Assembly: GCA_014728075.1 (NCBI GenBank)
Contig: WJMG01000078.1
Span: 2,668 to 66,667, forward strand
DNA length: 64,000 bases
Direction of reading: 5' to 3'
From: Candidatus Omnitrophota bacterium
GTDB taxonomy: Bacteria > Omnitrophota > Gorgyraeia > Tantalellales > Tantalellaceae
Positions within the stretch are counted from its first letter, which is position 1. Each line of letters begins with the position of its first letter. Position numbers and translations under genes: made by a program. Of this stretch, positions 1 to 64,000 are shown in pieces. The notes under the pieces are model-generated. The model was not told the DNA's origin, made no database searches, and saw only the letters and a program-made list of their open reading frames with translations.

Positions 1-2
1 TC

Positions 3-406
3 TCGTCCGTCAAAGGTGTTCCGGCGCTCAGACACCCGAACTCGCGTGTGGCTCGTTCGGAAACTCGCGGCGGAACACCTTTAACGGACTCGTAAGAGGC
101 CTTTCGCCTTAATAAAAAAACAACCCGGGGGAGTTATGTCCCCCAAGCCCCCCTAAATTTGTTGTTCCGCGGACCCGTTAACGAAAGCGGAAGTTTATGA
201 GCACGATAGTGGTAATGCGGAGGGTTGGTCGGCATCCGGGGAGCGGGGCTAGAGGCAATGCAGCTTTCAGATATCAGATCTCAGCTGTCAGCTAAGAAAA
301 TCGTCTCCGGATCGGTGCCGCGCACCCATGTGGCAGAATAGCGGTGGGATGCCCTCGTCCGACAAAAATATCCCGGCGCTCAGACACCCGAACTCGCGTG
401 TGGCTC
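3..406. repeat. Two direct copies of a ~52-nt element (3..54 and 354..406). The 34-nt core ccggcgctcagacacccgaactcgcgtgtggctc is perfect (21..54 and 373..406). Copy 1 lies inside a 19-bp imperfect stem (5..23 pairs with 71..89).
   Basis: Direct reading: identical 34-mers. The flanking ctcgtccg is also shared. There is a long inverted repeat gtccgtcaaaggtgttccg / cggaacacctttaacggac. Confidence 0.7.
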
Positions 407-565
407 TGGCGCCTATACGCTGTACGCTATGCGTCCACTTGACGCTTAACGCCCCTAATATGTCCTCTGTCGAGGCTTGTCCCCGGATACACCCCTTGCC
501 ATCTACAGCATTATATGGTATCCTTTTCTCCCGATAACAGGTGAAAATATAAACAGGGAGGAAAA

Positions 566-733
566 ATGGCTCACAAGATATCCGATGAATGCGTAGCATG
601 CGGCAGCTGTCAGCCTTCGTGCCCGGTGGACGCTATCTCGGAAGGCACTCCTTTCGAGATAGACGCTGAGAAGTGTACGGATTGCGGCGCCTGCGTGTCA
701 ACCTGTCCGGTTAACGCTATTTCGCCGGAATAA
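566..733 (+). CDS. Small 2x[4Fe-4S] ferredoxin, 55 aa (MAHKISDECVACGSCQPSCPVDAISEGTPFEIDAEKCTDCGACVSTCPVNAISPE). It is below the ORF-track length cutoff.
   Basis: Two CxxCxxCxxxCP motifs. RBS GGGAGG 6 nt upstream of the ATG. A strong terminator follows. Confidence 0.75.
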   Translation: MAHKISDECVACGSCQPSCPVDAISEGTPFEIDAEKCTDCGACVSTCPVNAISPE

Positions 734-754
734 ACCCGGTTGATATCAAAAGAG

Positions 755-792
755 AACCGGTGATGGACATCCCTGTCCGTCACCGGTTTTTT
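755..792 (+). terminator. Rho-independent terminator after the ferredoxin gene
   Basis: aaccggtga-(16-nt loop)-tcaccggtt followed by TTTTTT. Confidence 0.7.
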
Positions 793-915
793 AATGTTTA
801 GCCCTTTACACCTTTAGATCAGGGACAGGTAACGCCCCGGCTTCGCACCAGGTACAACCTCTGCGCCTTCCGAGCCAAGAGCTGCCTATGAACTGTTACC
901 CCGGCACAATGGAAC

Positions 916-1437
916 TTATTTTTCGCCGCTGAGGCTTTCAAGCTCAACTTCCGGAAGCTCGTTGCTGTCCTCTGCCCCGGCGGACATCAGCTCCCATCCT
1001 TTTGTGGAAAATTCCTTAACTACCGTTTCATATCCCGGCTTTTGGTATACTACCCACGCCTTATTGAAAGGCCTCTTGAAAGTTCGTTGCATGCCGAAAA
1101 GCGTTTTATATCTTCTCTGGTACTTTCTGGAGCCGGCAGAAACATATTTTCCCTTCTCCCCGGATAGCCCCATACGCCTGCCGGGGAATTTTCCGTTCCA
1201 TCTCGCGCTGTAGGCGTCAAAAAGTCTCTCGAGCCTTTTAGGGTCTTCTGTTGGCCATTTGTCCAGAAGGACCATAACCTCCACCCCTTCAAGCGGACGC
1301 TCCGTTCCTTCTTCCAGCACCCTGCCCGAGACCCGGTACTGTATGACACCCTCTTCCCTGACATCGTTAAGACCGAAGATCACCACCACAACGAGCACTA
1401 TCACCAAAGCTATAAAAGTCGCCCTGAATTTCTTCAT
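916..1437 (-). CDS. Hypothetical membrane-anchored protein. It has an N-terminal TM helix and a CarboxypepD_reg-like beta-sandwich segment (YRVSGRVLEEG...GVEVMVL).
   Basis: ORF of 173 aa with a hydrophobic N-terminus (FIALVIVLVVVVIFGL). Confidence 0.45.
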   Translation of the reverse strand: MKKFRATFIALVIVLVVVVIFGLNDVREEGVIQYRVSGRVLEEGTERPLEGVEVMVLLDKWPTEDPKRLERLFDAYSARWNGKFPGRRMGLSGEKGKYVSAGSRKYQRRYKTLFGMQRTFKRPFNKAWVVYQKPGYETVVKEFSTKGWELMSAGAEDSNELPEVELESLSGEK

Positions 1438-1560
1438 CCTTTTCTCCTTGTTGATGTAACGACCCTTTTATTGTACTCCCCGGCGTACCTCTTTTCAAGC
1501 GCGGCAATGGCAGGGACCCCGTCACCCGCCGGAAACGGGATAAAAAAGCCTCCGAAACAA

Positions 1561-1600
1561 AAAAACCGCCCCGGGCCTTTTGTCTGCCCCGGAGCGGCCT
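1561..1600 (-). terminator. Possible rho-independent terminator (minus strand) downstream of the small basic protein gene
   Basis: Minus-strand CCGCTCCGGGGC...GCCCGGGGCGG imperfect hairpin followed by TTTTTT. Confidence 0.35.
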
Positions 1601-1615
1601 ATGCATGGATTATAT

Positions 1616-1759
1616 TCATTCCGCCTTTTTAGTGCCTACAAATATACCGTTAATGAAATAGTCTTCCGGGTTCTCTCCTTTGGCGGCAAGTTTTTTTCTC
1701 ATCTTTTTGCGCTTGTTCTGTTGTTTCAGTTTGTTCTTTTTCCTGTCCTTAAGTCCCAT
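1616..1759 (-). CDS. Small, highly basic hypothetical protein of 47 aa (MGLKDRKKNKLKQQNKRKKMRKKLAAKGENPEDYFINGIFVGTKKAE)
   Basis: An internal ATG of the 64-aa ORF is preceded by a strong RBS GAGGAGGG. The function is unknown. Confidence 0.4.
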   Translation of the reverse strand: MGLKDRKKNKLKQQNKRKKMRKKLAAKGENPEDYFINGIFVGTKKAE

Positions 1760-1876
1760 TGTCTGTTCCCTCCTCAAGTTTGATCTGTCCCGTGTTCTGT
1801 CGCCCTTCAATATATTACATGATTTCCCCGGAAAAGCAAGGGTCCTTCCATCTTAGGAAAAGACCGGAAAAAGCGC

Positions 1877-2125
1877 TCATGCGCTCTCTTGAGCGGTCAG
1901 TATCCTTGCCAGCACGATTCCCGACGCTATGAAAGTCAAAGCTTCGAAATAAGACAGAACGCTGGTAGCCAGATAATCCGAAACGATCATTAACAGCACT
2001 CCTGCCATATAGCAGACTATAAAAGCCGGCTGGATCCTGAAATTGCCCTTAAGGGAGAAGACCAGCTGTATGAACCACGCGGCCATTATAAGGACTAGTC
2101 CCGCAGAAGCCATGTTTATATCCAT
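1877..2125 (-). CDS. Small integral membrane protein (82 aa, 2-3 TM helices), function unknown
   Basis: Hydrophobic ORF. RBS AAAGGAGGG upstream. A triple palindromic operator-like repeat sits in its promoter region. Confidence 0.45.
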   Translation of the reverse strand: MDINMASAGLVLIMAAWFIQLVFSLKGNFRIQPAFIVCYMAGVLLMIVSDYLATSVLSYFEALTFIASGIVLARILTAQESA

Positions 2126-2158
2126 GATCTCCCTCCTTTTGCGCTCTTCCCTTATTAC

Positions 2159-2207
2159 CTATCCGGGATAGATACCTATCCCGGATAGGTTCTTATCCCG
2201 GATAGGT
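2159..2207. promoter_or_regulatory. Three tandem copies of the near-palindrome (C/T)TATCC(C)GGATAG(G) at 17-18 bp spacing (2159-2171, 2176-2189, 2194-2207). Putative operator array upstream of the 1877..2125 gene.
   Basis: Direct reading: CTATCCGGGATAG, CTATCCCGGATAGG and TTATCCCGGATAGG lie 34-82 bp upstream of the start codon. Confidence 0.5.
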
Positions 2208-2212
2208 AAGGG

Positions 2213-2803
2213 TCAGCTTGTTCTTTTATAAACTTCCTTCAGGAACTCCTTGACCTTCTCCGCCTGCTTTGACCGCGGGCCGTAATGGGAGAGATAAAGA
2301 TCCAGCAGTTTTTCCGCTTCCTTTTCGGCTTCGGCGTATTTTGCCTGGTCGTAATACGCCGCCGCCAGGAGCTGCCTGGCCCCGGCAAGCTTAAGGCTGT
2401 TCCTTCCCTCCAGCGGCTCACCTATTTTCAAACACCATTCGAGCGCGCTTTCCGCCTCCCCGGGTTTTCCCCACCGGGTATAGAGAATACCCAGGTTCAT
2501 GAACCCTTCGGCGGTCCGGATGTCGCGCGTATGGTAGATCTCTATGGTAAGCCTCAAGGATTCCTTTAAAAGGGCCTCGGCCTTTTCGTAGTCACCCTCC
2601 TTGATAAGGCCCGGGGCCTTTGCTTCTATCCGCGCGATCCTTTCGGATTTTTCGCGCAGAAGCCTTCTTCCCGAAGAAAGCCTTCTTTTACGGGCTGATG
2701 GACTTTGCTCCATCGACTTACGAACGAACTGTTCCCAGTCCTCCGCCTCCGCACTGAAGATCAAGGCCGTCATTAAAAAACAAAGGACCAAAAGTATTTT
2801 CAT
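2213..2803 (-). CDS. Secreted tetratricopeptide-repeat protein (signal peptide MKILLVLCFLMTALIFSAEA)
   Basis: The start was moved to the internal ATG, which has RBS GGAGGCGG. TPR-like helices include the conserved AEAEKEAEKLLDLY segment. Confidence 0.6.
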   Translation of the reverse strand: MKILLVLCFLMTALIFSAEAEDWEQFVRKSMEQSPSARKRRLSSGRRLLREKSERIARIEAKAPGLIKEGDYEKAEALLKESLRLTIEIYHTRDIRTAEGFMNLGILYTRWGKPGEAESALEWCLKIGEPLEGRNSLKLAGARQLLAAAYYDQAKYAEAEKEAEKLLDLYLSHYGPRSKQAEKVKEFLKEVYKRTS

Positions 2804-2861
2804 ATCCGCCTCCTTTCCCGAAGACCGGGAACATCCGGTATTCATCCCGCCGGCTGCGGGC

Positions 2862-5405
2862 TTAAGCTGTGTCCTCGGCCACCTGCCCGGAAAGGTGGTG
2901 ACTGGCCGAGTGATGTTTCAGAGAGGCTCCCAGCACCTTCAGGAACTCAGTGTGCCTCCTTCCTTTCAGAGACAGGTGTTTATAGACCTGTATCTTGGCC
3001 CAGTCCTCTATGAAGACCCAGACAAGAGCGTATGCCCAGACTCCCAGTATGTACTTAAAGGGAAGAGCCGTGACAAAAAAACCGAACCCCACGATGCAGG
3101 CCGCGATCGCCTGCGTGCACAAAAGCGCGCCCGCCAGCACCGGGGCGGGATGCGGTTTTGACCAGAAGGGGTTCTTAGTCCTTGCTACCAGAAGCGTAAG
3201 CTGTCCGGCCACACAAAGCTTCAGAAAGATCACCGATTGCAACATCCCGTGGGGCAGGCCCATGACCTCTTTGACTATATATAAAAGCGCGAAAGTCTCA
3301 ACAAGCCCGAGAGCACCCAGGACAGTTGATACCGTTAGGACCCTTTTCATCTTCCATTTTACAGGCCTGGGGTCAAGCCAGGTATTATCTTTAGCGATAG
3401 ACATAATGGGAAGATCGTTCAGAAGCGCCAGGAGTATTATCATTACCGCCGTTATCGGGTACATGTTGAACGCGAGCATGGCAAGCACCATAAAAAGCAT
3501 TATCCTTATGGTCTCCGTGATCCTGTAAATAGCGTAAGAGTTCATCCTCTCAAAGATCTTCCTGGCTTCCTCTATGGCCTTTACGATCACCGAGAGGCCG
3601 GGCGCGGTAAGCACAAGGTCCGCAGCCGCCCGCGCCGCGTCGGTAGCGCCGGAAACCGCGATACCCATATCCGCCTGCTTGAGAGCGGGCGCGTCGTTAA
3701 CCCCGTCGCCTGTCATCCCGGTTATATGCCCGGCGGCCTGCATGGCTTTAACGATCCGGTATTTGTGTTCGGGAAAGACCTGGGCAAAACCGTCGGCCCT
3801 TACTATTTCTTCCCCGGTCTTAGCATATCCGGACTCAGGCCCTTCGCCCTGCGGAAAGAATTCTTCCGCGGATCTTATGTCCGCCCCCATGCCCAGGCGG
3901 GAGGATATCTCCCTGGCTATGGCCACATTGTCGCCGGTGACCATTTTGACCTTTATCCCGTGTTCTCCGGCCCTTTTGACAGTATCGGCGGAGTCCTCTC
4001 TGGGAGGATCAAAAAGAGGCAGTATGCCCAGAAACTTCCAGCCGGCCCCTTCGTCGGAACGGGCAACGCCGAGCGTGCGGAACCCCTTGGCGGCGAAGCC
4101 TTCGACCGAGGAAAGCACTTCTTGCTTCAACCGGTCTTCCGGCGCGCAAAGCGCCAGAATGACCTGTGGAGCTCCTTTGGTTACGGCGAAGGTCCGACCC
4201 CCGGGCGCCTTGATCTGCGCTTCCGTCCTTTTGCTGACAGGATCGAACGGAGAGAATCCGGTCTGTTCGTATTTCGTGATCTCTTCCCTGTTCCCGAGAG
4301 CTCCGATAACCGCCAGGTCTATCGGGTCTCCGTCCTCTTCCTTGGAAGCCAGGGCCCCGGCCAGGATTATCTCTTGAGCCTCCGTACCCCCCGCGCCCAC
4401 GGGGTCTCCCAGTTTAAGCTTGTTCTGCGTGAGCGTCCCGGTCTTGTCCGAGCAAAGCACATCCATCCCCGCCATTTCCTCGATGGATTCAAGCCTTGAA
4501 ACTATCGCTTTCATTTTTGAAAGGGCTACCGCTCCCATAGCCATGGTGATGGACAGTACCGCCGGCATGGCCACCGGTATTGACGCCACCGTGAGGATCA
4601 ACGCGAATTGTGTTATCTTAAGAAGGTCCGCGCCGCGCCAGAGCTGTACCCCCACGAGAACTATCACCAATCCCACACTCAAGCATATGAGATAATCCCC
4701 TATGGAAAGTACCGCTTTCTGAAAGTGCGAGGCACCCTTGGGCCCCGAAACGAGGCGCGCAGTTTTCCCGAAAAAGGTATCGGCTCCCGTGGCGACGACC
4801 AGGGCCACCATTTCCCCCTGTTTCGTCACGGACCCTGAATAAGCAATATCGCCTTCTTTCTTATTGACCGGCAGTGATTCGCCGGTCATTGCCGACTGGT
4901 CAACCGTAAGATAGTCGCCCTCAGTCAGCTTAACATCAGCGGGGATGACATCTCCCAGCCTGAGCCTGACAATGTCGCCCGGCACAAGTTCACAGGCGTC
5001 GATCTGCCGCCATTTGCCGTCCCGCCTGACCCGTGCTTTCAGGGCAAGCTGGCTTTTTAACGCGTCTATCGCGCTGGAGGCCTGGTGCTCCTGCCAGAAC
5101 CCGACTACGGCGTTAAAAACGAGAAGCACCGAAATGATCACAAAATCGTCCCAGTGCTTTACAACGGCCGATAAGACCGCGGCTATCTCTATCATCCACG
5201 GGATGGGACCCCAGAAATAAGAAAGAAATTTCATGACCGGATTAACTTTTTTCTCGGGAAGCGCGTTCGGCCCCGCCTCTTTCAGCCTCCGCGAGGCTTC
5301 TTGCGAAGAAAGTCCTTCCTTTCCCGTTCCTAGTTCTTCCGCCAGTTCCCCGGGATCCATGTCCCTGGCCTTTTCAGAGTCTATGCTGAATTTCGGAGTC
5401 CCCAT
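2862..5405 (-). CDS. P-type ATPase, type IIIA-like (plasma-membrane H+/cation pump family)
   Basis: Motifs CSDKTGTLTQN, TGD, DPPR and GDGVNDAPALKQADMGIAV. 847 aa. Confidence 0.9.
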   Translation of the reverse strand: MGTPKFSIDSEKARDMDPGELAEELGTGKEGLSSQEASRRLKEAGPNALPEKKVNPVMKFLSYFWGPIPWMIEIAAVLSAVVKHWDDFVIISVLLVFNAVVGFWQEHQASSAIDALKSQLALKARVRRDGKWRQIDACELVPGDIVRLRLGDVIPADVKLTEGDYLTVDQSAMTGESLPVNKKEGDIAYSGSVTKQGEMVALVVATGADTFFGKTARLVSGPKGASHFQKAVLSIGDYLICLSVGLVIVLVGVQLWRGADLLKITQFALILTVASIPVAMPAVLSITMAMGAVALSKMKAIVSRLESIEEMAGMDVLCSDKTGTLTQNKLKLGDPVGAGGTEAQEIILAGALASKEEDGDPIDLAVIGALGNREEITKYEQTGFSPFDPVSKRTEAQIKAPGGRTFAVTKGAPQVILALCAPEDRLKQEVLSSVEGFAAKGFRTLGVARSDEGAGWKFLGILPLFDPPREDSADTVKRAGEHGIKVKMVTGDNVAIAREISSRLGMGADIRSAEEFFPQGEGPESGYAKTGEEIVRADGFAQVFPEHKYRIVKAMQAAGHITGMTGDGVNDAPALKQADMGIAVSGATDAARAAADLVLTAPGLSVIVKAIEEARKIFERMNSYAIYRITETIRIMLFMVLAMLAFNMYPITAVMIILLALLNDLPIMSIAKDNTWLDPRPVKWKMKRVLTVSTVLGALGLVETFALLYIVKEVMGLPHGMLQSVIFLKLCVAGQLTLLVARTKNPFWSKPHPAPVLAGALLCTQAIAACIVGFGFFVTALPFKYILGVWAYALVWVFIEDWAKIQVYKHLSLKGRRHTEFLKVLGASLKHHSASHHLSGQVAEDTA

Positions 5406-5432
5406 GTCCGCCTCCTGTTCTTTTGCGCCGTA

Positions 5433-7367
5433 TCAGTTCTTAAGGATTTCCCTGGTAGTCCCCGCAACCGGGAGGACTATCGTCGCCGTGGTGCCTTCTC
5501 CTTTCCTGCTGGTATAGCGAAGATCCCCGTTATGAGCCTTGATTATCCCGTAACAGACAGACAGTCCCAGGCCGGTACCCTGTTCCTTGGTGGTAAAGAA
5601 CGGGTCGAATACTTTTTTGATGTTCTCCTGGCTTATCCCCTCTCCCGTGTCCGAGATCTCGATCCTAACATTGCGGTCCGCCTGAGAGGACTTTATAGTG
5701 ATCCTTCCTCCCTCGGGCATAGCGTCCGCGGCGTTCTTCAGAATGTTCATGAACACTTCGTGCATCTGCTTCTCATCCATATTGACCTTGTCGAGAGCCG
5801 CGCCGTACTGTTTCTCTATGGTTATGTTGACCAGCGAAAACTGATGCTCCAGGAGATGCACTACGAAATCTATTGTATCGTTTATATCTCCCGGCTCGAA
5901 AATGCCTTTACCGGGCTTGGAGAACCTTAGCATCCTCTGGATTATATCTTTGGCCCGCGCGCACTGGTCCTGAATTATCTTGAGAGCGTTCCTTACCTCT
6001 TCTTTTTCAGGGTTGTCCATAAGAGCGAGCTGGGCTCTTCCGGAAACTATCTGCAGGGGGTTGTTGACCTCATGGGCCATGTCCGAGACCATGGACCCGA
6101 GTTTGGCAAGCCTTTGGGATAACTCCACCTTTTTCCTTTCGGTAACATCGGTGCTCACTCCCCTGTAACCCACAAGTTTGCCGTCATTGTCAATGACAGG
6201 TATTCCCGTCATTTCCAGCGTCATTATTTTTCCGTCTTTCCTCAGGACCTGGATATCGAGATCCTTGAATTCCCTTTTTCTGTCGAATATGCCGCATATC
6301 TTCTCAACGGCCGCCTCTTTCTCTTCGGGCACTATAAAATCACTGAAAAATTTACCCACCACCTCGTTGAGGCGGTACCCCAGTATCTTTTCCACCCCGC
6401 TGCTGGAATAAACATACCGGCCCTTCGGGTCCATTTCCCATATCCAGTCCCCCGTGTTCTCGGCGACATCCTCGAATCTTTTCTGTGCCGCCTGCAGGAC
6501 CTCGATAGAGACCGTGGATTTTTTCAGGTCCGCCGCCATTTTGTTGAACGCCTCCGCAAGCTCCCCTATCTCATCCCTGGTCTTTATATCGACCTGTACT
6601 TCCAGGTCTCCACCGGCTATTTTTCTTGTGGCTTCAACCAGCATTTTTATGGGAATGATCGCGACTCTGGTAATAAGTATTACCGCCAGGACCGCGGCGA
6701 GAAGGAGAAGGCCGGCCATGTTAAGCGCCGTACGCTGGGAATCACGAACGAGCCCCAGGATGTTCTCAAGGGAGACTATGATAAGTACCGACCCTATTTT
6801 CTGCAGTTTAAGGGTCCCGGTCTCCTCGTAGAACTCCAGGTTCTCTTCGGTCGGGTGCTGGACTCCGCCGGTATCGGACCACCCCCACTCCTCCTCGACC
6901 AGAAGTATCCCCGCTTCTCCTTTGGGAGCGACCCTTTGCGTACTGGTAACGGGCCTTTTTACCTTAAAAACAAGTTCGTCCCCTATGTAGCCGGTAGTGA
7001 TCGTCACAAGGCCCCTTATCTCCGATCCGTATTCATCAAGAAGGGTTTTGAGGTCAGCGCCCTCGTCCGGGTCCGACTGGGCCGCCACCTTTCCGTCCCT
7101 GTCGTAGACGGCGCAATATATGACATCGGGCTGCTGCATGATCCCGGCTATAAGGTCCCGCAGCACCTGTTCGTTCCCGGAAAGGAGCCCGTATTCACAA
7201 TCGTAAGCAAAATTATCCGCCAGCGCCTTGCTCTGTCTCTTGACATTGCTGTAGACGATATTTTTCTCATTCTCTATAAAAAAAAGCGTCAGAGCCGCAC
7301 TCACCACTACTACCAGTAGAGTTATGATTATGGCGGCTTTCAGCTGGACACCGAATATGCTTCTCAT
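5433..7367 (-). CDS. Sensor histidine kinase (TM - periplasmic domain - HAMP - PAS - HisKA - HATPase_c)
   Basis: HAMP segment DEIGELAEAFNKMAADL. H-box MAHEVNNPLQ. N/G boxes of HATPase_c. Confidence 0.85.
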   Translation of the reverse strand: MRSIFGVQLKAAIIITLLVVVVSAALTLFFIENEKNIVYSNVKRQSKALADNFAYDCEYGLLSGNEQVLRDLIAGIMQQPDVIYCAVYDRDGKVAAQSDPDEGADLKTLLDEYGSEIRGLVTITTGYIGDELVFKVKRPVTSTQRVAPKGEAGILLVEEEWGWSDTGGVQHPTEENLEFYEETGTLKLQKIGSVLIIVSLENILGLVRDSQRTALNMAGLLLLAAVLAVILITRVAIIPIKMLVEATRKIAGGDLEVQVDIKTRDEIGELAEAFNKMAADLKKSTVSIEVLQAAQKRFEDVAENTGDWIWEMDPKGRYVYSSSGVEKILGYRLNEVVGKFFSDFIVPEEKEAAVEKICGIFDRKREFKDLDIQVLRKDGKIMTLEMTGIPVIDNDGKLVGYRGVSTDVTERKKVELSQRLAKLGSMVSDMAHEVNNPLQIVSGRAQLALMDNPEKEEVRNALKIIQDQCARAKDIIQRMLRFSKPGKGIFEPGDINDTIDFVVHLLEHQFSLVNITIEKQYGAALDKVNMDEKQMHEVFMNILKNAADAMPEGGRITIKSSQADRNVRIEISDTGEGISQENIKKVFDPFFTTKEQGTGLGLSVCYGIIKAHNGDLRYTSRKGEGTTATIVLPVAGTTREILKN

Positions 7368-8368
7368 TCCCCCTCTTTCTTCCCGAAGACCTGCGCTCTG
7401 CGAAGGGCGTCCTGGTTGACCCGGGCGCGTATAACTTCCGCGGTCCGCTCATTGTATAGTATACGGGCTTTCCTGGGCCGTTCAACCGGAAGGCTTCCCG
7501 CGGCCCTGCCCCTCAGGACATTATTAGCAAGCCCGGACGCCTGAACGCCTATATCGTAATAATCACATTCAAAAGCGAGGAGCGCCCCGGCTTTTACGAA
7601 ATTCGACGAAAAAGCTATGAACGGCATCTGCTGTTTAAGCGTGAGGAGTATTATGTGCTTTCCGGAAGTGGAATTGTACACGAAAGTATCTATCCCCGCC
7701 CAGAGGCACTCGGCCGAAAGGAAAAGTTCCTCCAGCGCGAGCGTAATATCAGAGGATGTGTGGGCCGGTCTGGCGATCAGCTCAAGACCGGTTTCCGAGG
7801 CCGCCGCCGCGGCCTCGCGCGCCAGATCTTCTTTTTTTCTGGCATCATAGATCATCCCCACGGTCTTGACATCGGGCAGGATATTCTTTATATGGGTAAA
7901 TTGTATAAGAGCGGGAAGGTCCAGGGTGACACCGGTAATGTCCTCCGAGCCTTCGGCTTTTATAATTCCCGCGCCTTCCGGGTCAAGCACCATGAAAAAG
8001 ACCACAGGGGCTCCCGTTATCCTTTCCGAAACGAACTCGGCGGCCTCAGTTCCTATCGGACAGACAATATCCGCTTTGATCTTGGAGACCTTGGAAGCAA
8101 GCTCATCTTCACGGAAGATCTTATAGCGTTCAAGGTCGTAGTCTATGTATATTACTTCCCGGCGGTTTTTTTTCATGCCCTCACGGAAACCCCTGTAAGC
8201 GGTATCATATTCCTCAAGAGGCCGGGATCGTATGACCACTATTATCTTCCGTTCCGACGGCAGGGCATCCCGGACGGATAAAAACACCGCGCAAATTGAG
8301 ACCAGGGCAATAGGGATGATTTTTATTCCGTACCGGTGTTTTCTTCTTTGTAGCCGGCGTCTATTCAT
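7364..8368 (-). CDS. COG2984-type periplasmic substrate-binding-like protein ('ABC-type uncharacterized transport system periplasmic component'), translationally coupled to the downstream histidine kinase
   Basis: ATGA overlap with the kinase start. An N-terminal TM/signal is followed by a PBP-like fold. This pairing with a kinase is a known architecture. Confidence 0.55.
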   Translation of the reverse strand: MNRRRLQRRKHRYGIKIIPIALVSICAVFLSVRDALPSERKIIVVIRSRPLEEYDTAYRGFREGMKKNRREVIYIDYDLERYKIFREDELASKVSKIKADIVCPIGTEAAEFVSERITGAPVVFFMVLDPEGAGIIKAEGSEDITGVTLDLPALIQFTHIKNILPDVKTVGMIYDARKKEDLAREAAAAASETGLELIARPAHTSSDITLALEELFLSAECLWAGIDTFVYNSTSGKHIILLTLKQQMPFIAFSSNFVKAGALLAFECDYYDIGVQASGLANNVLRGRAAGSLPVERPRKARILYNERTAEVIRARVNQDALRRAQVFGKKEGE

Positions 8369-8506
8369 TGGAAAGGCTTATCCTGTTATTAATATGATAG
8401 ATAATACTGATAATCATATTATCCATCCCCCAACGGAAAAAGTCAAAGAAGTATACATTCTCGGGCTTTTTGCGGTCTACATGGAAAGCGTTGTCCTTGA
8501 GATGAT

Positions 8507-8905
8507 CTACGAAGGCAGTTTCAGGTATTTACGGGAGGCTTCGCGAAAGCTGATCGCTTCGTTACGGTAAAGCTTGTTCTCTCTGCGGTATTGGGATATT
8601 TCCTCTATCTCTCTTTCGAAGGCCTCGGCAAAACCGGAAGGAAGGTCCAGGAACCTGGTCCCCACCCGGAACATACCGTCACGCAGCTTTTTTACATAAA
8701 CCGTAACGGCCCGGAACCGGTACATCCGGTCTTTCATGAACAGGCGCAAAACGATCTGTCCGTTTTGATCGGGGGGAAGCGCAGACAAAAGCCCGGCGCC
8801 GCCTTTACTGATATCGGCAAGAGCGAGCTCTCCCTCATCCCATTCAACGGGATAAGCCGGATCGAATCTTTTCCATCTTCTTCTTTCCTGCATAAGATAT
8901 TCCAA
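8507..8905 (-). CDS. PilZ domain (c-di-GMP binding) protein
   Basis: RRRWKRF (RxxxR) and DISKGGAGL (D/NxSxxG) motifs. Confidence 0.65.
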   Translation of the reverse strand: MEYLMQERRRWKRFDPAYPVEWDEGELALADISKGGAGLLSALPPDQNGQIVLRLFMKDRMYRFRAVTVYVKKLRDGMFRVGTRFLDLPSGFAEAFEREIEEISQYRRENKLYRNEAISFREASRKYLKLPS

Positions 8906-8971
8906 GGCTTGTACTTAGGCCTCTCCCAGCTACAAGTATATCATACGGCCGAAAAATAGTAAAGTTAGTTT

Positions 8972-8999
8972 AAAAAAAGCTAAGATTTTCGACTTAAGC
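8972..8999 (-). terminator. Rho-independent terminator after the glycosyltransferase gene (minus strand)
   Basis: Minus strand: GCTTAAGTCGAAAATCTTAGC followed by TTTTTTT. Confidence 0.5.
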
Positions 9000-9018
9000 A
9001 CACGCTTTTTCACAGGGA

Positions 9019-10074
9019 TCATTTCTTTTCCCTGTTCTCCCCGAGAACTTTTTCGAAAATATCGAAAAATTTTCCGGCGATGACCCGGGGAGAATGTTTC
9101 TCAGCAAAAGCCTCGGCAGCGGTTTTCAGGGCTTTTTGCTTTTTTTTGTCGCGCAACACCTCTATCAGCTTCTTGTTCAAAGCCGTAATATCCCTGTAGT
9201 GGACCACTTCTTTTTTCCAGGAATGGAAGAAATCCGACTGGCTCGGCACAAAGATCGGGCAACCGGTCCCCAGGGCCTGGAAAACAGTGGAAGAAACTAC
9301 CGCGTGCTGCCGGCTTCGGAATTTGTGGAAAATAGCCGCGTCCGAAGCGAACAGGTAATCATCGAATTCCGCCGTTGAAATAGCGTCGCTCTTTCTGACC
9401 ATCCTCCACTTAGTGGGAGTAAGCTCTTCCAGCATCTGGTAATCCGTTTCGATCAAGTTAAGGAGGATACAATCCCTTCTCAGCCTGGGCGGCAGCTCCC
9501 TGTAATAAGAATGGTACCCCCTGTGCCCGAACGAGTAAATGATCTTTTTTTTCTGAGGCAGTCCCAGTTTAGCCCTGGCCTCTTTTTTGCTGCCGCTCCT
9601 GACGGGGAAACACGGGAACGGCACATATTCCGCGTCCGGGTAGACGCTTTTAAGAAAATCCTGCCGATGGTCAAAGTAAACCACCTTGTCCCAGTCCAGT
9701 TTGTAGAACCAGGAATGCTCGCACATCCTGTTCTCGTGGACGACATGCACCAGCTTCATCTTCTTCTTCAATACCGGCCAGATGTTGGCCATCTTCTCGA
9801 CGGGCAACATCCCGAGGTCTTCCACTACCAGAATATCCATGTCCGTCTCGAGGAAAGGGCGCGGGTCGAGAACGGCGGTATGTGTCCTGGTCCCGAAACA
9901 CCTTATAACATAGGGTTCGTCCCCGGCCGTCATGCATTCTCCGTGAAAATCGTTCTTCACAAAAGAAAAAACCGTCACCTTGTGACCCATTCTTATAAGC
10001 TCCCTGAACACCGGTTCGGCATGCATAGCGACGCCGCTGTTGGTGTTCCAAGCAGACATTACTCCTATGTTCAT
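9019..10074 (-). CDS. Glycosyltransferase-like protein (GT-B / GT4-like C-terminal half)
   Basis: 351-aa ORF. The C-terminal VVSSTVFQALGTGCPIFVP resembles the GT4 E-x7-E region. The family assignment is tentative. Confidence 0.45.
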   Translation of the reverse strand: MNIGVMSAWNTNSGVAMHAEPVFRELIRMGHKVTVFSFVKNDFHGECMTAGDEPYVIRCFGTRTHTAVLDPRPFLETDMDILVVEDLGMLPVEKMANIWPVLKKKMKLVHVVHENRMCEHSWFYKLDWDKVVYFDHRQDFLKSVYPDAEYVPFPCFPVRSGSKKEARAKLGLPQKKKIIYSFGHRGYHSYYRELPPRLRRDCILLNLIETDYQMLEELTPTKWRMVRKSDAISTAEFDDYLFASDAAIFHKFRSRQHAVVSSTVFQALGTGCPIFVPSQSDFFHSWKKEVVHYRDITALNKKLIEVLRDKKKQKALKTAAEAFAEKHSPRVIAGKFFDIFEKVLGENREKK

Positions 10075-10180
10075 GGCCCCCCCTTTTTTCTGCGGTCCCT
10101 TTGAACTTTGAGATCACCGTCTAAAAACATCTTACGGGCATTTTACCATTAACCCCGCCAAAGCGCTAAAAGCGCGCGCC

Positions 10181-10435
10181 TTATATGTTCATTTTGACCA
10201 GCCGGGCGTTCACTCCGGAAAGAAGGTTTAGTTTCCTTTCCAGTTCTTCGTGGTCTTTATCTTCCCCCACGAGTTCGAGTATTATCAGCCCGGAATTAGA
10301 ACAATCGTCCAGAACGCCCTGGTGAAGCCCAAACCTTGTCCTTATCACGCAGCCCCATCCCGTAAGTATTTTTTGAACTTTTTCGGCGGTCTCTTTTCTT
10401 TGCTCGAGTAAAGTTATAAGCACATTCCTCTGCAT
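10181..10435 (-). CDS. TM1266-like small ACT/NikR-C-like protein (putative 'iron-only hydrogenase system regulator' family), 84 aa
   Basis: Size, hydrophobic/Gly pattern and position next to hydEFG, as for the Thermotoga TM1266 family. Assigned by recall, not by a search. Confidence 0.5.
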   Translation of the reverse strand: MQRNVLITLLEQRKETAEKVQKILTGWGCVIRTRFGLHQGVLDDCSNSGLIILELVGEDKDHEELERKLNLLSGVNARLVKMNI

Positions 10436-10551
10436 CTTCCTCCTTAATAAGCGTTTCGGCGTTTTGGTTTCGCGTCCCCCGCCGCAAGCCCGGGAATAGT
10501 TCCCTTGATCTTCTTCCGGGCCCGTTACGGCTCTACGGACACCTCGTACCG

Positions 10552-10582
10552 AAAAAGGGAGGGAGCTATACCGCTCCCTCCC
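10552..10582 (-). terminator. Perfect 10-bp stem hairpin GGGAGGGAGC-tatacc-GCTCCCTCCC with flanking A/T runs. Terminator between the REC gene and the TM1266-like gene.
   Basis: Direct reading of 10557..10582. The minus strand gives the hairpin followed by TTTTT. Confidence 0.55.
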
Positions 10583-10648
10583 TTTGTAACGGAAAGAAAA
10601 AAAGCTATGATCGAAAGGACCACAACTACAGAGAACATTCAGTCCTCC

Positions 10649-11035
10649 TTATTTTTTTATATTCTTCTCGACCTCGGAAAGAAGAACATCCGGCTTTATG
10701 GGCTTTTCAAGGACGCCTTTCACCGGAAGCCATTCGGAATCCGGCTCGAACCCGAAAGACAGGTTCATGTCCTTCCTGATGCCCGTGGTCATAAGCACCG
10801 GCGTGTCTTTTATCTCCTCGTCGCCGTGGATCTTTCTGGCGATATCGAACCCCTCTGTTTTATTTGCCATCATTACATCCAGAAGGATGAGGTCCGGTTT
10901 TTCCTCTTTAGCCTTTGAAAAGCCTTCCTCTCCGTCCGAAGCGGTTACTATGGAATAGCCCCTGGCCTCGAGAAGAGTCGTCATCGCTTCCCTGAAATCC
11001 GCGTCGTCATCCACTATAAGTATTTTCCCTGGCAT
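10649..11035 (-). CDS. Stand-alone response-regulator receiver (REC/CheY-like) domain protein
   Basis: KILIVDDDADFRE...DLILLDVMM...K motifs. The start was moved to the ATG after RBS AAGGAGG. Confidence 0.8.
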   Translation of the reverse strand: MPGKILIVDDDADFREAMTTLLEARGYSIVTASDGEEGFSKAKEEKPDLILLDVMMANKTEGFDIARKIHGDEEIKDTPVLMTTGIRKDMNLSFGFEPDSEWLPVKGVLEKPIKPDVLLSEVEKNIKK

Positions 11036-12263
11036 TTTTCCTCCTTCTGTTTTTCTGTTCCCGGGCCCTATCACCAAAGGGGGTTATAACCCTTTCCAGT
11101 ATTCCCGACATGTACGATATAATTATACCATAATTAGTGATAGGAACCTTTTGTCTTTTAGCTCTTGCCACCCTGGCCAGCAGTTCTCTGCGGGTAACCA
11201 TACATCCTCCGCAGCTTATGACAAGGGAATACGGAGAAAGGTCCTCCGGAAATTCGCCTCCGGCCGTAACATCGAAAACAAGGTCCCTGCCGGTATACTC
11301 CCTTAACCAGGAAGGTATCTTGCTTCTGCCTATATCCTCCGGTTGAACATGATGTGTGCAGGCCTCAGCGATAAGGACCTCGTCTCCGTCTTGCAGGCGC
11401 TTAACGGCACCTGCGCCCTTTATGAACTCTGCCAGGTCGCCTTTATGCCTGGCGAAAACCACCGAAAAAGAGGTCAACGGGACATTCTCCGGTACTTTAT
11501 CCTTAACCTCCTCGAAGACCTGGGAATCCGTTATGACCAGCGCCGGGGACCTTTCAAGAGAATCGAGAGATTCCGTCAGTCCACTGTCTTTGACGACAAC
11601 CGCTATGCCCCCGGCGTCAAGGACTTCCCTCAACACCTGGACCTGGGGCAGGATCAGCCTGCCCTGCGGCATGGCCCCGTCGATCGGGCATACCAGAACA
11701 ACCGTATCCCCGGCCTTTACTATATCTTTTACCAGCGGGACGGGTGCCCAGTCCCTGGGAGCAAGCCGTATTATCTGTTCTTTCAATTGCTCTATACCTG
11801 CGCCGGTCACCGAACTCACTTTCACGCAAACCCTTCCGTTCTCTTCCCTCAGCCTGTCATCCTCGATGTTTTCTTCAAGATCGCTCTTATTCCATACTAT
11901 CAAAAAAGGCACTCCCTGCTCGCCGAAAGCGGCTATGATTTCCTCTTCGAATTTCCCGGGCCGGGTCCCCGGCTCCATAACTATCAAACCTACATCGGTC
12001 TTTCTAAGGACCCGCCGGGTCTTCAGCACCCTCTCGCGGCCCAGCTCCCCCTCGTCGTCGAGCCCTGCCGTATCTATTAAAACACAGGGTCCTATAGGCA
12101 GGATCTCCATGGCCTTGTAAACAGGATCTGTCGTAGTTCCCGCGCAAGAAGAGACTATTGCCAGGTCCTGTCCCGTAAGCGCGTTTATCAGGCTGGACTT
12201 GCCCGCGTTCCTTCTGCCGAATATCCCTATATGGAGCCTGTTACTTGCCGGTGTTGTATACAT
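11007..12263 (-). CDS. hydF: [FeFe]-hydrogenase maturation GTPase HydF
   Basis: G1 motif GRRNAGKSSLINAL. C-terminal CxH...CxxC (CTHH ... SCGGC) Fe-S motif. Confidence 0.85.
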   Translation of the reverse strand: MYTTPASNRLHIGIFGRRNAGKSSLINALTGQDLAIVSSCAGTTTDPVYKAMEILPIGPCVLIDTAGLDDEGELGRERVLKTRRVLRKTDVGLIVMEPGTRPGKFEEEIIAAFGEQGVPFLIVWNKSDLEENIEDDRLREENGRVCVKVSSVTGAGIEQLKEQIIRLAPRDWAPVPLVKDIVKAGDTVVLVCPIDGAMPQGRLILPQVQVLREVLDAGGIAVVVKDSGLTESLDSLERSPALVITDSQVFEEVKDKVPENVPLTSFSVVFARHKGDLAEFIKGAGAVKRLQDGDEVLIAEACTHHVQPEDIGRSKIPSWLREYTGRDLVFDVTAGGEFPEDLSPYSLVISCGGCMVTRRELLARVARAKRQKVPITNYGIIISYMSGILERVITPFGDRAREQKNRRRKNARENTYSG

Positions 12264-13320
12264 TTTCGTCCCTCCTTCCGGGAAGAAGGGAATCTCCCCG
12301 GGACATGTCCGCGTACCTCCCCATTTCCGGCAGCTTTTCTTTTACTTGTTCGATAAAGTCCTCCGGGCGGGACCCCCTTATTTCCGGCGCCGGATAAATT
12401 TCATATGATCTCGCGTATCGGGGGGGAGTAAAATCGGCCATTATAACATTCGCTCCTCCGGCAAGGGCTCTCATCCGGGGTTCAAGGCTTTCCGCCCCAA
12501 GGGCCGTAGTTGCCGGTATATGCGCTAAAGGAGAAAGTATCCTCATCACGGAGATCGCGCTTAGGGCCTCTCGGCGGGATCCCGCGGGCTCCAGACCCAG
12601 GGCCGTTTCCCCGTGTGGAACAAAAGGCCCCACGGCTACCATATCGAGTGCAAGCTTTCCGAGAAAGACAAGATCCTCCGCCAGACTCTCCTTTGTCTGG
12701 CCCTTAAGCCCTACTATTATACCGCTGCCTGTCTGGAACCCGAGGGCCCGGAGCGTTTCCAGGCATCGTACGCGGTTGTCAAAGGACATACCGGGATGCA
12801 GGGCTTCGTAGATCCTTCTGTTCGAGGTCTCTATTTTAAGAAGGTACCTGTCGGCGCCGGCGTCCCGTAAGACCCGGTATTCTCTCTCTGTTTTTTCGCC
12901 TATAGATACGGTTACCGCGACATCGTATCGATATTTTATTTCCCGGATGACCTCTGCCAGTGACCGGCAATCGTCTTGTCCGTCCTGTCCCGACTGAAGC
13001 ACTATTGTACGCACCCCGGCCCGGAAAACCCTTCCGGCGGCCTCCAGTATCTCTTCAGGCGACATCCTGTATCTTTCGAGCCCGCCCTCGGGACGGTTAA
13101 GCCCGCAATAAGAACAAGCGCCGTCGCAAAAATTCGAAAAGTTTATTATTCCCCTGAACAAGACCCCTTCGCCTATAAACCGCGCCCTGAGAGCATCGGC
13201 TTCTTCTGTTATTCCCGTTTCGGCGGACGGAAGGGACAGGATCTCACGGACCGCCGGCATGTCCTCTCCCCGGAAGGATCTTATCTTTTCCGGAAGACCG
13301 GACCGCCTAAACGAACTCAT
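12241..13320 (-). CDS. hydE: [FeFe]-hydrogenase maturase HydE (radical SAM)
   Basis: CDGACSYC (Cx3Cx2C) and BioB-like architecture, placed between hydG and hydF. The start is ambiguous (13320 or 13260). Confidence 0.8.
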   Translation of the reverse strand: MSSFRRSGLPEKIRSFRGEDMPAVREILSLPSAETGITEEADALRARFIGEGVLFRGIINFSNFCDGACSYCGLNRPEGGLERYRMSPEEILEAAGRVFRAGVRTIVLQSGQDGQDDCRSLAEVIREIKYRYDVAVTVSIGEKTEREYRVLRDAGADRYLLKIETSNRRIYEALHPGMSFDNRVRCLETLRALGFQTGSGIIVGLKGQTKESLAEDLVFLGKLALDMVAVGPFVPHGETALGLEPAGSRREALSAISVMRILSPLAHIPATTALGAESLEPRMRALAGGANVIMADFTPPRYARSYEIYPAPEIRGSRPEDFIEQVKEKLPEMGRYADMSRGDSLLPGRRDENVYNTGK

Positions 13321-14683
13321 CCCTTTTCCCCTTCGCCAGGTCCAAAAGTATTTTTTCCAGCGTTTCTTTCTCTTCGGCTCCCAGACCCGCGGATAGCTTT
13401 TCCACAAGAGCGTACCCTTTTGCCCTCACATCATCCGAAGCGTAGTCGTCAAGGTATTCTTTCAGTGTAATAAGGGCATTTATCCTGCATTTGCCTTTTA
13501 TGGTGCCCGGGCGGGCCATTTCCATGAACGCCTCCCCTGTGCGACGGGACCTGTAGCAGGCGGTACAAAAACTCGGAACGGCGCCTTTTCCGATCAAAGC
13601 GCCGACTACCTGGTCCAGGCTCCGGTGGTCATTGAGCGAGAACTGACCGCATGCCTGGCCCGGTTCAGCGTATCCTCCGGGTGAAGTCCGGGAAGACGCG
13701 CTTATCTGGGACACTCCCAGATCAAAAAGAGCGTCTCTCATCTCCGGAGACTCCCGGGTAGAGAGAATGATCCCCGTGTAAGGAACGGCCAGCCGGAGAA
13801 CGGCTACCAGAAGCATGAACTCCCTGTCGGACATCTCGAAAGGCGCGGCCTCCGAAAGATCAACGCCTTTCGCCGGCTCTACCCTGGGAACAGAGACAGT
13901 ATGCGGCCCTATATTAAATTTTTTCTCCAGATATTCAACATGGGTCAGGAGGCCAAGAGCCTCGAACCGGTGATCATACAATCCGAAAAGGGCCCCTATG
14001 CCCACATCGTCTATCCCCGCCTCGAAAGCCCTGTCTATGGCCGCGAGTCTCTCGTCGGGGTCGCTTTTTGGCCCGCGGGGGTGTACTTTCCTATATGTCC
14101 TCTCATGATATGTTTCCTGGAAAAGCTGGTAAGTGCCTATGCCGGACGCTTTCAGGCGCTTGAACCCTTCCTTTTCCAGAGGGGCACAGTTAACATTTAT
14201 CCGCCTTATCCTGTTCTTACCGTCGGTCTGTGAGTAAATTGTCCCTATACTTTCGGCAAAATAGCCGGCGTCGTCCGGCGATCCGCTTTCCGAAGCGACC
14301 AGAAGTACGCGTTTATGGCCCATTTTCAACAGGCTGCGCGCCTCCGCGGCTATCTCCGGCTGCGCAAGCTTTTTCCTGGGGATCAGTTCATTGCCTTCTT
14401 TGAACGCGCAATAAGAACAGGCGTTAGCGCAGATATTGTTTATGTACAGAGGAGCGAAAAGGACTACCCTGTCACCGTATATCTTTCTTTTTACCTCGGA
14501 AGCGGCCGCGAGGATAGCTTCTGTCTCCCCGGGGCCCTCGGCGGCAAGAAGGACCGCGGCGTCCTCGATAGAAAGCCGGTTCAGGCCGGCACTTTTCTCA
14601 AGGACTTCCATTATTCTTGACCGCCCGGCCTTTCTGCCGGCTTTCAGCGCTTCATGTATTTTTTCTTCATTGATCAGTTTCAT
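13307..14683 (-). CDS. hydG: [FeFe]-hydrogenase maturase HydG (radical SAM tyrosine lyase)
   Basis: CANACSYC and C-terminal CTACYRx22C motifs. ThiH-like. The start was set at MKLINEEKI. Confidence 0.85.
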   Translation of the reverse strand: MKLINEEKIHEALKAGRKAGRSRIMEVLEKSAGLNRLSIEDAAVLLAAEGPGETEAILAAASEVKRKIYGDRVVLFAPLYINNICANACSYCAFKEGNELIPRKKLAQPEIAAEARSLLKMGHKRVLLVASESGSPDDAGYFAESIGTIYSQTDGKNRIRRINVNCAPLEKEGFKRLKASGIGTYQLFQETYHERTYRKVHPRGPKSDPDERLAAIDRAFEAGIDDVGIGALFGLYDHRFEALGLLTHVEYLEKKFNIGPHTVSVPRVEPAKGVDLSEAAPFEMSDREFMLLVAVLRLAVPYTGIILSTRESPEMRDALFDLGVSQISASSRTSPGGYAEPGQACGQFSLNDHRSLDQVVGALIGKGAVPSFCTACYRSRRTGEAFMEMARPGTIKGKCRINALITLKEYLDDYASDDVRAKGYALVEKLSAGLGAEEKETLEKILLDLAKGKRDEFV

Positions 14684-14703
14684 CCTCACCCCGCCAGCGA
14701 TAT

Positions 14704-15195
14704 TCACCCGCCCCTGTTGCGGTACTCTTTTATAAGTTCCGCGGTCCTTTCGGCGTCGAGATCACCGTGTATCTTCTCGTTCACCATTATCACCGGGGCC
14801 AGGCCGCAGGCGCCGAGGCACCTCGCTTCCTGCAAAGTGAACATTTTGTCTTCGGTGGTCTGTCCCACTTCAACCCCCAGCTCCTTTTTAAGGGTTTCCA
14901 GGACCTTTCCGGCTCCCTTTACATAACACGCGGTCCCCATGCATACCGATACGATATATTTCCCCACCGGTTCAAGGTTGAAATAATGGTAAAAGGTAGC
15001 CACTCCCCAGATATGCGCCGTGGGGATGTTCATGTAATGAGCTATTTCGTCCATTACTTCTCTGGGCAAATATCCGTATATCTCCTGGGCTTTGTGCAGA
15101 ATAGCTATTAGCTGGGATTCCGAATGTTCTTTTTCCCGGCACTCGTCCATATATTGTCTGAGCCGCTCCGATCTTTCGTCCTTAACCTTTGTCAT
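14704..15195 (-). CDS. hydC: NuoE-like [2Fe-2S] subunit of a multimeric [FeFe]-hydrogenase (HydC/HndA)
   Basis: CMGTACYV...CLGACGLAP thioredoxin-like 2Fe-2S motif. RBS ACGGAGGG. Confidence 0.85.
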   Translation of the reverse strand: MTKVKDERSERLRQYMDECREKEHSESQLIAILHKAQEIYGYLPREVMDEIAHYMNIPTAHIWGVATFYHYFNLEPVGKYIVSVCMGTACYVKGAGKVLETLKKELGVEVGQTTEDKMFTLQEARCLGACGLAPVIMVNEKIHGDLDAERTAELIKEYRNRGG

Positions 15196-15205
15196 TTTCC
15201 CTCCG

Positions 15206-16978
15206 TTATCTGGATTTTGATAGCTCAGGTATTATTCCTCTCGGCTCTTTCGGCGCATAATGCGTGTGAAGGTACTTATGCGCCGCGGACCCGAGAGGCC
15301 TACCGAGGAACTCCTTGTAAAGCCTCTGAACATCCCTGTTCTCGTGGCTCCGCCTGATGGTCCTGTTCCTGTCAAGCCCGTAAAGGGCTTCCGCCCTTTT
15401 CTTGAGCACATCTTCGTCAAGAGGGATCGAGTTGGACCCGGCGTAAGGCTGACCCCCGCCCCCTATACACCCGCCCGGGCAACCCATTATCTCGATAAAA
15501 TGATACCGGTCGGGATCCTTGCGGACTATGTCGAGAAGTTCCGCGGCGTTACCCAGCCCGTGCGCGACCGCTACTCGTATCTCTTTGCCGTCCATAGTTA
15601 TGCTTCCCTCTTTCACGGACTTGAACCCCCGTATATCCTTGAGCTCTATATCGAGAAGGGTCTCTCCCGTATAAAGCTCGTAAGCGGTGCGTATTGCCGC
15701 TTCCATGACCCCCCCGGTAACACCGAAGATCGCTCCGGCTCCGGAAGAAACTCCGAGAGGGGCGTCGAACTGTTCCGGTTTGATATTATAAAAATCTATA
15801 CCGGAAGATTTTATCATCCACGCGACTTCCCTGGTCGTTACGACAAGGTCGGTGGGGTCCATGCCCTCTACCCGGAGCTCGGGCCTCTGTGCCTCGTATT
15901 TTTTGGCCGTACAGCACATCACGGCAACGGAAAAGATGTTTTCCGGAGACAGGCCCTGTTTATCGGCGAAGTATGTCTTAAGCATTGACCCCATCATCGA
16001 CATGGGGGACTTACAGGTAGAGACATTTTCTATAAGGTCCGGATAGAATTGTTCGAGACACTTCATCCAGGCGCTTGAACAGGAAGTTATCATAGGCAGC
16101 TTGCCTTTGCCCTGCACTCTCTCCAGGAACTCGTTGGCTTCCTCCATTATCGTGAGGTCGGCCGCGAACTGCGTGTCAAAAACATGATCGAACCCCAGAC
16201 GCCTCAACGCCGCGGCCATTTCCCCCTCCATGGCCTTGCCCGGAGGGAACCCGAAAGCCTCTCCTATAGCGGCCCTTACCGAAGGCGCCACCTGCACGAC
16301 CTTCACCAGTTTATCGTCGTTAAGTTTTTCGAACAGTTCCTGCGTATAGTTCTTCTCAACGAACGAAGCGGTAGGGCACACATTTATGCACTGGCCGCAG
16401 GAAGTGCAGACGCTTTCGCTGAAAGGCATATTATACGCCGGCATTACCACCGTATTGAACCCCCTGTGGGCATATCTCAACGCATTGACCTTCTGGACCT
16501 CCTCGCACATGCGCACGCACCTGCCACAAAGGATACATTTGTCCGGGTCCCTGATGACCGCCGGGGAGGAAAGATCTTTTTCGTAATGCTTTTTCTCACC
16601 CTCAAAGTGCCGTTTTCTTATGCCCATGGCGTAAGCAAGCCGCTGAAGTTCGCATATACCGTCCCTTTCGCAGGTATGGCAATCTTCGGGATGGTTGTCC
16701 AGTATCAGCTCCACTATATCCCTCCTGGCCTGTCTCAGGTCACCGGTATTGGTCTTTATGTCCATGCCTTCTTCCACGGGATGCGAACAGGAAGCCACGA
16801 AATTGCGCATGCCCTCTACTTCCACTATACAAACCCGGCACGCCCCTTCTATGGAAAGTTTGGGATGATAGCAAAGACGCGGTATCTTGAACCCCAGGCC
16901 GTCCAGGGCCTGCATTATGGTCTGCCCTTTTTCAACCTTGTAGTCCCTGTTATTGACGGTTATGTTTATCGTTTTCAT
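15206..16978 (-). CDS. hydA: [FeFe]-hydrogenase catalytic subunit HydA (M3 architecture: 2Fe-2S, His-ligated 4Fe-4S, 2x4Fe-4S, H-cluster domain) with non-canonical L1/L2 motifs
   Basis: N-terminal Cys motifs. L1 = PMITSCSSAW, L2 = VMCCTAKKYE, L3 = EIMGCPGGCIGGGGQP. RBS AAGGAGAGG. Confidence 0.9.
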   Translation of the reverse strand: MKTINITVNNRDYKVEKGQTIMQALDGLGFKIPRLCYHPKLSIEGACRVCIVEVEGMRNFVASCSHPVEEGMDIKTNTGDLRQARRDIVELILDNHPEDCHTCERDGICELQRLAYAMGIRKRHFEGEKKHYEKDLSSPAVIRDPDKCILCGRCVRMCEEVQKVNALRYAHRGFNTVVMPAYNMPFSESVCTSCGQCINVCPTASFVEKNYTQELFEKLNDDKLVKVVQVAPSVRAAIGEAFGFPPGKAMEGEMAAALRRLGFDHVFDTQFAADLTIMEEANEFLERVQGKGKLPMITSCSSAWMKCLEQFYPDLIENVSTCKSPMSMMGSMLKTYFADKQGLSPENIFSVAVMCCTAKKYEAQRPELRVEGMDPTDLVVTTREVAWMIKSSGIDFYNIKPEQFDAPLGVSSGAGAIFGVTGGVMEAAIRTAYELYTGETLLDIELKDIRGFKSVKEGSITMDGKEIRVAVAHGLGNAAELLDIVRKDPDRYHFIEIMGCPGGCIGGGGQPYAGSNSIPLDEDVLKKRAEALYGLDRNRTIRRSHENRDVQRLYKEFLGRPLGSAAHKYLHTHYAPKEPRGIIPELSKSR

Positions 16979-16990
16979 CTGATCCTCTCC

Positions 16991-18811
16991 TTAGGCTGTT
17001 TTTACGGCATTGAACTTACAGGCGGCCAGGCACTGCCCGCATTTTATGCATTTTTCTATGTCAATGGCGTGGCGTTCACGGGGGGAACCCGTTACCGCTC
17101 CGGCCGGGCAGACTTTCTTACACGCGGTACAACCGACACAATCCTCGGTAATATAATATTCCAGAAGGTTCCGGCATTCCCCCGAGCGGCACTTTTTTTC
17201 TTTTATGTGCTCCTCATATTCCTCGCGGAAATTCTTTATCGTGCTCAGCACTGGATTCGGCGCCGACTGGCCCAATCCGCACAGTGACGCTTTTTTGATC
17301 GTTTTCCCGAGGCGTTCCAGCTTCTCTATGTCCCCTTCCATTCCGCGCCCTTCGGTTATCCTGGTAAGGATCTCGAGCATTCTTTTGGTGCCTTCCCTGC
17401 ACGGCGTACATTTCCCGCAGGACTCGTTCTGGGTAAATTCAAGAAAAAACCTCGCTATACCGACCATACAGGAATCTTCGTCTATCACGATCATCCCCCC
17501 GGAACCCATTATCGAACCGGCTCTCGCCAGAGACTCGTAATCGATCGGGGTGTCGAGGTACTCTTCGGGAAGACATCCTCCCGAGGGCCCCCCCGTCTGC
17601 ACCGCCTTGAACTTTTTATCTTCCGGTATTCCGCCCCCGATGTCGAAAATGATCTCGCGCAGGGTAGTCCCCATGGGCACTTCGACCAGACCGGTATTAC
17701 GCACTTTGCCCGCGACAGCGAATACCTTGGTCCCTTTGCTTTTCTCCGTCCCCACCGAGCTGAACCAGTCGGCGCCGTCCATTATTATCACGGGTATGTT
17801 CGCCCATGTCTCTACATTGTTTATCAGGGTCGGTTCACCGAAAAGCCCCGAAACCGACGGGAAAGGCGGCCTCGGCCTGGGCATACCCCTTGATCCCTCT
17901 ATCGAATGAATGAGCGCCGTCTCTTCCCCGCAGACGAACGCGCCCGCCCCGAGCTTTATTTCGACATCAAAAGAAAAATCCGATCCGAGGATATTCTCGC
18001 CGATAATGCCGTGTTCCCTGGCGTCCTTGATCGCTTTTTCCAGACGCCTGATGGCCAGCGGATACTCAGCCCTTATGTAAATTATCCCCCTGGAAGCCCC
18101 CACGGCGTACCCGCCTATTATTATGCCTTCCAGGACCGTATGGGGATCTCCTTCAATGGCGCTTCTGTCCATGAAAGCGCCCGGATCGCCTTCGTCCGCG
18201 TTACATATAACATATTTCTTTTCACCTGCGGCCTTTCTGGTGAAATCCCACTTCAACCCCGTGGGGAACCCCGCGCCTCCCCTGCCCCGTAATCCCGATC
18301 TTTTGACTTCCTCCACTACCTCTTCGGGACTCATGCTGGAAAGCACCCTGGCCAGGGCCTCGTATCCTCTCAAGGCCAGGTAGTCATCAATACTTTCAGG
18401 GTCTATTATCCCGCAGTTCCGCAGAGCTATTCTCATCTGTTTTCCGAAAAAACCCACATCTCCGAAAACCCTGAAGAACTTGTTATAAAGGTGGTTTTCC
18501 TCTATTACCAGACGAGCTACGGGCTTGCCTTTGATTATATGTTCTTCAAGTATCTCCTCCAGGTCCGCTTTCCCGACATTCCCGTAGATAGTGTACCCGG
18601 GATTGACTATCATTACAGGCCCCCTGGCGCACATTCCCAGGCACCCGGACAGATTGACCTTTACATCCCTGTAGCTAAGCCCTTTTTCCCGGAATCCGTC
18701 CTTTAAAGCGCTCAAAAGCTCCTTTGACCCCTTGTGCATGCATCCGGGCCCGTCGCAGAGGGTTATGACCCTCGCGGCGACCACATCGTCTCGTTTATAC
18801 TTCTCAGCCAT
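16991..18811 (-). CDS. hydB: NuoF-like flavoprotein subunit (HydB/HndC) with N-terminal 2Fe-2S thioredoxin-like domain, FMN/NADH-binding core and C-terminal 2x[4Fe-4S]
   Basis: GRGGAGFPTGLKW. CGKCTPCREG. CVGCTACKKVCP and CIKCGQCLAAC. Confidence 0.9.
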   Translation of the reverse strand: MAEKYKRDDVVAARVITLCDGPGCMHKGSKELLSALKDGFREKGLSYRDVKVNLSGCLGMCARGPVMIVNPGYTIYGNVGKADLEEILEEHIIKGKPVARLVIEENHLYNKFFRVFGDVGFFGKQMRIALRNCGIIDPESIDDYLALRGYEALARVLSSMSPEEVVEEVKRSGLRGRGGAGFPTGLKWDFTRKAAGEKKYVICNADEGDPGAFMDRSAIEGDPHTVLEGIIIGGYAVGASRGIIYIRAEYPLAIRRLEKAIKDAREHGIIGENILGSDFSFDVEIKLGAGAFVCGEETALIHSIEGSRGMPRPRPPFPSVSGLFGEPTLINNVETWANIPVIIMDGADWFSSVGTEKSKGTKVFAVAGKVRNTGLVEVPMGTTLREIIFDIGGGIPEDKKFKAVQTGGPSGGCLPEEYLDTPIDYESLARAGSIMGSGGMIVIDEDSCMVGIARFFLEFTQNESCGKCTPCREGTKRMLEILTRITEGRGMEGDIEKLERLGKTIKKASLCGLGQSAPNPVLSTIKNFREEYEEHIKEKKCRSGECRNLLEYYITEDCVGCTACKKVCPAGAVTGSPRERHAIDIEKCIKCGQCLAACKFNAVKTA

Positions 18812-18821
18812 TTTTTCCTCT

Positions 18822-19178
18822 CTATTTTATGACCCACTCTTCGATTATTTCTCCCTTTTTCAAATGCCTTTCGATTATCTCCCTGGCCCTTTCGGGGTCC
18901 ACCTTTCCGTATTTCACGGGTATTTTTCCTTCTTCTATTACTTCGACCGTAGGCTCCAGGTTGCACCTTCCGGCACATCCTTTCTGGCTCAGGTAAACAT
19001 CGGTAAGCCCCTTTCTTACGGCTTCCTCGAATATCTGCATTATTTCTTTCGATCCTGCGGCGATCTCGCAGGTAGCCATGCCTACATAGACCCGTTTGGT
19101 CGAAAGATAACCTTTGCCTATTATCCGGTTGACCGCTTCAGCCCTTTTCTTTTTAATGTTGTCTATCGGTTTTACCAC
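18822..19178 (-). CDS. HndB/NuoE-like thioredoxin-fold ferredoxin domain protein (118 aa, only three Cys), GTG start
   Basis: Strong RBS AGGAGG before the GTG. Cys at 37, 68 and 72. Confidence 0.55.
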   Translation of the reverse strand: MVKPIDNIKKKRAEAVNRIIGKGYLSTKRVYVGMATCEIAAGSKEIMQIFEEAVRKGLTDVYLSQKGCAGRCNLEPTVEVIEEGKIPVKYGKVDPERAREIIERHLKKGEIIEEWVIK

Positions 19179-19189
19179 TTTTCCTCCTG

Positions 19190-21013
19190 CTATATTGTGA
19201 AAACAAAAGTATTACCCTTATCTCCCGGAAAAACATCGATGCTTCCTCCGTGGCTCTCTATTATTTCCCTTGTTATGAAAAGCCCCAGGCCTGTGCCTTT
19301 CTCCTTCTTTACCTCCTCTCCCTCCAGCCGTGAAAACCTCTTGAACAGTCTTTTCTTTTCCTGCGGGGTTATGGGCCTTCCGTCGTTATACACGCTGACC
19401 TCCGCCCCGCCTTCCGGACGGCGTACGGCCTTCACCTGTATCTTACCGTTTTTTTTCCCGTATTTTATTGCGTTGCTTATAAGATTGTTGGCCACTACCC
19501 TCATAAGGTCTTCATCGGCTTCAACCTCCATTGCTTCCGGGATATCTATTGCTACTTCTATTTCTTTAGCGCTTATCCTCTTGGCGAAAGTATCCACCGA
19601 AACATCAAAAATATCCTCTTTGATCTTCAGCGGTACCTTGTCCACCTTTATCTCCCCTTTCTCTATCCTGCTGAGGCTGAGGAAATTCTTAACGGTCGAG
19701 TCGAGATGGTCCAGGTTCCTTCCTATGGAATCCAGCGCCTTCTGCTGCTTGAAGTTAACCATGCCCAGAAAACCGTCCCGGACGGAATAAACATTCAGGA
19801 TGGCCGAGGACAGGATGCCCTTGAGCTCATGCGAAACGAAGCCGATCAGGTCAAGATAGCTTTTATTCAGGGCTTCCAGTTTGCGATTGGAAACTTTTAG
19901 CTCTCCGTAGCTCTCGCTGAGTTTCCTGGCCATATTGTTGAAAGAAGCCGATAGCTTGTTCAGTTCGGTTATAGCGGTATGCGGCCTGACCCGGCACTTC
20001 AGGTCGCCCGCGGATATCTTCTCCGTCGCTTTCAACATATCCTTGACCGGCCGCGAGATCACACCCGCCAGTAGAACAGAAAGAAATATGGCCATGACCA
20101 CGGCTCCCGAGACTATGAGCATGTACAACAGCAAAGAGTTCCTTGCTATGTCATGAAAGGGCTTCTCGAGAACACCAACATACAATATACCTATTATTGC
20201 GCCTTCAGGGTTCCGTATGGGCTCGTAGCCGGTAATATACCAGTCGTTCACCACGAAAGCCCTGTCCAGCCAGGTGCGCCCGTTCTTTACAACATTGTCA
20301 TAAACCTCTTCTGAAACCCTTGTCCCTATAGCCCGTTCGCCTTCGGCATTAAGCACATTTGTAGCTACCCTTACATCATCCTGAAAGATCGTGACCGTTC
20401 CCACCGGCCGGTCCTCGTATATCTTTTCTTCGAAAACCAGGTCCCTTATCTTGTCTACCAGTTCGTAATCCCGGTTGATTATCCTGCCCCCGACCATTAC
20501 CTGTTCTATCTTTCCTTCAGTATCCTCTACGGGTACGGCGTATTCTTTGACCATCAGGTCCTTAAGCACTTTCCTGGAACTCGGGCGCGCCTTTGGGGTA
20601 TACAGGATCCTTATCCCCTCCCCGGGCTCGATCCCCGGCTTAGGCCCTGCCCCGGCCAGTATGCGGACGCCTCCCGAAGGTAAGCCTTCAGCGGCTTTAC
20701 GAGCAAGAAGATTGGCGCTTTTCCCCGCTTCTTCGGCCGTAAGGCTGTAAACATAGTGCAGTTCCGCTTTGCTTTTTATCCATACGGGATCGGCGCCGGG
20801 GTCTACGAGGCTGAGCGCCTGCCCTATGTCCTTTATCTCCTCGTTAAAAACACTGGCGGCCGCCTTCAGGTCGTCGGTCACCTGGTCCTGGGCACGGTCG
20901 ATGACATTACTTTTTATCAGGTAAAAGCCCAGTGTCCCGGCCGATACCCCGAGAAAAAGTATCACCGTCATAAAAGACAGCAATATTGTCGTCTTAAGCG
21001 TCCGTGTCCTCAT
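19190..21013 (-). CDS. Sensor histidine kinase with a ~260-aa extracytoplasmic dCache-like domain (TM-dCache-TM-HAMP-HisKA-HATPase_c) embedded in the hydrogenase operon
   Basis: Two TM segments, HAMP (ISAGDLKCRV) and H-box VSHELKG. The periplasmic domain has a Cache-like pattern. Confidence 0.8.
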   Translation of the reverse strand: MRTRTLKTTILLSFMTVILFLGVSAGTLGFYLIKSNVIDRAQDQVTDDLKAAASVFNEEIKDIGQALSLVDPGADPVWIKSKAELHYVYSLTAEEAGKSANLLARKAAEGLPSGGVRILAGAGPKPGIEPGEGIRILYTPKARPSSRKVLKDLMVKEYAVPVEDTEGKIEQVMVGGRIINRDYELVDKIRDLVFEEKIYEDRPVGTVTIFQDDVRVATNVLNAEGERAIGTRVSEEVYDNVVKNGRTWLDRAFVVNDWYITGYEPIRNPEGAIIGILYVGVLEKPFHDIARNSLLLYMLIVSGAVVMAIFLSVLLAGVISRPVKDMLKATEKISAGDLKCRVRPHTAITELNKLSASFNNMARKLSESYGELKVSNRKLEALNKSYLDLIGFVSHELKGILSSAILNVYSVRDGFLGMVNFKQQKALDSIGRNLDHLDSTVKNFLSLSRIEKGEIKVDKVPLKIKEDIFDVSVDTFAKRISAKEIEVAIDIPEAMEVEADEDLMRVVANNLISNAIKYGKKNGKIQVKAVRRPEGGAEVSVYNDGRPITPQEKKRLFKRFSRLEGEEVKKEKGTGLGLFITREIIESHGGSIDVFPGDKGNTFVFTI

Positions 21014-21635
21014 TGATCACGCCTTTTTTGTCCGTGTTTATGAAATAAATTATGTTTTCCAGCTCCAGGCCCAGATTCACATTGTTTATAACGGTATCCT
21101 CCTCGCCCTTGAGATTAATGGGCGCGAAGTTGAGGATCCCTTTTATCCCGGCTGATACCATTATTTCAAGCACCTGCTGAGCAGCTATATCCGGCACGGC
21201 TATTATGCCCACCCTTATTCCGTGCTCTTTTACATACCCCCTCATCTTATCCAGCTGAAGCACGGGTATCTTTTCATCCGCATTGTACTTGGCGGGATCT
21301 ATATCAAATCCCGCTACTATCCTTATGTTCTCCTTTTCAAATCCCCGGTAATTCATCATGGCGGTGCCGATATGTCCGGTCCCGACCACGATAACATCCT
21401 GGACCTTGTCCTTGCCGAGTATCTTATTAAGCTTTTCAACCAGTTCGGCGACCGTATACCCTCCTCTTTTGTTTCCTGATATACCGAACATCGAAAAATC
21501 TTTTCTTACCTGGGCGGGGGTAACCCCCACCGCATCCGCGAGATTATCCGAAAAGACCTTTACAAAGCCCATTTTCTTTAGTCTATATAACGCGTTTTTA
21601 TATTTGGATAACCGTATTATCGTTCTTTTGCTCAT
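20994..21635 (-). CDS. rex: Redox-sensing transcriptional repressor Rex
   Basis: N-terminal winged helix (TIIRLSKYKNALYRL) and Rossmann GTGHIG NADH-binding motif. Confidence 0.85.
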   Translation of the reverse strand: MSKRTIIRLSKYKNALYRLKKMGFVKVFSDNLADAVGVTPAQVRKDFSMFGISGNKRGGYTVAELVEKLNKILGKDKVQDVIVVGTGHIGTAMMNYRGFEKENIRIVAGFDIDPAKYNADEKIPVLQLDKMRGYVKEHGIRVGIIAVPDIAAQQVLEIMVSAGIKGILNFAPINLKGEEDTVINNVNLGLELENIIYFINTDKKGVINEDTDA

Positions 21636-21669
21636 ATTATTGTTCCTTTATTCACATTATTCTGCATAA

Positions 21670-21697
21670 ATTTTACCATTTATCAGCAGAAAGTCAA
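21670..21697 (-). promoter_or_regulatory. Sigma70-like promoter for the rex-hydrogenase operon (minus strand: -35 TTGACT at 21692-21697, 16-nt spacer, -10 TAAAAT at 21670-21675)
   Basis: Direct reading of the reverse complement. Confidence 0.5.
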
Positions 21698-21702
21698 CCT
21701 TT

Positions 21703-21720
21703 TTGTGATTTTTTTCACAT
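21703..21720. promoter_or_regulatory. Rex operator-like inverted repeat TTGTGA-tttttt-TCACAT (TGTGA-N6-TCACA, as in the Streptomyces ROP-type consensus)
   Basis: Direct reading. It lies immediately upstream of the -35 of the rex promoter. Confidence 0.55.
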
Positions 21721-21727
21721 TTTTTAT

Positions 21728-21760
21728 CCAGAAAAAGGCACTCCCGTGCCTTTTTTCTGG
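21728..21760. terminator. Bidirectional rho-independent terminator (ccag-aaaaa-GGCAC-tccc-GTGCC-tttttt-ctgg) downstream of the MFS transporter gene
   Basis: Direct reading. There are T-runs on both strands. Confidence 0.65.
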
Positions 21761-21765
21761 ATCAT

Positions 21766-23139
21766 TTAAAGCTCTCTCGGAGGCTTTCCCGCTCTCCAGT
21801 GCTCTTCGATATCCTCCAGTTTATGCCCTTTGGTCTCCGGAACAAAGAAAAAACAAAAAAGCCATCCCGCTATCCCCAATCCCGAGTACAACCAGAATGT
21901 CCCGGCCTTGCCCAGCTTTTCTATAAGCGTAAGAAAGGTCATCGCTATAACCAGGTTAAAAGCCCAGTTGCACATGGTGCTCAAGCTCATCGCTCTTCCC
22001 CTTATCTTGAGAGGAAAGACTTCGGCGATTATCAGCCAGGCAATGGGCCCGAGACTAACGGCAAAAGACGCTATATAAAGCATGAGGCTGCCTACGGCTA
22101 CCCACTTCAGCGCCCCCGAAAGACTGGCCATGTTGAAGGCGAAACCGAGAGCCCCGAGGCTAATGACCATTCCAGCAAGGCCCCAGAAAAGAAGCTTGCG
22201 TCTTCCCACTCTGTCGACCAGTTTTATGGCTACCACGGTCATAAGAACATTAACTATCCCTACTCCCATCGTGGCAAGTATCGCTACCTGCGCCGAACCG
22301 AACCCCGCGAACCCGAATATTGTAGGAGCGTAATATATTACCGTATTTATGCCCGTTATCTGCTGAAAGAACATTATCCCTATCCCTATTACCAGCGGCA
22401 TCCTTAGCCAGGGCTGAAAAAGCTCTTTCCATCCGCCGCTTTCTTCCGTAAGGGATCTGCGGATATCGGATATTTCCTCTTCTATGTTATCGTCCTTTTG
22501 TCTGATCTTTCCCAGAACTTCCCTTGCCCTGTCAACGAGGGAACGGCTCATCAGCCATCTGGGGCTGGCCGGGAGAAAGGATATACCTATACCCAGCAGG
22601 ATCGCCGGCACGGCTCCTACCGCGAACATCCATCGCCATTCATGCCTGCCGGCGAATAAGTAGTCGATAAGATAGGAAAGGACAATGCCGCAGGTAATGG
22701 CCAGCTGGTTGAGGGAAACCAGAGCCCCCCGTATGTTCGGAGGGGACACCTCGGAGATATACAGCGGCGCGGCGAAAGAGGCTATCCCGATCGCTATCCC
22801 TATGACGACCCGTCCCGCCACCAGAAACCCCACCCCGGGCGCCAGGGCGGTCGCCAGAGAGCCCAGCACGAAGATCACGGCCGTGGCGATTATTATTTTT
22901 TTACGGCCGAACATGTCCGAGAGCTGTCCGCTCAAAGCGGCACCCGCTATGGCTCCCACCAGAACGGCGCTCACCACGACCTCTTCCGAAGCCGAAGTAA
23001 GGGCAAACTGGTCCTTCAGAAAAAGCACGGCTCCGGAGATAACCCCCGTATCGTACCCGAAAAGCAATCCCGCCAGCGCCGCGACTCCCGCGGCGACATA
23101 AACGAACAGGTTCTCTTTACCTCCCGGCTTCTGCTCCAT
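21766..23139 (-). CDS. MFS transporter, sugar-porter family
   Basis: 12 TM helices. GRVVIGIAIG and PETKG motifs. Confidence 0.8.
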   Translation of the reverse strand: MEQKPGGKENLFVYVAAGVAALAGLLFGYDTGVISGAVLFLKDQFALTSASEEVVVSAVLVGAIAGAALSGQLSDMFGRKKIIIATAVIFVLGSLATALAPGVGFLVAGRVVIGIAIGIASFAAPLYISEVSPPNIRGALVSLNQLAITCGIVLSYLIDYLFAGRHEWRWMFAVGAVPAILLGIGISFLPASPRWLMSRSLVDRAREVLGKIRQKDDNIEEEISDIRRSLTEESGGWKELFQPWLRMPLVIGIGIMFFQQITGINTVIYYAPTIFGFAGFGSAQVAILATMGVGIVNVLMTVVAIKLVDRVGRRKLLFWGLAGMVISLGALGFAFNMASLSGALKWVAVGSLMLYIASFAVSLGPIAWLIIAEVFPLKIRGRAMSLSTMCNWAFNLVIAMTFLTLIEKLGKAGTFWLYSGLGIAGWLFCFFFVPETKGHKLEDIEEHWRAGKPPREL

Positions 23140-23213
23140 GGCGTCTCCTTCGGTTGCGCTCTTTTAGAGAGCAAGTTGAAAATTTACAGCAAAACGGACG
23201 GCCCCGGACTTCT

Positions 23214-24314
23214 TCACGGGCCGTAACGGCTTCTTCTCTTTCTTTCCCCTGATACTTTTTCCCGCTCGAGCACGCCGCTGACCGCGTCCGTCCACGATCC
23301 GTCCCCGTGCGCTTGCAGGCAATACAGCCAGTATTCCGCTCCCCATAAAAGTATAGTGTCAAAACCTATATTTTCAAATTCGCTTACCGCTTTTACGGCT
23401 TTTCCGGGGTCACAGCTCGGAGGATGTCCTTTCTTTTTATACACAAGATGTCCCGGCTCCCACGGCTCCGCCTGCAGCTCGACTATCCATGGCTCTTTCC
23501 CGGCATCGAGGCTTTTTTCGTAAAGCGCCGTAAAATACTTTTCCCTGCCGGGTTCCGTGGTCTTCCAGTAAAGATCGAACCACCAGAGCCTGTGCCCCAC
23601 CGTGGGGTATATATTGTATCCTATTATATCGCACAGTTCTAAACACTCTTCTATGGCGTCGTGCTTTACGGATGCCCTGGCCAAGATCCTCAGCAATGTA
23701 TTTGGATAAGTAGCCGCGGTTAAAAGTATTTTTCTTCTGCCTCCGTCAAGTATCCTTACCAGGTCCACTTCCCGCTCGAGAAAATCCCTTCCTATATACC
23801 AGGACCTTCCTCCGAACCTGTTGAGGGGCTCGTTCTCGACCTGCCACACTTTGATGATCTCCCGCTCCCTGTAACGCTTTACTACCCTCGTTACGAACTC
23901 GAGGGTCTTTTTTCTTAAAAGGCTATCTTCAGAAACATCCCTTCCGTAAGGAAGGTCCGCCTTCCGTTCAAGCCATGCGGGAATGAAATATTCGGGCCAT
24001 CGCGGGGCTTTCATCCCGACCGTAAGGATGACGGGGACTTTTTTCCTCTCCGCGAGGTCTATCTGGCGGTCCAGCTCACTGAAATCAAAGACACCTTCCT
24101 TTTTTTCTATCCGGCTCCAGTAAGCGCCCAGTCTGATAATATCGAACCCCATCTCCAGCACCGAGCCTAAGACCTCTTCCCCGGACATCTCAAGGTATTC
24201 CCTCTGTACGGGACTGAAGGTCGTGCCTATCCTGTCCGCGCGTGCGCCCGCTGCTGACGGGACACAAAACAAGAGCGTGAAAACAGTAATTATTGTACGG
24301 CTAAGCAAAGTCAT
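23214..24314 (-). CDS. Secreted glycoside hydrolase, clan GH-A TIM-barrel (GH5-like; NEP catalytic motif)
   Basis: WQVENEP motif. Signal peptide after the corrected start (RBS GGGAGGG). Confidence 0.55.
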   Translation of the reverse strand: MTLLSRTIITVFTLLFCVPSAAGARADRIGTTFSPVQREYLEMSGEEVLGSVLEMGFDIIRLGAYWSRIEKKEGVFDFSELDRQIDLAERKKVPVILTVGMKAPRWPEYFIPAWLERKADLPYGRDVSEDSLLRKKTLEFVTRVVKRYREREIIKVWQVENEPLNRFGGRSWYIGRDFLEREVDLVRILDGGRRKILLTAATYPNTLLRILARASVKHDAIEECLELCDIIGYNIYPTVGHRLWWFDLYWKTTEPGREKYFTALYEKSLDAGKEPWIVELQAEPWEPGHLVYKKKGHPPSCDPGKAVKAVSEFENIGFDTILLWGAEYWLYCLQAHGDGSWTDAVSGVLEREKVSGERKRRSRYGP

Positions 24315-24375
24315 AAGAACCCTCCCGGTCCACCTTGCCCCGTTCACGGCAGTTCCGGTCCCGGCATCTTAAGCG

Positions 24376-26058
24376 TCAGCGTGTCAAAGTATCAGGCTCC
24401 CGCCCTTCGGCAGACCGACCGCTTCCTCTTCCCTTTTCGGTGACCCAAAAGGTCATATACTTTCCCAGCATCAGGCGTGTCTGAGCGTCAAGTGCCGGTA
24501 GCGCGCTGAAAAAGATTATGGTAAAAGGCATAAGAAGCCACTGCAGGGCGTAACCGGCCCTTCTAAAGAGGTTTTTTTTGTCTTTCATCGGGGGCAGCAG
24601 GCACAGGCTCAGCGCTATACTGGTCAACAAGGAGATCGACGCCAGGTTAAAGATGGTTCCCGTAATACGGGGCGCGCTGTAATAGAAAACAGTATGTGAA
24701 TAATCCTTCCCCGCGAAAAACGCCGGCAGCCAGCCGATTATTGTCAGCAGGAAGGCCCAGGTGGTCCAGGAAACATGTCCTTCGAACAATTTAAATGCAT
24801 ACTTGAACTTCCTGGTCAAAGAGATCTTACGGTCCTTGAGGAAGCCCCTTACCACTATAGGAAAGTTCTCCACCCCCCAGGCCCATCTTCTTTTCTGTTT
24901 ATATACATTTTTCAGTGTATGCCACCAATTGTCCGCCACGACCGCGTCCATTGACACGGTCGTGTACATGGGAACGGCCTTGTAATTCCCGTCAAAACGC
25001 AGAAAAGCCTTCCAGAATATGGCCGAATCGTCCGATATCATATCCACCGGCCAGTATCCCGTTTCAACCAGGGCCTTGAAACTCATGCTGTGGCTTGAAA
25101 AAGTAACGAGCGTTTCCGGATTAGTAGCTTCTATCAGCTGAAAAAAGGACGACCCGGCCTCAAGCACCCTGGTTATCCCCGGGGCATCCCAGATATTGTT
25201 ATTATAAACAGGTACGGGCTGGAAGCTGGACCTTTCTCTTTCCGGATCGGCCATAAAGTAATATGTCAGCGCGGCGAAATAATCGGGTTTTATGACCGTA
25301 TCGGAATCAAAACAGGACGAGATCACATTCCTGTAAGGTATGTGCTTTCCCTTCAGGTATTCCGCGGCTTTTTTCGCGGCATTTGTGGTATTAGCTCCCT
25401 TTGCCCTGGCTTCACCTTCTATGCCGTCCGGGTGGTACTCTACGAGGAAGTCGCAAAAAGCGCTAGAGTATTTTTCCCGGATCTCTTCCGCGCCTTTTTT
25501 TACCTCTTCATCGGCCCTTTCCTCAACTGCCAGGATCACAATGATCCTTTCCGGGGGGAAAACGCTGCGGGCTATGCTGTTTATCCCGGGCTCAACAACA
25601 TCTTTGGCCTCACCGGCTACCGGGACAATGACAAGGTGGTATATCTCCGAGAAAAGCGGCGGCCTCTCCCCCTGTCTTCTAAGACGCTGCAGGTCTTTGA
25701 GATAGCAATAGGCCGAAAGTCTTTCCTTAAGACCGTCCTTCCGGGGAGCTTGTTCAAGCTGTTCCAGGGTCTCCTCAAGCCGGTCAACGCTCCGGGCCCT
25801 TTTCAGCCAGTCGGTATCCCTTTCGGAAGCCAGGCGTAAATAGGAGAGAATCAGGAAAAATGTCATATACAGAAGCTTGAGAAGCCAGTACAGATAAAAC
25901 GCTATTATTATGACGGCCGCGTAAAGCGGATAAAACCGGGCCAACACCGCCATGCCGATCATTATCCCCCAGCTGGCGGCTCCGGGAACTATTTCCAACA
26001 CCCTCTGAACGACTTTTTCCCCGCCCGTGAGCCCCTGGGCCGTGAACTCGAAATTCAT
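24376..26058 (-). CDS. Processive family-2 glycosyltransferase (cellulose/PNAG-synthase-like membrane GT2)
   Basis: DSD (DxD). QKRRWAWG (QxxRW). Multiple TM helices. Confidence 0.75.
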   Translation of the reverse strand: MNFEFTAQGLTGGEKVVQRVLEIVPGAASWGIMIGMAVLARFYPLYAAVIIIAFYLYWLLKLLYMTFFLILSYLRLASERDTDWLKRARSVDRLEETLEQLEQAPRKDGLKERLSAYCYLKDLQRLRRQGERPPLFSEIYHLVIVPVAGEAKDVVEPGINSIARSVFPPERIIVILAVEERADEEVKKGAEEIREKYSSAFCDFLVEYHPDGIEGEARAKGANTTNAAKKAAEYLKGKHIPYRNVISSCFDSDTVIKPDYFAALTYYFMADPERERSSFQPVPVYNNNIWDAPGITRVLEAGSSFFQLIEATNPETLVTFSSHSMSFKALVETGYWPVDMISDDSAIFWKAFLRFDGNYKAVPMYTTVSMDAVVADNWWHTLKNVYKQKRRWAWGVENFPIVVRGFLKDRKISLTRKFKYAFKLFEGHVSWTTWAFLLTIIGWLPAFFAGKDYSHTVFYYSAPRITGTIFNLASISLLTSIALSLCLLPPMKDKKNLFRRAGYALQWLLMPFTIIFFSALPALDAQTRLMLGKYMTFWVTEKGRGSGRSAEGREPDTLTR

Positions 26059-27518
26059 CTTTCCTCCGCCTTTGCCGCTTTTTCCCTGCCGGAGCCCTGT
26101 TCAAAGGGGTCCGGGACCAGGCTGGCCTCGGGCACCAGAGTTACGGAATTAAGGTTTCCCTTTTCTCTGTCGATAAAATATATCTTCCCCTCTTCCTCCG
26201 AGTAATATACCGAAGATCCCGGCTTCACTTCCAGAAGAAATCCCCCGGAGTTCTTTCCGTAAGCTTCCACTCCGGCAAGATGTACTTCGCTGCCCTGCCG
26301 GTATACGGCATGCGACGCCCCGTAAGCGAAAAACGCCTGGCTCATCTCTTTTTTGTCCCGGCACATCCAAAACATCCGGGGAGCCTTCTCAAAAGTCACT
26401 TCGCCCGTCTGTTCAAAGGAAAGGTCGAGAACCCCCACCGCATCCCTCCGCAAAACGAGAAGTCTTTGCTCCTGCCGGTCATACTCTATATCCAGAGTGC
26501 CTGTTTCAACGAAACGATACGGGAGTTTGTTAGACAAAAGCTCTCCGTCCGGCCCTATGAAAAAAAGCAGGTCCTCCCCAAAAGGATACACTTCGTATGT
26601 TTTTTCCGGCTTGAAGATGCTTGAAAAGATCTCTTCGTCATCAAGGATGGAGCTCCTGGCTTCTCCCGAAAGATCGGTCCTGAAAATCGTATTTTCGCCT
26701 ATAGCGTATATGTGAGAGGACTCTATTCCGAACCCCGAAACACCTTTCATAAAACCGGGATAGACCGCGCCTTCCTTCAGGTCCGCTTTTATAAGCTCTG
26801 CCCCTGAAAGAAAGAACACCAGTTCCGGCTTGTCCGGGTCCCATTTGCAGCCTTCTGGCCCGCCGCGCAGAAGTTCGGTGACATCCTCTACCACGGCCTT
26901 GTTCCCTGTCAGCCCGGCCCGGTATATCCTTTTTCCTGACGGTGTTTCCGCGCGAAAAAGAATACCGGAGCTGCCTCTTACCGTATTAACCTCTGTTATA
27001 TCCGGTATCGCGGCGGCGTCCCTGCCCGAAAAGAGCGGATAAGCGCTGTCGGCTTTGTAATCATATACCGTGGTCCGGCCGCCCGCGTTCCCGGCCTTAA
27101 GCAGAAAATATCCGCTTGCCTGTACGGGGATCAGGTCTTCGAAGGGGCCGCCGAGTATCGGGGCTATGTCCCACTTTTCAGGCAGAAGAAGTATCTTGTC
27201 CAGGACCGTGGCCTCTTCCTTCTGCACCGGGATAACGGCCTGCCAGTGCCTGTAACCCTCGAGAGAGATCCTTACGGAATAGTCCCCGGAAGTAAGCTCC
27301 TGGATAAGCGCCGGGGTCTTTTGTGCCTGTTCTTCGCCGTTAACGAAAACGGACCCGCCCTGCGGATTCGTTGAAAGGTAGATCGCTCCGGTCTTAACGA
27401 AGCCTTTTTGCGTTTCCGGACTGTAGATATACCCCAGGGCGTAAAGAATGAGGAGCGGACAGAGCACCGCGTAAACAGCGGCGACAATATAAAACAATAT
27501 TCTTCTCAGGAACTGCAT
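26055..27518 (-). CDS. PEGA-domain membrane protein, co-transcribed with the GT2 synthase
   Basis: ATGA overlap with the GT2 start. An N-terminal TM is followed by a PEGA-like segment (SVFVNGE...YSVRISLEGY). Confidence 0.5.
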   Translation of the reverse strand: MQFLRRILFYIVAAVYAVLCPLLILYALGYIYSPETQKGFVKTGAIYLSTNPQGGSVFVNGEEQAQKTPALIQELTSGDYSVRISLEGYRHWQAVIPVQKEEATVLDKILLLPEKWDIAPILGGPFEDLIPVQASGYFLLKAGNAGGRTTVYDYKADSAYPLFSGRDAAAIPDITEVNTVRGSSGILFRAETPSGKRIYRAGLTGNKAVVEDVTELLRGGPEGCKWDPDKPELVFFLSGAELIKADLKEGAVYPGFMKGVSGFGIESSHIYAIGENTIFRTDLSGEARSSILDDEEIFSSIFKPEKTYEVYPFGEDLLFFIGPDGELLSNKLPYRFVETGTLDIEYDRQEQRLLVLRRDAVGVLDLSFEQTGEVTFEKAPRMFWMCRDKKEMSQAFFAYGASHAVYRQGSEVHLAGVEAYGKNSGGFLLEVKPGSSVYYSEEEGKIYFIDREKGNLNSVTLVPEASLVPDPFEQGSGREKAAKAEER

Positions 27519-27643
27519 ATGCCTTCCCGGGGAAAAGACAGAAAGGAGATCAAGGCCCGGCGCCTGTGAGGCCACTTGTCTAATTATATATTATTATGCG
27601 CCTGTTGAGAAGCCGCGCCCGTTCTCCCGGCGAAAAGCCTGTC

Positions 27644-28309
27644 TTAAAAGGTCAGATTAAGCTTAGCCCCTATGACATTAGCGTCTTTCCATCCTTCTTT
27701 CAACCGGTCGGACTGCGACATGTAATAAAGGTCTATCTCCGCGCCCTTGAACAGGGCTGCCTTTAACCCGGCATATACCCTGTTCCGGCCTATTCTTTTA
27801 TCGCTGAAAGTGAAGAATATCTCGTCCCCGAGATAGGGAGAGTACTTGAATTTTTTGAAGGAGAGGGGAAAATAAACGAGTGTTTTGTTCCTGAATCGCC
27901 AGCTGTCTTGCTTTTCCGCGTCTTCCCGTATCCTGTATTCCAACCGGGCCCGGTCCTTTACAAGGACTCCTTTCCATTTCACTGTTCCCGTAAGATTAAA
28001 GTGAGGGCGGTGTTCCGCGTACCACTTATCCCCGCTCTTACTGTAGGCCTGCCGGTAATTGAATCCGGCCGACAACCATTTTTCGATCTTTCGGGAAAGC
28101 CCGGCATCGGTATGCATATAGGTGAGAGTGCCCATGTCGCCGGTCCACCAGAGCTCTTCCTCCAGCTTGACCTTCCAGGCGTCGCTTATCTTATAGCTTA
28201 CACTGTCCGTCTGCCAGAACTGCCAGTCGCCGTCCTCGGCCCCGTAAACCGGCCCCGAGATCAGGCAAAGACACAGAGCGGTCACGGCCGCCGTCAGTAA
28301 CTTCTTCAT
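27644..28309 (-). CDS. Outer-membrane beta-barrel protein (DUF2490-like) with signal peptide
   Basis: Signal peptide followed by alternating aromatic/hydrophobic beta-strand pattern. It ends in ...LNLTF. Confidence 0.45.
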   Translation of the reverse strand: MKKLLTAAVTALCLCLISGPVYGAEDGDWQFWQTDSVSYKISDAWKVKLEEELWWTGDMGTLTYMHTDAGLSRKIEKWLSAGFNYRQAYSKSGDKWYAEHRPHFNLTGTVKWKGVLVKDRARLEYRIREDAEKQDSWRFRNKTLVYFPLSFKKFKYSPYLGDEIFFTFSDKRIGRNRVYAGLKAALFKGAEIDLYYMSQSDRLKEGWKDANVIGAKLNLTF

Positions 28310-28369
28310 CCGCACCTCCCGGTAATTACAGATAATGATACCAGAAGGTTCCTTTTTTTGCTATTTTTT

Positions 28370-29050
28370 TCAGATCTTTTTATCCAGGCGTTCTTTGTGA
28401 TGCCTTACTACAGTGGCTCTTACCATGTAGATGACATCCTCCGAAATGTAGGTGGCGTGATCGCAGATCCTTTCAAGGTGCCTCGCTATCAGCAGGAGGG
28501 CGACCGCCCTTGTCGCGCTTGAGGGGTCTTTTTCAAGGAAGTCGTGCAAAAGTTCGCTCTGTACCGCGTTCCGGATCTTGTTGGCCTCGGGATCGGCCAG
28601 GATGACCTCTTTTGCTAGGGACTCGTCCCTGTTAACATAGGAATCGATGGCGCTCTTCACCATCTTCCGGGCGATCTCGGAAAGTTTGGGGATATCTATC
28701 AGCGGCTTAAGGGGCTGCTGCCCGGAAAGGGCCTTCACTCTCTGTGAAATGTTCACCGTCAGGTCCGCTATTCTCTCAAGTTCCGCGTTTATTTTCATGC
28801 CCGTTGTTATCTGTCTCAGGTCTATGGCCATGGGCTGGCGCAGAGCCAGGAGATCGATGAACTTCTCCTCGATGAGATTCTCCATCTCGTCTATCCTGGT
28901 ATCGTCCTGTATAACCTTTTCAGCGAGGTCTTCGTCCCTGTTCTTTAATGCCTCCACGGATTTGAATATAGCTTCTTCCACCATCGCCGCCATTTTCAAA
29001 AGGTCGGTATTCACGCTCTTTATTTCGTCATCAAAATGTCTTTCTACCAT
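28370..29050 (-). CDS. phoU: Phosphate signalling complex protein PhoU
   Basis: Two PhoU repeats with conserved E/D-x3-D motifs. RBS GAGGTG. Confidence 0.85.
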   Translation of the reverse strand: MVERHFDDEIKSVNTDLLKMAAMVEEAIFKSVEALKNRDEDLAEKVIQDDTRIDEMENLIEEKFIDLLALRQPMAIDLRQITTGMKINAELERIADLTVNISQRVKALSGQQPLKPLIDIPKLSEIARKMVKSAIDSYVNRDESLAKEVILADPEANKIRNAVQSELLHDFLEKDPSSATRAVALLLIARHLERICDHATYISEDVIYMVRATVVRHHKERLDKKI

Positions 29051-29085
29051 TTCTGCACCTCGTCTTTGGAGCTCTCCGCTCCGGA

Positions 29086-29943
29086 TCATCCGAACCTGCC
29101 GGTAATGTAATCTTCCGTTATCTTTTTCCCGGGGTTTGTGAACATTTTACTCGTTTCATCATATTCTACCAGCTCTCCCAGCATAAAGAAAGCTGTATAG
29201 TCCGATATCCTCGCGGCCTGCTGCATGTTATGAGTCACTATGGCAATGGTGTAATCGTTCTTGAGTTCTTCTATAAGTTCTTCTATCTTGAGCGTCGCGG
29301 TCGGGTCCAGCGCCGAGGCGGGTTCGTCCATCAGGATCACTTCCGGCTCTATCGCAAGCGCCCGGGCTATACAAAGCCTCTGCTGCTGGCCGCCGGAGAG
29401 ATCAAAAGCGCTGTCGTTAAGGCGGTCCTTGACCTCTTTCCAGAGCGCGGCCCCTTTCAGGCTTGCTTCGACCTTATCGCTTATGTACGCCCGGTCTTTT
29501 ACTCCGTTGATCCTCAGTCCGTACGCCACATTCTCGAAAATGGTCTTTGGGAAAGGGTTCGACTTCTGGAAGACCATGCCTACTTTCCTCCTCAAAGACA
29601 CGACATCGACGCCCGGCGCGTAGATGTCCTGCCCGTCGATCTCGACCTTCCCTTCGATCCTTGTGCCGTCTATTACATCATTCATCCGGTTCAGGCTTCT
29701 CAGGAAAGTGGATTTACCGCACCCGGAAGGTCCGATAATTCCGGTGACCTTGTTCTTGTATATGTCCATAGTGACGCTCTTGATAGCTATCTCGTCACCG
29801 TAGTAAAAATTGAACCCTTCTGTCCTTATGACGATCTCTCCCATCTTTTTCCCCTTTGCAGCTCCGGGACCTGCCGGTTCACCGTTCCCGTTTTGGCTTT
29901 TGCCCGTTTTTCTGTTCACGGATCTTTCCTTGAGTTTCTGCAT
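29086..29943 (-). CDS. pstB: Phosphate ABC transporter ATP-binding protein PstB (possibly starting at internal Met34, 29844)
   Basis: Walker [10 protein letters not shown], signature LSGGQQQR, Walker B ILMDEP. Confidence 0.9.
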
Positions 29944-29944
29944 G

Positions 29945-30799
29945 TCACTCTTTCCTTACTTTCCTTAGCTTATATCTCAATATTATAGCGAATAAATTCA
30001 TCGAAAAAACCAGCACTATCAGCACCAGGGCCGTACCGTACGCTATCGGCCTTACGCCTTCTATATCGTGGTGCTGTGTGGCCATTATGTAAAGGTGGTA
30101 CGGAAGCGCCATGAACTGGTCAAAAAGCGACTCGGGAAGAAAGGGCAGAAAGAAGGCCGCTCCCGTAAAAAGTATGGGCGCGGTCTCACCGGCCGCACGC
30201 GCAAGCCCGAGTATGGTCCCCGTCAGCATTCCCGGTATCGCGTAAGGAAGAACATTGGTCCTTATAGACTGCCATTTGGTAGCGCCCAGGGCCAGGGCCC
30301 CCGAGCGGTATGCCTGTGGAACATTCTTCAGGGCCTCTTCGCTCGCTGTTATGGTCCAGGGAAGCGTCATGAGGCCGAGCGTCATCCCGGCCGAAAGGAT
30401 ACAGGTGCCTATGCGCATCAACTGGACGAAAAGCACAACTCCGAAAAGGCCGTACACTATGGAAGGTACGCCCGAAAGGTTCCTTATGGACATCCTTATA
30501 AGCCTCGTGAACCTGTTGTCACGGGCGTATTCGTTAAGGTAAATAGCGCACCCCATCCCCAGGGGGACGGCAAAGAGCGCTGTCATGAGGGTCACCAGAA
30601 AAGTGCCTATTATAGCGGGGAATATGCCCCCTTCTGTCATGCCGTTCTTCGGCATCTGGGTAAGAAAAGCCCAGGAGATCTTACCCGCTCCCTTGGTGAA
30701 AATATCCCACAGGATAACGACAAGTATCAGGGCGACCGTTCCCAGGCACAGAAAAAGTACCGTTATACCCGCGTTCTGTTCTATGTTCTTCTTATTCAT
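29945..30799 (-). CDS. pstA: Phosphate ABC transporter permease PstA
   Basis: The start was placed at the ATGA overlap with the pstC stop. EAA-like permease loop. Confidence 0.85.
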
Positions 30800-31674
30800 C
30801 TTACCTTTATCTGGTATTTCCTGAGAACGATATCGGATATCATGTTGACCAGGAAAGTTATTATAAAAAGCACCAGGCCCACACCGAAAAGCGCGTAATA
30901 ATGCGTGGTGTAATAAGGCACCTCTCCCAGCTCTATAGCTATTGTAGAGGTCATCGTCCTTACCGAATCGAGAAACCCGTGAGGCATCGCCGGGGCACAG
31001 CCCGTCGCCATCAGGACCGTCATTGTCTCTCCTATGGCCCTCCCCATTCCCAGCATGCACGAAGCGAAGATCCCCGAAGCCGCGGCCGGTATCTTTACCT
31101 TTACGATGGTCTGCCAGTGCGTCGAGCCCAGGGCAAGAGAAGCTTCGGTAAAGGATTTGGGAACGCTCTTTAGAGCGTCTTCGGAGATGCTTATTATAGT
31201 AGGAAGCGCCATTATAGCTAAAAGAAAAGAGCCGTTCAGGGCGTTAAGCCCGTTCGGGATATTAAACAGCCTGGCTATCGCCGGGCCGACCAATACTATG
31301 CCCAGAAAGCCTATAACGACAGAAGGTATCCCGGCAAGTATCTCTATTATGGGTTTCGCTATCTCGCGCACCCTGGGACTCGCTATATCGGACAGATACG
31401 CCGCGGTGCCTATGCCCAGAGGAAAAGCAATGACAAGAGCCCCTATCGTCACCATGGCGGTCGAGACGAGCATCGCGCCTATACCGTACTGCGTCCTGAC
31501 ATAAGAGGTCGGGTTCCACCTGGCGGTAAAAAGGAACTCTTTCAGGCTTATTTCCCTGAATGCCGGGATGGAAGTCCCCACCAGAAGGGCGAAAATACCC
31601 ACCAGCACTATTACCACCAGAAGGCCGTTGAACATAAAGAGGCCGTGGATAGCTTTTTCCTTAAGATCGCTCAT
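30796..31674 (-). CDS. pstC: Phosphate ABC transporter permease PstC
   Basis: 6-TM permease with an EAA loop. Confidence 0.9.
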   Translation of the reverse strand: MSDLKEKAIHGLFMFNGLLVVIVLVGIFALLVGTSIPAFREISLKEFLFTARWNPTSYVRTQYGIGAMLVSTAMVTIGALVIAFPLGIGTAAYLSDIASPRVREIAKPIIEILAGIPSVVIGFLGIVLVGPAIARLFNIPNGLNALNGSFLLAIMALPTIISISEDALKSVPKSFTEASLALGSTHWQTIVKVKIPAAASGIFASCMLGMGRAIGETMTVLMATGCAPAMPHGFLDSVRTMTSTIAIELGEVPYYTTHYYALFGVGLVLFIITFLVNMISDIVLRKYQIKVR

Positions 31675-31717
31675 GTCGTATCCACGGCCTCCTTATATTA
31701 TTTATTCGTTCCCGGGA

Positions 31718-32599
31718 CTACAGTCCCACGCTCTTTTTGTTGAATTCAATATATTCTTTGGGGATCGGGAAAAATCCTTCCTCTTCCACCGTTCTCTGTC
31801 CTTCCGGGCTTAGTTCGAAAAGGATGAAATCCCTGACCTTGCCCTCGGGAGCCCCGTTCAGATACTGGTTCAGGGGACGGGCTATCGGATATTTGCCGCT
31901 TTTCACATCCTGAGAGTCCAGCGGGCTTGCGTAAGGCGCTCCGGCGTAAGCGGCGACCTTCAGAACATTCACGCCTTTGGCGTTCTTCACATAACCTACG
32001 CCTACATAGCCTATGCCTGTCTTATCGGCCTTCACGGCTTCCACTATCTGGGAATTCCCGTTCATTCTTCTCATGGCGCTGGCGTAATCCCCCTTGAGCA
32101 CCACATCCCTGAAGAAAACGAAAGTCCCGGAATTGGACTGTCTTCCGTAAAGGGTTATCGGAAGGTCTTCTCCGCCGACTTCCGACCAGTTAGTTACCTC
32201 TCCCCTGAAGATCTTTCCTATCTGGTCCATGGTAAGGCCTTCTACGGTATTGCTGCCGTTAACGATCACGCTTAAGCCGTCCATGGCTATAACGACCCTC
32301 TTTGGAGTTATCCCCCTGTCCATCGCCCTGGTAACTTCTTTGGGCTTCATAAGCCGTGATGCGTTGGCGATGTCGGTCTTCTTGTTCATCAGCGCGGCTA
32401 TCCCGGTACCGGACCCTCCGCCGGTCACGGCAATAGCTACGCCGCTTTTCTGCTCCATATATTCCTCGGCCAGCTTCTGCACCAGGTTGATCAGGGTGTC
32501 GGAGCCCTTGATCTGTATCATTTCCCGGGCTCCGGCCATTCCTGAAAAAGCGAACAGAGCCAGCGTGGCCATGGCTATAGATTTTCTGTATTTCTTCAT
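31718..32599 (-). CDS. pstS: Phosphate-binding protein PstS
   Basis: Signal peptide. GSGTG...T-D phosphate-binding motifs. RBS AAGGAG. Confidence 0.85.
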   Translation of the reverse strand: MKKYRKSIAMATLALFAFSGMAGAREMIQIKGSDTLINLVQKLAEEYMEQKSGVAIAVTGGGSGTGIAALMNKKTDIANASRLMKPKEVTRAMDRGITPKRVVIAMDGLSVIVNGSNTVEGLTMDQIGKIFRGEVTNWSEVGGEDLPITLYGRQSNSGTFVFFRDVVLKGDYASAMRRMNGNSQIVEAVKADKTGIGYVGVGYVKNAKGVNVLKVAAYAGAPYASPLDSQDVKSGKYPIARPLNQYLNGAPEGKVRDFILFELSPEGQRTVEEEGFFPIPKEYIEFNKKSVGL

Positions 32600-32677
32600 C
32601 GGTCAGCTCCTTGATTCATTTTGTTATACAAATTTATTGTTACGGTTCTGTGAACTTCCGGTTACGAGTTAGTTAAC

Positions 32678-34030
32678 TTAGAACTTTACCTTGACATCCA
32701 TCTGCAGAAGCTGCGCGGCCTGGTCGTATTCGTTGGTAAGGCTGCTGTTGATGTCGATAGGAGTAACATAATAGTATTCCAGGGCCAGGACGGTGTTCTT
32801 GAAAAGGGCGTATTGGATCCCTCCGTTGAAACCCTGTCCGTTGGTCCCGCCTCCGGCAGGCACGCCTCTCTGCGTGAACCCGAAAAAGTCGGAATCCGGC
32901 AGCGTGTCGGGTACCGCGTCGCGCTCGATATACCTGTAAAGTCCCCAGATCTTCCACTGTCCGGGTTTCTTGGGCTTCTTTTTGCCCAGATAGGCGCCGA
33001 CCTCGAAACCGAAATCGTCCGAGCTCACCCCGGAAGCGACATTCCATATCATGTCCGACCAGATCCCGTGACCCATCTCGAAATCGAAGAATTTTTTAGC
33101 GTCGTACCGGATCATCACATCAACAAGATTGTAATCGTACCGCCACTGGTTGGCCACACCGTCGATGGTCCAGGTAGTGTTGGTGCCCGCCGAGAAATCC
33201 GGGCTGTTCCCGGTGGACCTGTAATTCGGATTGCTCTTCATGTGCGCAAGGTCGTAATACGCGGCGGACAGATCGAGCTTAGCGTCCCAGTCGCTGTTTA
33301 TGTCCATCCTGAGCCCTCCCTGCATAACATACATGACCGGGTCATGCTGAGACCGGGTGATCTCCTCCAGCCAGAAGAACCCGAAATTCCCGTAAAGCTC
33401 CGTGGGCACCTCTCCCAGCTCGAAGGTGGAAGAGTCGTATTGCGCCAGTATACCGTCCGGGTTTATGTCGCCATCCCAGAGGACTTCGGACTTGTTAAGC
33501 CGGTTCTTGAACTTTCCGAGCCAGAGGTCTCCCGACCCCATGTTTTTGGGAAGTTCCGGGTGCCAGTTGATGTAATACATGTCGAGCCTGCAGTCGAAAC
33601 TCTCAAAAGTATGTTCGAGCGTCTGATTGGTGGAGCGCGGATCGTTCCCGCCGGTAACAAGCCTTACTCCGGCCTTTACCTGGTCGTTGACCTCTCCCTC
33701 TACGCCGATCCTGGCCCTTACCCTGTTCCGTATCCTTTCGTGCGCGGGGCCCAGGCCCTTATACCAGCCTGTCTGCGTACGGAAGCGAACATCGCCCTTC
33801 ATCTTGATCTTCTGCGTCCAGGACGGCGCTGTTACCGCTTTCCCGGCCGCCAGCTCCTTGGCCGCCTCTTCCTTGGCATCGGCCAACAATATCTGGGCCT
33901 CGTACGGAGTGAGCACACCCTTTTCAACGAGCTTGTTAACAAGCACATCTATTTCGCCGGCGTCCGCGCCCTTTAGCGGAGCCACGGCGAAAACCAGCAA
34001 AACTGCGAGCAAAATAAATCTTTTTCCCAT
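32678..34030 (-). CDS. Phosphate-selective porin O/P family outer-membrane protein
   Basis: Signal peptide, a coiled N-terminal segment, then a beta-barrel ending in ...VKVKF. Its position at the head of pstSCAB fits this call. Confidence 0.7.
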   Translation of the reverse strand: MGKRFILLAVLLVFAVAPLKGADAGEIDVLVNKLVEKGVLTPYEAQILLADAKEEAAKELAAGKAVTAPSWTQKIKMKGDVRFRTQTGWYKGLGPAHERIRNRVRARIGVEGEVNDQVKAGVRLVTGGNDPRSTNQTLEHTFESFDCRLDMYYINWHPELPKNMGSGDLWLGKFKNRLNKSEVLWDGDINPDGILAQYDSSTFELGEVPTELYGNFGFFWLEEITRSQHDPVMYVMQGGLRMDINSDWDAKLDLSAAYYDLAHMKSNPNYRSTGNSPDFSAGTNTTWTIDGVANQWRYDYNLVDVMIRYDAKKFFDFEMGHGIWSDMIWNVASGVSSDDFGFEVGAYLGKKKPKKPGQWKIWGLYRYIERDAVPDTLPDSDFFGFTQRGVPAGGGTNGQGFNGGIQYALFKNTVLALEYYYVTPIDINSSLTNEYDQAAQLLQMDVKVKF

Positions 34031-34042
34031 TTTTATTCCTCC

Positions 34043-34339
34043 TTAAAAGGATTTTCTATCGATAAATATTCCTGCTTCTTTCGTTTGGAGTTCGAATCGA
34101 AGATCCCTGGTGCTTTCCTCTTCGGTTTCTTCTTCCGGGTCCATATAGGTAAAACGACAGTCGGCGGCAAAACCGGCTCCGATACTGCTTTGGCCTTTCC
34201 TTTCATCACCTCCTTCCCTGCCGTGTTTTTTGCCATCCTCCGCCATGTTCAAAAGCGCGTTTCCCATATCCAGCGAAAAGCGGTAATACGCGTTTCCCAT
34301 AAGTATAACGGCTACTCCCGCCAGCAACAATAAGACCAT
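34043..34339 (-). CDS. Small hypothetical protein (98 aa) with hydrophobic N-terminus, between phoR and the porin gene. It may be a translated leader.
   Basis: ORF only. Weak RBS. Confidence 0.25.
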   Translation of the reverse strand: MVLLLLAGVAVILMGNAYYRFSLDMGNALLNMAEDGKKHGREGGDERKGQSSIGAGFAADCRFTYMDPEEETEEESTRDLRFELQTKEAGIFIDRKSF

Positions 34340-34360
34340 TTTCTTACGCCTTTCGGTAAA

Positions 34361-34393
34361 TTGTCACACAAAGTGTATAACACTTTTGTAACC
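34361..34393. promoter_or_regulatory. Candidate Pho-box-like region. Repeats at 11-bp periodicity (TTGTCAC / AGTGTAT / CTTTTGT) containing GTGTATAACAC. The core TGTATAACA recurs upstream of pstS at 32621..32631.
   Basis: Direct reading. It sits in the intergenic region heading the porin-pst operon. Confidence 0.3.
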
Positions 34394-34498
34394 CGAACAT
34401 GAAAGGCAAGTAAACTTTTTGTGAACAAAAAAGGTTAGTTCAAGAAAAGCGCGGTTTGTTTTCGCGGCCCGGCCTGTTTGTTTCCGGCCGGAACCCGC

Positions 34499-36271
34499 TC
34501 ATGCTTTTGGGATGGTAAAAAAGAAGGTAGTCCCTTTTCCGGGGGAACTTTCGACTCGCACTTCCCCTCCGTGTTCCTGGACGATGTGCTTAACGATGGA
34601 AAGGCCGAGACCGGTCCCTCCCATTTCCCTGGACCTGGCCTTGTCTACCCTGTAGAAGCGCTCGAAGATCCTGGGCTGGTCCTCTTCGGGAATGCCTATT
34701 CCATTATCCTCCACCTCTACACAGACATAGCCGCCGTCCTCCCGGGCGGTAACCTTTATTTTCCCGCCGGGATAAGTATATTTAACGGCGTTCTCTATCA
34801 GGTTGAACAGGACCTGTGTTATTCTTTCGGTGTCTACGAAAACCTGCGGGAGATCTTCTCCTATCATGACCCGGGCGTTTATTTCTTTGTCTTCCGCTTT
34901 CCTTTTCAGTCCCTGCATCGCCCTTTCGGCGATCTCTTTAATAGACGCCCTCTCCGGATTCATGTCAAGCTTGCCGGACTCTATCCCGGAGAGGCTGAGG
35001 ATATCGGCTATAAGTTTAGCCAGCCTGTCCGCTTCCTCGTAGATCACGCCGACAAATTCCCTGGAGTTCTCTTTGTCCTGGAGGGCGCCGTCCAGAAGGG
35101 TCTCGGCATAACCTTTGATATTAGCTATAGGGGTCCTCAACTCGTGAGAAACATTGGCGACGAAATCCCGGCGGATGCTTTCGAGGTTCCTTAATTCGGT
35201 TATATCGTGAAAGACGAGCACCGCGCCTATGGTCTTTCCTTCCCGCACAACGGGGGTCGCGTGCACCATGAGCGTTTTAGGTTCGGGCATGAGCACCGAC
35301 ACCTCCCTCGCCTCCACTCCTTCTTTCCGCGAAAGGACCTCGTCCAGGATCTCCTGAATATCTATGTTCCGGAGCACCTCTACCGGCTTTTTCCCCGAAG
35401 GGTCGTCCATGACCTGAAGCAGCTGCGCAAGGGAAGGGTTCATCAATATGATCGTTCCCTTCGAATCGATCACGATAACGCCGTCGAACATACTTAACAA
35501 CACGGCTTCAAAACGGGACTTCCCGGTCGTTATGTCCTTTATCCTGGCCTTGATCTGTTCGATCATATAATTGAAGGCTTCCGCCAGGTCCGCCGTTTCA
35601 TCTCCCGAGGAAACGGTCATTTTTTCGGAAAGGTCTCCTTTCGCTATTTTTTTGGCGATCTGGGCCATTTCCTGAAGCCGCTTGGATATAACCTTGGAAG
35701 CGATCGAACTGGCCAGAAGGGAAAGGAAGAACGCCGCCGCGACAGCGGCAAAAAGGACCCTCTTGAGGTCCGCCGATGTTTCTTCCAGCCCGGAAAGCGG
35801 GATGGCCAGCCTCACTATTCCCTGGGGGCTTCCTTTGCCCACGATCTGGGCGACATAAAGCATGTGCTTCCGGACGGTAGTGGAGAAGCGCTTGCTCATC
35901 CCCGTTCCACTCAAAAGCGCTTCCTGGACCTCCGGCCGGCCGAAGTGGTTCTCCACTTCCTTAACTTCACCGGTCGTAAGGTCGGAATCTCCCAGGACCG
36001 TACCGTCAAGGGCTATTATGGTCACCCTGAGCCCCAGGTCCCTGTTTATGCGGTCGGCGAGAAAATCCAGCTCATGGGGACTCATCTCGCCCATGTCTTT
36101 TTCCAGAAGAAAGGTCTCTATAAGGCGGGTATCTTTGAGGATATCTCGCCGCGTCCGGGCGTAGTAATCTTCCCTTAGCCTGCGGTCCAGGTATAAAAAG
36201 GTCACCAGCAAAATGGCGGAGAACAGCGCTACGAAGGTAACGGTGATCTTGTGCTGGAGCCGAAAAGCCAT
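34499..36271 (-). CDS. phoR: Phosphate regulon sensor histidine kinase PhoR (TM-HAMP-PAS-HisKA-HATPase_c)
   Basis: H-box VSHELRTPIANIKGYAETL. ATP-lid motifs. Confidence 0.85.
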   Translation of the reverse strand: MAFRLQHKITVTFVALFSAILLVTFLYLDRRLREDYYARTRRDILKDTRLIETFLLEKDMGEMSPHELDFLADRINRDLGLRVTIIALDGTVLGDSDLTTGEVKEVENHFGRPEVQEALLSGTGMSKRFSTTVRKHMLYVAQIVGKGSPQGIVRLAIPLSGLEETSADLKRVLFAAVAAAFFLSLLASSIASKVISKRLQEMAQIAKKIAKGDLSEKMTVSSGDETADLAEAFNYMIEQIKARIKDITTGKSRFEAVLLSMFDGVIVIDSKGTIILMNPSLAQLLQVMDDPSGKKPVEVLRNIDIQEILDEVLSRKEGVEAREVSVLMPEPKTLMVHATPVVREGKTIGAVLVFHDITELRNLESIRRDFVANVSHELRTPIANIKGYAETLLDGALQDKENSREFVGVIYEEADRLAKLIADILSLSGIESGKLDMNPERASIKEIAERAMQGLKRKAEDKEINARVMIGEDLPQVFVDTERITQVLFNLIENAVKYTYPGGKIKVTAREDGGYVCVEVEDNGIGIPEEDQPRIFERFYRVDKARSREMGGTGLGLSIVKHIVQEHGGEVRVESSPGKGTTFFFTIPKA

Positions 36272-36272
36272 C

Positions 36273-36965
36273 CTACTCCTCTTCTTTGAACCTGTAGCCG
36301 AAACCTCTGACCGTGTCGATCATGTTCCCGGCTTTACCGAGCTTTTCCCGGAGGCGTTTTATATGTGTGTCCACCGTTCTGGTAGTAACATCGGAGGCTA
36401 TCCCCCACACATCGTTGAGAAGCCTTTCCCGGGACTGAACCCTTCCGGCCCTTTCGATCAAAGTAACGAGAAGATCGAACTCCATCGGGGTAAGGTCTAT
36501 ATCTTTTTTGCCGGCCGTAACCCTGTGCCGGGGAATGTCTATGACTATGTCTCCCGCGATCAGCGTTTCCGCTTTTTTCTCGGGCGCGCCGCTGCCTCTT
36601 TTCAGAATGGCCTTTATCCTGAGCAAAAGCTCTCTGGTGCTGAAGGGTTTCACGACATAGTCATCGGCCCCCAGCTCGAAGCCGACGACCCTGTCGACCT
36701 CTTCCCCTTTGGCCGTAAGCATCAGAACGGGAATGGATGCCGTCTTCTGCTGCTGCTTTAAAGTCCGGCATACCTCAAGGCCGTCCATCCCGGGAAGCAT
36801 TATATCGAGAAGCACCAGGTCTATTTTTTCCTTTTTCATGATATCCAGCGCTTCCTCCCCGCTGGGCGCCACCCTGCAGGAGTATCCTTCTTTTTCAAGA
36901 TTATATCTCACGAGCTTTGAGATGTTCTTATCGTCTTCGACGACCAGTATCATCTTGGCGGGCAT
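36273..36965 (-). CDS. phoB: Phosphate regulon response regulator PhoB (OmpR family)
   Basis: REC domain plus winged-helix (TRELLLRI...VDTHIKRLREKL). Confidence 0.9.
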   Translation of the reverse strand: MPAKMILVVEDDKNISKLVRYNLEKEGYSCRVAPSGEEALDIMKKEKIDLVLLDIMLPGMDGLEVCRTLKQQQKTASIPVLMLTAKGEEVDRVVGFELGADDYVVKPFSTRELLLRIKAILKRGSGAPEKKAETLIAGDIVIDIPRHRVTAGKKDIDLTPMEFDLLVTLIERAGRVQSRERLLNDVWGIASDVTTRTVDTHIKRLREKLGKAGNMIDTVRGFGYRFKEEE

Positions 36966-36976
36966 AAGGCCTCCTT

Positions 36977-37321
36977 TTACACAGAGGGCTTGTTATAAAG
37001 CCCTATTTTAATAGTGGTATAAGGATCTTCCTGCCAGGGCCAGAACATGGCTAAAAGGGCCTTCCCTCCCGTTTCCTTAAAGAAAAGGGTCTGGTCGGCG
37101 CAGATCCCGTTATACGGCCTTGTCAGCTCCTGGTGTTCGTCTGTAGGGTCTACCCCTGCCGGTTTGACCGCCTCTCCGAAGATCTCGAGCATGATGTCCT
37201 GCCAGGCCGGCATGTCGCGGTTATAAACCGCTATGTCGATAAAATCCTCCCCCATCTGCCTTTTCTGGTAGATCTCAAGGTGCGCGAATTTCCTCATTAT
37301 GTCGGTTAAAGACATTTTCAT
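36977..37321 (-). CDS. Hypothetical protein (114 aa) 11 bp upstream of phoB
   Basis: ORF only. I recognise no motif. Confidence 0.45.
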   Translation of the reverse strand: MKMSLTDIMRKFAHLEIYQKRQMGEDFIDIAVYNRDMPAWQDIMLEIFGEAVKPAGVDPTDEHQELTRPYNGICADQTLFFKETGGKALLAMFWPWQEDPYTTIKIGLYNKPSV

Positions 37322-37393
37322 CCTTTCCTGTTTTTCTTTTAGAATATCACAACCAGCGGCTCAAGGGCAAGAAAGTTGTTTTGCCCGGAGCGT

Positions 37394-38068
37394 TCACTGG
37401 GATAGGTCAAGGGGCCTCCGGCATCCGCTTTTCGGGTCATCCAGGCCCGCGAAACTTATCGTCCTTTGTCCCGTACCGGTACCGCGGAAGGATGGAAGCC
37501 CGGATCCCCCGCAGAGCGTACAGATCCCGCTCTCCCTGAACCCTTCCTCTTTCAGGCCTTTTTTTAAAAGCTGTTCCCGGGCGAAACCGACCGGGTCAAA
37601 ATAAATTCCGCCCTCCCTGCGGGAAATATGCGGCGCAAGAACCGGCTTCTCTTCAAATTCACTGCCGACCTCGTAACAGCATTTTCTCATCCCCGGACCC
37701 GCGATGACCGTAAAAGAGGACAGGTCCAGGCGGATATGCCCGATGATCCCCTTTTCCGCCGACCGCCACCCCATGTGTACGGCGCCCGCTACTCCCGCCT
37801 CAAGGCTGTAAAAAAGAAGGGGCAGGCAATCCGCCGTCATTACGGCCGTGAAAAGGCCTTTTGCAACGGTAAAGATCCCGTCGGCCCGGTATCTCGCCGG
37901 TTTTTTCACCACAGATATCCGGGCACCATGGACCTGTTCCATGTAAGCGATGTCCCCGATCCGTTTTCTCACCTCTCCCAGACCCCCTATACGGGCAGAA
38001 GAGAATCCGGCAGTTACCCCGTCGGGGGTTTCGTAATAATATAAGGATTTTTCTTCTGTCAGCTTCAT
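37394..38068 (-). CDS. pgeF: YfiH/PgeF family (DUF152, purine-nucleoside phosphorylase / peptidoglycan editing factor)
   Basis: TADCLP, HMGWRS and CTLCGG motifs. Confidence 0.8.
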   Translation of the reverse strand: MKLTEEKSLYYYETPDGVTAGFSSARIGGLGEVRKRIGDIAYMEQVHGARISVVKKPARYRADGIFTVAKGLFTAVMTADCLPLLFYSLEAGVAGAVHMGWRSAEKGIIGHIRLDLSSFTVIAGPGMRKCCYEVGSEFEEKPVLAPHISRREGGIYFDPVGFAREQLLKKGLKEEGFRESGICTLCGGSGLPSFRGTGTGQRTISFAGLDDPKSGCRRPLDLSQ

Positions 38069-38208
38069 TCTATCGAGCTCTTGCGCAATGCCTGTACGGT
38101 CAGGCCCGTTGCCCTGCTTTTCTCAGCATGCCTCTTCGTTTAAACAAGAAGGGAGCCTCCCTTATCGGGACGCTCCCCCTTGTAATGACTTTCGCGGAAA
38201 GTCGCGGA

Positions 38209-38445
38209 TCAATCCATGTGCTGCAGAGCTTCCTGGATCAGAGGAAGAATGCCTTCGACTTCTTCTTTCGTCATCCTTCCCAGCTTGGCGAACCTCATTT
38301 CACCCTGGGCGTTCTGGTTTTCCCTGGATATCTGGAGCTTTTTCGCGCCTTCGTTGTATGACATAACGCTGACGGTCAGTCTTTCACCGTCGTTTTCCCA
38401 GGCTTTGGAGAACAAACTTACATCTAGTTCCTTGTCGTACGGCAT
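38209..38445 (-). CDS. Small PC4/YdbC-like putative ssDNA-binding protein (78 aa)
   Basis: The pattern LTVSVMSYNEGAKKLQISRENQNAQGEMRFAKLGRMTKEEVEGILPLI resembles the PC4 C-terminal domain (…KVLIDIREYW…GEMKPGRKGISL…). By recall only. Confidence 0.4.
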   Translation of the reverse strand: MPYDKELDVSLFSKAWENDGERLTVSVMSYNEGAKKLQISRENQNAQGEMRFAKLGRMTKEEVEGILPLIQEALQHMD

Positions 38446-38545
38446 TTCTACCCCCTGCTATTTTCCTTTTTCCGGTAATGTTTAAATGCGCCCGGAGCCT
38501 TTTCTCTCGGCTTTCCCGGCTTATTATAAGAATAATGTATTTATA

Positions 38546-39217
38546 TTAAAAGTCAAGCTTCCCTTCCCCGGGCAATTCTTTTTCCAAAGAAGCAATAACC
38601 TGCCCTATCTGCTTAAGGGTCGACTCCTTAAGCAGATCGTTGTGTTTCAGCTCTTTGCTGACGGACTTAAGAAGGCTGACCATCCTTTTAAGAGAAGCGA
38701 TCCTTTTTTGGGCCCGCACCTCTTCCGGGTCCGTTTCTTCTCTCTGTTTTATGATACGCGTGAGGTCTTTTTTCACATCACGGGCGTCTTTCCCGTCTTT
38801 CAGGACATACTGCCTTATGCTGGAATATTCCTCGGAATCCAGGTCCTTTTTGCTGGCCTGTCTCAGGACATCGACCGCTTCGTAAGTGGGCACTTTGGCG
38901 GCTTCGGCTTTTTCCGTATAATCCTTTTTAATATAGGCCGGCTCTTTCTGTTCCATGAAAGAATAGGACCTCAAAAGCTTATGGGCCGTCTCCTTTCGTA
39001 TTCCTATCTCTTTGGAGGCATACGCCTGGAATTCGTCATACCCCCATTGCTTGTACATCTTTTCTTTCCAGACCGTGAACAGCGCCCGGCCCAGGTCTAT
39101 CCAGGAGGTCTTGAAGGTCCTGGCGTGCTCCAGAACATCGCGCCTTAAGGTCCCCTCTTCGACGGTCTCCATGATGCCTTCAATGTTCTTTATGGCTTTC
39201 GTTTTTGCCTCGCCCAT
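38546..39217 (-). CDS. Hypothetical protein (223 aa), charged and helical, possible HTH (DUF3102-like?)
   Basis: RBS AAGGGGGGG. A good promoter lies upstream. Confidence 0.5.
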   Translation of the reverse strand: MGEAKTKAIKNIEGIMETVEEGTLRRDVLEHARTFKTSWIDLGRALFTVWKEKMYKQWGYDEFQAYASKEIGIRKETAHKLLRSYSFMEQKEPAYIKKDYTEKAEAAKVPTYEAVDVLRQASKKDLDSEEYSSIRQYVLKDGKDARDVKKDLTRIIKQREETDPEEVRAQKRIASLKRMVSLLKSVSKELKHNDLLKESTLKQIGQVIASLEKELPGEGKLDF

Positions 39218-39291
39218 AAGTCTTCGCCCCCCCTTACTTTCGGACTCTTGTAACCTTTCCGGGACAGGTTACGGTCCCGGAACAGAGGGCC

Positions 39292-39321
39292 ATTATAGGC
39301 CATCTTGTCTCAAAGCGTCAA
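39292..39321 (-). promoter_or_regulatory. Sigma70-like promoter (minus: -35 TTGACG 39316-39321, 18-nt spacer, -10 TATAAT 39292-39297), followed by inverted repeat CCGGGAC-aggttac-GGTCCCGG at 39260..39281
   Basis: Direct reading of the reverse complement: cacTTGACGctttgagacaagatggccTATAATgg. Confidence 0.55.
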
Positions 39322-39633
39322 GTGTAATGGGGTCAAACCCTCAACATTGGACATTATCGATGAAGAATGAAAAAGAGAAGAGAAGGGTGCGCCTGGCGCT
39401 GGGGGAGCGGGCCTTTTTAACGACACGCGTTAAGCGTAAAGCGTTAAGGCAGCTCTTATCTCGAAGATCAGGGGCTTCTCTTTAACGCCTCTTCTTGTGA
39501 TCGCTTCCCCCTTTTCCGCGGATATCGCAATGCCTTCTCTGCGCGCAGCCCCGATCCAAGGCCGATCCCTTATCTGATAGCTGCGATCTGATATCTGCCG
39601 TCCAGTATGGCGTTAACCTTTTGCCTTCAGCCG

Positions 39634-39798
39634 TTACAGCATGTCTTCGTCGGTCTGCTGGTCGATCGTTTCCGTCGCCTCTTCAACGGTATCGGTATCG
39701 CTGCCTCCTCCCGACCCGCCGCAGGACCCCGCCTGTGAAACAGGACAGAACGCCAGCGTCAAAGCCATTATAATCCCGAAAACCATAGAGATCCTCAT
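39634..39798 (-). CDS. Small secreted/lipoprotein-like acidic protein (54 aa; MRISMVFGIIMALTLAFCPVSQAGSCGGSGGGSDTDT...)
   Basis: Signal peptide with a lipobox-like motif (FCPVSQAGSC?). ORF only. Confidence 0.35.
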   Translation of the reverse strand: MRISMVFGIIMALTLAFCPVSQAGSCGGSGGGSDTDTVEEATETIDQQTDEDML

Positions 39799-39868
39799 GA
39801 TATCCCCCTTTTGTTTTATCGCCTCTCTAAATGATACCTTAAAAGTATCGTTATGGCAACTTTTTTCC

Positions 39869-40171
39869 TTACGCGTCCAGATGGTCGACATAGTCCTCAA
39901 AAGCCCGTTTAATGTCATACCATTCGTGCTTGCTCTTAATGGGAAGCTTTTTGTCCCTTCTCCAGTTCCCTTCTTTTTTATGCCACCTGTAGAAACACAT
40001 CTGTCTTTTCCCGTGGTCTTCCAGAAGCACCACCACCGACCACCATCCGAAACTGTCGTTCTTCTTTATGGTCCTGTACTTCAGGACCTTTATAGGCGGT
40101 TTTATTGGAAGGCGCTCCTCGTTCTTAACATCGGGGTTATCGTCGATGACAGGGCGTTCGTGTTCTTCCAT
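39869..40171 (-). CDS. Hypothetical protein (100 aa), Trp-rich, basic
   Basis: ORF only. Confidence 0.4.
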   Translation of the reverse strand: MEEHERPVIDDNPDVKNEERLPIKPPIKVLKYRTIKKNDSFGWWSVVVLLEDHGKRQMCFYRWHKKEGNWRRDKKLPIKSKHEWYDIKRAFEDYVDHLDA

Positions 40172-40364
40172 ATCTGTCTCCTTGGTCTTCAGTTCAACGC
40201 GCGGTGTTAAGCGCGCAAGCGCGCCGGGACAGGAATTCCGGCAGGCCAGAGCACAGGAGCACCCTCCTCCCGCCGAGCTTCCTCTATTCCCTATTCACGA
40301 GCGTATCGTTACGCCTTTGCTTCCGGCCCGCGCCCTCCGTTTGCCCCGTGACCCGAACCGGCTA

Positions 40365-41414
40365 TTATACGCTCAGCGCTATTTTCCCGTTCTTTTCGTA
40401 CTGTTCGGTGAACTTTATTATAAGCTCCATCATCCTTACGGATTCGACGGGATATTTCCCGGCAGCCGATTCCTCGGAAAGCATGACACAATCGGTCCCG
40501 TCAAGTATGGCGTTGGCCACATCCGTAACCTCTGCCCTGGTGGGCCGCGAATGTTCTGTCATGTGCTCGAGCATCTGTGTAGCGGTTATGACGAATTTTT
40601 TCTTTTCATTGCATTTTTTTATTATGGTTTTCTGTATCGCGGGCACTTTGTAAATGGGGACCGCTATTCCCATATCGCCCCTGGCTACCATTATCCCGTC
40701 GGAAGCGTCGATTATCCCGTCAATGTTCTTCAGCGCCTCTCTGCTTTCTATTTTAGCGACGACCAGGCTCCTGCCCCCGTTATTCTCAACTTCCCGGCGG
40801 ATCGTTTCCATGTCGCCCGCCGTCCGCACGAATGACTGTGCCACCATATCCACTTTGTGTTTAACCCCGAATTTAAGGTCCTTGATATCCTTGGGAGTTA
40901 TTCCCGAAAAGGGAATACTGACATCGGGCATGTTTATGCCTTTCCGCTGCCGTATCGCGGTGCCTTCAACGACTTCGGCCTTGACCCGTGTTCTGGTCGA
41001 GCCTTTTGTCTTTAATATTATGTTGCCGTCCTCTATATAGACGAGTTTTCCGGTGCCTATTTTTTTGAGGTCGCCCGTATAGTCAAAAGGTATGACCCGG
41101 GGATCTCCGTCATCGGGCTGGTTCGTAAGCCAGACCGTCATTCTTTTTTTGACAGGTTTCTGGGTCGCCTGTCCTTTGAACTTTCCTATCCTTATCCTGA
41201 ACCCCTCCAGGTCCTGGAGGATCCGTACCCGTCTTTTATATTTCCGGTTTATCTTTCTTACCGTCCCCATGAGTTCAAGATGGAAGGAATGCGTGCCGTG
41301 CGAAAAGTTCAGCCTCGCGATATCCATGCCGGCCAGGACCATTTTCCTCAAACTGCTGTAATCTGAAGACGCGGGCCCCAATGTAGCCACTATCTTTGTT
41401 CTCGCTCTTGCCAT
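40365..41414 (-). CDS. pyk: Pyruvate kinase, short form (~349 aa, lacks the C-terminal allosteric domain)
   Basis: [15 protein letters not shown] and MVARGDMG motifs. The start was set at [14 protein letters not shown]. Confidence 0.85.
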
Positions 41415-41443
41415 GTTCTCTCCGTTATTTGCGTGTTCCCTGC

Positions 41444-42313
41444 TTACAGGCCTCTTGCCCATTCGGCCCTCAGGTCAGTATCTCCTTTTATCCCCGCCTC
41501 AAGCTCGCGGAGAAGCCGCTCTTTGTCTTTAGGCAGCCTTCCTTCAAGGGAAATGTAATTTGAGGCGTGGTCCGTCCGGAAAACGGTCCTTTTCATATCC
41601 AGACCGGCCAGGATATCCCTTGCCTGCTCCAGCAGCGCTACCGGGCCAAGCCTCTTGAATTCTCCCCGCGCGGCTTCCTCGAACAGAGGCGTGCCGGGCA
41701 CGAACATCAGGGACAGAAAAGAGAGGTACCGCGGCTGCATCCGGTTCAGCGCTTTTACGGTTTCCTGTACATGCTCTTCCGCCAGGCGCTCCCCCCCCAG
41801 ACCCAGCAGGACCATAACGGAGCTTTTTATACCGGCCTCCTCCGCTTTCCCGACCGCTTCTACCATTTCGTCCACACCCGACCTTTTACCGCAAGCGTTC
41901 AGTACTTTCTGTGAGCCGCTTTCCAGGCCTATGTAGATCAGGCTCAATTTGTTTTCCCGGAGTTCTTTGAGCTCCTCTCTGCTCCTAAGGGTTATGTTAA
42001 ACCCGTTGGCGTAACTTGCGACCCTTGTGAGAGCGGGGAACGCCTTATCGAGCTCCCGCAGGACCGGGATCAATCCGTTATTCCTTACCGCAAGCGCATC
42101 TCCGTCCAGAAGAAAGACCCTTCTGACCCCGGCGTCTTCCTCTTTCTGTTTCCTTATGTCCTCCAGGACCTCCTCCCGGGGCTTTATCCCGAAAGTTTTT
42201 CCCGTATATGCCCCGCAGAAAGAGCACTGGTTGGCGGAACATCCGAGAGTGACCTGGAGAAGGAAGCTTCCGGCTTCCGAAGGCGGCCTGATCACGGGGC
42301 CCGCTATAGTCAT
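41444..42313 (-). CDS. Radical SAM domain protein, unknown substrate
   Basis: CSANQCSFC (Cx3Cx2C). The start was moved to MTIAGPV. Confidence 0.7.
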
Positions 42314-42326
42314 ATTCCTCGCCCTC

Positions 42327-42494
42327 CTATTTTCCGAGCTCCCGGACCACGGCCGCGCTGACAAAACTCACTACACCGGCGAAGATCAGTCCCTGCTGCC
42401 GGCCGGCCGCCACGCCGAATACCGGCAAAAGGATCAGGATCACCCCCAGCGCCGCCAGGACAACGCTCATTTTATAGGCTTTTTGTTTCTTCAT
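42327..42494 (-). CDS. Small membrane protein (55 aa, 2 TM helices)
   Basis: Internal Met of the 127-aa ORF. Hydrophobic. Confidence 0.3.
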   Translation of the reverse strand: MKKQKAYKMSVVLAALGVILILLPVFGVAAGRQQGLIFAGVVSFVSAAVVRELGK

Positions 42495-42501
42495 TGGTCC
42501 T

Positions 42502-44007
42502 TTATCTCCATGCGCTTCTTCTGTCCCCGGCCCTTTCGTACGCTTCTTCGTATCGCGCGGCCGAATCGTCCCAGGAGAAATGCTCCCGCATGCCGCTCCG
42601 GCGCATTCTGTCAAAATGCTCCGGGCGGTCGTAATAAGTGCTGACAGCCCATCCTGTCGTGTAATATACGGATGCCGGGCCCGCGTCGCGAAAAGTGAAC
42701 CCGGTGCCATCCCCTGTCCTTTCGTTGTATTTTTTTACGGTATCCTTAAGGCCGCCGATCTCCCGCACGATGGGCAAGGTCCCGTACTTTAGGCTGTAGA
42801 TCTGGTTCAGGCCGCACGGTTCGTAAAGCGACGGCATCAGAAAGAGGTCCGCACCCGCCTCTATAAGGTGGGCTCTTTCGTTGCTGTAGCCTATCCACGC
42901 ACCCACCCTTCCCGGATACCTGGCGGGAAGGCCCCCGAAAAAGTCCTCCATATATTTCTCGCCGCATCCCAGAAAGGCGAACTGCACCTCCATGTCCCTT
43001 AAAATGTCTTCCATGACCGGGATGACATGCTGAAACCCTTTCTGTTCAGCGAAACGGGAGACTACTCCTATGACCGGGACATCCTTCTTCTCCTGCAGAT
43101 GAAAAGCCCTCTGCAGCGCTTTTTTACACTCGGCTTTGCCCGAAAGGTCTTCGGCGGAATAAGCGGCCGGGATATGCGGGTCCTTTTCGGGGTCCCAGTG
43201 GTCGTAATCGACCCCGTTCAGTATGCCCGAAACATCATCCTTTCTTCTCTGGAGATACGGCGCCAGCCCGCTACCCCCTACGGGGGAAAGGATCTCTCCG
43301 GCATAGGACGGACTTACGGTGGTTATGCCGTCGGCGTAAAATATCGCGCCCTTCATCATATTGATCCCGCCGTAGTTCTCAAGCCGGTCCGGGTGAATAT
43401 CCTCTTTCCGGATCCCCAGCCGGTCCGGGTTAGAAAAGCGGAATATGCCCTGGTGCCCTATATTGTGGATGGAAAAGACCGTAGCGGTATCCCGCAGCAG
43501 CGGGTCTTCTCTGTAGCGGGTCTTTAGATAAACGGGGATCATGGCTGTCTGCCAGTCATTACAATGAAGTATGTCCGGGGAAAATCCGGTATCCCTGCAC
43601 AATTGCAAGCAGCTCTCGGAAAAAAAAGCGAACCGTTCCGCGTTATCGGGATATTCCCTTTTCCCGTCGTCATAAAGACCGGACCTTCCGAAATAGTGCT
43701 CGTGTTCTATAAGATAGACGCGCAGCCCGTCGACGACCGTTTCCCTGACCGCGCACCAGACCGTACGGCCCCCCAGCGGTACACCCATAGGCGAAACCGC
43801 CCAGGTCATCTCGTAAGGACCGGGATCCACTGCCCAGTATCTTGGTATGACCAGGCGCACATCGTGCCCCCGTCGGGCAAGGGCTTTCGGAAGCGCCCCC
43901 GCAACATCACCCAGTCCTCCGGTTTTTATGAAAGGTACCGCCTCGGACGCGGTAAAAAGTATCTTTTTTCGCTTCGGGACAGACATAGCAATATTATTAT
44001 AACTCAT
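42502..44007 (-). CDS. glgA: Glycogen synthase GlgA (GT5)
   Basis: KTGGLGDV motif. GT-B fold. E-x7-E region. Confidence 0.9.
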   Translation of the reverse strand: MSYNNIAMSVPKRKKILFTASEAVPFIKTGGLGDVAGALPKALARRGHDVRLVIPRYWAVDPGPYEMTWAVSPMGVPLGGRTVWCAVRETVVDGLRVYLIEHEHYFGRSGLYDDGKREYPDNAERFAFFSESCLQLCRDTGFSPDILHCNDWQTAMIPVYLKTRYREDPLLRDTATVFSIHNIGHQGIFRFSNPDRLGIRKEDIHPDRLENYGGINMMKGAIFYADGITTVSPSYAGEILSPVGGSGLAPYLQRRKDDVSGILNGVDYDHWDPEKDPHIPAAYSAEDLSGKAECKKALQRAFHLQEKKDVPVIGVVSRFAEQKGFQHVIPVMEDILRDMEVQFAFLGCGEKYMEDFFGGLPARYPGRVGAWIGYSNERAHLIEAGADLFLMPSLYEPCGLNQIYSLKYGTLPIVREIGGLKDTVKKYNERTGDGTGFTFRDAGPASVYYTTGWAVSTYYDRPEHFDRMRRSGMREHFSWDDSAARYEEAYERAGDRRSAWR

Positions 44008-44136
44008 CTGAGCGGAAAGTGGAGCGTATTTTCTAAAAACAGGCGTCTGCCTCCGATCAGACCGGATTAAAACTATTGACTGCTTTGTCTTAATGTGCTA
44101 TAAAATACTCTCCGTTTTTTAAGGGAAGAAATCAGA

Positions 44137-44213
44137 GGGGCGGTAGTTCAGTTGGCTAGAACGTCGGACTGTCGATCCGAAGGTCGCGGGTTCGAGCCCC
44201 GTCCGCCCCGCCA
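44137..44213 (+). tRNA. tRNA-Asp (anticodon GTC), 77 nt including CCA
   Basis: Cloverleaf folded by hand: acceptor GGGGCGG/CCGCCCC, anticodon loop CTGTCGA, T-arm GCGGGTTCGAGCCCCGT. Confidence 0.9.
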
Positions 44214-44642
44214 TCCTTCTTCGCTTTTCAAAGCGTATAAGAGTGGTAAAGCTTCGAAGGAATGCTGGAAGGAATAACCTCTGCGAAACTGAATCAGCAA
44301 AATATGCTTCGAACAGCGAAGCAGGGTCCGCCCCGCCATTTGAAAAAGGCTTCTTGTGCATTAGTACAAGGGGCCTTTTTTACATACCGATGCTGTCAAG
44401 GGGCTCGAAGGGAGCAGCTGAGCCTTTTATATAATGAAGTATCCGAGCTGGCGAGGATACGAACACAACCGAAGATGCGGGTGGCCGACCGGAGGGCGAA
44501 AATGTTTTCTGGCACGAACGATAGTGAGGGACAGTAATATCTGAGAAGCCCGCAGGCGCCGAGCCCCGTCCGCCCCGCCATTCTTCTTCGCTTTTCAAAT
44601 CGTATAAGAGTGGTAAAGCTTCGAAGGAATGGTGGAAGGAAT
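44194..44642 (+). repeat. The tRNA-Asp 3' end is repeated. An 82-nt direct repeat occurs at 44194..44275 and 44561..44642 (~96% identical). A third partial copy of the last 15-19 nt is at 44333..44351.
   Basis: Direct reading: gagccccgtccgccccgccat(c/t)cttcttcgcttttcaaa(g/t)cgtataagagtggtaaagcttcgaaggaatg(c/g)tggaaggaat. Confidence 0.75.
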
Positions 44643-44980
44643 TATCAGTAGAAAGCTCTCAGGGTTTTATCGCTCTGGGAGCTTTTTATTATGAAGATCA
44701 GAAAATAAAGGATGGAAAGTGGTGGCCCTTTTGTCTGAAGTCGACAGCAGAGAAAAGGACGGGGATCAAAGCGGTCGTCTGAGCTTTTACCTGTTTGAGT
44801 AGTGAACGCGGGCAGGACAAGCGCGGAGAGTTTCTGCCGTTTTCGCGCTTGCCCTGGCGCGCCCAAGCTTCTGACGGAGGTTTTTTGACAAAACCTTCTT
44901 GTATGCGGTTCTTCGTTTTGGTCAAAAAACCGATGGAAGAAGTGCAGATATCCTTTAAAAGAATATCTGGCCGTAAAAAA

Positions 44981-45010
44981 AGACCATCTCTTTATAGAGT
45001 GGTCTTTTTT
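44981..45010. terminator. Bidirectional hairpin AGACCAtctctttatagagTGGTCT flanked by A7 and T6, downstream of tRNA-Val
   Basis: Direct reading. Confidence 0.55.
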
Positions 45011-45011
45011 A

Positions 45012-45089
45012 TGGTGGGCGCGGTAGGATTCGAACCTACGACATCTACCTTGTAAGGGTAGCGCTCTAAACCAGCTGAGCTACGCGCCC
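45012..45089 (-). tRNA. tRNA-Val (anticodon TAC)
   Basis: The reverse complement folds as acceptor GGGCGCG, anticodon loop CTTACAA, T-arm GTAGGTTCGAATCCTAC, CCA end. Confidence 0.9.
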
Positions 45090-45152
45090 GGAACTTTTAT
45101 GGTGTCGTATTATATATTAGAGCCCGGGAGTTGTCAATCATTCCCGGCCGGT

Positions 45153-47672
45153 TCATTCCCCGCCTTCGGCGGAGGCGTCCTCCCCGACCGGTTTAGCGTT
45201 CTCGGCGGCGCCGGCAGCTTCTATCTCCTCAACGGTAACATCGTCCTCGTCCTTGGCCACGACGCTTGCCAGGTCCGTAAGCCGGTCGGTGTCCTTCAGA
45301 GAAATAACCCTTACTCCCTGCGTGGACCTGCCTATTTTGCTTATTCCGCTGACGGCAACGCGGACTACCATCCCCTTTTTGGAGATAAGCATGATCTCGT
45401 TGTCTTCCCGCACGCTTCTTACCCCGACCACCGGCCCGTTCTTGTCGACGATCTTCATGTTTATAACGCCGCTTCCCCCTCTTGACTGGAGCCGGTATTC
45501 CCCGAACTCGGTCCTTTTTCCGTACCCTCTTTCGGTAACGGTCAACAGCGTGCCGTCGGCGTCTGCCTTCACCATGCCTATCACCCGGTCGCCCTTCTTG
45601 AGCGAGATGCCTTTGACCCCGGCCGCTGTCCTGCCCATGGACCGGATGTCCTTCTCGCTGAACCTTATGGCTTTACCATCCGAAGTGGCCAGACAGATCT
45701 GGTCGTCCCCTCCGGACAGAACGGACCCGATAAGGCTGTCGCCCTTTGAAAGGTTGAGAGCGATTATGCCTCCTTTCCTGGGATTGCTGAAAGCCGTCAG
45801 CGAGGTCTTTTTTATCTTCCCGCTTCTGGTAGCCATGACCACATAGCAGCCTTCGGCAAATTCCCGTACAGGTACTACGGAAGATATCTTCTCGTCCTGC
45901 GCCAGTTCCAGCAGATTGACTATCGGCCTACCCTTTGTCCTCTTCCCGGCCTGCGGTATCTCGTGCACCTTCAGCCAGTGCAGTTTCCCCTGGTTGGTGA
46001 AAATAAGCAGGTAATCGTGTGTCGAGGCGACAAAAAGGTTCTCGACGAAATCCTCTTCTTTCGTGGACGCGCCTGTCACGCCTTTTCCTCCGCGCCGCTG
46101 TTTCTTATACGCGCTCACCGGGAACCTCTTGATATATCCGGCGTGGCTGAGCGTAATCACCATATCTTCTTCCGCTATGAGATCCTCTATATCTATGTCC
46201 TCCGCGTCTGCGGTTATCTCTGTGCGCCTTTCGTCTCCGAATTTCTCCTTAAGAGAAAGACATTCTTCCTTGATTATGTTCTGCACCTTTTTATCGCTGG
46301 CCAGTATCCCCTTGAGTTCCTCAATAAGCTTGAGCAGGTCTTTGTATTCGTTCTCAAGTTTTTCCGTCTCAAGGCTGGTAAGCTGCTGAAGTCGCATCGC
46401 GAGTATTGCCAGCGCCTGCCTCTCCGAAAGCTTGAATTTTTTCATCAGCCCGAGCTTGGCGGCCTCCGGGTCCTTGGACTTCTTGATGATCTTAATGACC
46501 TCGTCCAGGTTCTTGAGAGCTATCTTCAATCCTTCCAGTATATGCGCCCTTTCTTCCGCTTTGGCCAGGTCATATTTCGTGCGTCTGATTATTATCTCTT
46601 TCCGGTGCTTCACGAACTCCTCAAGGATCTCCTTAAGGTTCAACACCCTCGGCTGTCCATCGACGATCGCCAGCAGTATCACCCCGAAAGTATCCCTCAT
46701 CTGGGTGTGCTTATACAGCTGGTTCATCACCACTTCCGAATTGCTTCCTTTCTTTATATCGACCACTATCCTCATGCCGTCCCGGTCGGATTCGTCCCTT
46801 ATGTCCGAAATGCCGTCGACTTTCTTGTTCTTCACCAGGTCGGCGATCGAAGTAATGAGGCGTGTCTTGTTTACCTGGTACGGTATTTCCGTTACGATAA
46901 GCGCTTCTTTGCCCTGTTTTTTCTGCTCTATGTGGACCCTTGCCTGCATTTTCAGGGATCCGCGTCCCGTACGATATGCTTTAAGGATGTTGTCCCTTCC
47001 GCAGATCAGGGCGCCCGTTGGAAAGTCCGGTCCCGTGACTATTTTCACGAGGTCTTTTATCTGGCAGGAAGGATTATCGACCAGATAGCATATAGCGTCA
47101 ACGATCTCGTTGAGATTGTGGGGAGGGATGTTGGTCGCCATCCCTACGGCTATTCCGCTTGACCCGTTGAGCAGCAGGTTAGGCAGTATGGACGGCAACA
47201 CTTCCGGTTCTTTAAGCGATCCGTCAAAGTTCGGGCGCCATCCCACCGTTTCCTTTTCCAGGTCCTGGAGCAGGCTTTCGGTTATCCTTTGCATCCTCGC
47301 CTCGGTATACCTCATTGCCGCCGCCGAGTCCCCGTCTATGGACCCGAAGTTCCCCTGTCCGTTGATAAGAGGATACCGGAGAGAGAATTCCTGCACCATC
47401 CTGACGAGCGCGTCGTATACGGCCGTATCTCCGTGGGGATGGTATTTACCCAGGACCTCCCCCACTATTCTCGCGCTTTTCTTGTATGATTTGTTGTACA
47501 CTATGCCCATGTCCTTCATCGCGTAAAGGATCCTTCTGTGCACGGGCTTCAGCCCGTCGCGCACATCGGGAAGCGCTCTTCCTATGATAACGCTCATGGA
47601 ATAATTGATATACGAATCCTTCATCTCTTCTTCGATGTGGATCGGTATTATCTTCTCGTTCTGTGTATACAT
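45153..47672 (-). CDS. gyrA: DNA gyrase subunit A
   Basis: 839 aa. Active-site region and GyrA-box beta-pinwheel repeats. Confidence 0.95.
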
Positions 47673-47770
47673 ATGCTCTCCTGTCTCTTATTTGTCCTCT
47701 CCGCGAAGCACCTGTCCGGGGACGCCTTAAATTTTTTTCCTTTTATTCTCTTCTTTTCACAGCGTACGGC

Positions 47771-50260
<2,490 letters not shown>

Positions 50261-50272
50261 TTATTTCCTGTC

Positions 50273-50602
50273 CTATTCCTCCAGGGTACCGACCCTGAAC
50301 CTTATGTTCCTGGCCTTGGTCCTTCCGGTATAGTTCTCGTTGAACCTCTTAAGTATATCACGCTTTTCCAGCGTGAATTTATAAAGCCATACCGAATTCT
50401 CGACCAATACTATTATGGTGGCGTTCTTGTAGTTAACCGGTCTCGAGTGGGCTTGCTCTTTTTCGGATACCGACCTGTTCCAGGCCTCCAGGACGGCATT
50501 CCCCTTTTTCCTGTTGCTCTTCTCTATCTTCCTGAGAACACCGTCGACTACTCCCCTAACATGCCCCGCGCCTTTTTTATCCCTCATATCCCTATCCGGC
50601 AA
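50273..50602 (-). CDS. DUF721 (DciA-like) protein in the dnaA-dnaN-gyrB cluster
   Basis: Its position between dnaN and gyrB fits. W-x-x-V...LV/VENS pattern. Confidence 0.55.
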   Translation of the reverse strand: MPDRDMRDKKGAGHVRGVVDGVLRKIEKSNRKKGNAVLEAWNRSVSEKEQAHSRPVNYKNATIIVLVENSVWLYKFTLEKRDILKRFNENYTGRTKARNIRFRVGTLEE

Positions 50603-51695
50603 GCTGCATGGGAAGGACTACATAAATGTAATCTTCCCCTCTCCTGAATACCCCGGGCTTTCCCGGGTCCTTGACCTCAAAAGTAACTTCCTCATCGTCC
50701 AGGCTTTTAAGGACATCTATAAGATACCTCGGATTGAAGCCTATTTCAAGCTCATCGTTTCCAGTATAAACAACGGGTATCTCCTCTTTCGCCTCTCCGA
50801 GGTAGGGTGTGTTCTTTGATATCATCATCCTGGTCTTCTTGACACTGAGTTTTATCGCCATTGAATCCTGGTCGGTGAAGATATTCGCTCTTCTGGTAGC
50901 GGACAGGAACTCGTCCCTCGATACCTTTATCTCTTTGGAAGACCTTTCGGGTATGACCTTGTTATAGTTGGGATATTCTCCTTCTATTAACCTCGAAAGA
51001 ATAAAGCTGTCCGAAAAAGAGAACAAAACCTGATTCTCGCTGAACTTCACCTGAACTTCACCTTCATCCTGAAGCATCCTTTTCACTTCCTGAACGGCTT
51101 TTGTCGGTATTATGGCTTTTCTGTCGGTAAGTATTTTTTCAGGGAGAGTGCTTGAGGCTATGGCAAGGCGCCTGCCGTCGGTAGCTACGACAGAAAGCTT
51201 ATCCCCCTTGACCGCCATAAGGATCCCGTTGAGTACATAACGGGTGTCGTCCCTGCTTATCGCGAAATCCGTAAGGTTGAGGATATTTTTTAAAACCCCC
51301 TGAGCGACCGTAACGGATTCCTTATCCTCGAACAGCGGCAGCTGCGGAAATTCCTCTTTCGGTAATCCTATGATCTTGAAATTGGCCTTTCCGCTTTTTA
51401 TGGTAACAAAATTGTTCTTTTTCATGGAAAGCTCTACATCGTTGCCCTCGGGTAACGCTTTTACGATATCGAAGAACTTTCTAGCCGGGACGGTTATAGC
51501 CCCTTCCTGAAGGACCTCCACCGGAATGGTTGAACATATCCCTATATCAAGATCCGTAGCGGTCAGTTTTAAGGTCCCTTTTTCCGACTCAAGAAGAACA
51601 TTGCTTAATATAGGTAAGCTGCTTTTTTGAGATACCGCGTTTTGAACGGTTTGTATACCGTTTACCAGATCCTCCTTTGAAACTCTGATCTCCAT
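50592..51695 (-). CDS. dnaN: DNA polymerase III beta sliding clamp
   Basis: 367 aa. Three-domain clamp architecture. Confidence 0.9.
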   Translation of the reverse strand: MEIRVSKEDLVNGIQTVQNAVSQKSSLPILSNVLLESEKGTLKLTATDLDIGICSTIPVEVLQEGAITVPARKFFDIVKALPEGNDVELSMKKNNFVTIKSGKANFKIIGLPKEEFPQLPLFEDKESVTVAQGVLKNILNLTDFAISRDDTRYVLNGILMAVKGDKLSVVATDGRRLAIASSTLPEKILTDRKAIIPTKAVQEVKRMLQDEGEVQVKFSENQVLFSFSDSFILSRLIEGEYPNYNKVIPERSSKEIKVSRDEFLSATRRANIFTDQDSMAIKLSVKKTRMMISKNTPYLGEAKEEIPVVYTGNDELEIGFNPRYLIDVLKSLDDEEVTFEVKDPGKPGVFRRGEDYIYVVLPMQLAG

Positions 51696-51766
51696 AATTC
51701 CTCCTATAAGACTGTTCTATTATTTGAAAAACAGCAGTAATCTTATTAATAGACACCCGCATAACC

Positions 51767-51879
51767 TGTGGATAAGTATGTAAATGTTTAGTAATAAAGG
51801 TCTTGCGTTAATAAAAAGCTGTGGATAAGTTATATATAACCTTGTGGAAACAAACTGGAAAAACATTTATTTATCCACA
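51767..51879. promoter_or_regulatory. DnaA-box cluster in the dnaA-dnaN intergenic region: TGTGGATAA at 51767-51775 and 51820-51828, TTATCCACA at 51871-51879, degenerate TTGTGGAAA at 51842
   Basis: Direct reading. 9-mer consensus TTATCCACA. Confidence 0.7.
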
Positions 51880-51888
51880 GCGAAAAGG

Positions 51889-53298
51889 TCAGTCTTTTAT
51901 CATCGATCTGAGCCTTTTTATAGTATCTCTGGTCTTTTCGTTTTCCTCTACTTCTTTTGCGATCTTGTCGCAGGCGTGAAGAACGGTCGTATGGTCACGC
52001 CCGAAAAAATTACCTATGTCCGGAAGGGAATGGTCGGTAAACTCCCTTGCCAGGTACATAGCGATCTGACGGGGGTACGCTATAGCCCGTGTTCGTTTTT
52101 TCGATTTAAGGTCAGTTTCCGGTACCCCGAAAAAGTCCGATACTGTATTCTGTATATCCTTTATGTGTATTTTCTTTACGCCTTCCGAGATCATGCCTTT
52201 AAGGACCTCTCTTGCCAGGTCTGTGGTCATTTCTCTTCCGGTCAGTTTTCCGTAAGCCGCGACGCGTATAAGGGCGCCTTCCAGTTCCCGGATGTTCGAA
52301 CGGATATGTTCCGCCAGGAAAAAAAGAACTTCTTTTGATACGGCGACCGCTTCGTTCTGGGATTTTCTCTCAAGTATCGCTATCCGTGTCTCAAAGTCCG
52401 GGGGCTGGACATCGGCCGTCAAGCCCCAGGCGAAGCGAGTTACAAGGCGTTCCTCGAGTTTAGCTATTTCCTTAGGAGGTCTGTCGGAGCACAGGACGAT
52501 CTGTTTATGCGCGTCGTACAGGGTATTAAAAGTATGGAAGAACTCTTCCTGTGTGGATTCTTTTCCGGAGATGAACTGTATATCGTCCAGAAGAAGGATA
52601 TCCGCGTGCCGGTACATGTCCCTGAACTTCTGCATGGTCTTGTTCCGGATCCCGTTTATGAGCTGGTTGGTGAACTCTTCGCTGGACAGATATATAACCC
52701 TGGCTCTCGGATGCCTTTTCATGATCTCGTGGCCCATGGCCTGCATAAGATGTGTTTTGCCAAGGCCGGTACCCCCGTAAAGAAAGAAAGGATTATATTG
52801 TTTAGCGATGTTTTCGCAAACCGCCATGGCCGCGGCGTGCGCAAAACGGTTGCTGGGCCCGACCACGAATTCGTCGAAAGTGTATTTGTCGTTCAATTCG
52901 GCCCGGGAAGAGCTGTTTTTCAGGGGTTGGGGCGAAAAGACATTCTTTAGCCAGGATCGTCCGGAAGGTGTTCTTTCCTCGGAAGAGGGTTTAGGAGCGG
53001 TCTTTTCCGGCGGATCTACGGAGGGTGCAGGGTCTTGCCCCATACCGGACATGTTAGGGGTATCCACTATCTTGAAGGAAACCGAAACATCTTTTCCGGC
53101 AGCCTGATGTACTGCCGTGGAGATAAGGCTGATATATTTTTCCTTTAACCAGTCCTCGTAGAATTTGTTTGGAACCCCGAGGGTAAGAGAAGACGAATCA
53201 AAGGAAACCTGAGTGATAGGCTGGAACCAGGCGCTGAAGATCTGTTCGTTTACTTCCGAGCGGAGTATATTAAGGGCTTTTTTCCAGAGGCTGTCCAT
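51889..53298 (-). CDS. dnaA: Chromosomal replication initiator DnaA
   Basis: AAA+ Walker A GGTGLGKTHL. C-terminal DNA-binding domain. Confidence 0.95.
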   Translation of the reverse strand: MDSLWKKALNILRSEVNEQIFSAWFQPITQVSFDSSSLTLGVPNKFYEDWLKEKYISLISTAVHQAAGKDVSVSFKIVDTPNMSGMGQDPAPSVDPPEKTAPKPSSEERTPSGRSWLKNVFSPQPLKNSSSRAELNDKYTFDEFVVGPSNRFAHAAAMAVCENIAKQYNPFFLYGGTGLGKTHLMQAMGHEIMKRHPRARVIYLSSEEFTNQLINGIRNKTMQKFRDMYRHADILLLDDIQFISGKESTQEEFFHTFNTLYDAHKQIVLCSDRPPKEIAKLEERLVTRFAWGLTADVQPPDFETRIAILERKSQNEAVAVSKEVLFFLAEHIRSNIRELEGALIRVAAYGKLTGREMTTDLAREVLKGMISEGVKKIHIKDIQNTVSDFFGVPETDLKSKKRTRAIAYPRQIAMYLAREFTDHSLPDIGNFFGRDHTTVLHACDKIAKEVEENEKTRDTIKRLRSMIKD

Positions 53299-53348
53299 AA
53301 AAAACGAAGGGAAAAGTTATTAAAACAATCAACAAGAAAAGGAATGGA

Positions 53349-53389
53349 AATCCACAACAAATGAAGAAGATATTAACAAGTTATCCACA
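53349..53389. promoter_or_regulatory. DnaA boxes upstream of dnaA (TTATCCACA at 53381-53389; degenerate AAATCCACA at 53349), followed by an AT-rich stretch (candidate DUE) up to ~53560
   Basis: Direct reading. Confidence 0.55.
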
Positions 53390-53571
53390 GCGTGTTAAGA
53401 TCTGCTTTTTACTGAATTTTAATTATATACACGATATTAATGTAAAGCAAGGAAAAAATCGCGGACAGAAATCCGACCAGCAGATGTTATCGCAGCATAA
53501 CCCGATATTTTAGCGGGAAAAGAGCCGTATATAAAAAATCGGGAAAAGCCCGGAAAGGGATAATTATAACC

Positions 53572-53599
53572 TTGACTTAAAACGGCTGTATGATATAAT
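53572..53599 (+). promoter_or_regulatory. Near-consensus sigma70 promoter for rpmH (TTGACT, 16-nt spacer, TATAAT)
   Basis: Direct reading: cTTGACTtaaaacggctgtatgaTATAATc. Confidence 0.6.
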
Positions 53600-53656
53600 C
53601 ATAAATCCAAAAAACGGGATGTAAGTAATATTATAGAAATACAAGGGGTGGTACCA

Positions 53657-53794
53657 GTGAAAAAGAATCTTACAAATAAATCCAATCTGAAACGCAAAAG
53701 AAAGCACGGCTTCCGCGCCAGGAGCAGCTCAAAATCGGGAAAAGCCATACTCCAGCGAAAAAGGCGCAAAGGCGAAAAAGTACTTTCCGCGTGA
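53657..53794 (+). CDS. rpmH: 50S ribosomal protein L34 (45 aa, GTG start). Not in the ORF track.
   Basis: [54 protein letters not shown]. Confidence 0.85.
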
Positions 53795-54129
53795 AACTCC
53801 AGCACCTGAAAAATGCCGGGGAGTTTGCCGCTATCCTTTCGGGCGGGACCAGGAGAAAAGGCAGGGTCCTGACGGTCATATCCAAAAAACGCTCCGGAGA
53901 AAACACGAACAAAAGAGTAGGGCTCATTGTTTCAAAAAAAGCGGCCGGGACTTCAGTTCGCCGAAACCATATTAAAAGAGTAATATACGCTTTCTTCAGA
54001 GAGCACCCCGAAGTCTTTGAGGACGGAAAGGACATAGTTGTTCGGATTATCGCTGATGTAAGAAGTGAGCCCCGTAAAGGCCTGTCAAAAACCCTGAGGC
54101 AAGAATTAACGCAGCTGCTTAGTAAATAA
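53791..54129 (+). CDS. rnpA: RNase P protein component
   Basis: GTGA overlap with the rpmH stop. The basic RNR-like segment is conserved. Confidence 0.85.
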
Positions 54130-54142
54130 CCAGATAGGATAT

Positions 54143-54367
54143 ATGAGAAGATTTTTGGTGTTTATGCTGGCCCTTTACAAAAAGTATATAAGTCCTTTTC
54201 TCCCAAGGAGTTGTAAGTTTTCGCCTACCTGTTCCGAGTATTCCGCTGAAGCAATAACACGGTATGGAGTGTTCAAAGGAGCGGTTATGTCCTTATGGAG
54301 GATTTTAAGATGTAACCCTTTTTCCCGCGGGGGTTTTGATCCGGTTATTAAGAACAATAAAGGATAA
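54143..54367 (+). CDS. yidD: Membrane protein insertion efficiency factor YidD
   Basis: [10 protein letters not shown] motif. Confidence 0.85.
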
Positions 54368-54373
54368 GATCAA

Positions 54374-55975
54374 ATGGAAAAAAGATTATTGATAGCCCTG
54401 GGGCTTTCGCTTGCCGTTCTGTTCCTTTTTCAAAAAATGAGCCCAAAGGGACCCGTGACCGGGGCGCCAGAAAAAGGCGCGACCGTACAGATGGAAGAAC
54501 TCGCGGCTTTTGACAGCCGTGGCGCGGAAAAGAACACACCGGCCGTTCGCCCGATGCAAACGGCTGAAAAAGTAAAAGAGGAAGAGACGGTCATAGAGAC
54601 CGGAAAATATCGTCTGGTTTTTTCCAATATAGGTGGTTCCTTGAAAAAGGTCGTGCTTAAGGAATACAGCGGCAAGGAGGAAGAGGTCCTGCAGCAGACC
54701 AAAGATCCGGCCCAAAGCCCCTTTGCTTTAAAAAGTCCTGTTTTTCCCGGCATAGAAAAAGCCCCCTATTCGGTCAGTAAAGGAGAAGGATATCTTGAAT
54801 ATTCCCTCCAACAGCCCGGAGAAATACAGATAAAGAAAAGATATACATTCGATAACTCAAATGATTACATAGGCTTAACGCTCCTTGTTGAAAATCTTTC
54901 GAAAAAACAGATCAACTTTTCTTATGAAATAGTAGGGCCGGCCGGAATGGTAAATGGGGACGAGGTCTCCGGGCGAAGTTTTCTCCAGGCAGACTCTTTA
55001 GTAGACGGGAAGATCTGGAAAGAGAAAAGTGTTAAAAATACCGAAACAAGAAAAGGCGCGGTTGCCTGGGCGGGTTTGAAGAACAGGTATTTCACCATGA
55101 TACTTAATCCGCAAAGGCCCGCACAAGAGGTTTCGGTACAACAACTTAACAAAAATGATATGTTGCTGGGCATTGAACCCGAACCCCTTGAGCTCTCTCC
55201 GGGAGCGATCAAAGAAGCCCGATTTATCCTGTACGCCGGCCCAATAATAGAATCAAGAATAGCGGCTGTAGACGACAGCATGACCGGAGTGGTCGATTAC
55301 GGGTTTTTCGGAGGCGTTAGTAAGATACTGCTATCTGTCCTGAGTTTTTTCTACGGATGGACGGGAAACTGGGGAATAGCGATAATTCTCTTGACCCTTA
55401 CCATAAACCTGCTGCTTTTTCCTCTTACGAAGAAAAGTTTCCTTTCTATGCAGCAGATGAAAAAGCTCCAGCCGCATATGCAGCAGCTTAAGGAAAAACA
55501 CAAGGACAATCCTCAAAAGCTCAACAAAGAGATGATGGAACTTTATAAGAAGTACAATGTAAACCCCCTGGGCGGATGCCTTCCCCTTCTTCTGCAGATG
55601 CCTATATTTATTTCACTGTACCAGGGGCTTATGCGCTCGGTCAACTTGAAAGGCGCGAATTTTCTCTGGATAACAGACCTGGCAAAACCGGATGCCGTAG
55701 GCATTCCCTTTTCGCTTCCCTTGATCGGGGATTCCGTGAACATTTTGCCGATACTCATGGTAGGCGCTATGTTCCTTCAGCAGAAATTATCCCAGGGAGC
55801 AACGGCAGCGGTATCTAACGAACAGGCGGGGCAGCAAAAGATGATGATGGTCATTTTCCCGCTGTTCTTCGGGTTTTTATTTTATAAAATGCCGTCGGGG
55901 CTTGTGCTTTACTGGCTTACCAACACCGTATTAATGGTTACCGAACAAACACTGATAGCCAAAAAACATTCCTAA
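54374..55975 (+). CDS. yidC: Membrane protein insertase YidC
   Basis: 533 aa. N-terminal TM, periplasmic domain and 5-TM core with conserved C-terminal region. Confidence 0.9.
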   Translation: MEKRLLIALGLSLAVLFLFQKMSPKGPVTGAPEKGATVQMEELAAFDSRGAEKNTPAVRPMQTAEKVKEEETVIETGKYRLVFSNIGGSLKKVVLKEYSGKEEEVLQQTKDPAQSPFALKSPVFPGIEKAPYSVSKGEGYLEYSLQQPGEIQIKKRYTFDNSNDYIGLTLLVENLSKKQINFSYEIVGPAGMVNGDEVSGRSFLQADSLVDGKIWKEKSVKNTETRKGAVAWAGLKNRYFTMILNPQRPAQEVSVQQLNKNDMLLGIEPEPLELSPGAIKEARFILYAGPIIESRIAAVDDSMTGVVDYGFFGGVSKILLSVLSFFYGWTGNWGIAIILLTLTINLLLFPLTKKSFLSMQQMKKLQPHMQQLKEKHKDNPQKLNKEMMELYKKYNVNPLGGCLPLLLQMPIFISLYQGLMRSVNLKGANFLWITDLAKPDAVGIPFSLPLIGDSVNILPILMVGAMFLQQKLSQGATAAVSNEQAGQQKMMMVIFPLFFGFLFYKMPSGLVLYWLTNTVLMVTEQTLIAKKHS

Positions 55976-55979
55976 TAGC

Positions 55980-56180
55980 ATGAAAAGACCACAAACCACT
56001 ATAGAAGTAGAAGCGACGACCGTACAGGACGCTATAAAAAAAGCCCTTTCGGTACTTAAGGCTCCTAAAAAAGAAGTCAAGATCGAAGTGCTCAAGGAAG
56101 AACGAAAAGGTCTTTTCGGCATGGAAGGCGCCGAAAGAGCCAGAATAAGGGCGACGCTTAAAGAATCCATTCAAAAATAA
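55980..56180 (+). CDS. jag: Jag/KhpB N-terminal domain-only protein (66 aa)
   Basis: Jag_N-like sequence after yidC. No KH or R3H domain follows in any frame. Confidence 0.55.
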   Translation: MKRPQTTIEVEATTVQDAIKKALSVLKAPKKEVKIEVLKEERKGLFGMEGAERARIRATLKESIQK

Positions 56181-56225
56181 GCCCTCCAACCCAGGCTAAA
56201 AATTATCCCCCGCATGTAAATAACC

Positions 56226-56412
56226 TGTGGATAACTCGCGTTTTCCATATAGAAAAGCAAGGTTTCCATGTGGAAACCGAAACTTCCTGATACATTGTTC
56301 CAGCCGATCCGCGAAACTGTTTATAGATGCTTAGAGCGAAACGGAAGCTACTCCGATATTCTACTCCAGCCGATCCGCGAATAGTATGGGATCAGAGTTT
56401 CCACGTGGAAAC
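56226..56412. promoter_or_regulatory. Upstream of parAB: DnaA box TGTGGATAA (56226-56234). Two 16-bp palindromes GTTTCCATGTGGAAAC (56262-56277) and GTTTCCACGTGGAAAC (56397-56412), which are parS-like. Two direct repeats tCCAGCCGATCCGCGAA (56298-56316, 56364-56381).
   Basis: Direct reading. Canonical parS is tGTTTCACGTGAAACa. These palindromes carry an extra C/G pair. Confidence 0.5.
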
Positions 56413-56594
56413 ATTTCCAAAAAATTTTTGACTGCCCGTAAAAGGCTGCTTTTTTGGGCTTTCAGGGCGATCTTTGTTTTGCTTGCCCGAAAGCTGCTTG
56501 CGGCAAAAAATAATTTGTTGACGCTCTCGACTTCGTATGATAATATTTTTTACAACAAACCATTAACACAACCCACCCAAAAAAGAGGTCTATC

Positions 56595-57425
56595 GTGAAA
56601 AAAATAGCTTTCTGTAATCAAAAAGGCGGAGTCGCGAAAACCACCTCGGCCATAAACATAGCCGCATACCTGGCCCTTAAAGGGAAAAGAACGCTTCTGG
56701 TCGACCTGGACCCCCAGGCAAACGCGACAAGCGGCGGGGGCATCGATAAAGCAAAACTAGAACACAGCATTTACGACCTTCTCCACGAACATATCCGCAT
56801 AGATACTGCTATTAAGGACACCGCTATAGACGGTCTAAAAATTGTTCCATCAAATATAAATCTTACCGGCGCCGAAGTGGAGCTTGTAAATGTTATGGGC
56901 AGAGAATACCGGCTAAAAAAATCATTGGAGGAGATCGAAGAGAACTATGATTACGCGATACTGGATTGCCCCCCCTCTCTCGGGCTGCTGACCATAAACG
57001 CCCTGACCGCGGCTAACTCCGTCATAATACCGATCCAATGCGAATATTACGCATTGGAGGGGCTAAGTCAGTTAATGCAAACTCTTGACCTTATTAGAGA
57101 TAATCTTAACGAGTCTCTTTATGTCGAAGGCGTTCTTATGACATTGGCGGATTTCCGGACAAACCTGACCAAAGAAGTGATCAGTGAAGTAAAGGAGTAC
57201 TTTGGGGACAAAGTATATAAGACCGTTATCCCAAGGACAGTAAAGCTTACCGAGGCCCCGGGTTTTGGAAAGCCTATAGCTCTTTATGCCGAAGACTCTA
57301 TCGGAGCCAGGCGGTATTCGGATGTTGTGGACGAAATGCTGGGGCTTTATAAGGACACACAAGATAATATAAAAGAAGAGGTTACCATAAACACGGAGGA
57401 AAGCCATGGAGAAGCGGCTGGGTAA
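56595..57425 (+). CDS. parA: Chromosome partitioning ATPase ParA/Soj (GTG start)
   Basis: Deviant Walker A KGGVAKTT. RBS AGAGG. Confidence 0.9.
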   Translation: MKKIAFCNQKGGVAKTTSAINIAAYLALKGKRTLLVDLDPQANATSGGGIDKAKLEHSIYDLLHEHIRIDTAIKDTAIDGLKIVPSNINLTGAEVELVNVMGREYRLKKSLEEIEENYDYAILDCPPSLGLLTINALTAANSVIIPIQCEYYALEGLSQLMQTLDLIRDNLNESLYVEGVLMTLADFRTNLTKEVISEVKEYFGDKVYKTVIPRTVKLTEAPGFGKPIALYAEDSIGARRYSDVVDEMLGLYKDTQDNIKEEVTINTEESHGEAAG

Positions 57426-58245
57426 AGGACTGGGAGCGTTGATCACCGAAGACACAGGTAAGGCCAAACAAAAGATTGAAAATATCAAGCTAAAGGACAT
57501 TGTCCCTAATCCGATGCAGCCGAGAAAGAATTTCGGCGAGCAAAAAATGAGCGAGTTGATAGATTCAATAAAGGAAAAAGGTGTCATACAGCCTATTCTG
57601 GCGAGAAAAACAGAAAACGGGCTGGAAATAATCGCCGGCGAAAGAAGATGGAGAGCAGCTCAAACCCTTGGCATAGAAGAAGTTCCGGCAATAGTCAAGG
57701 AGGGAATAGACGACGCGGCCACACTTGAACTCTCCTTGATCGAGAACATACAGAGAGAAGAGCTCAACCCTGTGGAAGAAGCGGTGGCTTACAGGGAATT
57801 AGGTGAAAAATACGACTATACCCTGGAAAAAATAGGCCAGATGGTAGGCAAAGACAAAACTACGATTTCCAACAGTTTGCGGCTTTTGTCTTTATCCAAA
57901 GAAATACTCGAGCTTCTGGAAAAAGGTGCCATATCAACAGGACATGCCAAGGTCCTCCTCTCCGTAACAAGTGAACACAAAAGGAGAAAACTCGCTAAGT
58001 CCATTGTTAAGAACGGTTTATCCGTCAGGGAGACCGAAAGAATAGCACATCTGGTAACGGATATAAAGCGAAAAAGAACAGAAAAAAAGGACCCTGATGT
58101 AGCGAGAGTGGAAGAAGAGCTTCAGCACAGGCTGGGGACCAAGGTACGGATACACCAGGGCAAAAAACGGGGGAGAATAGAGATACAGTACTATTCCAAC
58201 GATGATATGAAAAGACTGTTGGGCCTTTTAATGGGAGCGGCATAA
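57406..58245 (+). CDS. parB: Chromosome partitioning protein ParB/Spo0J
   Basis: ParB box GERRWRAA. HTH region. Confidence 0.9.
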   Translation: MEKRLGKGLGALITEDTGKAKQKIENIKLKDIVPNPMQPRKNFGEQKMSELIDSIKEKGVIQPILARKTENGLEIIAGERRWRAAQTLGIEEVPAIVKEGIDDAATLELSLIENIQREELNPVEEAVAYRELGEKYDYTLEKIGQMVGKDKTTISNSLRLLSLSKEILELLEKGAISTGHAKVLLSVTSEHKRRKLAKSIVKNGLSVRETERIAHLVTDIKRKRTEKKDPDVARVEEELQHRLGTKVRIHQGKKRGRIEIQYYSNDDMKRLLGLLMGAA

Positions 58246-58307
58246 ATACGCTTGACATAATCTCTTTATAGTAGTAGTATTTAAGGGAATATAAGACCTT
58301 TTAAAAC

Positions 58308-58398
58308 GATCCGGCGAGATCGCAAAAGGACACATAAATGAAAACAGGAAATACAGTTCATGCCGGCCCTCTTGTCAAAAGACAAGGGGGCTTTTTTT
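58308..58398 (+). promoter_or_regulatory. pyr operon leader attenuator: PyrR-binding loop-like GATCCGGCGAGATC (58308-58321) and intrinsic terminator CCCTCTTGTC-aaaa-GACAAGGGGG-c-TTTTTTT (58367-58398) upstream of pyrR
   Basis: Direct reading. It matches the PyrR RNA-binding consensus ARUCCNGNGAGG. Confidence 0.55.
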
Positions 58399-58429
58399 AT
58401 CTCCATAAGTAAAACAGGCAGGGTAAGTA

Positions 58430-58987
58430 ATGAACATAAGGACGAAATCAAAAGTTCTGGACCAGCCCGGAATAAGACGGAGCGTACAAAGGATAGCACA
58501 CGAGATCATTGAAAAGAACCAGGGCCTGGAGAATGTGGCCATAATAGGCATAAAGACCCGGGGGGCATATCTTGCGGAAAGGATAGCCGAAAGCATGGCC
58601 GGGATCGAGGGCAAAAAGATCCCCGTCGGGGCCCTTGACATAACAATGTACAGGGATGACCTTACGGAGATAGCGGAACAGCCCGTTGTCCACGCGACGG
58701 AAATAGGATTTGATATTACAGGAAAAAAAATAATCCTCGTTGATGATGTTCTTTTCAGCGGACGCACGGTAAGATGCGCCCTTGATGAGCTTATAGATTT
58801 CGGAAGGCCGGCCAATATCCAGCTGGCCGTTCTTATAGACCGGGGCCACAGGGAGCTGCCTATACGGCCCGATTATACGGGGAAGAACATTCCTACCTCT
58901 AAAAAGGAAAGCGTGGAGGTCCGGCTTAAAGAGACGGATGGCTCGGAAGAGGTGGTTGTTGTGGAAGCGGAAAAGGAAGAACGATGA
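58430..58987 (+). CDS. pyrR: Bifunctional pyr operon regulator/uracil phosphoribosyltransferase PyrR
   Basis: PRTase motif [12 protein letters not shown]. Confidence 0.9.
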
Positions 58988-59967
58988 TGAAAGAAAAGAA
59001 AAAACATACATGGCGGCATAAAGACCTTCTCGGCATAGAAAACCTGTCCGAAGAAGACCTTGTTCTCATCCTTGACCAGGCCACGGGCTTCAAGGAAGTC
59101 CTGGCCAGGCCTATACCCAAAGTCCCGACTTTAAGAGGCAAAACGATCGTGACCTTGTTTTGCGAACCTTCCACAAGGACTAGAGCGTCTTTTGACCTCG
59201 CGGCGAAAAGGCTGAGCGCCGATACCCTGAACATCGCCGCTTCATCGTCCAGTTTTTTGAAAGGTGAAAGCCTTAAAGATACCGCCAGGAACCTGGAAGC
59301 GATGAAAATCGACATGATAATTATGAGGCACGAGTGCGCGGGCGCGCCCCACTTTCTGGCCGGAGAAGTGAACGCCGCCGTAATAAACGCGGGTGACGGT
59401 TTTCACGAACACCCTACACAGGCTCTTCTGGACATCTATACCATAAGAGAAAAACTCGGCAAATTCAAAGGGGTTAAAGTCAGCATAATAGGGGATATAG
59501 CACATTCAAGGGTGGCAAGAAGCAATATTCTGGCATTGAGCAAGCTGGGAGCCGAAGTAACGGTATGCGGGCCAAAAACACTCATCCCGGCGGAGATGGA
59601 AAAAATGGGAGTAAGGGTCGTTTACGGTCTCAAAGACGCGCTTGAGGGGGCGGATGTCATAAATGTTCTCAGAATACAGTTAGAAAGGCAAAAAAAGGCG
59701 TTGTTCCCGAGTACGCGGGAGTATATAAATCTGTTCGGGATAACAAAAGAAAAGCTTGACAGGCACGCAAAAGAGGATGTTGTGATAATGCACCCCGGCC
59801 CTGTCAACAGGGGTGTAGAGATCACTCAAGAGGTGGCGGACAGCAGATATTCCGTAATACTTGACCAGGTGACCAATGGTGTGGCCGTAAGAATGGCGGT
59901 TCTGTTTTTGATGGGACATAATAAAAACCTGGAACAAAAAGAAGTCCCAACAAAGCTCCATAATTAA
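58984..59967 (+). CDS. pyrB: Aspartate carbamoyltransferase catalytic subunit
   Basis: STRTR and HPTQ motifs. Confidence 0.9.
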
Positions 59968-59984
59968 TAGAAAAGTGGAGGAAA

Positions 59985-61274
59985 ATGAGCATAATTATCC
60001 GCAATGGACGACTGGTTGACCCAAAAAACGGGGTAGATGAAAAAATAGATATATTCATCGACAAAGGAAAGGTCCAAAAGACCGGAAAGAATCTCAAGGA
60101 CAAAGCCGGGACAGAGATCGACGCAGAAGGGAAGATAGTGGCACCCGGACTGGTCGATATGCACACTCATTTGAGAGAGCCCGGCAGAGAAGACAAGGAA
60201 ACTATAGAGACCGGGGCCCGGGCGGCTATAGCCGGGGGGTTCACGACCGTTTGCGCAATGCCTAATACGGAACCCCCGTGCGATACCCGGGCGCTTGCCG
60301 AGTACATTATAGAAAAGGCCGAAAGGACAAAGCTGGCCACGGTCCTTCCAATAGGAGCGATTACAAAGGGCAGAAAGAGTGAACAGCTTACAGAAATGGC
60401 CGAACTCCGTGAAGCCGGATGCGCCGCGTTCTCGGATGACGGGGATTCCGTTAAAAGCGCCGCGCTTATGAGAAGAGCCCTGGAATACGCTTCAATGTTA
60501 GGCGCTCTTGTGATCTCACATTGCGAGGACAGGGATCTGGCCGGTGACGGGGTCATGAACGAGGGATACTGGTCTACCCTTCTCGGGATGAAACCGATAC
60601 CCCGGGAAGCGGAATCCCTTATAGTTGAAAGAGATGTGTGCCTGGCGGAAAGGGCGGACGCCAGGCTGCATATAGCGCACATTTCAACCGCCGAGAGTGT
60701 TGAGATCGTCAGAAGGGCAAAAAAACAGGGCCTTAAAATTTCCGCTGAAGTTACTCCGCATCATTTCAGTTTGACGGACGCGGAACTGAAAAGCTATGAT
60801 ACCGCCTTTAAAGTGAATCCGCCCTTAAGGACCGAGAAAGATATCCTGGCCCTGAAAAAAGGCTTAAAGGACGGAACAATAGATGTTATAGCTACAGATC
60901 ACGCTCCGCACCTTGAAAACGAGAAAGAAATGGAGTTTGATCATGCTCCCTTCGGCATGACCGCCCTGGAAACAGCGCTTTCTCTGTCGGTGGAAAATCT
61001 GCTGACGGAAGGCCTGCTGGATTGGCCGGGGCTGATAAGGTTGCTTTCAGTTAATCCCTGCCGGTTGCTGGGGTATGGACGAGGCTCTCTCGAAGAGGGG
61101 GCGGTCGCGGATGTTGTTGTCATAGACCCTTCAGCAAAATGGGTTTATGAAAAAGAAAAGGTTTTTTCCAAGGCTACCAATTCACCCTTTTTAGGAAAGA
61201 AGATGACGGCCAGGGTCACCGATGTGATTGTTTCCGGAAGAGAGACTTTAAGAAACGGACAAATGAAATATTAG
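59985..61274 (+). CDS. pyrC: Dihydroorotase
   Basis: DMHTHLR metal-binding motif. Amidohydrolase fold. Confidence 0.9.
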   Translation: MSIIIRNGRLVDPKNGVDEKIDIFIDKGKVQKTGKNLKDKAGTEIDAEGKIVAPGLVDMHTHLREPGREDKETIETGARAAIAGGFTTVCAMPNTEPPCDTRALAEYIIEKAERTKLATVLPIGAITKGRKSEQLTEMAELREAGCAAFSDDGDSVKSAALMRRALEYASMLGALVISHCEDRDLAGDGVMNEGYWSTLLGMKPIPREAESLIVERDVCLAERADARLHIAHISTAESVEIVRRAKKQGLKISAEVTPHHFSLTDAELKSYDTAFKVNPPLRTEKDILALKKGLKDGTIDVIATDHAPHLENEKEMEFDHAPFGMTALETALSLSVENLLTEGLLDWPGLIRLLSVNPCRLLGYGRGSLEEGAVADVVVIDPSAKWVYEKEKVFSKATNSPFLGKKMTARVTDVIVSGRETLRNGQMKY

Positions 61275-61328
61275 TTCCGCCAGGAGCTCGCAAGATCGAC
61301 CTGAAAAATGGAGAGAAGGCCCACAAAA

Positions 61329-62165
61329 ATGGATCAAAAGAAGATAAAATCCCAAAAAACAGCCATAATCAGCAATGAAAGGGTAGCAAAAGGCCATTTT
61401 GTTATGCGCCTGGAAAGTCAAGAAATAGCTTCCGGGGCATGTCCGGGCCAATTCGTAACTGTAAAGGCCGGAAGGGACGCGACGGATCCTTTGTTGCGTA
61501 TACCCTTGGGCATACATAAAATAGGGCAAAAGGACTTCAGCCTTCTTTATAAGGTGGTCGGACGGGGAACAAGAACTCTATCAAGATTTGTAAAGGATGA
61601 AAGCGTAGATGTCCTGGGGCCTCTGGGAAACGGATTTCCGCTTGAAGGGGGCCCGGTGCCGGGAAAAAGTAAAGTTGTTATAGTCTCCGGTGGCCACGGA
61701 GTGGCGCCTTTATTCGCTCTTGCGGAATACCTTAGGGAAACCCGGCCGCAAACAAAAATAAAATTTCTGATGGGAGCCTGCACGGCGGAAGAAGTGCTTT
61801 GTGTCAAGGAACTTGAAGAAATGGGAATAAGTGTGGGGATAGCGACCGACGACGGCACAAGGGGATGCCGGGGGTTTGTAACCGGCCTCATGGAGGAGGA
61901 GATCAAAGAGAAGCCGGCGAGAATTTTCGCCTGCGGACCAAGGGCAATGCTCGCGGAGGTGGCGAGGATAGCCGAAAGGGAAAAGATCAGCGCCAGTGTA
62001 TCGCTTGACGCTTATATGGCCTGCGGTATAGGGGCTTGCCTTGGCTGCGCGCTGAAGACAGAAGAAGGCTATAAACTTGTCTGCAAGGACGGCCCGGTTT
62101 TCGAGGCCGGAGAGGTTTTATGGAAAGAAGCTGTTCAAGCCAGGCAGAGCTGCGGATGTGAATAG
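61329..62165 (+). CDS. pyrK: Dihydroorotate dehydrogenase electron-transfer subunit PyrK (FAD/2Fe-2S)
   Basis: C-terminal CGIGACLGCALK 2Fe-2S motif. The start was set at the second ATG after RBS GGAGAGAAGG. Confidence 0.85.
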   Translation: MDQKKIKSQKTAIISNERVAKGHFVMRLESQEIASGACPGQFVTVKAGRDATDPLLRIPLGIHKIGQKDFSLLYKVVGRGTRTLSRFVKDESVDVLGPLGNGFPLEGGPVPGKSKVVIVSGGHGVAPLFALAEYLRETRPQTKIKFLMGACTAEEVLCVKELEEMGISVGIATDDGTRGCRGFVTGLMEEEIKEKPARIFACGPRAMLAEVARIAEREKISASVSLDAYMACGIGACLGCALKTEEGYKLVCKDGPVFEAGEVLWKEAVQARQSCGCE

Positions 62166-62218
62166 CTGCGGTAAAGGCCCGAGGCACGGCGGGGAACGGG
62201 AAAAGGATAAAACAAAAA

Positions 62219-63142
62219 ATGGACCTCAAGGTAAAAATAGGAAATACGGAATTTAAAAATCCCGTGTGGGTCGCTTCGGGGACTTTCGGCAGCGGAAAAG
62301 AATTCGAAGGGTTGACCGAACTCAGGGAGATAGGCGCTGTCGTGACCAAAACCATCACCCTCGAGAAAAGAGAAGGCAACAGGCCCCAGCGGATCGTTGA
62401 AACGGCTTCCGGGCTTCTGAACTCGATCGGCCTGGAGAATAAAGGGCTCGACCATTTCATTGAAAAGACATACCCGGAGGCTGAGAGGACCGGAGCGGAT
62501 ATCATAGTCAGCATAGCGGGTTCTTCCTGTGACGAATTCCTCGAATGCGCGGAAAAGCTTTCGGAAAAAGTGCGGCCCAAAGGAATAGAGCTGAACCTTT
62601 CCTGCCCGAATGTCGCTCACAGGGATACAAAGCACAAACTTATTTCCCAGGACCCGGTTTCCACAGAAAATATAGTCAAAAGGACCAGAAGGACCACGGA
62701 AACCCTTCTTATCGCAAAACTGACCCCCAATGTTACCGACATTACCGAAATAGCCCGGGCGGCCGAAGCCGGGGGAGCCGACGCGGTGGCCCTGGTCAAC
62801 ACTTATATGGGCATGGCGGTCGACGCGTTCTCCGCAAAACCCGTGCTCGGGAATGTCTTCGGTGGACTTAGCGGACCGGCTATTAAACCTTTGGCTTTAA
62901 AATCCGTCTGGGATGTGTATAATAGTATAAATATCCCCATTATAGGAATAGGGGGTATAATGACCGGTGAGGATGTTGCCGAATTCATTTTATGCGGGGC
63001 GGACGCCGTACAGACGGGTACCGTAAATCTGGTCGACCCTTCTTCTCACGGAAGGATCCTGAAAGAGTTCAGGGAGTTTCTGAACAGGAAAGGGGCCTCT
63101 TCCCCGATAGAGCTGAAAGGGAAACTTGCCGCCGGTCTTTGA
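62219..63142 (+). CDS. pyrD: Dihydroorotate dehydrogenase 1B catalytic subunit
   Basis: FMN-binding TIM barrel. GIGGI motif. Confidence 0.9.
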   Translation: MDLKVKIGNTEFKNPVWVASGTFGSGKEFEGLTELREIGAVVTKTITLEKREGNRPQRIVETASGLLNSIGLENKGLDHFIEKTYPEAERTGADIIVSIAGSSCDEFLECAEKLSEKVRPKGIELNLSCPNVAHRDTKHKLISQDPVSTENIVKRTRRTTETLLIAKLTPNVTDITEIARAAEAGGADAVALVNTYMGMAVDAFSAKPVLGNVFGGLSGPAIKPLALKSVWDVYNSINIPIIGIGGIMTGEDVAEFILCGADAVQTGTVNLVDPSSHGRILKEFREFLNRKGASSPIELKGKLAAGL

Positions 63143-63201
63143 TCCTTCCCAGGAAATGTTCCAGTAAGATAAGAATTTTAAGAAAAGAAAGAAACGGAAG
63201 C

Positions 63202-63912
63202 ATGGACCCAAGAGAAAGACTTATCGTAGCTCTTGATGTCGAGCATTTACACGAGGCGGAAGAGCTAGTTGAAAAACTGGCGGATTCCGCGGATATTTTC
63301 AAGGTCGGGATCGCGCCGTTCACGGCTTTCGGGCCCGGGCTCCTCGATGTGCTCGGGGAGAAAGGAAAAAAAGTTTTCCTGGACCTGAAGGTGCATGATA
63401 TACCGAATACCGTTCTTAACGCCGCGTACCAGGCGGCCCGGAAGAATGTCTTTATGATGAATTTCCATTGTCTCGGAGGGAAAGCGATGATGGAAGCGGC
63501 CGTAAAGGGCGCGGAAAAAGCGGGAGAAGAGGGAAGACGAAAACCCCTGCTGCTGGGAGTTACCGTACTGACCAGCATGGACGGGGAAGGGCTGAGGGAG
63601 ACAGGGATAGGCGCTTCGGTGGAGGATACTGTCCTCAAGTTCGCTTCAATGGCGAAAGAAGCCGGACTTAACGGTGTTGTCGCCTCCGCGAGGGAAGCGA
63701 AAAAAATAAAGGAAAAGCTGGGAGAAGGCTTTGTGATCGTTACCCCCGGGATAAGGCCCGAATGGGCGGCTAAAGGCGATCAGAAAAGGGTACTTTCCCC
63801 TAAGGAAGCCATAAAGGAAGGCGCCGATTACATCGTGGTAGGACGGCCGATAATAAAAGCGGACGACCCGGCGGCGGCGGCGGAGAAAATAATCGAGGAG
63901 ATGGAGGGGTAA
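63202..63912 (+). CDS. pyrF: Orotidine 5'-phosphate decarboxylase (start corrected to MDPRERLIVALDV)
   Basis: ALDV...DLK catalytic motifs. RBS GGAAG. Confidence 0.85.
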   Translation: MDPRERLIVALDVEHLHEAEELVEKLADSADIFKVGIAPFTAFGPGLLDVLGEKGKKVFLDLKVHDIPNTVLNAAYQAARKNVFMMNFHCLGGKAMMEAAVKGAEKAGEEGRRKPLLLGVTVLTSMDGEGLRETGIGASVEDTVLKFASMAKEAGLNGVVASAREAKKIKEKLGEGFVIVTPGIRPEWAAKGDQKRVLSPKEAIKEGADYIVVGRPIIKADDPAAAAEKIIEEMEG

Positions 63913-64000
63913 GGAAAAAGCTGCAAGGAAAAAGAACAAGGTGCTTGTCTGGAATGTTCTTTCGTGTGTTGCGCTCCTTTTCCTTGTAATTTTTGACCGG

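Follow-up and report, generated by a model that had tools for sequence, protein, structure and literature searches.

Organization of the hydrogenase locus

The locus described here raises the question of how an [FeFe]-hydrogenase is controlled when its structural genes, its maturase genes, an NADH-sensing repressor and a two-component system lie side by side, and in particular whether the two-component system acts on transcription or on the enzyme. The window, i.e. the whole stretch of DNA analysed, comprised 64,000 nt of Candidatus Omnitrophota bacterium (GCA_014728075.1, contig WJMG01000078.1, positions 2,668-66,667 of the forward strand). The locus was studied by its sequence and by comparison with relatives, from which we infer all functional steps beyond gene identity.

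Ten genes were arranged on the minus strand in the order rex, Cache histidine kinase, HndB-like, hydB, hydA, hydC, hydG, hydE, hydF and REC-only. Pfam or profile matches were obtained for all ten and bore out the order and identities given in a first-pass annotation. The gene rex (20994..21635) encodes an NADH/NAD+-sensing repressor of 213 aa (NF003996 equivalog, 239.5 bits against a cutoff of 138) with Put_DNA-bind_N and CoA_binding domains and a GTGHIG Rossmann motif. It was followed by the gene of a membrane sensor histidine kinase (19190..21013; 607 aa; sCache_3_3, HAMP, HisKA and HATPase in Pfam) and by that of an HndB-like thioredoxin-like subunit (18822..19178; 118 aa), which gave weak matches to 2Fe-2S_thioredx and NF041612. 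The HndB-like protein has only three conserved Cys residues (C37, C68 and C72), invariant in 37/37 homologs, and shows 74-87% identity across phyla; its PDB matches were the N-terminal domains of NfnB, HoxF and HydB, and Aquifex Fd4.

The gene hydB (16991..18811) encodes the NuoF-like FMN/NADH subunit (Complex1_51K, NADH_4Fe-4S, 2Fe-2S_thioredx and Fer4), in which a 2Fe-2S domain at the N-terminus is combined with a 2x[4Fe-4S] domain at the C-terminus; with TIGR01959 it scored 517 bits, which is under the model's own cutoff of 558.65. The catalytic [FeFe]-hydrogenase subunit encoded by hydA (15206..16978; Fe_hyd_lg_C, Fe_hyd_SSU) matched NF040763, 'NADH-dependent [FeFe] hydrogenase, group A6', with 837.8 bits against a cutoff of 765, and hydC (14704..15195) encodes the NuoE-like [2Fe-2S] subunit (2Fe-2S_thioredx, E = 1.5e-54). 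The encoded enzyme resembles HndABCD and HydABC, i.e. multimeric [FeFe]-hydrogenases of the NADH/ferredoxin type. The radical-SAM H-cluster maturases are encoded by hydG (13307..14707; TIGR03955, 486.7 bits against 312) and hydE (12241..13323; TIGR03956, 285 bits against 254.6), and the H-cluster maturation GTPase by hydF (11007..12263; TIGR03918, 560.6 bits against 325.6; HydF_dimer, HydF_tetramer). The start of hydE was placed at the ATG at 13323 by the register with the profile, the reading frame being open from 13407. The last gene (10649..11035) encodes a REC-only response regulator of 128 aa (Response_reg, E = 2e-20).

The ten genes were co-directional and tightly packed, all junctions being overlaps or gaps of at most 12 nt. 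As read from the sequence, rex and the kinase gene overlapped by 20 nt, successive gaps of 11, 10, 12 and 10 nt led from the kinase gene through hydC, and overlaps of 4 nt (hydC/hydG), 23 nt (hydE/hydF) and 29 nt (hydF/REC) followed; hydG and hydE overlapped by 17 nt with the above start. The position of rex and the overlaps of 20 and 23 nt were as first annotated, while the hydE/hydG overlap had been given as about 14 nt. The unit was closed by an intrinsic terminator on the minus strand (10554..10585), which consisted of a 13-bp stem, a 6-nt loop and a U-run and had a folding energy of -31 kcal/mol (z = -5.64; 0/200 shuffles folded equally well). It corresponds to the terminator placed before at 10552..10582. 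The upstream boundary was formed by the terminator hairpin (21726..21762, minus strand; -23.6 kcal/mol, z = -7.3, 0/200 shuffles) of a sugar-porter gene (21766..23139; Sugar_tr/TIGR00879). No convincing internal terminator was found within the unit, strong hairpins occurring only at its two ends. All ten genes, rex through REC, are very probably transcribed as a single unit. An eleventh gene, for a protein of 84 aa, had originally been included in it and has to be removed, as it sits behind the strong terminator.

Promoter and Rex operators

A sigma-70-type promoter was predicted upstream of rex (21670..21697, minus strand), with TTGACT as -35 hexamer, a 16-nt spacer and the extended -10 element TGgTAAAAT. 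It is near-consensus (10 of 12 matches, TG present), which upholds the TTGACT/TAAAAT promoter of the first-pass annotation, and transcription is predicted to start near 21663. Two putative Rex operators were located on the same strand. The distal operator O1 (21703..21720; ATGTGAAAAAAATCACAA) has 2 mismatches to TTGTGAA-N4-TTCACAA; it is centred near -48.5, upstream of the promoter, with 5 nt between the box and the -35 hexamer. The proximal operator O2 (21640..21657; ATGTGAATAAAGGAACAA) is degenerate, with 4 mismatches in total and a perfect left half-site; it lies at about +7 to +24, where it shares sequence with the ribosome-binding site of rex. As this weaker box lies 63 bp, i.e. six helical turns, downstream of O1, the promoter would be bracketed by two Rex boxes. 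A repressor would not usually bind at a place such as that of O1, ahead of the -35 hexamer. The same layout of a box, 5-8 nt and TTGACx was repeated in two related loci (L001 and L002).

The box count in this window alone was non-significant (1 site against 0.7-1.9 expected), and the significance of the Rex box derives from its conservation across loci. Of 41 related loci, 35 had a box with at most 3 mismatches upstream of rex, where 1.2 were expected, and 23 had one with at most 2 mismatches, where 0.07 were expected. The 1.27 Mb of loci contained 40 sites with at most 2 mismatches, of which 28 were situated within 400 nt upstream of rex, and two rex-less loci (L033 and L045) carried perfect boxes upstream of the kinase gene instead. 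Where one of the 41 loci had a second box, this was almost always 62-64 bp away from the primary one. The operator first annotated at 21703..21720 was thereby upheld, and we are confident that Rex controls the operon through the boxes. In Caldicellulosiruptor bescii, Rex was shown experimentally to control hyd, hydG and its own gene (PMC6391272).

Distribution of the cassette

At least 585 relatives of the kinase were found in species genomes of many phyla. Among orthologs with at least 44% identity, the synteny of rex, kinase, hydrogenase and REC was near-universal in Omnitrophota, Planctomycetota, Spirochaetes and others: rex lay upstream in 36 of 42 cases, hydB/hydA downstream in 30 of 32, and REC was on the same strand in 24 of 25. 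The full ten-gene order was identical in L012 and L015, and a third locus (L067), whose contig starts inside the kinase gene, had the same order from the HndB-like gene onward. The synteny spanned several hydrogenase subtypes, including HndB-type enzymes, HydB-GltD fusions and hydC-first operons; maturase genes in relatives were often elsewhere or differently ordered. The comparison of relatives that had been suggested with the first-pass annotation thus revealed a widely conserved cassette rather than a peculiarity of one genome. Full-text literature searches found no paper describing this gene combination.

Sensor domain of the histidine kinase

The kinase consists of TM1, a two-module periplasmic Cache region (aa ~35-295), TM2, HAMP, HisKA (H395) and HATPase. 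H395, the N box and the G box were invariant in the kinase alignment and, judged by its sequence, the kinase is catalytically competent. It had been annotated as a dCache kinase; the two-module sensor was confirmed by the AF2 model (pLDDT 90.9), whereas the dCache_1 label was not, as Pfam assigned sCache_3_3 (E = 4e-34) or a partial Cache_3-Cache_2. The top PDB fold matches of the model were the formate-bound sCache domains 8PY1 and 8PY0, which were also the only PDB sequence matches of the sensor.

The formate pocket of the sensor PacF is formed by T131, I132, F133, R142, Y191 and F206 together with T145 and T158 (PMC11804620; bioRxiv 10.64898/2026.04.10.717710), and these residues correspond to T208, I209, F210, R215, Y263 and Y278 together with T218 and T231 of the kinase. 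T208, R215, T218, T231 and Y263 were kept in 82/82 loci and Y278 in 81/82, down to 30% overall identity; in an alignment of 28 kinase sequences F210 was invariant and I209 at least 90% conserved. The pocket-closing Phe of formate sensors (F206 in PacF) is replaced by Tyr (Y278), and the formate-type module adjoins TM2 and is preceded by an extra module, whereas PacF binds formate in its membrane-distal module. In Pseudomonas, Cache_3-Cache_2 receptors that share the key residues are sensors of C3 acids and not of formate (bioRxiv 10.64898/2026.04.10.717710), so the sequence cannot fix the ligand of the kinase. No formate-metabolism genes were seen among the window genes examined. From sequence and model, a carboxylate of some kind is a slightly favoured candidate for the ligand, and formate specifically is a tentative assignment. 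The formate-type pocket in the kinase sensor of this cassette is a new point.

Receiver protein and its fusions to HydC

According to Pfam, the REC protein has no further domain, DNA-binding domains included. It contains the REC motifs DD, D53 and K and an unusual alpha4-beta5 segment, KDMNLSFGFEPDSEWLPVKGVLEKPIKP. In the window REC is a gene of its own, with the three maturase genes lying between it and hydC; REC adjoined hydC in 14 of 31 loci, and one or more maturase genes intervened in the remainder. In four loci (L034, L038, L040 and L042) a REC-HydC fusion gene directly followed the kinase gene. A search with the fusion showed that 119 of the best 120 database clusters carry PF00072 together with PF01257, and three more REC-HydC fusions were found within rex-kinase-hyd cassettes. 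The REC protein of the window was 57% identical, without gaps, to the fused REC domain of L042, and HydC was 48% identical to the C-terminal half of that fusion. The fusion of the same receiver to HydC in many relatives, which is also a new point, suggests that the two-component system works on the enzyme complex and not on DNA. It constitutes a functional link, the kind of effect not being fixed by the fusion. The receiver is likely to have HydC as its docking partner, and for an action of the receiver on HydC we consider the case evenly balanced.

Proposed mode of control

Taken together, the locus is reasonably well explained as a conserved, self-contained control cassette for an NADH/ferredoxin-type [FeFe]-hydrogenase, for which the following working is proposed. 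At a low NADH/NAD+ ratio Rex dimers would sit on both boxes and keep the operon, rex included, switched off. When NADH builds up, Rex would leave the DNA, and the hydrogenase, the HydG, HydE and HydF maturases needed for its activation and the kinase/receiver pair would be made together. As a second input, the membrane-proximal Cache module would most likely report external formate or another C1-C3 carboxylate; if a carboxylate is sensed, the cell would thereby gauge the back-pressure on its electron sinks in an anoxic habitat. The kinase would phosphorylate the receiver-only protein. Because the latter has no DNA-binding domain and the receiver is the N-terminal domain of HydC in many relatives, it would most likely dock on HydC and tune the hydrogenase complex post-translationally, in its activity, direction or assembly.

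Alternative explanations

Two alternatives concern transcription of the operon. TGTGA-N6-TCACA is also the CRP consensus, with which the O1 core is identical, and sites upstream of the -35 hexamer are more typical of activators. With these features and the non-significant box count in the window, the palindrome could be a CRP/FNR-family activator site at about -48, with Rex acting elsewhere. This is highly improbable: the box accompanies rex in 35/41 cassettes of several phyla, often matches the extended consensus specific to Rex, TTGTGAA-W4-TTCACAA (PMC2883068), perfectly or with 1 mismatch, and has a second copy over the transcribed leader, a repressor position, while no gene of the CRP family was seen in the cassette. 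Control by Rex might also extend only to rex and the kinase gene, with internal promoters serving the maturase genes and REC. The close packing, the lack of a convincing internal terminator and the gene order shared with L012, L015 and, from the HndB-like gene onward, L067 make such a split improbable, although maturase genes are often relocated in relatives and weak promoter-like matches were present inside genes. The 16 matches were near the shuffle expectation (10.5 +/- 3.2). Transcription as one Rex-controlled unit is preferred.

The other two alternatives concern the two-component system. It could be an unrelated hitch-hiker, e.g. a general carboxylate or nutrient sensor sharing the hydrogenase transcript, as distant homologs occur in non-hydrogenase settings, for instance adjoining SelB/SelD genes in Melioribacter. 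We give this little credence, since the synteny with rex and hydB/hydA holds across phyla and differing hydrogenase subtypes and REC-HydC fusions occur. A transcriptional role is unlikely but deserves more attention. The receiver would then either modulate Rex or serve as phosphorelay intermediate or phosphate sink between the kinase and a DNA-binding regulator encoded elsewhere, and that regulator would govern the hyd promoter or other fermentation genes. Receiver-only proteins serve as relay or sink in many systems (Spo0F, CheY-type sinks), and an OmpR-type regulator is encoded just downstream in L001. Distant kinases (30-38% identity) have a neighbouring REC-only gene and neither hydrogenase nor rex, so the pair is not intrinsically bound to HydC. 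However, the cassette has no conserved gene for a DNA-binding regulator or an Hpt protein, the near-consensus promoter requires no activator, and more than 100 database clusters have REC covalently joined to HydC. The retention of REC in a cassette without rex (L039) argues against Rex as its obligatory target. The two-component system is thus probably not an additional transcriptional layer, and docking of the receiver on HydC remains the preferred reading.

The gene downstream of the terminator

The gene behind the terminator (10181..10435, minus strand) has its own ribosome-binding site, and no promoter was recognisable for it. It had been described as TM1266-like, which was correct for its position and fold but not for its family: the 84-aa product belongs to the CPF_0552 sister family (NF052672, 96.4 bits against 85). 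Membership of the TM1266 family was rejected (TIGR03959, 18 bits against 60.8; PF21699, 15.5 against 27). The AF2 model (pLDDT 92.9) had the TM1266/NikR-C fold, with 2NZC (TM1266) as best PDB match (TM 0.81-0.84), and a jackhmmer search connected the protein with TM1266-like genes of the cassettes. As first described, one locus unites hydrogenase structural and maturase genes, Rex and a two-component system with a small protein of TM1266 type; the 84-aa gene is outside the transcription unit and loosely tied to the hydrogenase system. Its product is a small protein of a ligand- or metal-binding fold and has a loose connection with redox and iron loci.

Gene content and boundaries of the operon

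Genes in the window were called from an ORF listing and from family scans with curated cutoffs. Both bore out the co-directional order from rex to the receiver gene given by the first-pass annotation, with all ten genes on the minus strand. The rex gene (21635..20994) scored 239.5 bits against NF003996 (cutoff 138) and 209 bits against NF003995 (cutoff 126). It is followed by a sensor histidine kinase gene (21013..19190) with sCache_3_3, HAMP, HisKA and HATPase domains, and by a gene for a 118-aa thioredoxin-like, HndB-like protein (19178..18822) with weak 2Fe-2S_thioredx matches. Then come hydB (18811..16991), NuoF-like with Complex1_51K, NADH_4Fe-4S, an N-terminal 2Fe-2S domain and a C-terminal Fer4 domain; hydA (16978..15206), which matched NF040763 ("NADH-dependent [FeFe] hydrogenase, group A6") with 837.8 bits (cutoff 765), PF02906 and PF02256; and hydC (15195..14704), NuoE-like with a 2Fe-2S_thioredx match of E = 1.5e-54. 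The three maturase genes, all above equivalog cutoffs, are hydG (14707..13307; TIGR03955, 486.7 bits, cutoff 312), hydE (13323..12241; TIGR03956, 285.2 bits, cutoff 254.6) and hydF (12263..11007; TIGR03918, 560.6 bits, cutoff 325.6). The last gene, REC (11035..10649), encodes a receiver-only response regulator with PF00072 (Response_reg) as its sole domain.

The junctions within the unit are overlaps of 20, 4, 17, 23 and 29 nt or gaps of 10-12 nt. The overlaps reported earlier for rex and the kinase gene (20 nt) and for hydE and hydF (23 nt) were confirmed, while that of hydG and hydE was 17 nt and not about 14 nt. A terminator had been placed at 10552..10582, and folding found it at 10585..10554 as a hairpin with a 13-bp stem followed by a U-run (-31 kcal/mol, z = -5.6). 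A second strong hairpin (21762..21726, z = -7.3) separates the rex promoter from the sugar-porter gene upstream. A simple terminator scan listed neither of them, and both were established by folding. With a strong hairpin on each side, the ten-gene unit is insulated at both ends. Eleven genes had been counted originally; the ten from rex to REC stand, whereas the eleventh, an 84-aa gene, lies behind the terminator and outside the transcription unit. Within the operon the promoter scan gave 16 promoter-like matches, compared with 10.5 +/- 3.2 in shuffled sequence. An Rfam search revealed no riboswitch or leader anywhere in the hydrogenase locus.

A 37-codon hydrophobic ORF on the minus strand (10525..10637, ATG near 10637; MFSVVVVLSIIAFFLSV...) is probably spurious, as no conserved counterpart was present in 83 loci. 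It has a GGAGG ribosome-binding site, starts 9 nt past the REC stop codon and contains the terminator.

Rex, its promoter and its operators

The rex product has a winged-helix DNA-binding domain (PF06971, aa 2-48) and a Rossmann NAD(H) domain (PF02629, aa 77-172), and its GxGxxG motif reads GTGHIG in the translation. By these features it is a Rex repressor. The promoter scan confirmed the TTGACT/TAAAAT promoter proposed upstream of rex as a sigma-70-type element, TTGACT-16-TGgTAAAAT, at 21697..21670. Five nucleotides upstream of it lies the distal putative operator O1 (ATGTGAAAAAAATCACAA, 21720..21703), which differs at two positions from the Rex consensus TTGTGAA-W4-TTCACAA (PMC2883068).

About 0.7-1.9 O1-like matches are expected in the window by chance, so O1 within the window is no proof in itself, and conservation across loci was used instead. 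Within 260 nt upstream of rex, a box with at most three mismatches was present in 35/41 cassettes, compared with 1.2 expected from shuffles, and a box with at most two mismatches in 23/41, compared with 0.07. The fetched loci (1.27 Mb) contained 40 boxes with at most two mismatches, and 28 of these were located within 400 nt upstream of rex. Perfect boxes also preceded the kinase gene in two rex-less cassettes, a second hydCBA operon, and a REC-kinase-hydCB operon. This conservation argues strongly that the site at 21703..21720, originally annotated as a Rex operator, is one. Its reading as a CRP site is weak, since the box co-occurs with rex across phyla, extended Rex-type half-sites are often present, and there is a partner box in the leader.

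That partner, the proximal, degenerate box O2 (ATGTGAATAAAGGAACAA, 21657..21640), was absent from the first-pass annotation. It lies 63 bp from O1, spans about +7 to +24 relative to the predicted start and overlaps the ribosome-binding site of rex. Secondary boxes (at most four mismatches) in related cassettes were almost confined to a distance of 62-64 bp from the primary box. Since 63 bp correspond to six helical turns, the promoter is flanked by two putative operators that share one face of the DNA. We infer that Rex represses the operon cooperatively through O1 and O2 and negatively regulates its own gene. This is consistent with Caldicellulosiruptor bescii, in which Rex control of hyd, hydG and rex itself was shown experimentally (PMC6391272).

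Conservation of the cassette in relatives

The closest 120 listed clusters to the kinase, from Omnitrophota, Sedimentisphaerales, Anaerobaca and other Planctomycetota, were all 50-57% identical to it over 95-100% of the length. A scan with one genome per species gave at least 585 kinase relatives, and the matches listed came from Omnitrophota, Phycisphaerae, Raymondbacteria, Fibrobacterota, Spirochaetes, Verrucomicrobiota, Desulfobacterota, Acidobacteriota, Ignavibacteria and Aminicenantes. Synteny was mapped in fetched loci, which carry L numbers; the 80 compared were the best-scoring ones and not a random sample. For kinase orthologs with at least 44% identity, rex was directly upstream in 36/42 loci, hydB/hydA were within 4 kb downstream in 30/32, and a REC-only gene was present on the same strand in 24/25. 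At identities under 38%, neither rex nor the hydrogenase was linked to the kinase any longer, and a neighboring REC-only gene was often kept.

Comparison of the locus with relatives had been proposed as a check, and the rex-kinase-hyd-REC arrangement did recur. The exact ten-gene order of the window was found again in L012 and L015, and L067, a contig starting within the kinase gene, has the same order from the hndB-like gene onward. Maturase genes were placed otherwise in the remaining cassettes. In cassettes of the HndB type, HydA was 74-79% and HydB 69-79% identical. The regulatory frame also accompanied other hydrogenase subtypes, for instance one with a HydB-GltD fusion (L035) and hydC-first operons. 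The window contains one copy of this conserved cassette.

In several genomes the main cassette has a second hydCBA operon next to it, without a kinase gene. A perfect Rex box precedes this operon in L002 (18890 / L084), and rex and REC genes of its own do so in L089 (1741..6348) and L042 (4978..9557).

Hydrogenase subunits

With NuoF-like (FMN) and NuoE-like ([2Fe-2S]) subunits encoded together with HydA, the subunit set and the family models identify the enzyme as a probable multimeric NADH/ferredoxin-dependent [FeFe]-hydrogenase of the electron-bifurcating type. The HndB-like protein was 74-87% identical across phyla and scored below the cutoffs of the thioredoxin-like [2Fe-2S] families. Its only cysteines, C37, C68 and C72 (GMATC...GCAGRC), were invariant in 37/37 homologs, 34 of which had exactly three. 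Its assignment as a four-cysteine thioredoxin-like [2Fe-2S] ferredoxin was rejected on this count. The three-cysteine pattern fits HndB, which is said to have no redox center (PMC10084766); the protein may bind a cluster through a non-cysteine ligand or carry no cluster.

In L035 (11840..15043) HydB is extended to 1067 aa by a fused GltD/NfnB-like FAD/NAD(P) domain. The apparent 1.4-kb gap between hydB and hydA in this locus was considered as a formate dehydrogenase gene and turned out to be this HydB extension. Similar gaps occur in L008, L027, L043, L048 and L068. The rex-kinase-REC frame is thus found on a different hydrogenase subtype, which is possibly NADPH-linked.

Sensor domain of the kinase and candidate ligand

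In an alignment of 28 orthologs, H395, N510, N514 and the GTGLGL motif of the kinase were invariant, and H395 was kept in 80/83 loci. The conserved histidine, N box and G box mark the kinase as catalytically competent. The sensor region matched PF17202 (sCache_3_3, E = 3.8e-34) and part of PF17201 (Cache_3-Cache_2, E = 1.5e-25). An AlphaFold2 model of aa 30-300 (pLDDT 90.9, pTM 0.88) predicted a long N-terminal helix and two alpha/beta modules. The only sequence matches in the PDB were 8PY1 (2e-8) and 8PY0 (4e-7), and the same entries made up the top five Foldseek matches of the model. Both are formate-bound sCache domains of chemoreceptors, described in a study that defined the formate pocket and found this Cache family almost exclusively in chemoreceptors (PMC11804620).

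The pocket residues of the formate chemoreceptors PacF and R3 could be mapped onto the kinase. R142, T145 and T158 of PacF correspond to R215, T218 and T231, and Y191 of PacF (Y167 of R3) corresponds to Y263. T131-I132-F133 of PacF correspond to T208-I209-F210, a register taken from a beta-hairpin in the model and not from superposition. The phenylalanine that closes the pocket of the formate sensors and excludes larger acids (F206 of PacF, F182 of R3) is replaced by Y278. The residues T208, R215, T218, T231 and Y263 were kept in 82/82 loci, even at 30% overall identity. Y278 was kept in 81 of them and was a phenylalanine in one; in the alignment of 28 sequences, F210 was invariant and I209 at least 90% conserved. 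The formate-type module is predicted to adjoin TM2, and an extra module precedes it in the sequence.

These residues suggest that the ligand is a small carboxylate, and the best single guess is formate. Pseudomonas receptors with the same key residues but valine in place of Ile132 sense C3 acids (bioRxiv 10.64898/2026.04.10.717710). No genes of formate metabolism were seen among the window genes examined. A distant kinase homolog with 35% identity and the same pocket residues is encoded in L056 (5434..13188), from a metagenome-assembled genome of Melioribacter roseus, where it adjoins a REC-only gene, a SelB-like gene and a gene for a cysteine-desulfurase/SelD-like fusion. Selenocysteine machinery frequently goes together with formate dehydrogenases, and this neighborhood is a weak, independent hint towards formate.

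The receiver and its fusions with HydC

REC is a protein of 128 aa with the residues DDD at positions 9-11, D53 and K111. PF00072 was the only domain found, so that it has neither a DNA-binding nor any other output domain. Its PDB matches were generic receivers, and its assignment to NF045717 (DVU0259/DivK-like) was rejected at 71 bits (cutoff 160). Orthologs of REC are either 123-130 aa long or fused to HydC.

In L034, L038, L040 and L042 a REC-HydC protein of 290-303 aa, with the receiver as the N-terminal and HydC as the C-terminal half, is encoded directly after the kinase. The receiver of the window and a fused receiver were 57% identical without gaps and shared the unusual segment KDMN..F.FEPD..LPVK..LEKPIKP; the HydC half of the fusion and HydC of the window were 48% identical. 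When the database was searched with the fusion, PF00072 and PF01257 occurred together in 119 of the best 120 clusters. Most of these came from Omnitrophota, and their sole annotation was "NAD(P)H-dependent oxidoreductase subunit E". Three further fusions that were examined all belonged to cassettes of the layout rex-Cache kinase-(REC-HydC)-(HndB-like)-hydB-hydA-REC/TM1266-like-maturase. Unfused REC genes were adjacent to hydC in 14/31 loci, and one or more maturase genes lay between them in the others.

By the usual logic of gene fusions, the REC-HydC proteins suggest that the receiver works with HydC. This link favors post-translational control of the hydrogenase by the receiver over a transcriptional output. 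The receiver could affect the activity, direction, assembly or stability of the enzyme.

Proposed regulation

At high internal NADH, Rex would leave O1 and O2, and the hydrogenase, its activating maturases and the signaling pair would be produced jointly. Since rex is autoregulated in this scheme, repression would then be restored. The kinase would read an external small carboxylate, probably formate, and phosphorylate the receiver, which in turn would act on HydC and presumably alter the enzyme. In the most far-reaching form of this scheme, the two-component system would have no transcriptional role: the Cache kinase would phosphorylate a receiver docked on HydC or, in many relatives, fused to it, and would thereby switch the activity, direction or oligomeric state of the bifurcating hydrogenase according to external electron-sink back-pressure, and Rex would set the amount of the module from internal NADH. 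This complete form is put forward tentatively, and the balance of probability is somewhat against it.

The control of H2 venting in fermenting and syntrophic anaerobes is known mainly from Firmicutes, with Rex and with HydS and Ser/Thr signaling. The cassette represents a different solution in large, mostly uncultured lineages, among them Omnitrophota, Phycisphaerae and other Planctomycetota, Spirochaetes, Fibrobacterota and Raymondbacteria. It combines an NADH sensor encoded within the operon and a predicted two-operator clamp with a formate-type kinase pocket, and with a receiver that is fused to HydC in more than 100 clusters. If the receiver acts on HydC, an electron-bifurcating enzyme would be under testable post-translational control by a two-component system. 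This would be the first His-Asp system with a hydrogenase complex as its output, and a widespread alternative to H2 sensing of the HydS type in Omnitrophota, Planctomycetota and other anaerobes. Should formate be the ligand, sensing would link formate and H2, which are interchangeable interspecies electron carriers. The sensor domain, the kinase core, the free and fused receivers and the two operators can be expressed or tested without culture of the host.

Comparison with known systems

In the Firmicutes C. bescii, C. saccharolyticus and Thermoanaerobacterium, [FeFe]-hydrogenase genes belong to described Rex regulons (PMC6391272, PMC5886521). Rex binds boxes of the TTGTGAA-N4-TTCACAA type, which is also that of the window, upstream of hyd structural genes, hydG and rex itself. 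The hydG target is accompanied by a small CopG/TM1266-type gene, and high NADH leads to de-repression. There, however, rex is a separate gene whose targets are scattered operons, whereas in the window it opens the hydrogenase operon, the promoter is surrounded by two boxes at a distance of 63 bp, and a membrane sensor kinase and a receiver are encoded within the operon. Omnitrophota, Planctomycetota and the other host lineages were absent from the Rex studies in the literature examined.

Loci of the hfs type in Ruminococcus and Thermoanaerobacterium, cited in PMC10084766, combine HydS with a PP2C phosphatase and a kinase. HydS is a sensory [FeFe]-hydrogenase, a cytoplasmic H2-sensing paralog linked to Ser/Thr signaling. 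These loci share with the cassette a second signaling input, besides Rex, on a bifurcating hydrogenase; in the window the input comes from the periplasmic Cache domain of a classical His-Asp system, and HydS is missing. A two-component system dedicated to a hydrogenase locus is also known from Cupriavidus necator, where the regulatory hydrogenase HoxBC is a [NiFe] H2 sensor and HoxJ/HoxA control transcription through an NtrC-type DNA-binding regulator. Unlike that regulator, the receiver of the window lacks a DNA-binding domain, and relatives have it fused to a subunit of the enzyme.

HndABCD of Solidesulfovibrio fructosivorans and the trimeric, electron-bifurcating HydABC enzymes (7P5H, 8A6T; PMC10084766) have the same subunit set as the window. 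HydA corresponds to HndD, the NuoF-like HydB to HndC and the NuoE-like HydC to HndA, with a small HndB-like protein as the fourth subunit. A Rex site was also predicted upstream of hnd (PMC10084766). The order in the window differs from hnd (hndB-like, hydB, hydA, hydC), and the maturases are encoded in the same operon. For hnd, HydS was proposed to take part in regulation and no sensor kinase or receiver is present (PMC10084766), whereas the window has both. The sensor shares with PacF, Atu0526 and R3/R6 (8PY1, 8PY0) the Pfam models and the pocket of Arg, Thr-Ile-Phe, Thr, Thr and Tyr; it differs from these chemoreceptors in its kinase output, in the tyrosine replacing the pocket-closing phenylalanine, and in the extra N-terminal module.

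Rex-regulated [FeFe]-hydrogenase genes, tetrameric enzymes of the HndB type, TM1266-type genes and formate-binding Cache domains are each already known. The literature searched contained no account of REC-HydC fusions or of the rex-Cache kinase-hyd-REC cassette. The closest remark in it places Rex genes next to group A/C hydrogenases in Elusimicrobia (bioRxiv 10.1101/765248). Four features appear undescribed in that literature: rex inside the operon, downstream of a promoter with two operators, a dedicated Cache kinase with a formate-type pocket, a receiver that is free in the window and fused to HydC elsewhere, and the wide spread of this regulatory frame outside Firmicutes.

The 84-aa gene downstream of the operon

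The gene beyond the terminator (10435..10181, minus strand) had been assigned to the TM1266 family. Its product belongs to NF052672 (CPF_0552 family; 96.4 bits, cutoff 85) and remained below the cutoffs of the TM1266 models TIGR03959 (18 bits, cutoff 60.8) and PF21699 (15.5 bits, cutoff 27). An AlphaFold2 model (pLDDT 92.9) had TM1266 itself (2NZC) as its best PDB match, with a TM score of 0.81-0.84 and an rmsd of 2.3-2.9, followed by the metal-binding domain of NikR. The assignment thus holds for the fold but not for family membership. A sequence search of the PDB found nothing, and TM1266 was found by the fold search alone. Iterative searches joined the protein to TM1266-like genes after REC in L002, L019, L021, L022, L040 and L042.

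With TM1266 (TIGR03959, "putative iron-only hydrogenase system regulator") and the C-terminal domain of NikR the protein shares the beta-alpha-beta-beta-alpha-beta fold; it resembles TM1266 also in being small and not fused to other domains. A place next to hyd or maturase genes is shared by some of its relatives, and in the window the gene follows the operon terminator. It differs in its own Cys29, His38 and Cys45, which were invariant in the CPF_0552 family (alignment A4). On a NikR-C/TM1266 fold these residues suggest a metal or cluster site that has no counterpart in TM1266-like proteins. Relatives of the gene were located after REC (L019, L022), after the second hydCBA operon (hydA2; L084), next to Rnf/V-ATPase genes (L085) and, in L086, at the end of an oxidative-stress operon (Fur-flavodiiron-ferritin-rubredoxin-AhpC). 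The most apt description of the product is a small protein of ligand- or metal-binding fold with loose ties to redox loci. In the GC-rich spacer between the terminator and the gene (10436..10553, 118 nt) the promoter scan found no sigma-70-like promoter, and there was no Rfam match.

Other features of the window

The window also contains dnaA (51889..53298, minus strand), gyrB (47771..50233) and gyrA (45153..47672), and the GC skew changes sign at about 52 kb. These features place the hydrogenase operon roughly 30-40 kb from the probable replication origin and co-oriented with replication on that side. A gene for a HAMP-PAS-HisKA-HATPase kinase (5433..7367) overlaps that of an ABC-type substrate-binding protein (7364..8368), a PilZ-domain gene is located at 8507..8905, and an sCache_like-HAMP-PAS kinase is encoded at 34499..36271. 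Two tRNA genes detected with Rfam (44137..44210, plus strand, and 45015..45089, minus strand) lie between a glycogen-synthase-like gene (42502..44007) and gyrA.

Follow-up and report, generated by a model that had tools for sequence, protein, structure and literature searches.

How fermenters and syntrophs decide on the production of H2 is poorly understood beyond a few models, and the locus described here puts that question in a particular form: which signal reaches a transmembrane kinase encoded among hydrogenase genes, and how is it passed on by a receiver that carries no output domain? The reading preferred here, to which we assign a probability of about 0.55, is that kinase and receiver form a cognate two-component module in a Rex-controlled, NADH-linked [FeFe]-hydrogenase operon, to which they would add a periplasmic, probably formate-like cue.

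The genes lie in a 64-kb stretch of Candidatus Omnitrophota DNA (the window), and the operon, its control sites, its terminator and the TM1266-like gene described below are all on the minus strand. The order rex, kinase gene, hydD-like, hydB, hydA, hydC, hydG, hydE, hydF, receiver gene constitutes one tight operon of 10-11 genes, in which neighbors overlap or are separated by gaps of at most 12 nt, the kinase gene being second and the receiver gene last. A terminator-like hairpin (10603..10627), with 10 pairs and then a run of T, is found 22 nt past the receiver stop codon. The catalytic subunit HydA (15206..16978) matches Pfam Fe_hyd_lg_C and Fe_hyd_SSU, as well as the NCBIfam model for NADH-dependent [FeFe] hydrogenases (NF040763, 837.8 bits against a cut-off of 765), and profile matches identify HydB (16991..18811) as a NuoF-like NADH/FMN subunit and HydC (14704..15195) as NuoE-like. 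The combination of an H-cluster HydA with NuoF-like and NuoE-like subunits marks the predicted enzyme as an NADH-linked multimeric [FeFe]-hydrogenase of the HydABC type, and domain calls revealed no second hydrogenase-like gene in the operon. The H-cluster maturases (11007..14707, by Pfam) comprise HydF (11007-12263; HydF_dimer and HydF_tetramer) and two radical-SAM proteins which, from established knowledge of such maturases, we take to be HydG (13307-14707; Radical_SAM plus BATS) and HydE (12241-13407; Radical_SAM), the latter given as its longest ORF, with the true start probably further downstream. A thioredoxin-like [2Fe-2S] protein of 118 residues resembling HydD/HndB (18822..19178) shows weak 2Fe-2S_thioredx and ferredoxin matches; its orthologs, 73-86% identical, come directly after the kinase gene in related loci. 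Elsewhere in the window, and separately from the operon, a PhoB-like regulator is encoded together with a kinase of its own (34499-36965), and an orphan HAMP-PAS kinase lies 3.3 kb downstream (5433-7367).

The kinase (19190..21013) has the size and plan that a sequence-only reading of this DNA had given it: 607 residues, with two transmembrane segments (residues ~8-33 and ~293-319 by hydropathy) enclosing a bimodular Cache sensor of ~260 residues, followed by HAMP (314-366, Pfam), the DHp region and an ATPase domain. The Pfam HisKA match at 389-453 reaches 25.9 bits, just below the cut-off of 26.9, while NCBIfam kinase models cover residues 380-607, HATPase_c is found at 500-606 (Pfam, E = 4e-22), and the phospho-acceptor His395 is invariant among 45 orthologs. 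The intact H-box histidine together with HATPase_c identifies the protein, as judged from its sequence, as a sensor histidine kinase of the HisKA type. No PAS, H-cluster or hydrogenase domain was detected in it by Pfam. Its H-box reads H-E-L-K-G in the sampled ortholog-class sequences and H-E-I-N-N-P in paralogs. The phosphatase activity of HisKA kinases needs Thr or Asn at H+4, and the corresponding E/D-x-x-T/N motif is absent after the histidine in the kinase and in the sampled ortholog-class sequences; signaling by this kinase may therefore be unusual.

The sensor was modeled as two modules (AF2, pLDDT 90), and Foldseek matched the model to Cache ligand-binding domains, so that the Cache-like fold proposed earlier is borne out by structure prediction. 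The module adjoining the second transmembrane helix (residues 176-291; 20141..20488) belongs to Pfam sCache_3_3 (117.7 bits at 179-291, cut-off 28.8) and holds an invariant putative ligand pocket; Cache_3-Cache_2 is matched in part (162-295, profile positions 61-196 of 299). The preceding residues 34-175 (20489..20914) form a long stalk helix and an extra alpha/beta module according to the AF2 secondary structure, and are less conserved. The label "dCache" given to this domain holds as to the two modules, yet none of the Pfam dCache_1/2/3 models matches the kinase and TM-scores against dCache structures are 0.42-0.46; in a dCache domain the ligand module is membrane-distal and first in sequence, whereas the invariant ligand-type module of the kinase is second, beside the membrane helix.

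The best Foldseek matches, 8PY0 and 8PY1, are formate-bound sCache domains, and they are also the sole sequence relatives of the sensor in the PDB (177,635 distinct sequences), at 21-23% identity. In these structures Arg, Tyr and Thr touch formate and a Phe forms the pocket floor (PMC11804620). The salt-bridge Arg (R142 in PacF, R118 in 8PY1, R111 in 8PY0) aligns with R215 of the kinase, the hydrogen-bonding Tyr (Y167/Y160) with Y263, and the PacF pocket threonines T145 and T158 with T218 and T231 (structural data from PMC11804620). All four are among the nine residues (T206, T208, R215, T218, N219, R227, T231, Y263 and Y278) that are invariant in 85/85 orthologs and paralogs. The hydrogen-bonding Thr on the preceding strand (T105 in 8PY1, T100 in 8PY0; PMC11804620) falls outside the alignable region, where the invariant T206 and T208 are candidate counterparts. 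At the position of the floor Phe (F182/F175), which shuts out larger ligands (PMC11804620), the kinase has Tyr278, invariant in all 85. No ligand other than formate was found in the literature for sCache_3_3 or Cache_3-Cache_2 domains. The predicted ligand of the module is an anion of very small size from the periplasm, with formate as the likeliest candidate; the earlier guess of an organic-acid signal narrows to formate, the only solved sequence relatives being formate-specific sensors.

Upstream of the kinase gene lies rex (20994..21635), which encodes a redox-sensing (NADH/NAD+) transcriptional repressor (NCBIfam equivalog NF003996, 239.5 bits against a cut-off of 138; Pfam Put_DNA-bind_N plus CoA_binding). 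Its 3' end overlaps the start of the kinase gene by 20 nt, and the two genes overlap or lie at most 17 nt apart in 33/36 loci, in which they are, judging by this spacing, translationally coupled. A sigma70-like promoter (TTGACT-16-TAAAAT with an extended TG; 21670..21697) scores 10 of 12 and is one of the two best promoter-like sites within 8300-22000. It is placed between two predicted Rex boxes: operator 1, aTGTGAAAAAAATCACAA (21703..21720), 5 nt upstream of the -35 hexamer and with 2 mismatches to TTGTGAA-N4-TTCACAA, and a candidate second box, TGTGAATAAAGGAACA (21641..21656), which overlaps the rex ribosome-binding region and has 2 mismatches to TGTGA-N6-TCACA. In 15 related loci an equivalent second box is found at about -25 to -40, and in 32/35 ortholog loci the 250 nt preceding rex contain a TGTGA-N6-TCACA box, as compared to 7.3% of background windows. 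Neither rex nor its operators had been mentioned in the sequence-only reading, which favored protein contact "rather than direct transcription control" and in doing so overlooked a kinase-coupled repressor with conserved operators.

The receiver (10649..11035; 128 residues from its ATG) has Response_reg as its sole Pfam match, and it is, as had been noted, a bare domain and the only receiver of the operon, at its far end. All phospho-acceptor residues are kept (D9/D10, D53, T83/T84 and K111), and the best 120 homologs listed are likewise single-domain proteins, nearly all of 126-131 residues. The fold is canonical except for helix α4, which is replaced by a loop at residues 85-104; no other part of the protein is as conserved as this loop, whose motif is MNLPFGFEPDxxWLPV. 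The DVU0259/DivK-like receiver family (NF045717) was considered and rejected (71.6 bits, cut-off 160). An output through protein-protein contact is a reasonable expectation from this architecture; its target may be Rex, the TM1266-like protein, a subunit of the hydrogenase or of a maturase, or else a factor not linked to the locus. No partner is universal in cis across the related loci. The TM1266-like small protein (CPF_0552 family; 10181..10435; NF052672, 96.4 bits, cut-off 85) is encoded 213 nt downstream of the receiver gene in the window, and its ortholog at locus L003 is TM1266-like by Pfam. Most related loci lack such a gene, yet in the window and in 6/6 related loci that have one it directly follows the receiver gene; this consecutive order wherever the gene is present lends modest support to a partnership between the two predicted proteins.

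The co-occurrence of the kinase with hydrogenase genes in other genomes, a check suggested with the original annotation, proved extensive. Among the 29 ortholog loci with at least 9 kb of flank, 27 encode Rex, an [FeFe] HydA and a receiver ortholog, the receivers being 55-67% identical, and look-ups from the receiver side lead to the same operons. The pairing extends over Omnitrophota, Planctomycetota, Fibrobacterota, Spirochaetota, Verrucomicrobiota, Margulisbacteria and others, and the sensor is present in at least 598 species genomes; one carrier, Anaerobaca lacustris (locus L001), is in culture. The association of kinase, receiver and hydrogenase is not due to chance, and the receiver, formerly described as an orphan, is instead a conserved partner of the kinase gene; at two loci (L035 and L026) the two genes are directly adjacent. 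One locus (L085) has neither rex nor a Rex box. Distant paralogs of the kinase adjoin NAD-linked [NiFe] hydrogenases together with NtrC-type sigma54 regulators, and the use of such activators in this branch argues that the role of the family is control of hydrogenase expression.

These data bear unequally on the other explanations of the locus. Kinase and receiver might share no more than their location with the hydrogenase genes and regulate an unrelated process, as could be suggested by L035, which has rex, kinase and receiver with no hydrogenase within 10 kb, and by L072, whose kinase also lacks one. This explanation is already contradicted by the conservation data and is very improbable: the same operon recurs in 27/29 ortholog loci of several phyla, its genes are closely packed, and other branches of the kinase family stand beside [NiFe] hydrogenases or HypDE. 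A different ligand within the same architecture and hydrogenase linkage is a better contender, tentative and with the odds leaning against it. Bicarbonate, nitrite, acetate, lactate or a metal might be sensed, or a periplasmic protein by way of the extra first module; the presence of that module, the low identity to 8PY0/8PY1, the Tyr in place of Phe at the pocket floor and the one of three direct formate contacts that is unmapped would all fit such a ligand. They are to be set against the invariant Arg, Tyr and both pocket threonines, the fact that the solved sequence relatives are formate sensors alone, and the absence from the literature found of any other ligand for these domains.

The receiver, for its part, might not be the final output: it could take up phosphate as a sink, or hand it on within a longer phosphorelay whose last member is a DNA-binding regulator encoded elsewhere. 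Its lack of an output domain and of a universal cis partner would agree with this, as would the orphan HAMP-PAS kinase downstream in the window, and a sink would offset the missing canonical phosphatase motif of the kinase. However, neither an Hpt protein nor a second receiver is conserved in the examined loci, and the strongly conserved loop in place of α4 points to a specific docking partner and not to a passive sink, which makes this role unlikely.

Under the preferred reading, a two-component module cognate to the hydrogenase operon, a small periplasmic anion, most likely formate, would bind the sCache_3_3 module and alter autophosphorylation of His395, from which the phosphate would move to the receiver at Asp53. 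Once phosphorylated, the receiver would work by contact through its conserved loop, and the outside cue (kinase) and the inside NADH/NAD+ ratio (Rex) would together set the level or activity of the hydrogenase. In the electron flow of anaerobes, H2 has formate as a diffusible partner. A far wider proposal, possible though doubtful, is that the kinases constitute a large undescribed family of periplasmic sensors (in at least 598 species genomes) dedicated to NAD(H)-linked hydrogenases of the cytoplasm, whichever of the two metal classes these belong to, with two wirings: kinase plus NtrC/sigma54 activator at [NiFe] enzymes, or Rex, kinase and α4-less receiver at [FeFe] HydABC. Both might read extracellular formate as a proxy for the H2 or reductant pressure of the community, and in the second the phospho-receiver might act on Rex or on the enzyme, thereby merging outside and inside redox information.

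To our knowledge, the hydrogenase sensors described so far respond to H2 or NADH within the cell. A sensor that is conserved, faces the periplasm and is tied to HydABC in Omnitrophota, Planctomycetota and further anaerobes, most of them uncultivated, would differ from these in its input. Bacteria with this module may tune their hydrogenase to an outside chemical cue besides the internal redox state, and with formate as the ligand, regulation would connect the two principal carriers of electrons between species. The α4-less receiver also presents a definite surface with which a novel type of regulator target could be sought. No published description of such a combination of Rex, kinase and receiver with a hydrogenase was found in the literature; its parts nevertheless resemble several known systems.

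The formate Cache chemoreceptors (PacF, Atu0526, 8PY0, 8PY1) share with the kinase the sCache_3_3 and partial Cache_3-Cache_2 domains, a periplasmic sensor between two transmembrane helices, and the conserved Arg, Tyr and two Thr (Monteagudo-Cascales et al. 2025, PMC11804620). The same survey found formate-type Cache domains to be nearly confined to chemoreceptors (PMC11804620), whereas the output here is a histidine kinase whose gene sits in hydrogenase operons. The kinase further differs from these receptors in its additional module ahead of the sCache core and its Tyr pocket floor. In Firmicutes and Thermotogae, Rex represses fermentation and hydrogenase operons, as known from comparative genomics of the Rex regulon; the Rex equivalog, the TGTGA-N6-TCACA operators and an NADH-linked [FeFe]-hydrogenase target are shared with the present operon, yet here rex is coupled to a transmembrane kinase, with a receiver gene at the operon end.

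HoxBC-HoxJ-HoxA, HupUV-HupT-HupR and HydS/Hfs detect cytoplasmic H2, for which they use either a PAS domain or a protein that resembles a hydrogenase. These systems share hydrogenase-linked signaling genes and the logic of kinase plus regulator with the family described here, and NtrC-type regulators with its paralog branch; the present kinase is predicted to sense in the periplasm by a Cache domain, and the proposal that its input differs from theirs agrees with its lack of PAS and H-cluster domains. FhlA of E. coli is a soluble cytoplasmic activator which itself binds formate. If formate is the ligand, the logic would be the same, in that formate turns on hydrogenase genes, and a sigma54 activator is common to FhlA and the paralog branch, but formate would be sensed in the periplasm and the signal passed on by phosphotransfer, and in place of Hyd-3 the enzymes concerned are NAD-linked HydABC or group-3-like hydrogenases. 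The receiver, finally, shares the single-receiver fold of RR468, DivK, CheY, Spo0F and Sma0114 (TM-scores 0.78-0.83), and like them it has a complete set of phospho-acceptor residues and an output that is necessarily protein contact or phosphorelay. Loss of α4 is known to us only from Sma0114-type receivers, with a different motif; the MNLPFGFEPDxxWLPV loop in place of this helix and the hydrogenase-specific gene context set the present receiver apart from these stand-alone proteins.

In the window, the 607-aa histidine kinase (19190-21013; Pfam and family models) and the 128-aa receiver (10649-11035; only Response_reg matches in Pfam) are predicted from sequence to be the second and the last gene of one 11-gene unit, all window features lying on the minus strand unless otherwise noted. 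The unit is recognized by its tight spacing (overlaps or gaps of at most 12 nt from rex to the receiver), by a sigma70-like promoter just upstream of rex (TTGACT-16-TAAAAT, 21697-21670; one of the two best-scoring sites in the region), and by a hairpin of 10 bp with a T run after it (10627-10603), 22 nt past the receiver stop. Rex (20994-21635), an equivalog scoring above the threshold of its NCBIfam model, precedes the kinase, and domain and family calls place between kinase and receiver a 118-aa thioredoxin-like [2Fe-2S] protein (18822-19178), the NuoF-like HydB (16991-18811), the [FeFe] catalytic subunit HydA (15206-16978), the NuoE-like HydC (14704-15195) and the maturases HydG, HydE and HydF (11007-14707). 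The longest HydE ORF (12241-13407) has a TTG start and shares 100 nt with hydG; translation probably begins at an internal ATG around 13320 instead. ORF, Pfam and hydropathy analyses agree with the coordinates, lengths and domain order that a sequence-only reading had assigned to kinase and receiver; its account of the locus left out the rex gene and the Rex operator. The window belongs to a metagenome-assembled genome of Candidatus Omnitrophica (homolog P0001, 100% identity).

The association extends well beyond this genome. Kinase homologs number in the thousands, the best 120 being full-length and 50-57% identical. An exact-sequence search with the window kinase matched no contig, and genomic context was taken from homologs; in the three genomes examined for it (Anaerobaca lacustris and two others, of 7.5 Mb and 2 Mb) the gene order is rex, kinase, 118-aa protein, HydB, HydA, more hyd genes, HydC and stand-alone receiver. 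A sensor-domain alignment scan with one genome per species matched at least 598 genomes, and the 80 loci it returned for comparison derive from Omnitrophota, Planctomycetota, Fibrobacterota, Spirochaetota, Verrucomicrobiota, Raymondbacteria, Thermodesulfobacteriota, Acidobacteriota, Aminicenantes and others. The kinase is at least 41% identical to that of the window in 48 loci, 29 of which offer at least 9 kb from kinase start to locus end; among these 29, Rex, [FeFe] HydA and a receiver ortholog (55-67% identity, 126-134 aa) are each found in 27. The earlier reading would have been refuted by a lack of conservation of the pairing of kinase, receiver and hydrogenase; the pairing is conserved. 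Starting from the receiver, hydrogenase operons were again encountered in both genomic contexts examined, and the best 120 receiver homologs listed are single-domain proteins, nearly all of 126-131 aa. We put at about 0.85 the probability that kinase and receiver are cognate partners with a functional link to the hydrogenase.

Rex is joined to this pair both by gene order and by predicted operators. In the window, the 3' end of rex and the start of the kinase gene share 20 nt, and overlap or spacing of at most 17 nt is seen in 33 of 36 loci. One Rex operator, aTGTGAAAAAAATCACAA (21703-21720), lies 5 nt upstream of the -35 hexamer, and a second, weaker box (21641-21656) covers the ribosome-binding region. 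With the spacing set to N6 from a palindrome count, a TGTGA-N6-TCACA box was located in the 250 nt preceding rex at 32 of 35 loci, versus in 7.3% of background windows. Repression of the operon by Rex through both predicted boxes is considered quite probable. At one locus where the kinase ortholog has no adjacent rex (L038), a perfect box, TGTGAATTTTTTCACA, is located near position 9853, 49 nt upstream of the kinase; this operon may belong to the Rex regulon even with a rex gene located elsewhere.

Some loci depart from this layout. In a Fibrobacteria genome (L035) the unit is reduced to rex, kinase and receiver alone; in a Desulfatiglans locus (L026) it comprises HypD, HypE, kinase and receiver; and in a deltaproteobacterium (L025) receiver and kinase lie amid [NiFe] hydrogenase subunits and a maturation protease, in a cluster adjoining a TAT-signal molybdopterin oxidoreductase. 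The latter locus also encodes a second, cytoplasmic GAF-HisKA-HATPase kinase (7940-9892) directly upstream of the Cache kinase, and the two may share one stand-alone receiver. A Margulisbacteria operon carries kinase, HydD-like protein, HydB, HydA, HydC and receiver, and a search of this locus detected neither rex nor a Rex box. Distant paralogs, about 30% identical overall with the same sensor core, come after genes for NuoE, NuoF, polyferredoxin, MvhD and the [NiFe] small and large subunits, and are followed by a gene for an NtrC-type sigma54 activator. Across 35 paralog loci, [NiFe] genes are present in 17, the NtrC-type regulator in 18, and Rex and the stand-alone receiver in none. On the basis of the [FeFe] orthologs, the exceptions and the [NiFe]/NtrC paralogs, the whole sensor family is hydrogenase-associated, with two differing output wirings. 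Several paralog loci (L047, 653-1925; L052, 1155-2440; also L057 and L064) open with a PHP-domain protein and a HATPase-only protein of about 180 aa, both encoded ahead of NuoE, NuoF and the [NiFe] subunits; the arrangement is reminiscent of Thermoanaerobacter-type hyd operons with their kinase-like ATPase.

The periplasmic part of the kinase offers some indication of its cue. Transmembrane helices are located by hydropathy at about residues 8-33 and 293-319, and Pfam assigns sCache_3_3 (179-291), a partial Cache_3-Cache_2, HAMP, a near-threshold HisKA and HATPase_c. An AlphaFold2 model of residues 34-296, built with 33 sequences (pLDDT 90, pTM 0.88), predicts a helix of 35 residues and, after it, two alpha/beta modules, the second of which corresponds to the sCache_3_3 match and is far more conserved than the first. 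In profile and single-sequence searches of all PDB sequences, only 8PY1 and 8PY0 were matched, and Foldseek with the model also placed these at the top, with dCache chemoreceptor domains next. Both are formate-bound sCache domains, in which formate is held by an Arg salt bridge and by hydrogen bonds from Thr and Tyr, above a Phe floor that leaves a pocket too small for acetate; in the same survey, formate-type Cache domains occurred nearly always in chemoreceptors (Monteagudo-Cascales et al. 2025, PMC11804620). With chain numbering verified on three residues per structure, the Arg, Tyr and Phe of the formate sensors align to kinase R215, Y263 and Y278, and T145 and T158 in the pocket of the formate chemoreceptor PacF align to T218 and T231. 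These five residues, together with T206, T208, N219 and R227, are invariant in all 85 orthologs and paralogs; because locus retrieval relied on peptide patterns over residues 205-213 and 252-259, invariance within these stretches, T206 and T208 included, partly reflects the retrieval itself, while the five mapped ligand residues fall outside the patterns. The kinase differs from the formate sensors in its Tyr at the pocket floor and its extra first module, and their hydrogen-bonding Thr lies beyond the end of the profile and single-sequence PDB alignments with the kinase. Since the PDB relatives are formate-bound, the Arg and Tyr contacts are conserved and one review lists formate as the sole ligand of sCache_3_3 and Cache_3-Cache_2, formate or a similarly small anion is the leading candidate ligand by homology; specific binding of formate is a tentative assignment, put at somewhat under even odds.

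The receiver retains the phospho-acceptor set (D9/D10, D53, T83/T84, K111), and AlphaFold2 (pLDDT 85) models it with the canonical fold, similar to RpaA, RR468, DivK and Spo0F at TM-scores of 0.78-0.83; assignment to the DVU0259/DivK family was rejected, the score being below the family cut-off. Residues 85-104 (consensus GIRKxMNLPFGFEPDxxWLPV), the most conserved stretch of the protein, are modeled without a helix at the alpha4 position. Receivers usually signal through their alpha4-beta5-alpha5 face, and a dedicated docking partner is likely, because the conserved loop replaces alpha4 on this face. A phosphate sink or relay would be the alternative, on which the kinase H-box has some bearing. 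HisKA phosphatase activity requires Thr or Asn at H+4. Comparison of kinase genes from 84 loci gives H-E-L-K-G in the ortholog class (window 19817-19831), with Gly at H+4, and H-E-I-N-N-P in the NtrC-coupled paralogs. The canonical phosphatase motif thus seems to be missing from the stand-alone-receiver branch, whose kinase may be devoid of phosphatase activity; if true, this would suit a sink or a fast-turnover receiver. On balance, action by protein contact, rather than as sink or relay, is judged rather likely.

The identity of the partner is less readily assigned, as Rex and the Hyd subunits each accompany the receiver in most loci, not all. Rex appears an unlikely target. It was not adopted as a universal one, because four loci (L085, L051, L025 and L026) possess kinase and receiver with neither adjacent rex nor Rex box. 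A hydrogenase or maturase subunit is a slightly less likely candidate. The TM1266-like protein (CPF_0552 family, score above cut-off; 10181-10435) is encoded directly after the receiver both in the window, where the gap is 213 nt, and in all six related loci that have it (L003, L006, L007, L013, L036, L040), where the position of the pair relative to hydGEF varies by genome (before, inside or after); despite this perfect adjacency, its presence in just six related loci led to its rejection as a general mechanism, and it is regarded as improbable.

Genes for a PilZ-domain protein (8507-8905) and a glycosyltransferase-like protein (9019-10074) come after the TM1266-like gene, and were dropped as members of the system, not being conserved in related loci. 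A further kinase, of HAMP-PAS-HisKA-HATPase architecture (5433-7367), is an orphan without a regulator of its own; its gene comes immediately after that of an ABC_sub_bind periplasmic protein (7364-8368). It lies 3.3 kb downstream of the receiver, to which it could, in principle, pass signal as well. Apart from the hydrogenase-linked pair, the window has a single complete two-component pair, an OmpR-type (PhoB-like) regulator (36273-36965) with its HAMP-PAS kinase (34499-36271), which belongs to a pst/phoU-like phosphate cluster (28370-36965) named from N-terminal sequences. From N-terminal sequences only, gyrA, gyrB, dnaN and dnaA, then yidC-like, parA and parB on the plus strand, were recognized at 45153-58245; given this gene set and a change in GC skew sign near 52 kb, the chromosome's replication origin probably falls within the window.

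Taken together, the kinase would bring in an outside cue and Rex the intracellular NADH/NAD+ ratio, and we lean slightly towards a reading in which both converge on the hydrogenase. In full-text searches of an incomplete library, no account was met of this kinase with its receiver, nor of either a Cache kinase or this receiver in hydrogenase operons. HoxJ/HupT and HydS sense H2 in the cytoplasm by hydrogenase-like or PAS modules, whereas the window kinase has neither. Activation of hydrogenase genes by formate has a precedent in FhlA, which is a soluble activator. The parts are all of known kinds, namely a two-component system, a Cache sensor, Rex and HydABC, and the novelty seems to reside in their combination.

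Follow-up and report, generated by a model that had tools for sequence, protein, structure and literature searches.

The four Cys residues that hold the H-cluster cubane, [4Fe-4S]H, of [FeFe]-hydrogenases are usually treated as invariant. In a 64,000-nucleotide stretch of DNA from a Candidatus Omnitrophota bacterium (the window, by which we mean that whole stretch), a hydA gene encodes Ser at one of these four positions and an extra Cys directly before another. Is such a site genuine and functional and, if so, has the fourth ligand become Ser or has it passed to the neighbouring Cys?

Identity and signature motifs of the hydrogenase

The gene, hydA (15206..16978, minus strand), encodes a 590-residue [FeFe]-hydrogenase catalytic subunit, recognised from its ORF translation and from matches in Pfam, NCBIfam and PDB. 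By Pfam, its domain order is N-terminal 2Fe-2S, NuoG-type 4Fe-4S, 2x[4Fe-4S], H-domain and a small-subunit-like C-terminus, with matches to PF02906 (305.7 bits), PF02256 (80 bits), PF13510 and PF10588. It scores 501.1 bits against TIGR02512, the model for [FeFe]-hydrogenase group A (cut-off 405.95), and 837.8 bits against NCBIfam NF040763, named 'NADH-dependent [FeFe] hydrogenase, group A6' (cut-off 765). The best PDB matches by HMMER are T. kivui HydA1 (8A6T, 619 bits) and A. woodii HydA1 (7Q4V, 539 bits), the former, as the top-scoring solved relative, also sharing its fold (Foldseek E=1e-51) and its partner subunits. No further hydA paralogs were found in the window.

Residues were placed by HMMER alignment to the T. 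kivui, A. woodii and T. maritima HydA structures and by MAFFT, and these alignments are gapless across L1 and L2, as the earlier note on this DNA had it. For CpI numbering we used what we take to be the CpI sequence, in which E279, E282, R286, C299, C300, S319, M353, C355 and K358 all stand at their established positions. Query C300, S301, S302 and A303 then fall on CpI C299, C300, P301 and G302, and C355 and C356 on P354 and C355.

L1 reads T298-S-C300-S301-S302-A303-W304 (TSCSSAW; 16067..16087, minus strand), the codons from P295 to W304 (16096..16067) being cct atg ata act tcc tgt tca agc gcc tgg. Relative to canonical TSCCPxW, the proton-relay Cys is kept (C300), the [4Fe-4S]H ligand Cys is Ser (S301) and the Pro is Ser, with S302 and A303 standing where Pro and Gly are canonical. 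L2 reads M354-C355-C356-T-A-K359-K-Y-E362 (MCCTAKKYE; 15893..15919, minus strand), where atg tgc tgt acg (15919..15908) encodes M354, C355, C356 and T357. Relative to canonical MPCxxKxxE, the Pro has become Cys, with the ligand Cys, the Lys and the Glu retained; C356 corresponds to the canonical cubane ligand, C355 takes the place of the Pro, and the two form a Cys pair at the cluster site. L3 (EIMGCPGGCIGGGGQP; 15446..15493, minus strand) has both Cys, C500 and C504, and follows the canonical ExMxCxxGCxxGGGxP with Gly499 instead of the usual Ala. A further residue of the H-cluster shell, Ser233 (CpI S232; 16280..16282, minus strand), was located by alignment in the stretch APSVR. The codons and the readings of all three motifs agree with those reported earlier, as do Cys307 and Cys322, which flank L1 in the translation, and the identification of the retained L1 Cys as relay rather than ligand. 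An AF2 model, built without cofactors, has a mean pLDDT of 69, mostly 80-95 in the H-domain and about 66 over residues 301-310, and places residues 355-357 in coil after strand 348-354, not inside a regular strand.

The hydrogenase gene cluster

The cluster, encoded on the minus strand, has the conserved order rex-sensor kinase-ferredoxin-hydB-hydA-hydC-hydGEF. The NuoF-like FMN/NADH subunit gene hydB (16991..18811) was recognised by Pfam, and its product matches A. woodii HydB (7Q4V_B, 843 bits) over the full length, as it does HydB of T. kivui and T. maritima. Its N-terminal thioredoxin-like 2Fe-2S and C-terminal 2x[4Fe-4S] domains make up the bifurcating-type architecture. The gene hydC (14704..15195) encodes a NuoE-like, thioredoxin-like 2Fe-2S subunit (PF01257, 184 bits; NF005722 above cut-off). 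An adjacent HydB of this type together with a NuoE-like HydC is the arrangement of HydDB group A3 (Bfu), and Omnitrophota enzymes of this kind have been assigned to group A3 by HydDB (PMC10066038). Judged from gene content and architecture, the HydABC of the window is of the electron-bifurcating type.

All three maturases score above their equivalog cut-offs: hydG (13307..14707; TIGR03955, 486.7 bits, cut-off 312), hydE (12241..13407; TIGR03956, 285.2 bits, cut-off 254.6, match from residue 64) and the maturation GTPase hydF (11007..12263; TIGR03918, 560.6 bits, cut-off 325.6). The hydE ORF as listed overlaps hydG, so its real start is probably further downstream. The operon of hydA with hydE, hydF, hydG, hydB and hydC that had been read from the sequence is thus present, and the complete maturation and HydABC operon, together with purifying selection, supports the view of a functional enzyme and not a relic.

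Directly upstream of hydB, here and throughout the clade described below, is a gene for a 118-residue thioredoxin-like 2Fe-2S ferredoxin-type protein with three Cys only (18822..19178), identified by sequence and synteny. It is preceded by a Cache-HAMP-HisKA-HATPase sensor kinase (19190..21013; Pfam), conserved in the cluster, and, at the head of the cluster, by a rex-type redox-sensing repressor (20994..21635; PF06971, PF02629), conserved in related loci. A Rex-box-like palindrome, TTGTGATTTTTTTCACAT, with 2 mismatches to the consensus, lies upstream of rex (21703..21720); such sites are no more frequent in the window than chance would give, and its position alone is suggestive.

A multi-phylum clade shares the altered motifs

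The unusual motifs are real and are conserved throughout a multi-phylum clade of electron-bifurcating-type [FeFe]-hydrogenases. S301 and C355 occur together in 245 of 268 non-redundant close homologs, from about ten phyla, with sequences drawn from NCBI, JGI, ENA and Logan assemblies, and TSCS[SA]AW with MCC is found in every one of the 120 best homologs (76-100% identity). The MCC state is present in 27 GTDB species genomes, or 28 sequences counting the window. Codons at 300-303 and 355-356 vary synonymously among independent genomes, which, with the same residues recurring in so many non-redundant proteins, rules out sequencing error, as the earlier note had argued. The clade, of HydABC-type, NADH/ferredoxin-linked enzymes, occurs in Omnitrophota, Planctomycetota and several other phyla.

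Constraint within the clade is strong. Among 49 members, C300, S301 and A303 do not vary and at least 90% have S302; likewise invariant are the residues of the proton path, E280, E283, R287, S320 and C300 (CpI E279, E282, R286, S319 and C299), as well as K359, M354 and M498. S301 is kept in all 245 proteins of the S301/C355 type, whereas residue 302 alternates between Ser and Ala. Residue 233 is Ser in every C355-state protein with a readable AP-x-VR stretch and mostly Ala in P355 relatives.

Other divergent groups of [FeFe]-hydrogenases carry different changes. Group B enzymes have an additional L1 Cys (TSCCCP), whereas the extra Cys of the present clade is in L2; in the sensory groups C and D the proton-relay Cys is replaced, a PAS or other signalling domain is present and HydBC partners are absent, whereas the present clade keeps that residue, replaces the ligand Cys, lacks a PAS domain and has hydB and hydC beside hydA.

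Serine at the ligand position has a precedent

In A. woodii HydA1 (PDB 7Q4V; TSCSPGW with MPC), Ser301 replaces the Cys ligand of the A1 cubane, and the enzyme has a normal FTIR signature and an activity similar to that of the T. kivui enzyme (Katsyv 2023, PMC10021017). Ser ligation in that protein is based on the cryo-EM map and one sentence of the paper. The A. woodii subunit, from a HydABC(D) complex (7Q4V, 7Q4W and 8A5E), resembles the query in domain architecture, full-length homology, type of HydB, the aligned Ser301 (gapless by HMMER and MAFFT), the retained proton-relay Cys and a Cys at the position of query C322. Unlike the query, which has Ser302, Ala303, Cys355, Ser233 and Gly499, it has Pro302, Gly303, Pro355, Ala233 and Ala499; the Pro-Gly after Ser and the Pro before the L2 Cys are thus Ser-Ala and Cys in the query. 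Its locus is of the hydC-hydB-hydA type, as against rex-HK-fd-hydB-hydA-hydC here, and it falls outside the superclade that contains the query (100% bootstrap). T. kivui HydA1 (8A6T) and T. maritima HydA (7P5H) differ from the query in having canonical TSCCPxW/MPC/MAC motifs and four Cys cubane ligands.

Ser at this position is common: of the 150 nearest family clusters at 50% identity, 17 (about 12%) have it. In the A. woodii-type clade, Ser301 persists whether its codon belongs to the TCN or to the AGY family. Our literature search by motif strings returned a sole match, a 2013 paper that already noted TSCSPGW in Melainabacteria; a search on 'group A6' gave nothing relevant, and no paper found describes Pro-to-Cys in L2 with Pro-Gly replaced by Ser/Ala-Ala in L1. 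The proposed novelty of the motif combination therefore divides: the Ser half of the change is already known, and the extra neighbouring Cys (MCC) appears undescribed.

Evolution of positions 301 and 355

All four combinations of Cys or Ser at 301 and Cys or Pro at 355 occur among orthologs. Within the superclade, P0340 and the P0275 group have TSCCPGW with MPC, L022 and the P0271 group have TSCSPGW with MPC, and P0398 has TSCCPTW with MCC. These orthologs are 73-79% identical mutually and to the query clade (about 59% for P0398, measured to L027) and differ from the query clade solely at ligand-shell positions 233, 301, 302, 303, 355 and 499. In the P0340 and L022 groups, the loci examined have the same rex-HK-118aa-hydB-hydA operon as the query. 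Relatives in all four motif states pass NF040763, at 821-930 bits, so this model is blind to the ligand state.

S301 with P355 is found in six close relatives, and two nested lineages, the L022 group and P0353/54, have S301 but lack C355, with bootstrap values of 88-100 for the enclosing clades. The gene order hydA-hydG-hydC, common only to the loci L015 (MCC state), L022/L023 and canonical P0340, gives independent support for the nesting of the non-MCC lineages. On these trees, Cys355 was lost at least twice while Ser301 stayed. A single origin of MCC with the non-MCC forms as sister received 0% bootstrap, both for the full length and for each half of the protein, and synteny is also against it; all trees are neighbour-joining only, with long-branch effects on the deepest lineages as a caveat. 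Recombination was considered as the source of TSCSPGW with MPC in L022/L023, and was rejected for long tracts because sliding-window identity is nearest to the MCC consensus, rather than to A. woodii-type or sister sequences, along the whole protein. A very short conversion tract there is possible.

Positions 233, 302, 303 and 355 switch together at transitions. A strict coupling of 302/303 to 355 is perfect in 80 genome loci but is broken by P0398 (Pro302 with Cys355) and P0395 (Gly303 with Cys355). In the case of P0398, known from four independent records, Cys301 and Cys355 occur together and Pro302 is kept, which indicates that C355 is independent of the L1 changes. P0398 also bears on the idea that a total of five Cys is preserved and merely redistributed: it has six and A. 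woodii-type enzymes have four, so the count is no rule.

What does Cys355 do?

The reading that we favour, at a probability of a little under 0.6, is that of a functional HydABC catalytic subunit with, most likely, a Ser-ligated cubane, in which the second shell has been remodelled and the ligand has not been transferred. What is observed is the sequence, its conservation, the operon, the phylogenetic spread and the occurrence of all four 301/355 states; Ser301 as the most likely cubane ligand here, and the role of Cys355, we infer. The cubane would be held by C356, C500, the bridging C504 and Ser301, as reported for A. woodii HydA1, and C300 would remain the proton relay to the azadithiolate bridge, its Glu/Ser/Glu/Arg path intact. 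The five clade changes (Pro302 to Ser/Ala, Gly303 to Ala, Pro355 to Cys, Ala233 to Ser and Ala499 to Gly) would then be mutually adapted alterations of the shell that directly surrounds the two N-terminal cubane ligands. Loss of both prolines would add two backbone N-H groups beside the cluster, and by standard residue volumes the side-chain sum is near unchanged (about 285.5 cubic angstroms for P+G+P and about 286.1 for S+A+C). These N-H groups, the kept volume and a thiol near the cluster could plausibly retune the potential or the stability of a Ser-ligated [4Fe-4S]H. Cys355 itself is, on the comparative evidence, dispensable in the Ser301 background, given its two nested losses and its absence from the active A. 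woodii enzyme.

A distinctly less probable, though serious, alternative is that Cys355 is the fourth thiolate, so that Cys355-Cys356, C500 and C504 bind [4Fe-4S]H, Ser301 acts as a second-sphere hydrogen-bond donor, and the loss of Pro302 and Pro355 supplies backbone freedom. C355 is present in all 245 homologs with a non-Pro residue at 302, a pattern stronger than a packing role alone would need and one that counts against the remodelled-shell reading, and both flanking prolines vanish as C355 appears. In C. reinhardtii HydA1 the equivalent L1 ligand was engineered to Ser, C115S in that paper's numbering, and the resulting protein is pale and inactive and takes up no [2Fe]. Ser alone is therefore not a generally tolerated ligand, which also counts against the remodelled-shell reading; a thiolate close by would be chemically preferred if within reach of the iron, and a replacement thiolate would be advantageous. 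The coil placement of residues 355-357 in the AF2 model also counts for ligation by Cys355. Ligation of a cubane by consecutive Cys is also established chemistry, cluster N2 of complex I being bound by Cys45 and Cys46 of T. thermophilus Nqo6; this cluster (Nqo6/NuoB) shares with the query a Cys-Cys dipeptide at a [4Fe-4S] site but belongs to an unrelated protein and fold, and is to our knowledge the sole well-known precedent for tandem-Cys ligation. The fourth ligand may, at the same low odds, have migrated to the Cys355/Cys356 pair, the rare TSCCPTW proteins with MCC being a surviving intermediate with both ligands. The (C301, C355) form could indeed be such an intermediate, which likewise counts against a remodelled shell.

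Against ligation by Cys355, S301 is still invariant, which it would have no need to be as a former ligand, and the losses of C355 with S301 kept lead to the same state as that of the active A. woodii enzyme. In P0398, moreover, C355 stands beside an unchanged Pro302 and Cys301. In the canonical fold, Met353 faces the 2Fe site, and the next residue, which precedes the L2 Cys, is expected from strand alternation to point away from the cluster. For these reasons, namely that C355 is lost with S301 kept, is absent in A. woodii and coexists with Cys301 in P0398, the transfer of the ligand Cys from L1 to L2 that the earlier note proposed is disfavoured.

An unlikely third reading gives Cys355 a redox or protective role; for example, it might partner Cys300 of the TSC loop to give an inactive state that is reversible and O2-tolerant, and the flexibility gained with Pro302 to Ser might permit a loop movement like that of CbA5H. 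In CbA5H, movement of the TSC loop lets the proton-relay Cys cap the distal Fe. Position G302 of CpI is reportedly linked to the work on O2 tolerance in CbA5H. A G302S variant of CpI has been crystallised (PDB 7QHF), and a literature search on G302S found nothing relevant. Both altered L1 positions come directly after the TSC loop, and the pLDDT dip at residues 301-310 of the AF2 model falls in the same place. The argument is by analogy alone, however; CbA5H itself retains canonical TSCCP and MPC, and the hosts of the present clade are, by their record titles, mostly strict anaerobes of sediments and digesters.

We consider it very improbable that the protein is a non-catalytic, sensory or degenerate homolog (HydS-like or Narf-like) with a decayed H-cluster site. 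Two of the three signature motifs are off consensus and the cluster includes sensor kinase and Rex genes, but neither the proton-relay Cys nor any residue of the Glu/Ser/Glu/Arg path varies, the architecture is that of a full M3-type HydA without the PAS domain of group C/D sensors, hydB and hydC flank hydA with hydGEF adjacent, the same operon slot is filled elsewhere by orthologs whose motifs are fully canonical, and A. woodii HydA1, which shares the Ser, is highly active. An artefact of sequencing or assembly, or a deleterious mutation newly arisen in a single MAG, can practically be dismissed, having in its favour the MAG origin of the window and nothing else (P0001 is an NCBI Omnitrophica MAG protein) and against it the 245 non-redundant proteins, the 27 GTDB species genomes and their synonymous codon diversity.

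Significance

Whether a gene is accepted as a hydrogenase is judged with motif filters built on these four Cys, and at least one survey dropped sequences without canonical L1-L3 motifs (PMC6085437). Strict screens of this kind would miss the present clade, the typical form of HydABC in Omnitrophota and in anaerobic Planctomycetota, Margulisbacteria and Auribacterota. The orthologs with Ser/Cys, Ser/Pro, Cys/Pro and Cys/Cys at 301/355, 57-80% identical, amount to a natural double-mutant cycle, which makes testable the stability and activity of a Ser-ligated H-cluster, though the algal enzyme fails with the same substitution. The cycle also bears on first- and second-shell control of the cubane potential in bifurcating hydrogenases. 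If ligation by the tandem Cys pair were true, a metal ligand would have been relocated inside an active site that ranks among the most conserved known, and the relocation twice reversed later.

Identity of the hydrogenase and its H-cluster motifs

The hydA gene (15206..16978, minus strand) encodes a 590-residue protein that Pfam and NCBIfam identify as a full-length M3-type [FeFe]-hydrogenase catalytic subunit, with 305.7 bits to PF02906, 501 bits to TIGR02512 (cut-off 406) and 837.8 bits to NF040763, 'NADH-dependent [FeFe] hydrogenase, group A6' (cut-off 765). Its translation carries the H-cluster motifs PMITSCSSAW (L1), VMCCTAKKYE (L2) and EIMGCPGGCIGGGGQP (L3); on re-reading the sequence, the codon positions reported for L1 and L2 in an earlier note matched exactly. 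HMMER alignment to solved structures, with which MAFFT is concordant, runs without gaps through L1 and L2, and places C300/S301/S302/A303 of L1 on C299/C300/P301/G302 of the reference enzyme CpI, M354/C355/C356 of L2 on M353/P354/C355, and G499/C500/C504 of L3 on A498/C499/C503. The numbering was checked on what we take to be the CpI sequence, in which residues as far as E361 fell at their known numbers. It follows that the single L1 Cys (C300) is the proton-relay residue and that Ser occupies the cubane-ligand position, as the earlier note had read it. Met326 (16001-16003, minus strand), another H-cluster shell position, follows a conserved Lys-Ser-Pro (SPM) and is invariant in the clade, whereas the corresponding residue is Gln (SPQ) in CpI (Q325), T. 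kivui and A. woodii.

Gene cluster

The genes lie on the same strand in the order rex, Cache-HAMP sensor histidine kinase, a 118-residue protein, hydB, hydA, hydC, hydG, hydE and hydF, and the portion from rex to hydC (rex-HK-fd-hydB-hydA-hydC) is kept across the whole clade. HydB aligns over its entire length with A. woodii HydB (843 bits), and the match covers the 2Fe-2S domain at the N-terminus and the 2x[4Fe-4S] domain at the C-terminus that typify bifurcating enzymes. In a 49-sequence alignment, the proton-path residues E280, E283, R287, S320 and C300 are invariant, as are K359, M354 and M498. These comparisons consistently indicate a HydABC enzyme that is matured and competent for catalysis, neither sensor nor relic; the same view, previously drawn from an operon with HydEFG and HydB/HydC, is thus backed by gene order, the HydB match and the invariant proton path.

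The 118-residue protein (18822-19178, minus strand) matches the fold of thioredoxin-like [2Fe-2S] ferredoxins (Aquifex Fd4 1F37, E=1e-8; NfnB N-terminus, E=8e-16), has only three Cys (C37, C68 and C72), with none at the first ligand position, and lies directly upstream of hydB, at 34-86% identity, in every locus of the MCC state (Cys355 preceding the L2 ligand Cys356) whose sequence extends there. A canonical relative has a 118-residue ORF without Pfam match at the equivalent position; in its locus, hydE and hydF are additionally separated by a stand-alone response regulator. The Cache-HAMP-HisKA-HATPase kinase gene (19190-21013, minus strand) and the Rex repressor gene (20994-21635, minus strand) are conserved parts of the cluster across phyla. 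The gap before the cluster contains a Rex-box-like palindrome, TTGTGATTTTTTTCACAT (21703-21720), some 70 nt ahead of the rex start, which suggests that the operon is autoregulated in response to NADH/NAD+; Rex-box-like sites in the window do not exceed the number expected by chance. The listed hydE ORF (12241-13407, minus strand; TTG start) shares roughly 100 nt with hydG (13307-14707, minus strand) and matches the HydE model only from residue 64 on; the real start probably lies downstream.

Distribution of the motif pair

NCBI holds an identical protein, labelled as an Omnitrophica MAG protein, and all 120 of the 120 best homologs (76-100% identity) pair TSCS[SA]AW with MCC. Among 268 non-redundant close homologs from word-index searches, 245 combine Ser301 with Cys355. 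GTDB species genomes with this pair belong to Omnitrophota, Planctomycetota (Phycisphaerae, Sedimentisphaerales and Anaerohalosphaeraceae, one isolate among them), Fibrobacterota, Endomicrobia, Armatimonadota, Margulisbacteria and Vulcanimicrobiota; further carriers are Auribacterota and members of the Spirochaetales. Codons vary synonymously at all motif positions, including S301 (TCC, TCA, TCG, TCT), S302 (AGC, AGT, TCT) and C355 (TGC, TGT), which implies prolonged purifying selection on the amino acids. That the motifs are no sequencing error, as had been argued from the codons, is upheld by the same residues in 245 homologs with this synonymous diversity.

Four natural states and their evolution

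Additional searches seeded with L022, a close TSCSPGW relative, and L027, a deep MCC member, yielded orthologs in all four states of positions 301 and 355, each with proteins that pass NF040763. The query clade is S301/C355 (n=245; TSCS[SA]AW, with one TSCSSGW, and MCC). Six proteins (the L022/P0271 group and P0353/P0354) are S301/P355, with TSCSPGW and MPC; 16, at 73-79% identity to L022, are fully canonical C301/P355 (such as P0340 of Anaerohalosphaeraceae); and one cluster, P0398, found in four independent records, is C301/C355 (TSCCPTW and MCC).

In neighbour-joining trees built with motif and co-switching columns left out, the query clade and its close non-MCC orthologs form a superclade (bootstrap 99-100%). 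The MCC state occurs in every deep sub-lineage, namely Margulisbacteria-type HydA-HydC fusions, Auribacterota, L025 and the core. Within the core lies the group of TSCSPGW and canonical proteins (bootstrap 88-93; 100 for core and nested group together), and within the fusion lineage lie P0353/P0354 (84-100); monophyly of all MCC proteins received 0% bootstrap. Independent support for the nesting of the TSCSPGW and canonical relatives comes from a rare genomic change, hydG between hydA and hydC, seen only in L015 (MCC), L022 and L023 (S301/P355) and the canonical P0340 loci (L081-L083). No long recombination tract was found as a cause of state switching. Most parsimoniously, MCC would be ancestral to the superclade and lost at least twice, the canonical Cys ligand then being regained in one lineage.

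Positions 233 (Ser/Ala), 302, 303 and 355 change together at state transitions. In L3 the query reads EIMGC, with Gly499 (15482-15484, minus strand) where Ala is usual (E-x-M-A-C). Every Cys355-state protein shares this Gly, 16/16 canonical close relatives have Ala499, and Ser301/Pro355 forms are mixed.

Two architectures were observed in passing. The Margulisbacteria-type branch (L027, P0122, P0344-P0354, P0398 and P0412; 746-784 aa) carries a C-terminal HydC-like fusion on HydA, a thioredoxin-like 2Fe-2S domain (PF01257). P0121, a representative library match from outside the window, has 4122 residues and seven tandem H-domains, all of which read TSCCA[SG]W and MPCTVKK[TV]E.

Ligation of the cubane

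Ligation of the cubane by Cys355 and Cys356 in tandem has a precedent for consecutive Cys in cluster N2 of complex I. Cys355 occurs without exception in proteins whose residue 302 is other than Pro. C. reinhardtii HydA1 engineered to carry Ser in place of the corresponding L1 ligand (C115S in that paper's numbering, equivalent by the same 55-residue spacing to the next ligand as from CpI C300 to C355) is pale, without [2Fe] insertion, and inactive (PMC5855289). Some compensation must therefore exist in natural Ser301 enzymes, and a thiol adjacent to Cys356 is an obvious candidate; we give tandem ligation a low but appreciable probability.

We favour a cubane that would be held by Ser301, Cys356, Cys500 and Cys504 within a co-adapted shell. 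This reading draws on four observations: Cys355 is dispensable beside Ser301, as shown by two natural losses and by the enzyme of A. woodii, which is active; P0398 has it alongside the canonical Cys301; Ser301 is invariant in 245/245 MCC proteins as its neighbour 302 drifts between Ser and Ala; and the sister clade keeps Ser301 while using both Ser codon families. All four speak against Cys355 being simply the relocated ligand, and so against the earlier proposal that the ligand Cys moved from L1 to L2.

In an AF2 model (pLDDT 69 on average, near 66 over residues 301-310), the altered positions each lie just ahead of a helix, in L1 (strand 296-298, coil, helix 303-311) as in L2 (strand 348-354, coil 355-357, helix 358-363). 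Loss of both prolines would place two extra backbone N-H groups next to the cluster. From standard residue volumes, the side chains sum to about 285.5 cubic angstroms for Pro+Gly+Pro versus about 286.1 for Ser+Ala+Cys, a near-equality that looks like compensated repacking, which could also retune the cluster potential.

Relation to described enzymes

When representatives at 50% identity were searched exhaustively and the nearest 150 clusters classified by motif, 17 had TSCSP and MPC, 71 were canonical and only one, the query's own, was MCC. The final L3 Cys forms the bridge to the di-iron site in [FeFe]-hydrogenases such as CpI. Katsyv et al. (PMC10021017) assign that role to the L2 residue Cys354Tk (Cys356Aw), which may be a numbering slip. 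A. woodii HydA1 (PDB 7Q4V) reads LPMITSCSPGW...IMPCTAKKYE, and S301 of the query aligns with the Ser which that study describes in place of a Cys ligand of the cubane, in an enzyme that is active and has a normal FTIR signature; TSCSPGW was noted in Melainabacteria hydrogenases in 2013. The Ser half, given these reports and the 17/150 clusters, is a described and widespread natural state. We found no mention of MCC or TSCSS in the literature searched, and an Omnitrophota genomics paper (PMC10066038) simply terms such enzymes group A3. Of the motif pair, Ser at the ligand position is thus not new, and the L2 Cys-Cys and L1 Ser/Ala-Ala changes are undescribed to the extent that the literature could be searched.

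Overall, the observation in the earlier note is confirmed and its interpretation supported in part, the Ser ligand being a known variant. Judged from sequence, the query clade comprises genuine, functional and widely distributed HydABC hydrogenases, and illustrates that canonical-motif filters throw out real hydrogenases. Its main value is a natural series of four states in orthologous copies of one operon, so that what the first and second shells of the cubane do can be tested directly.
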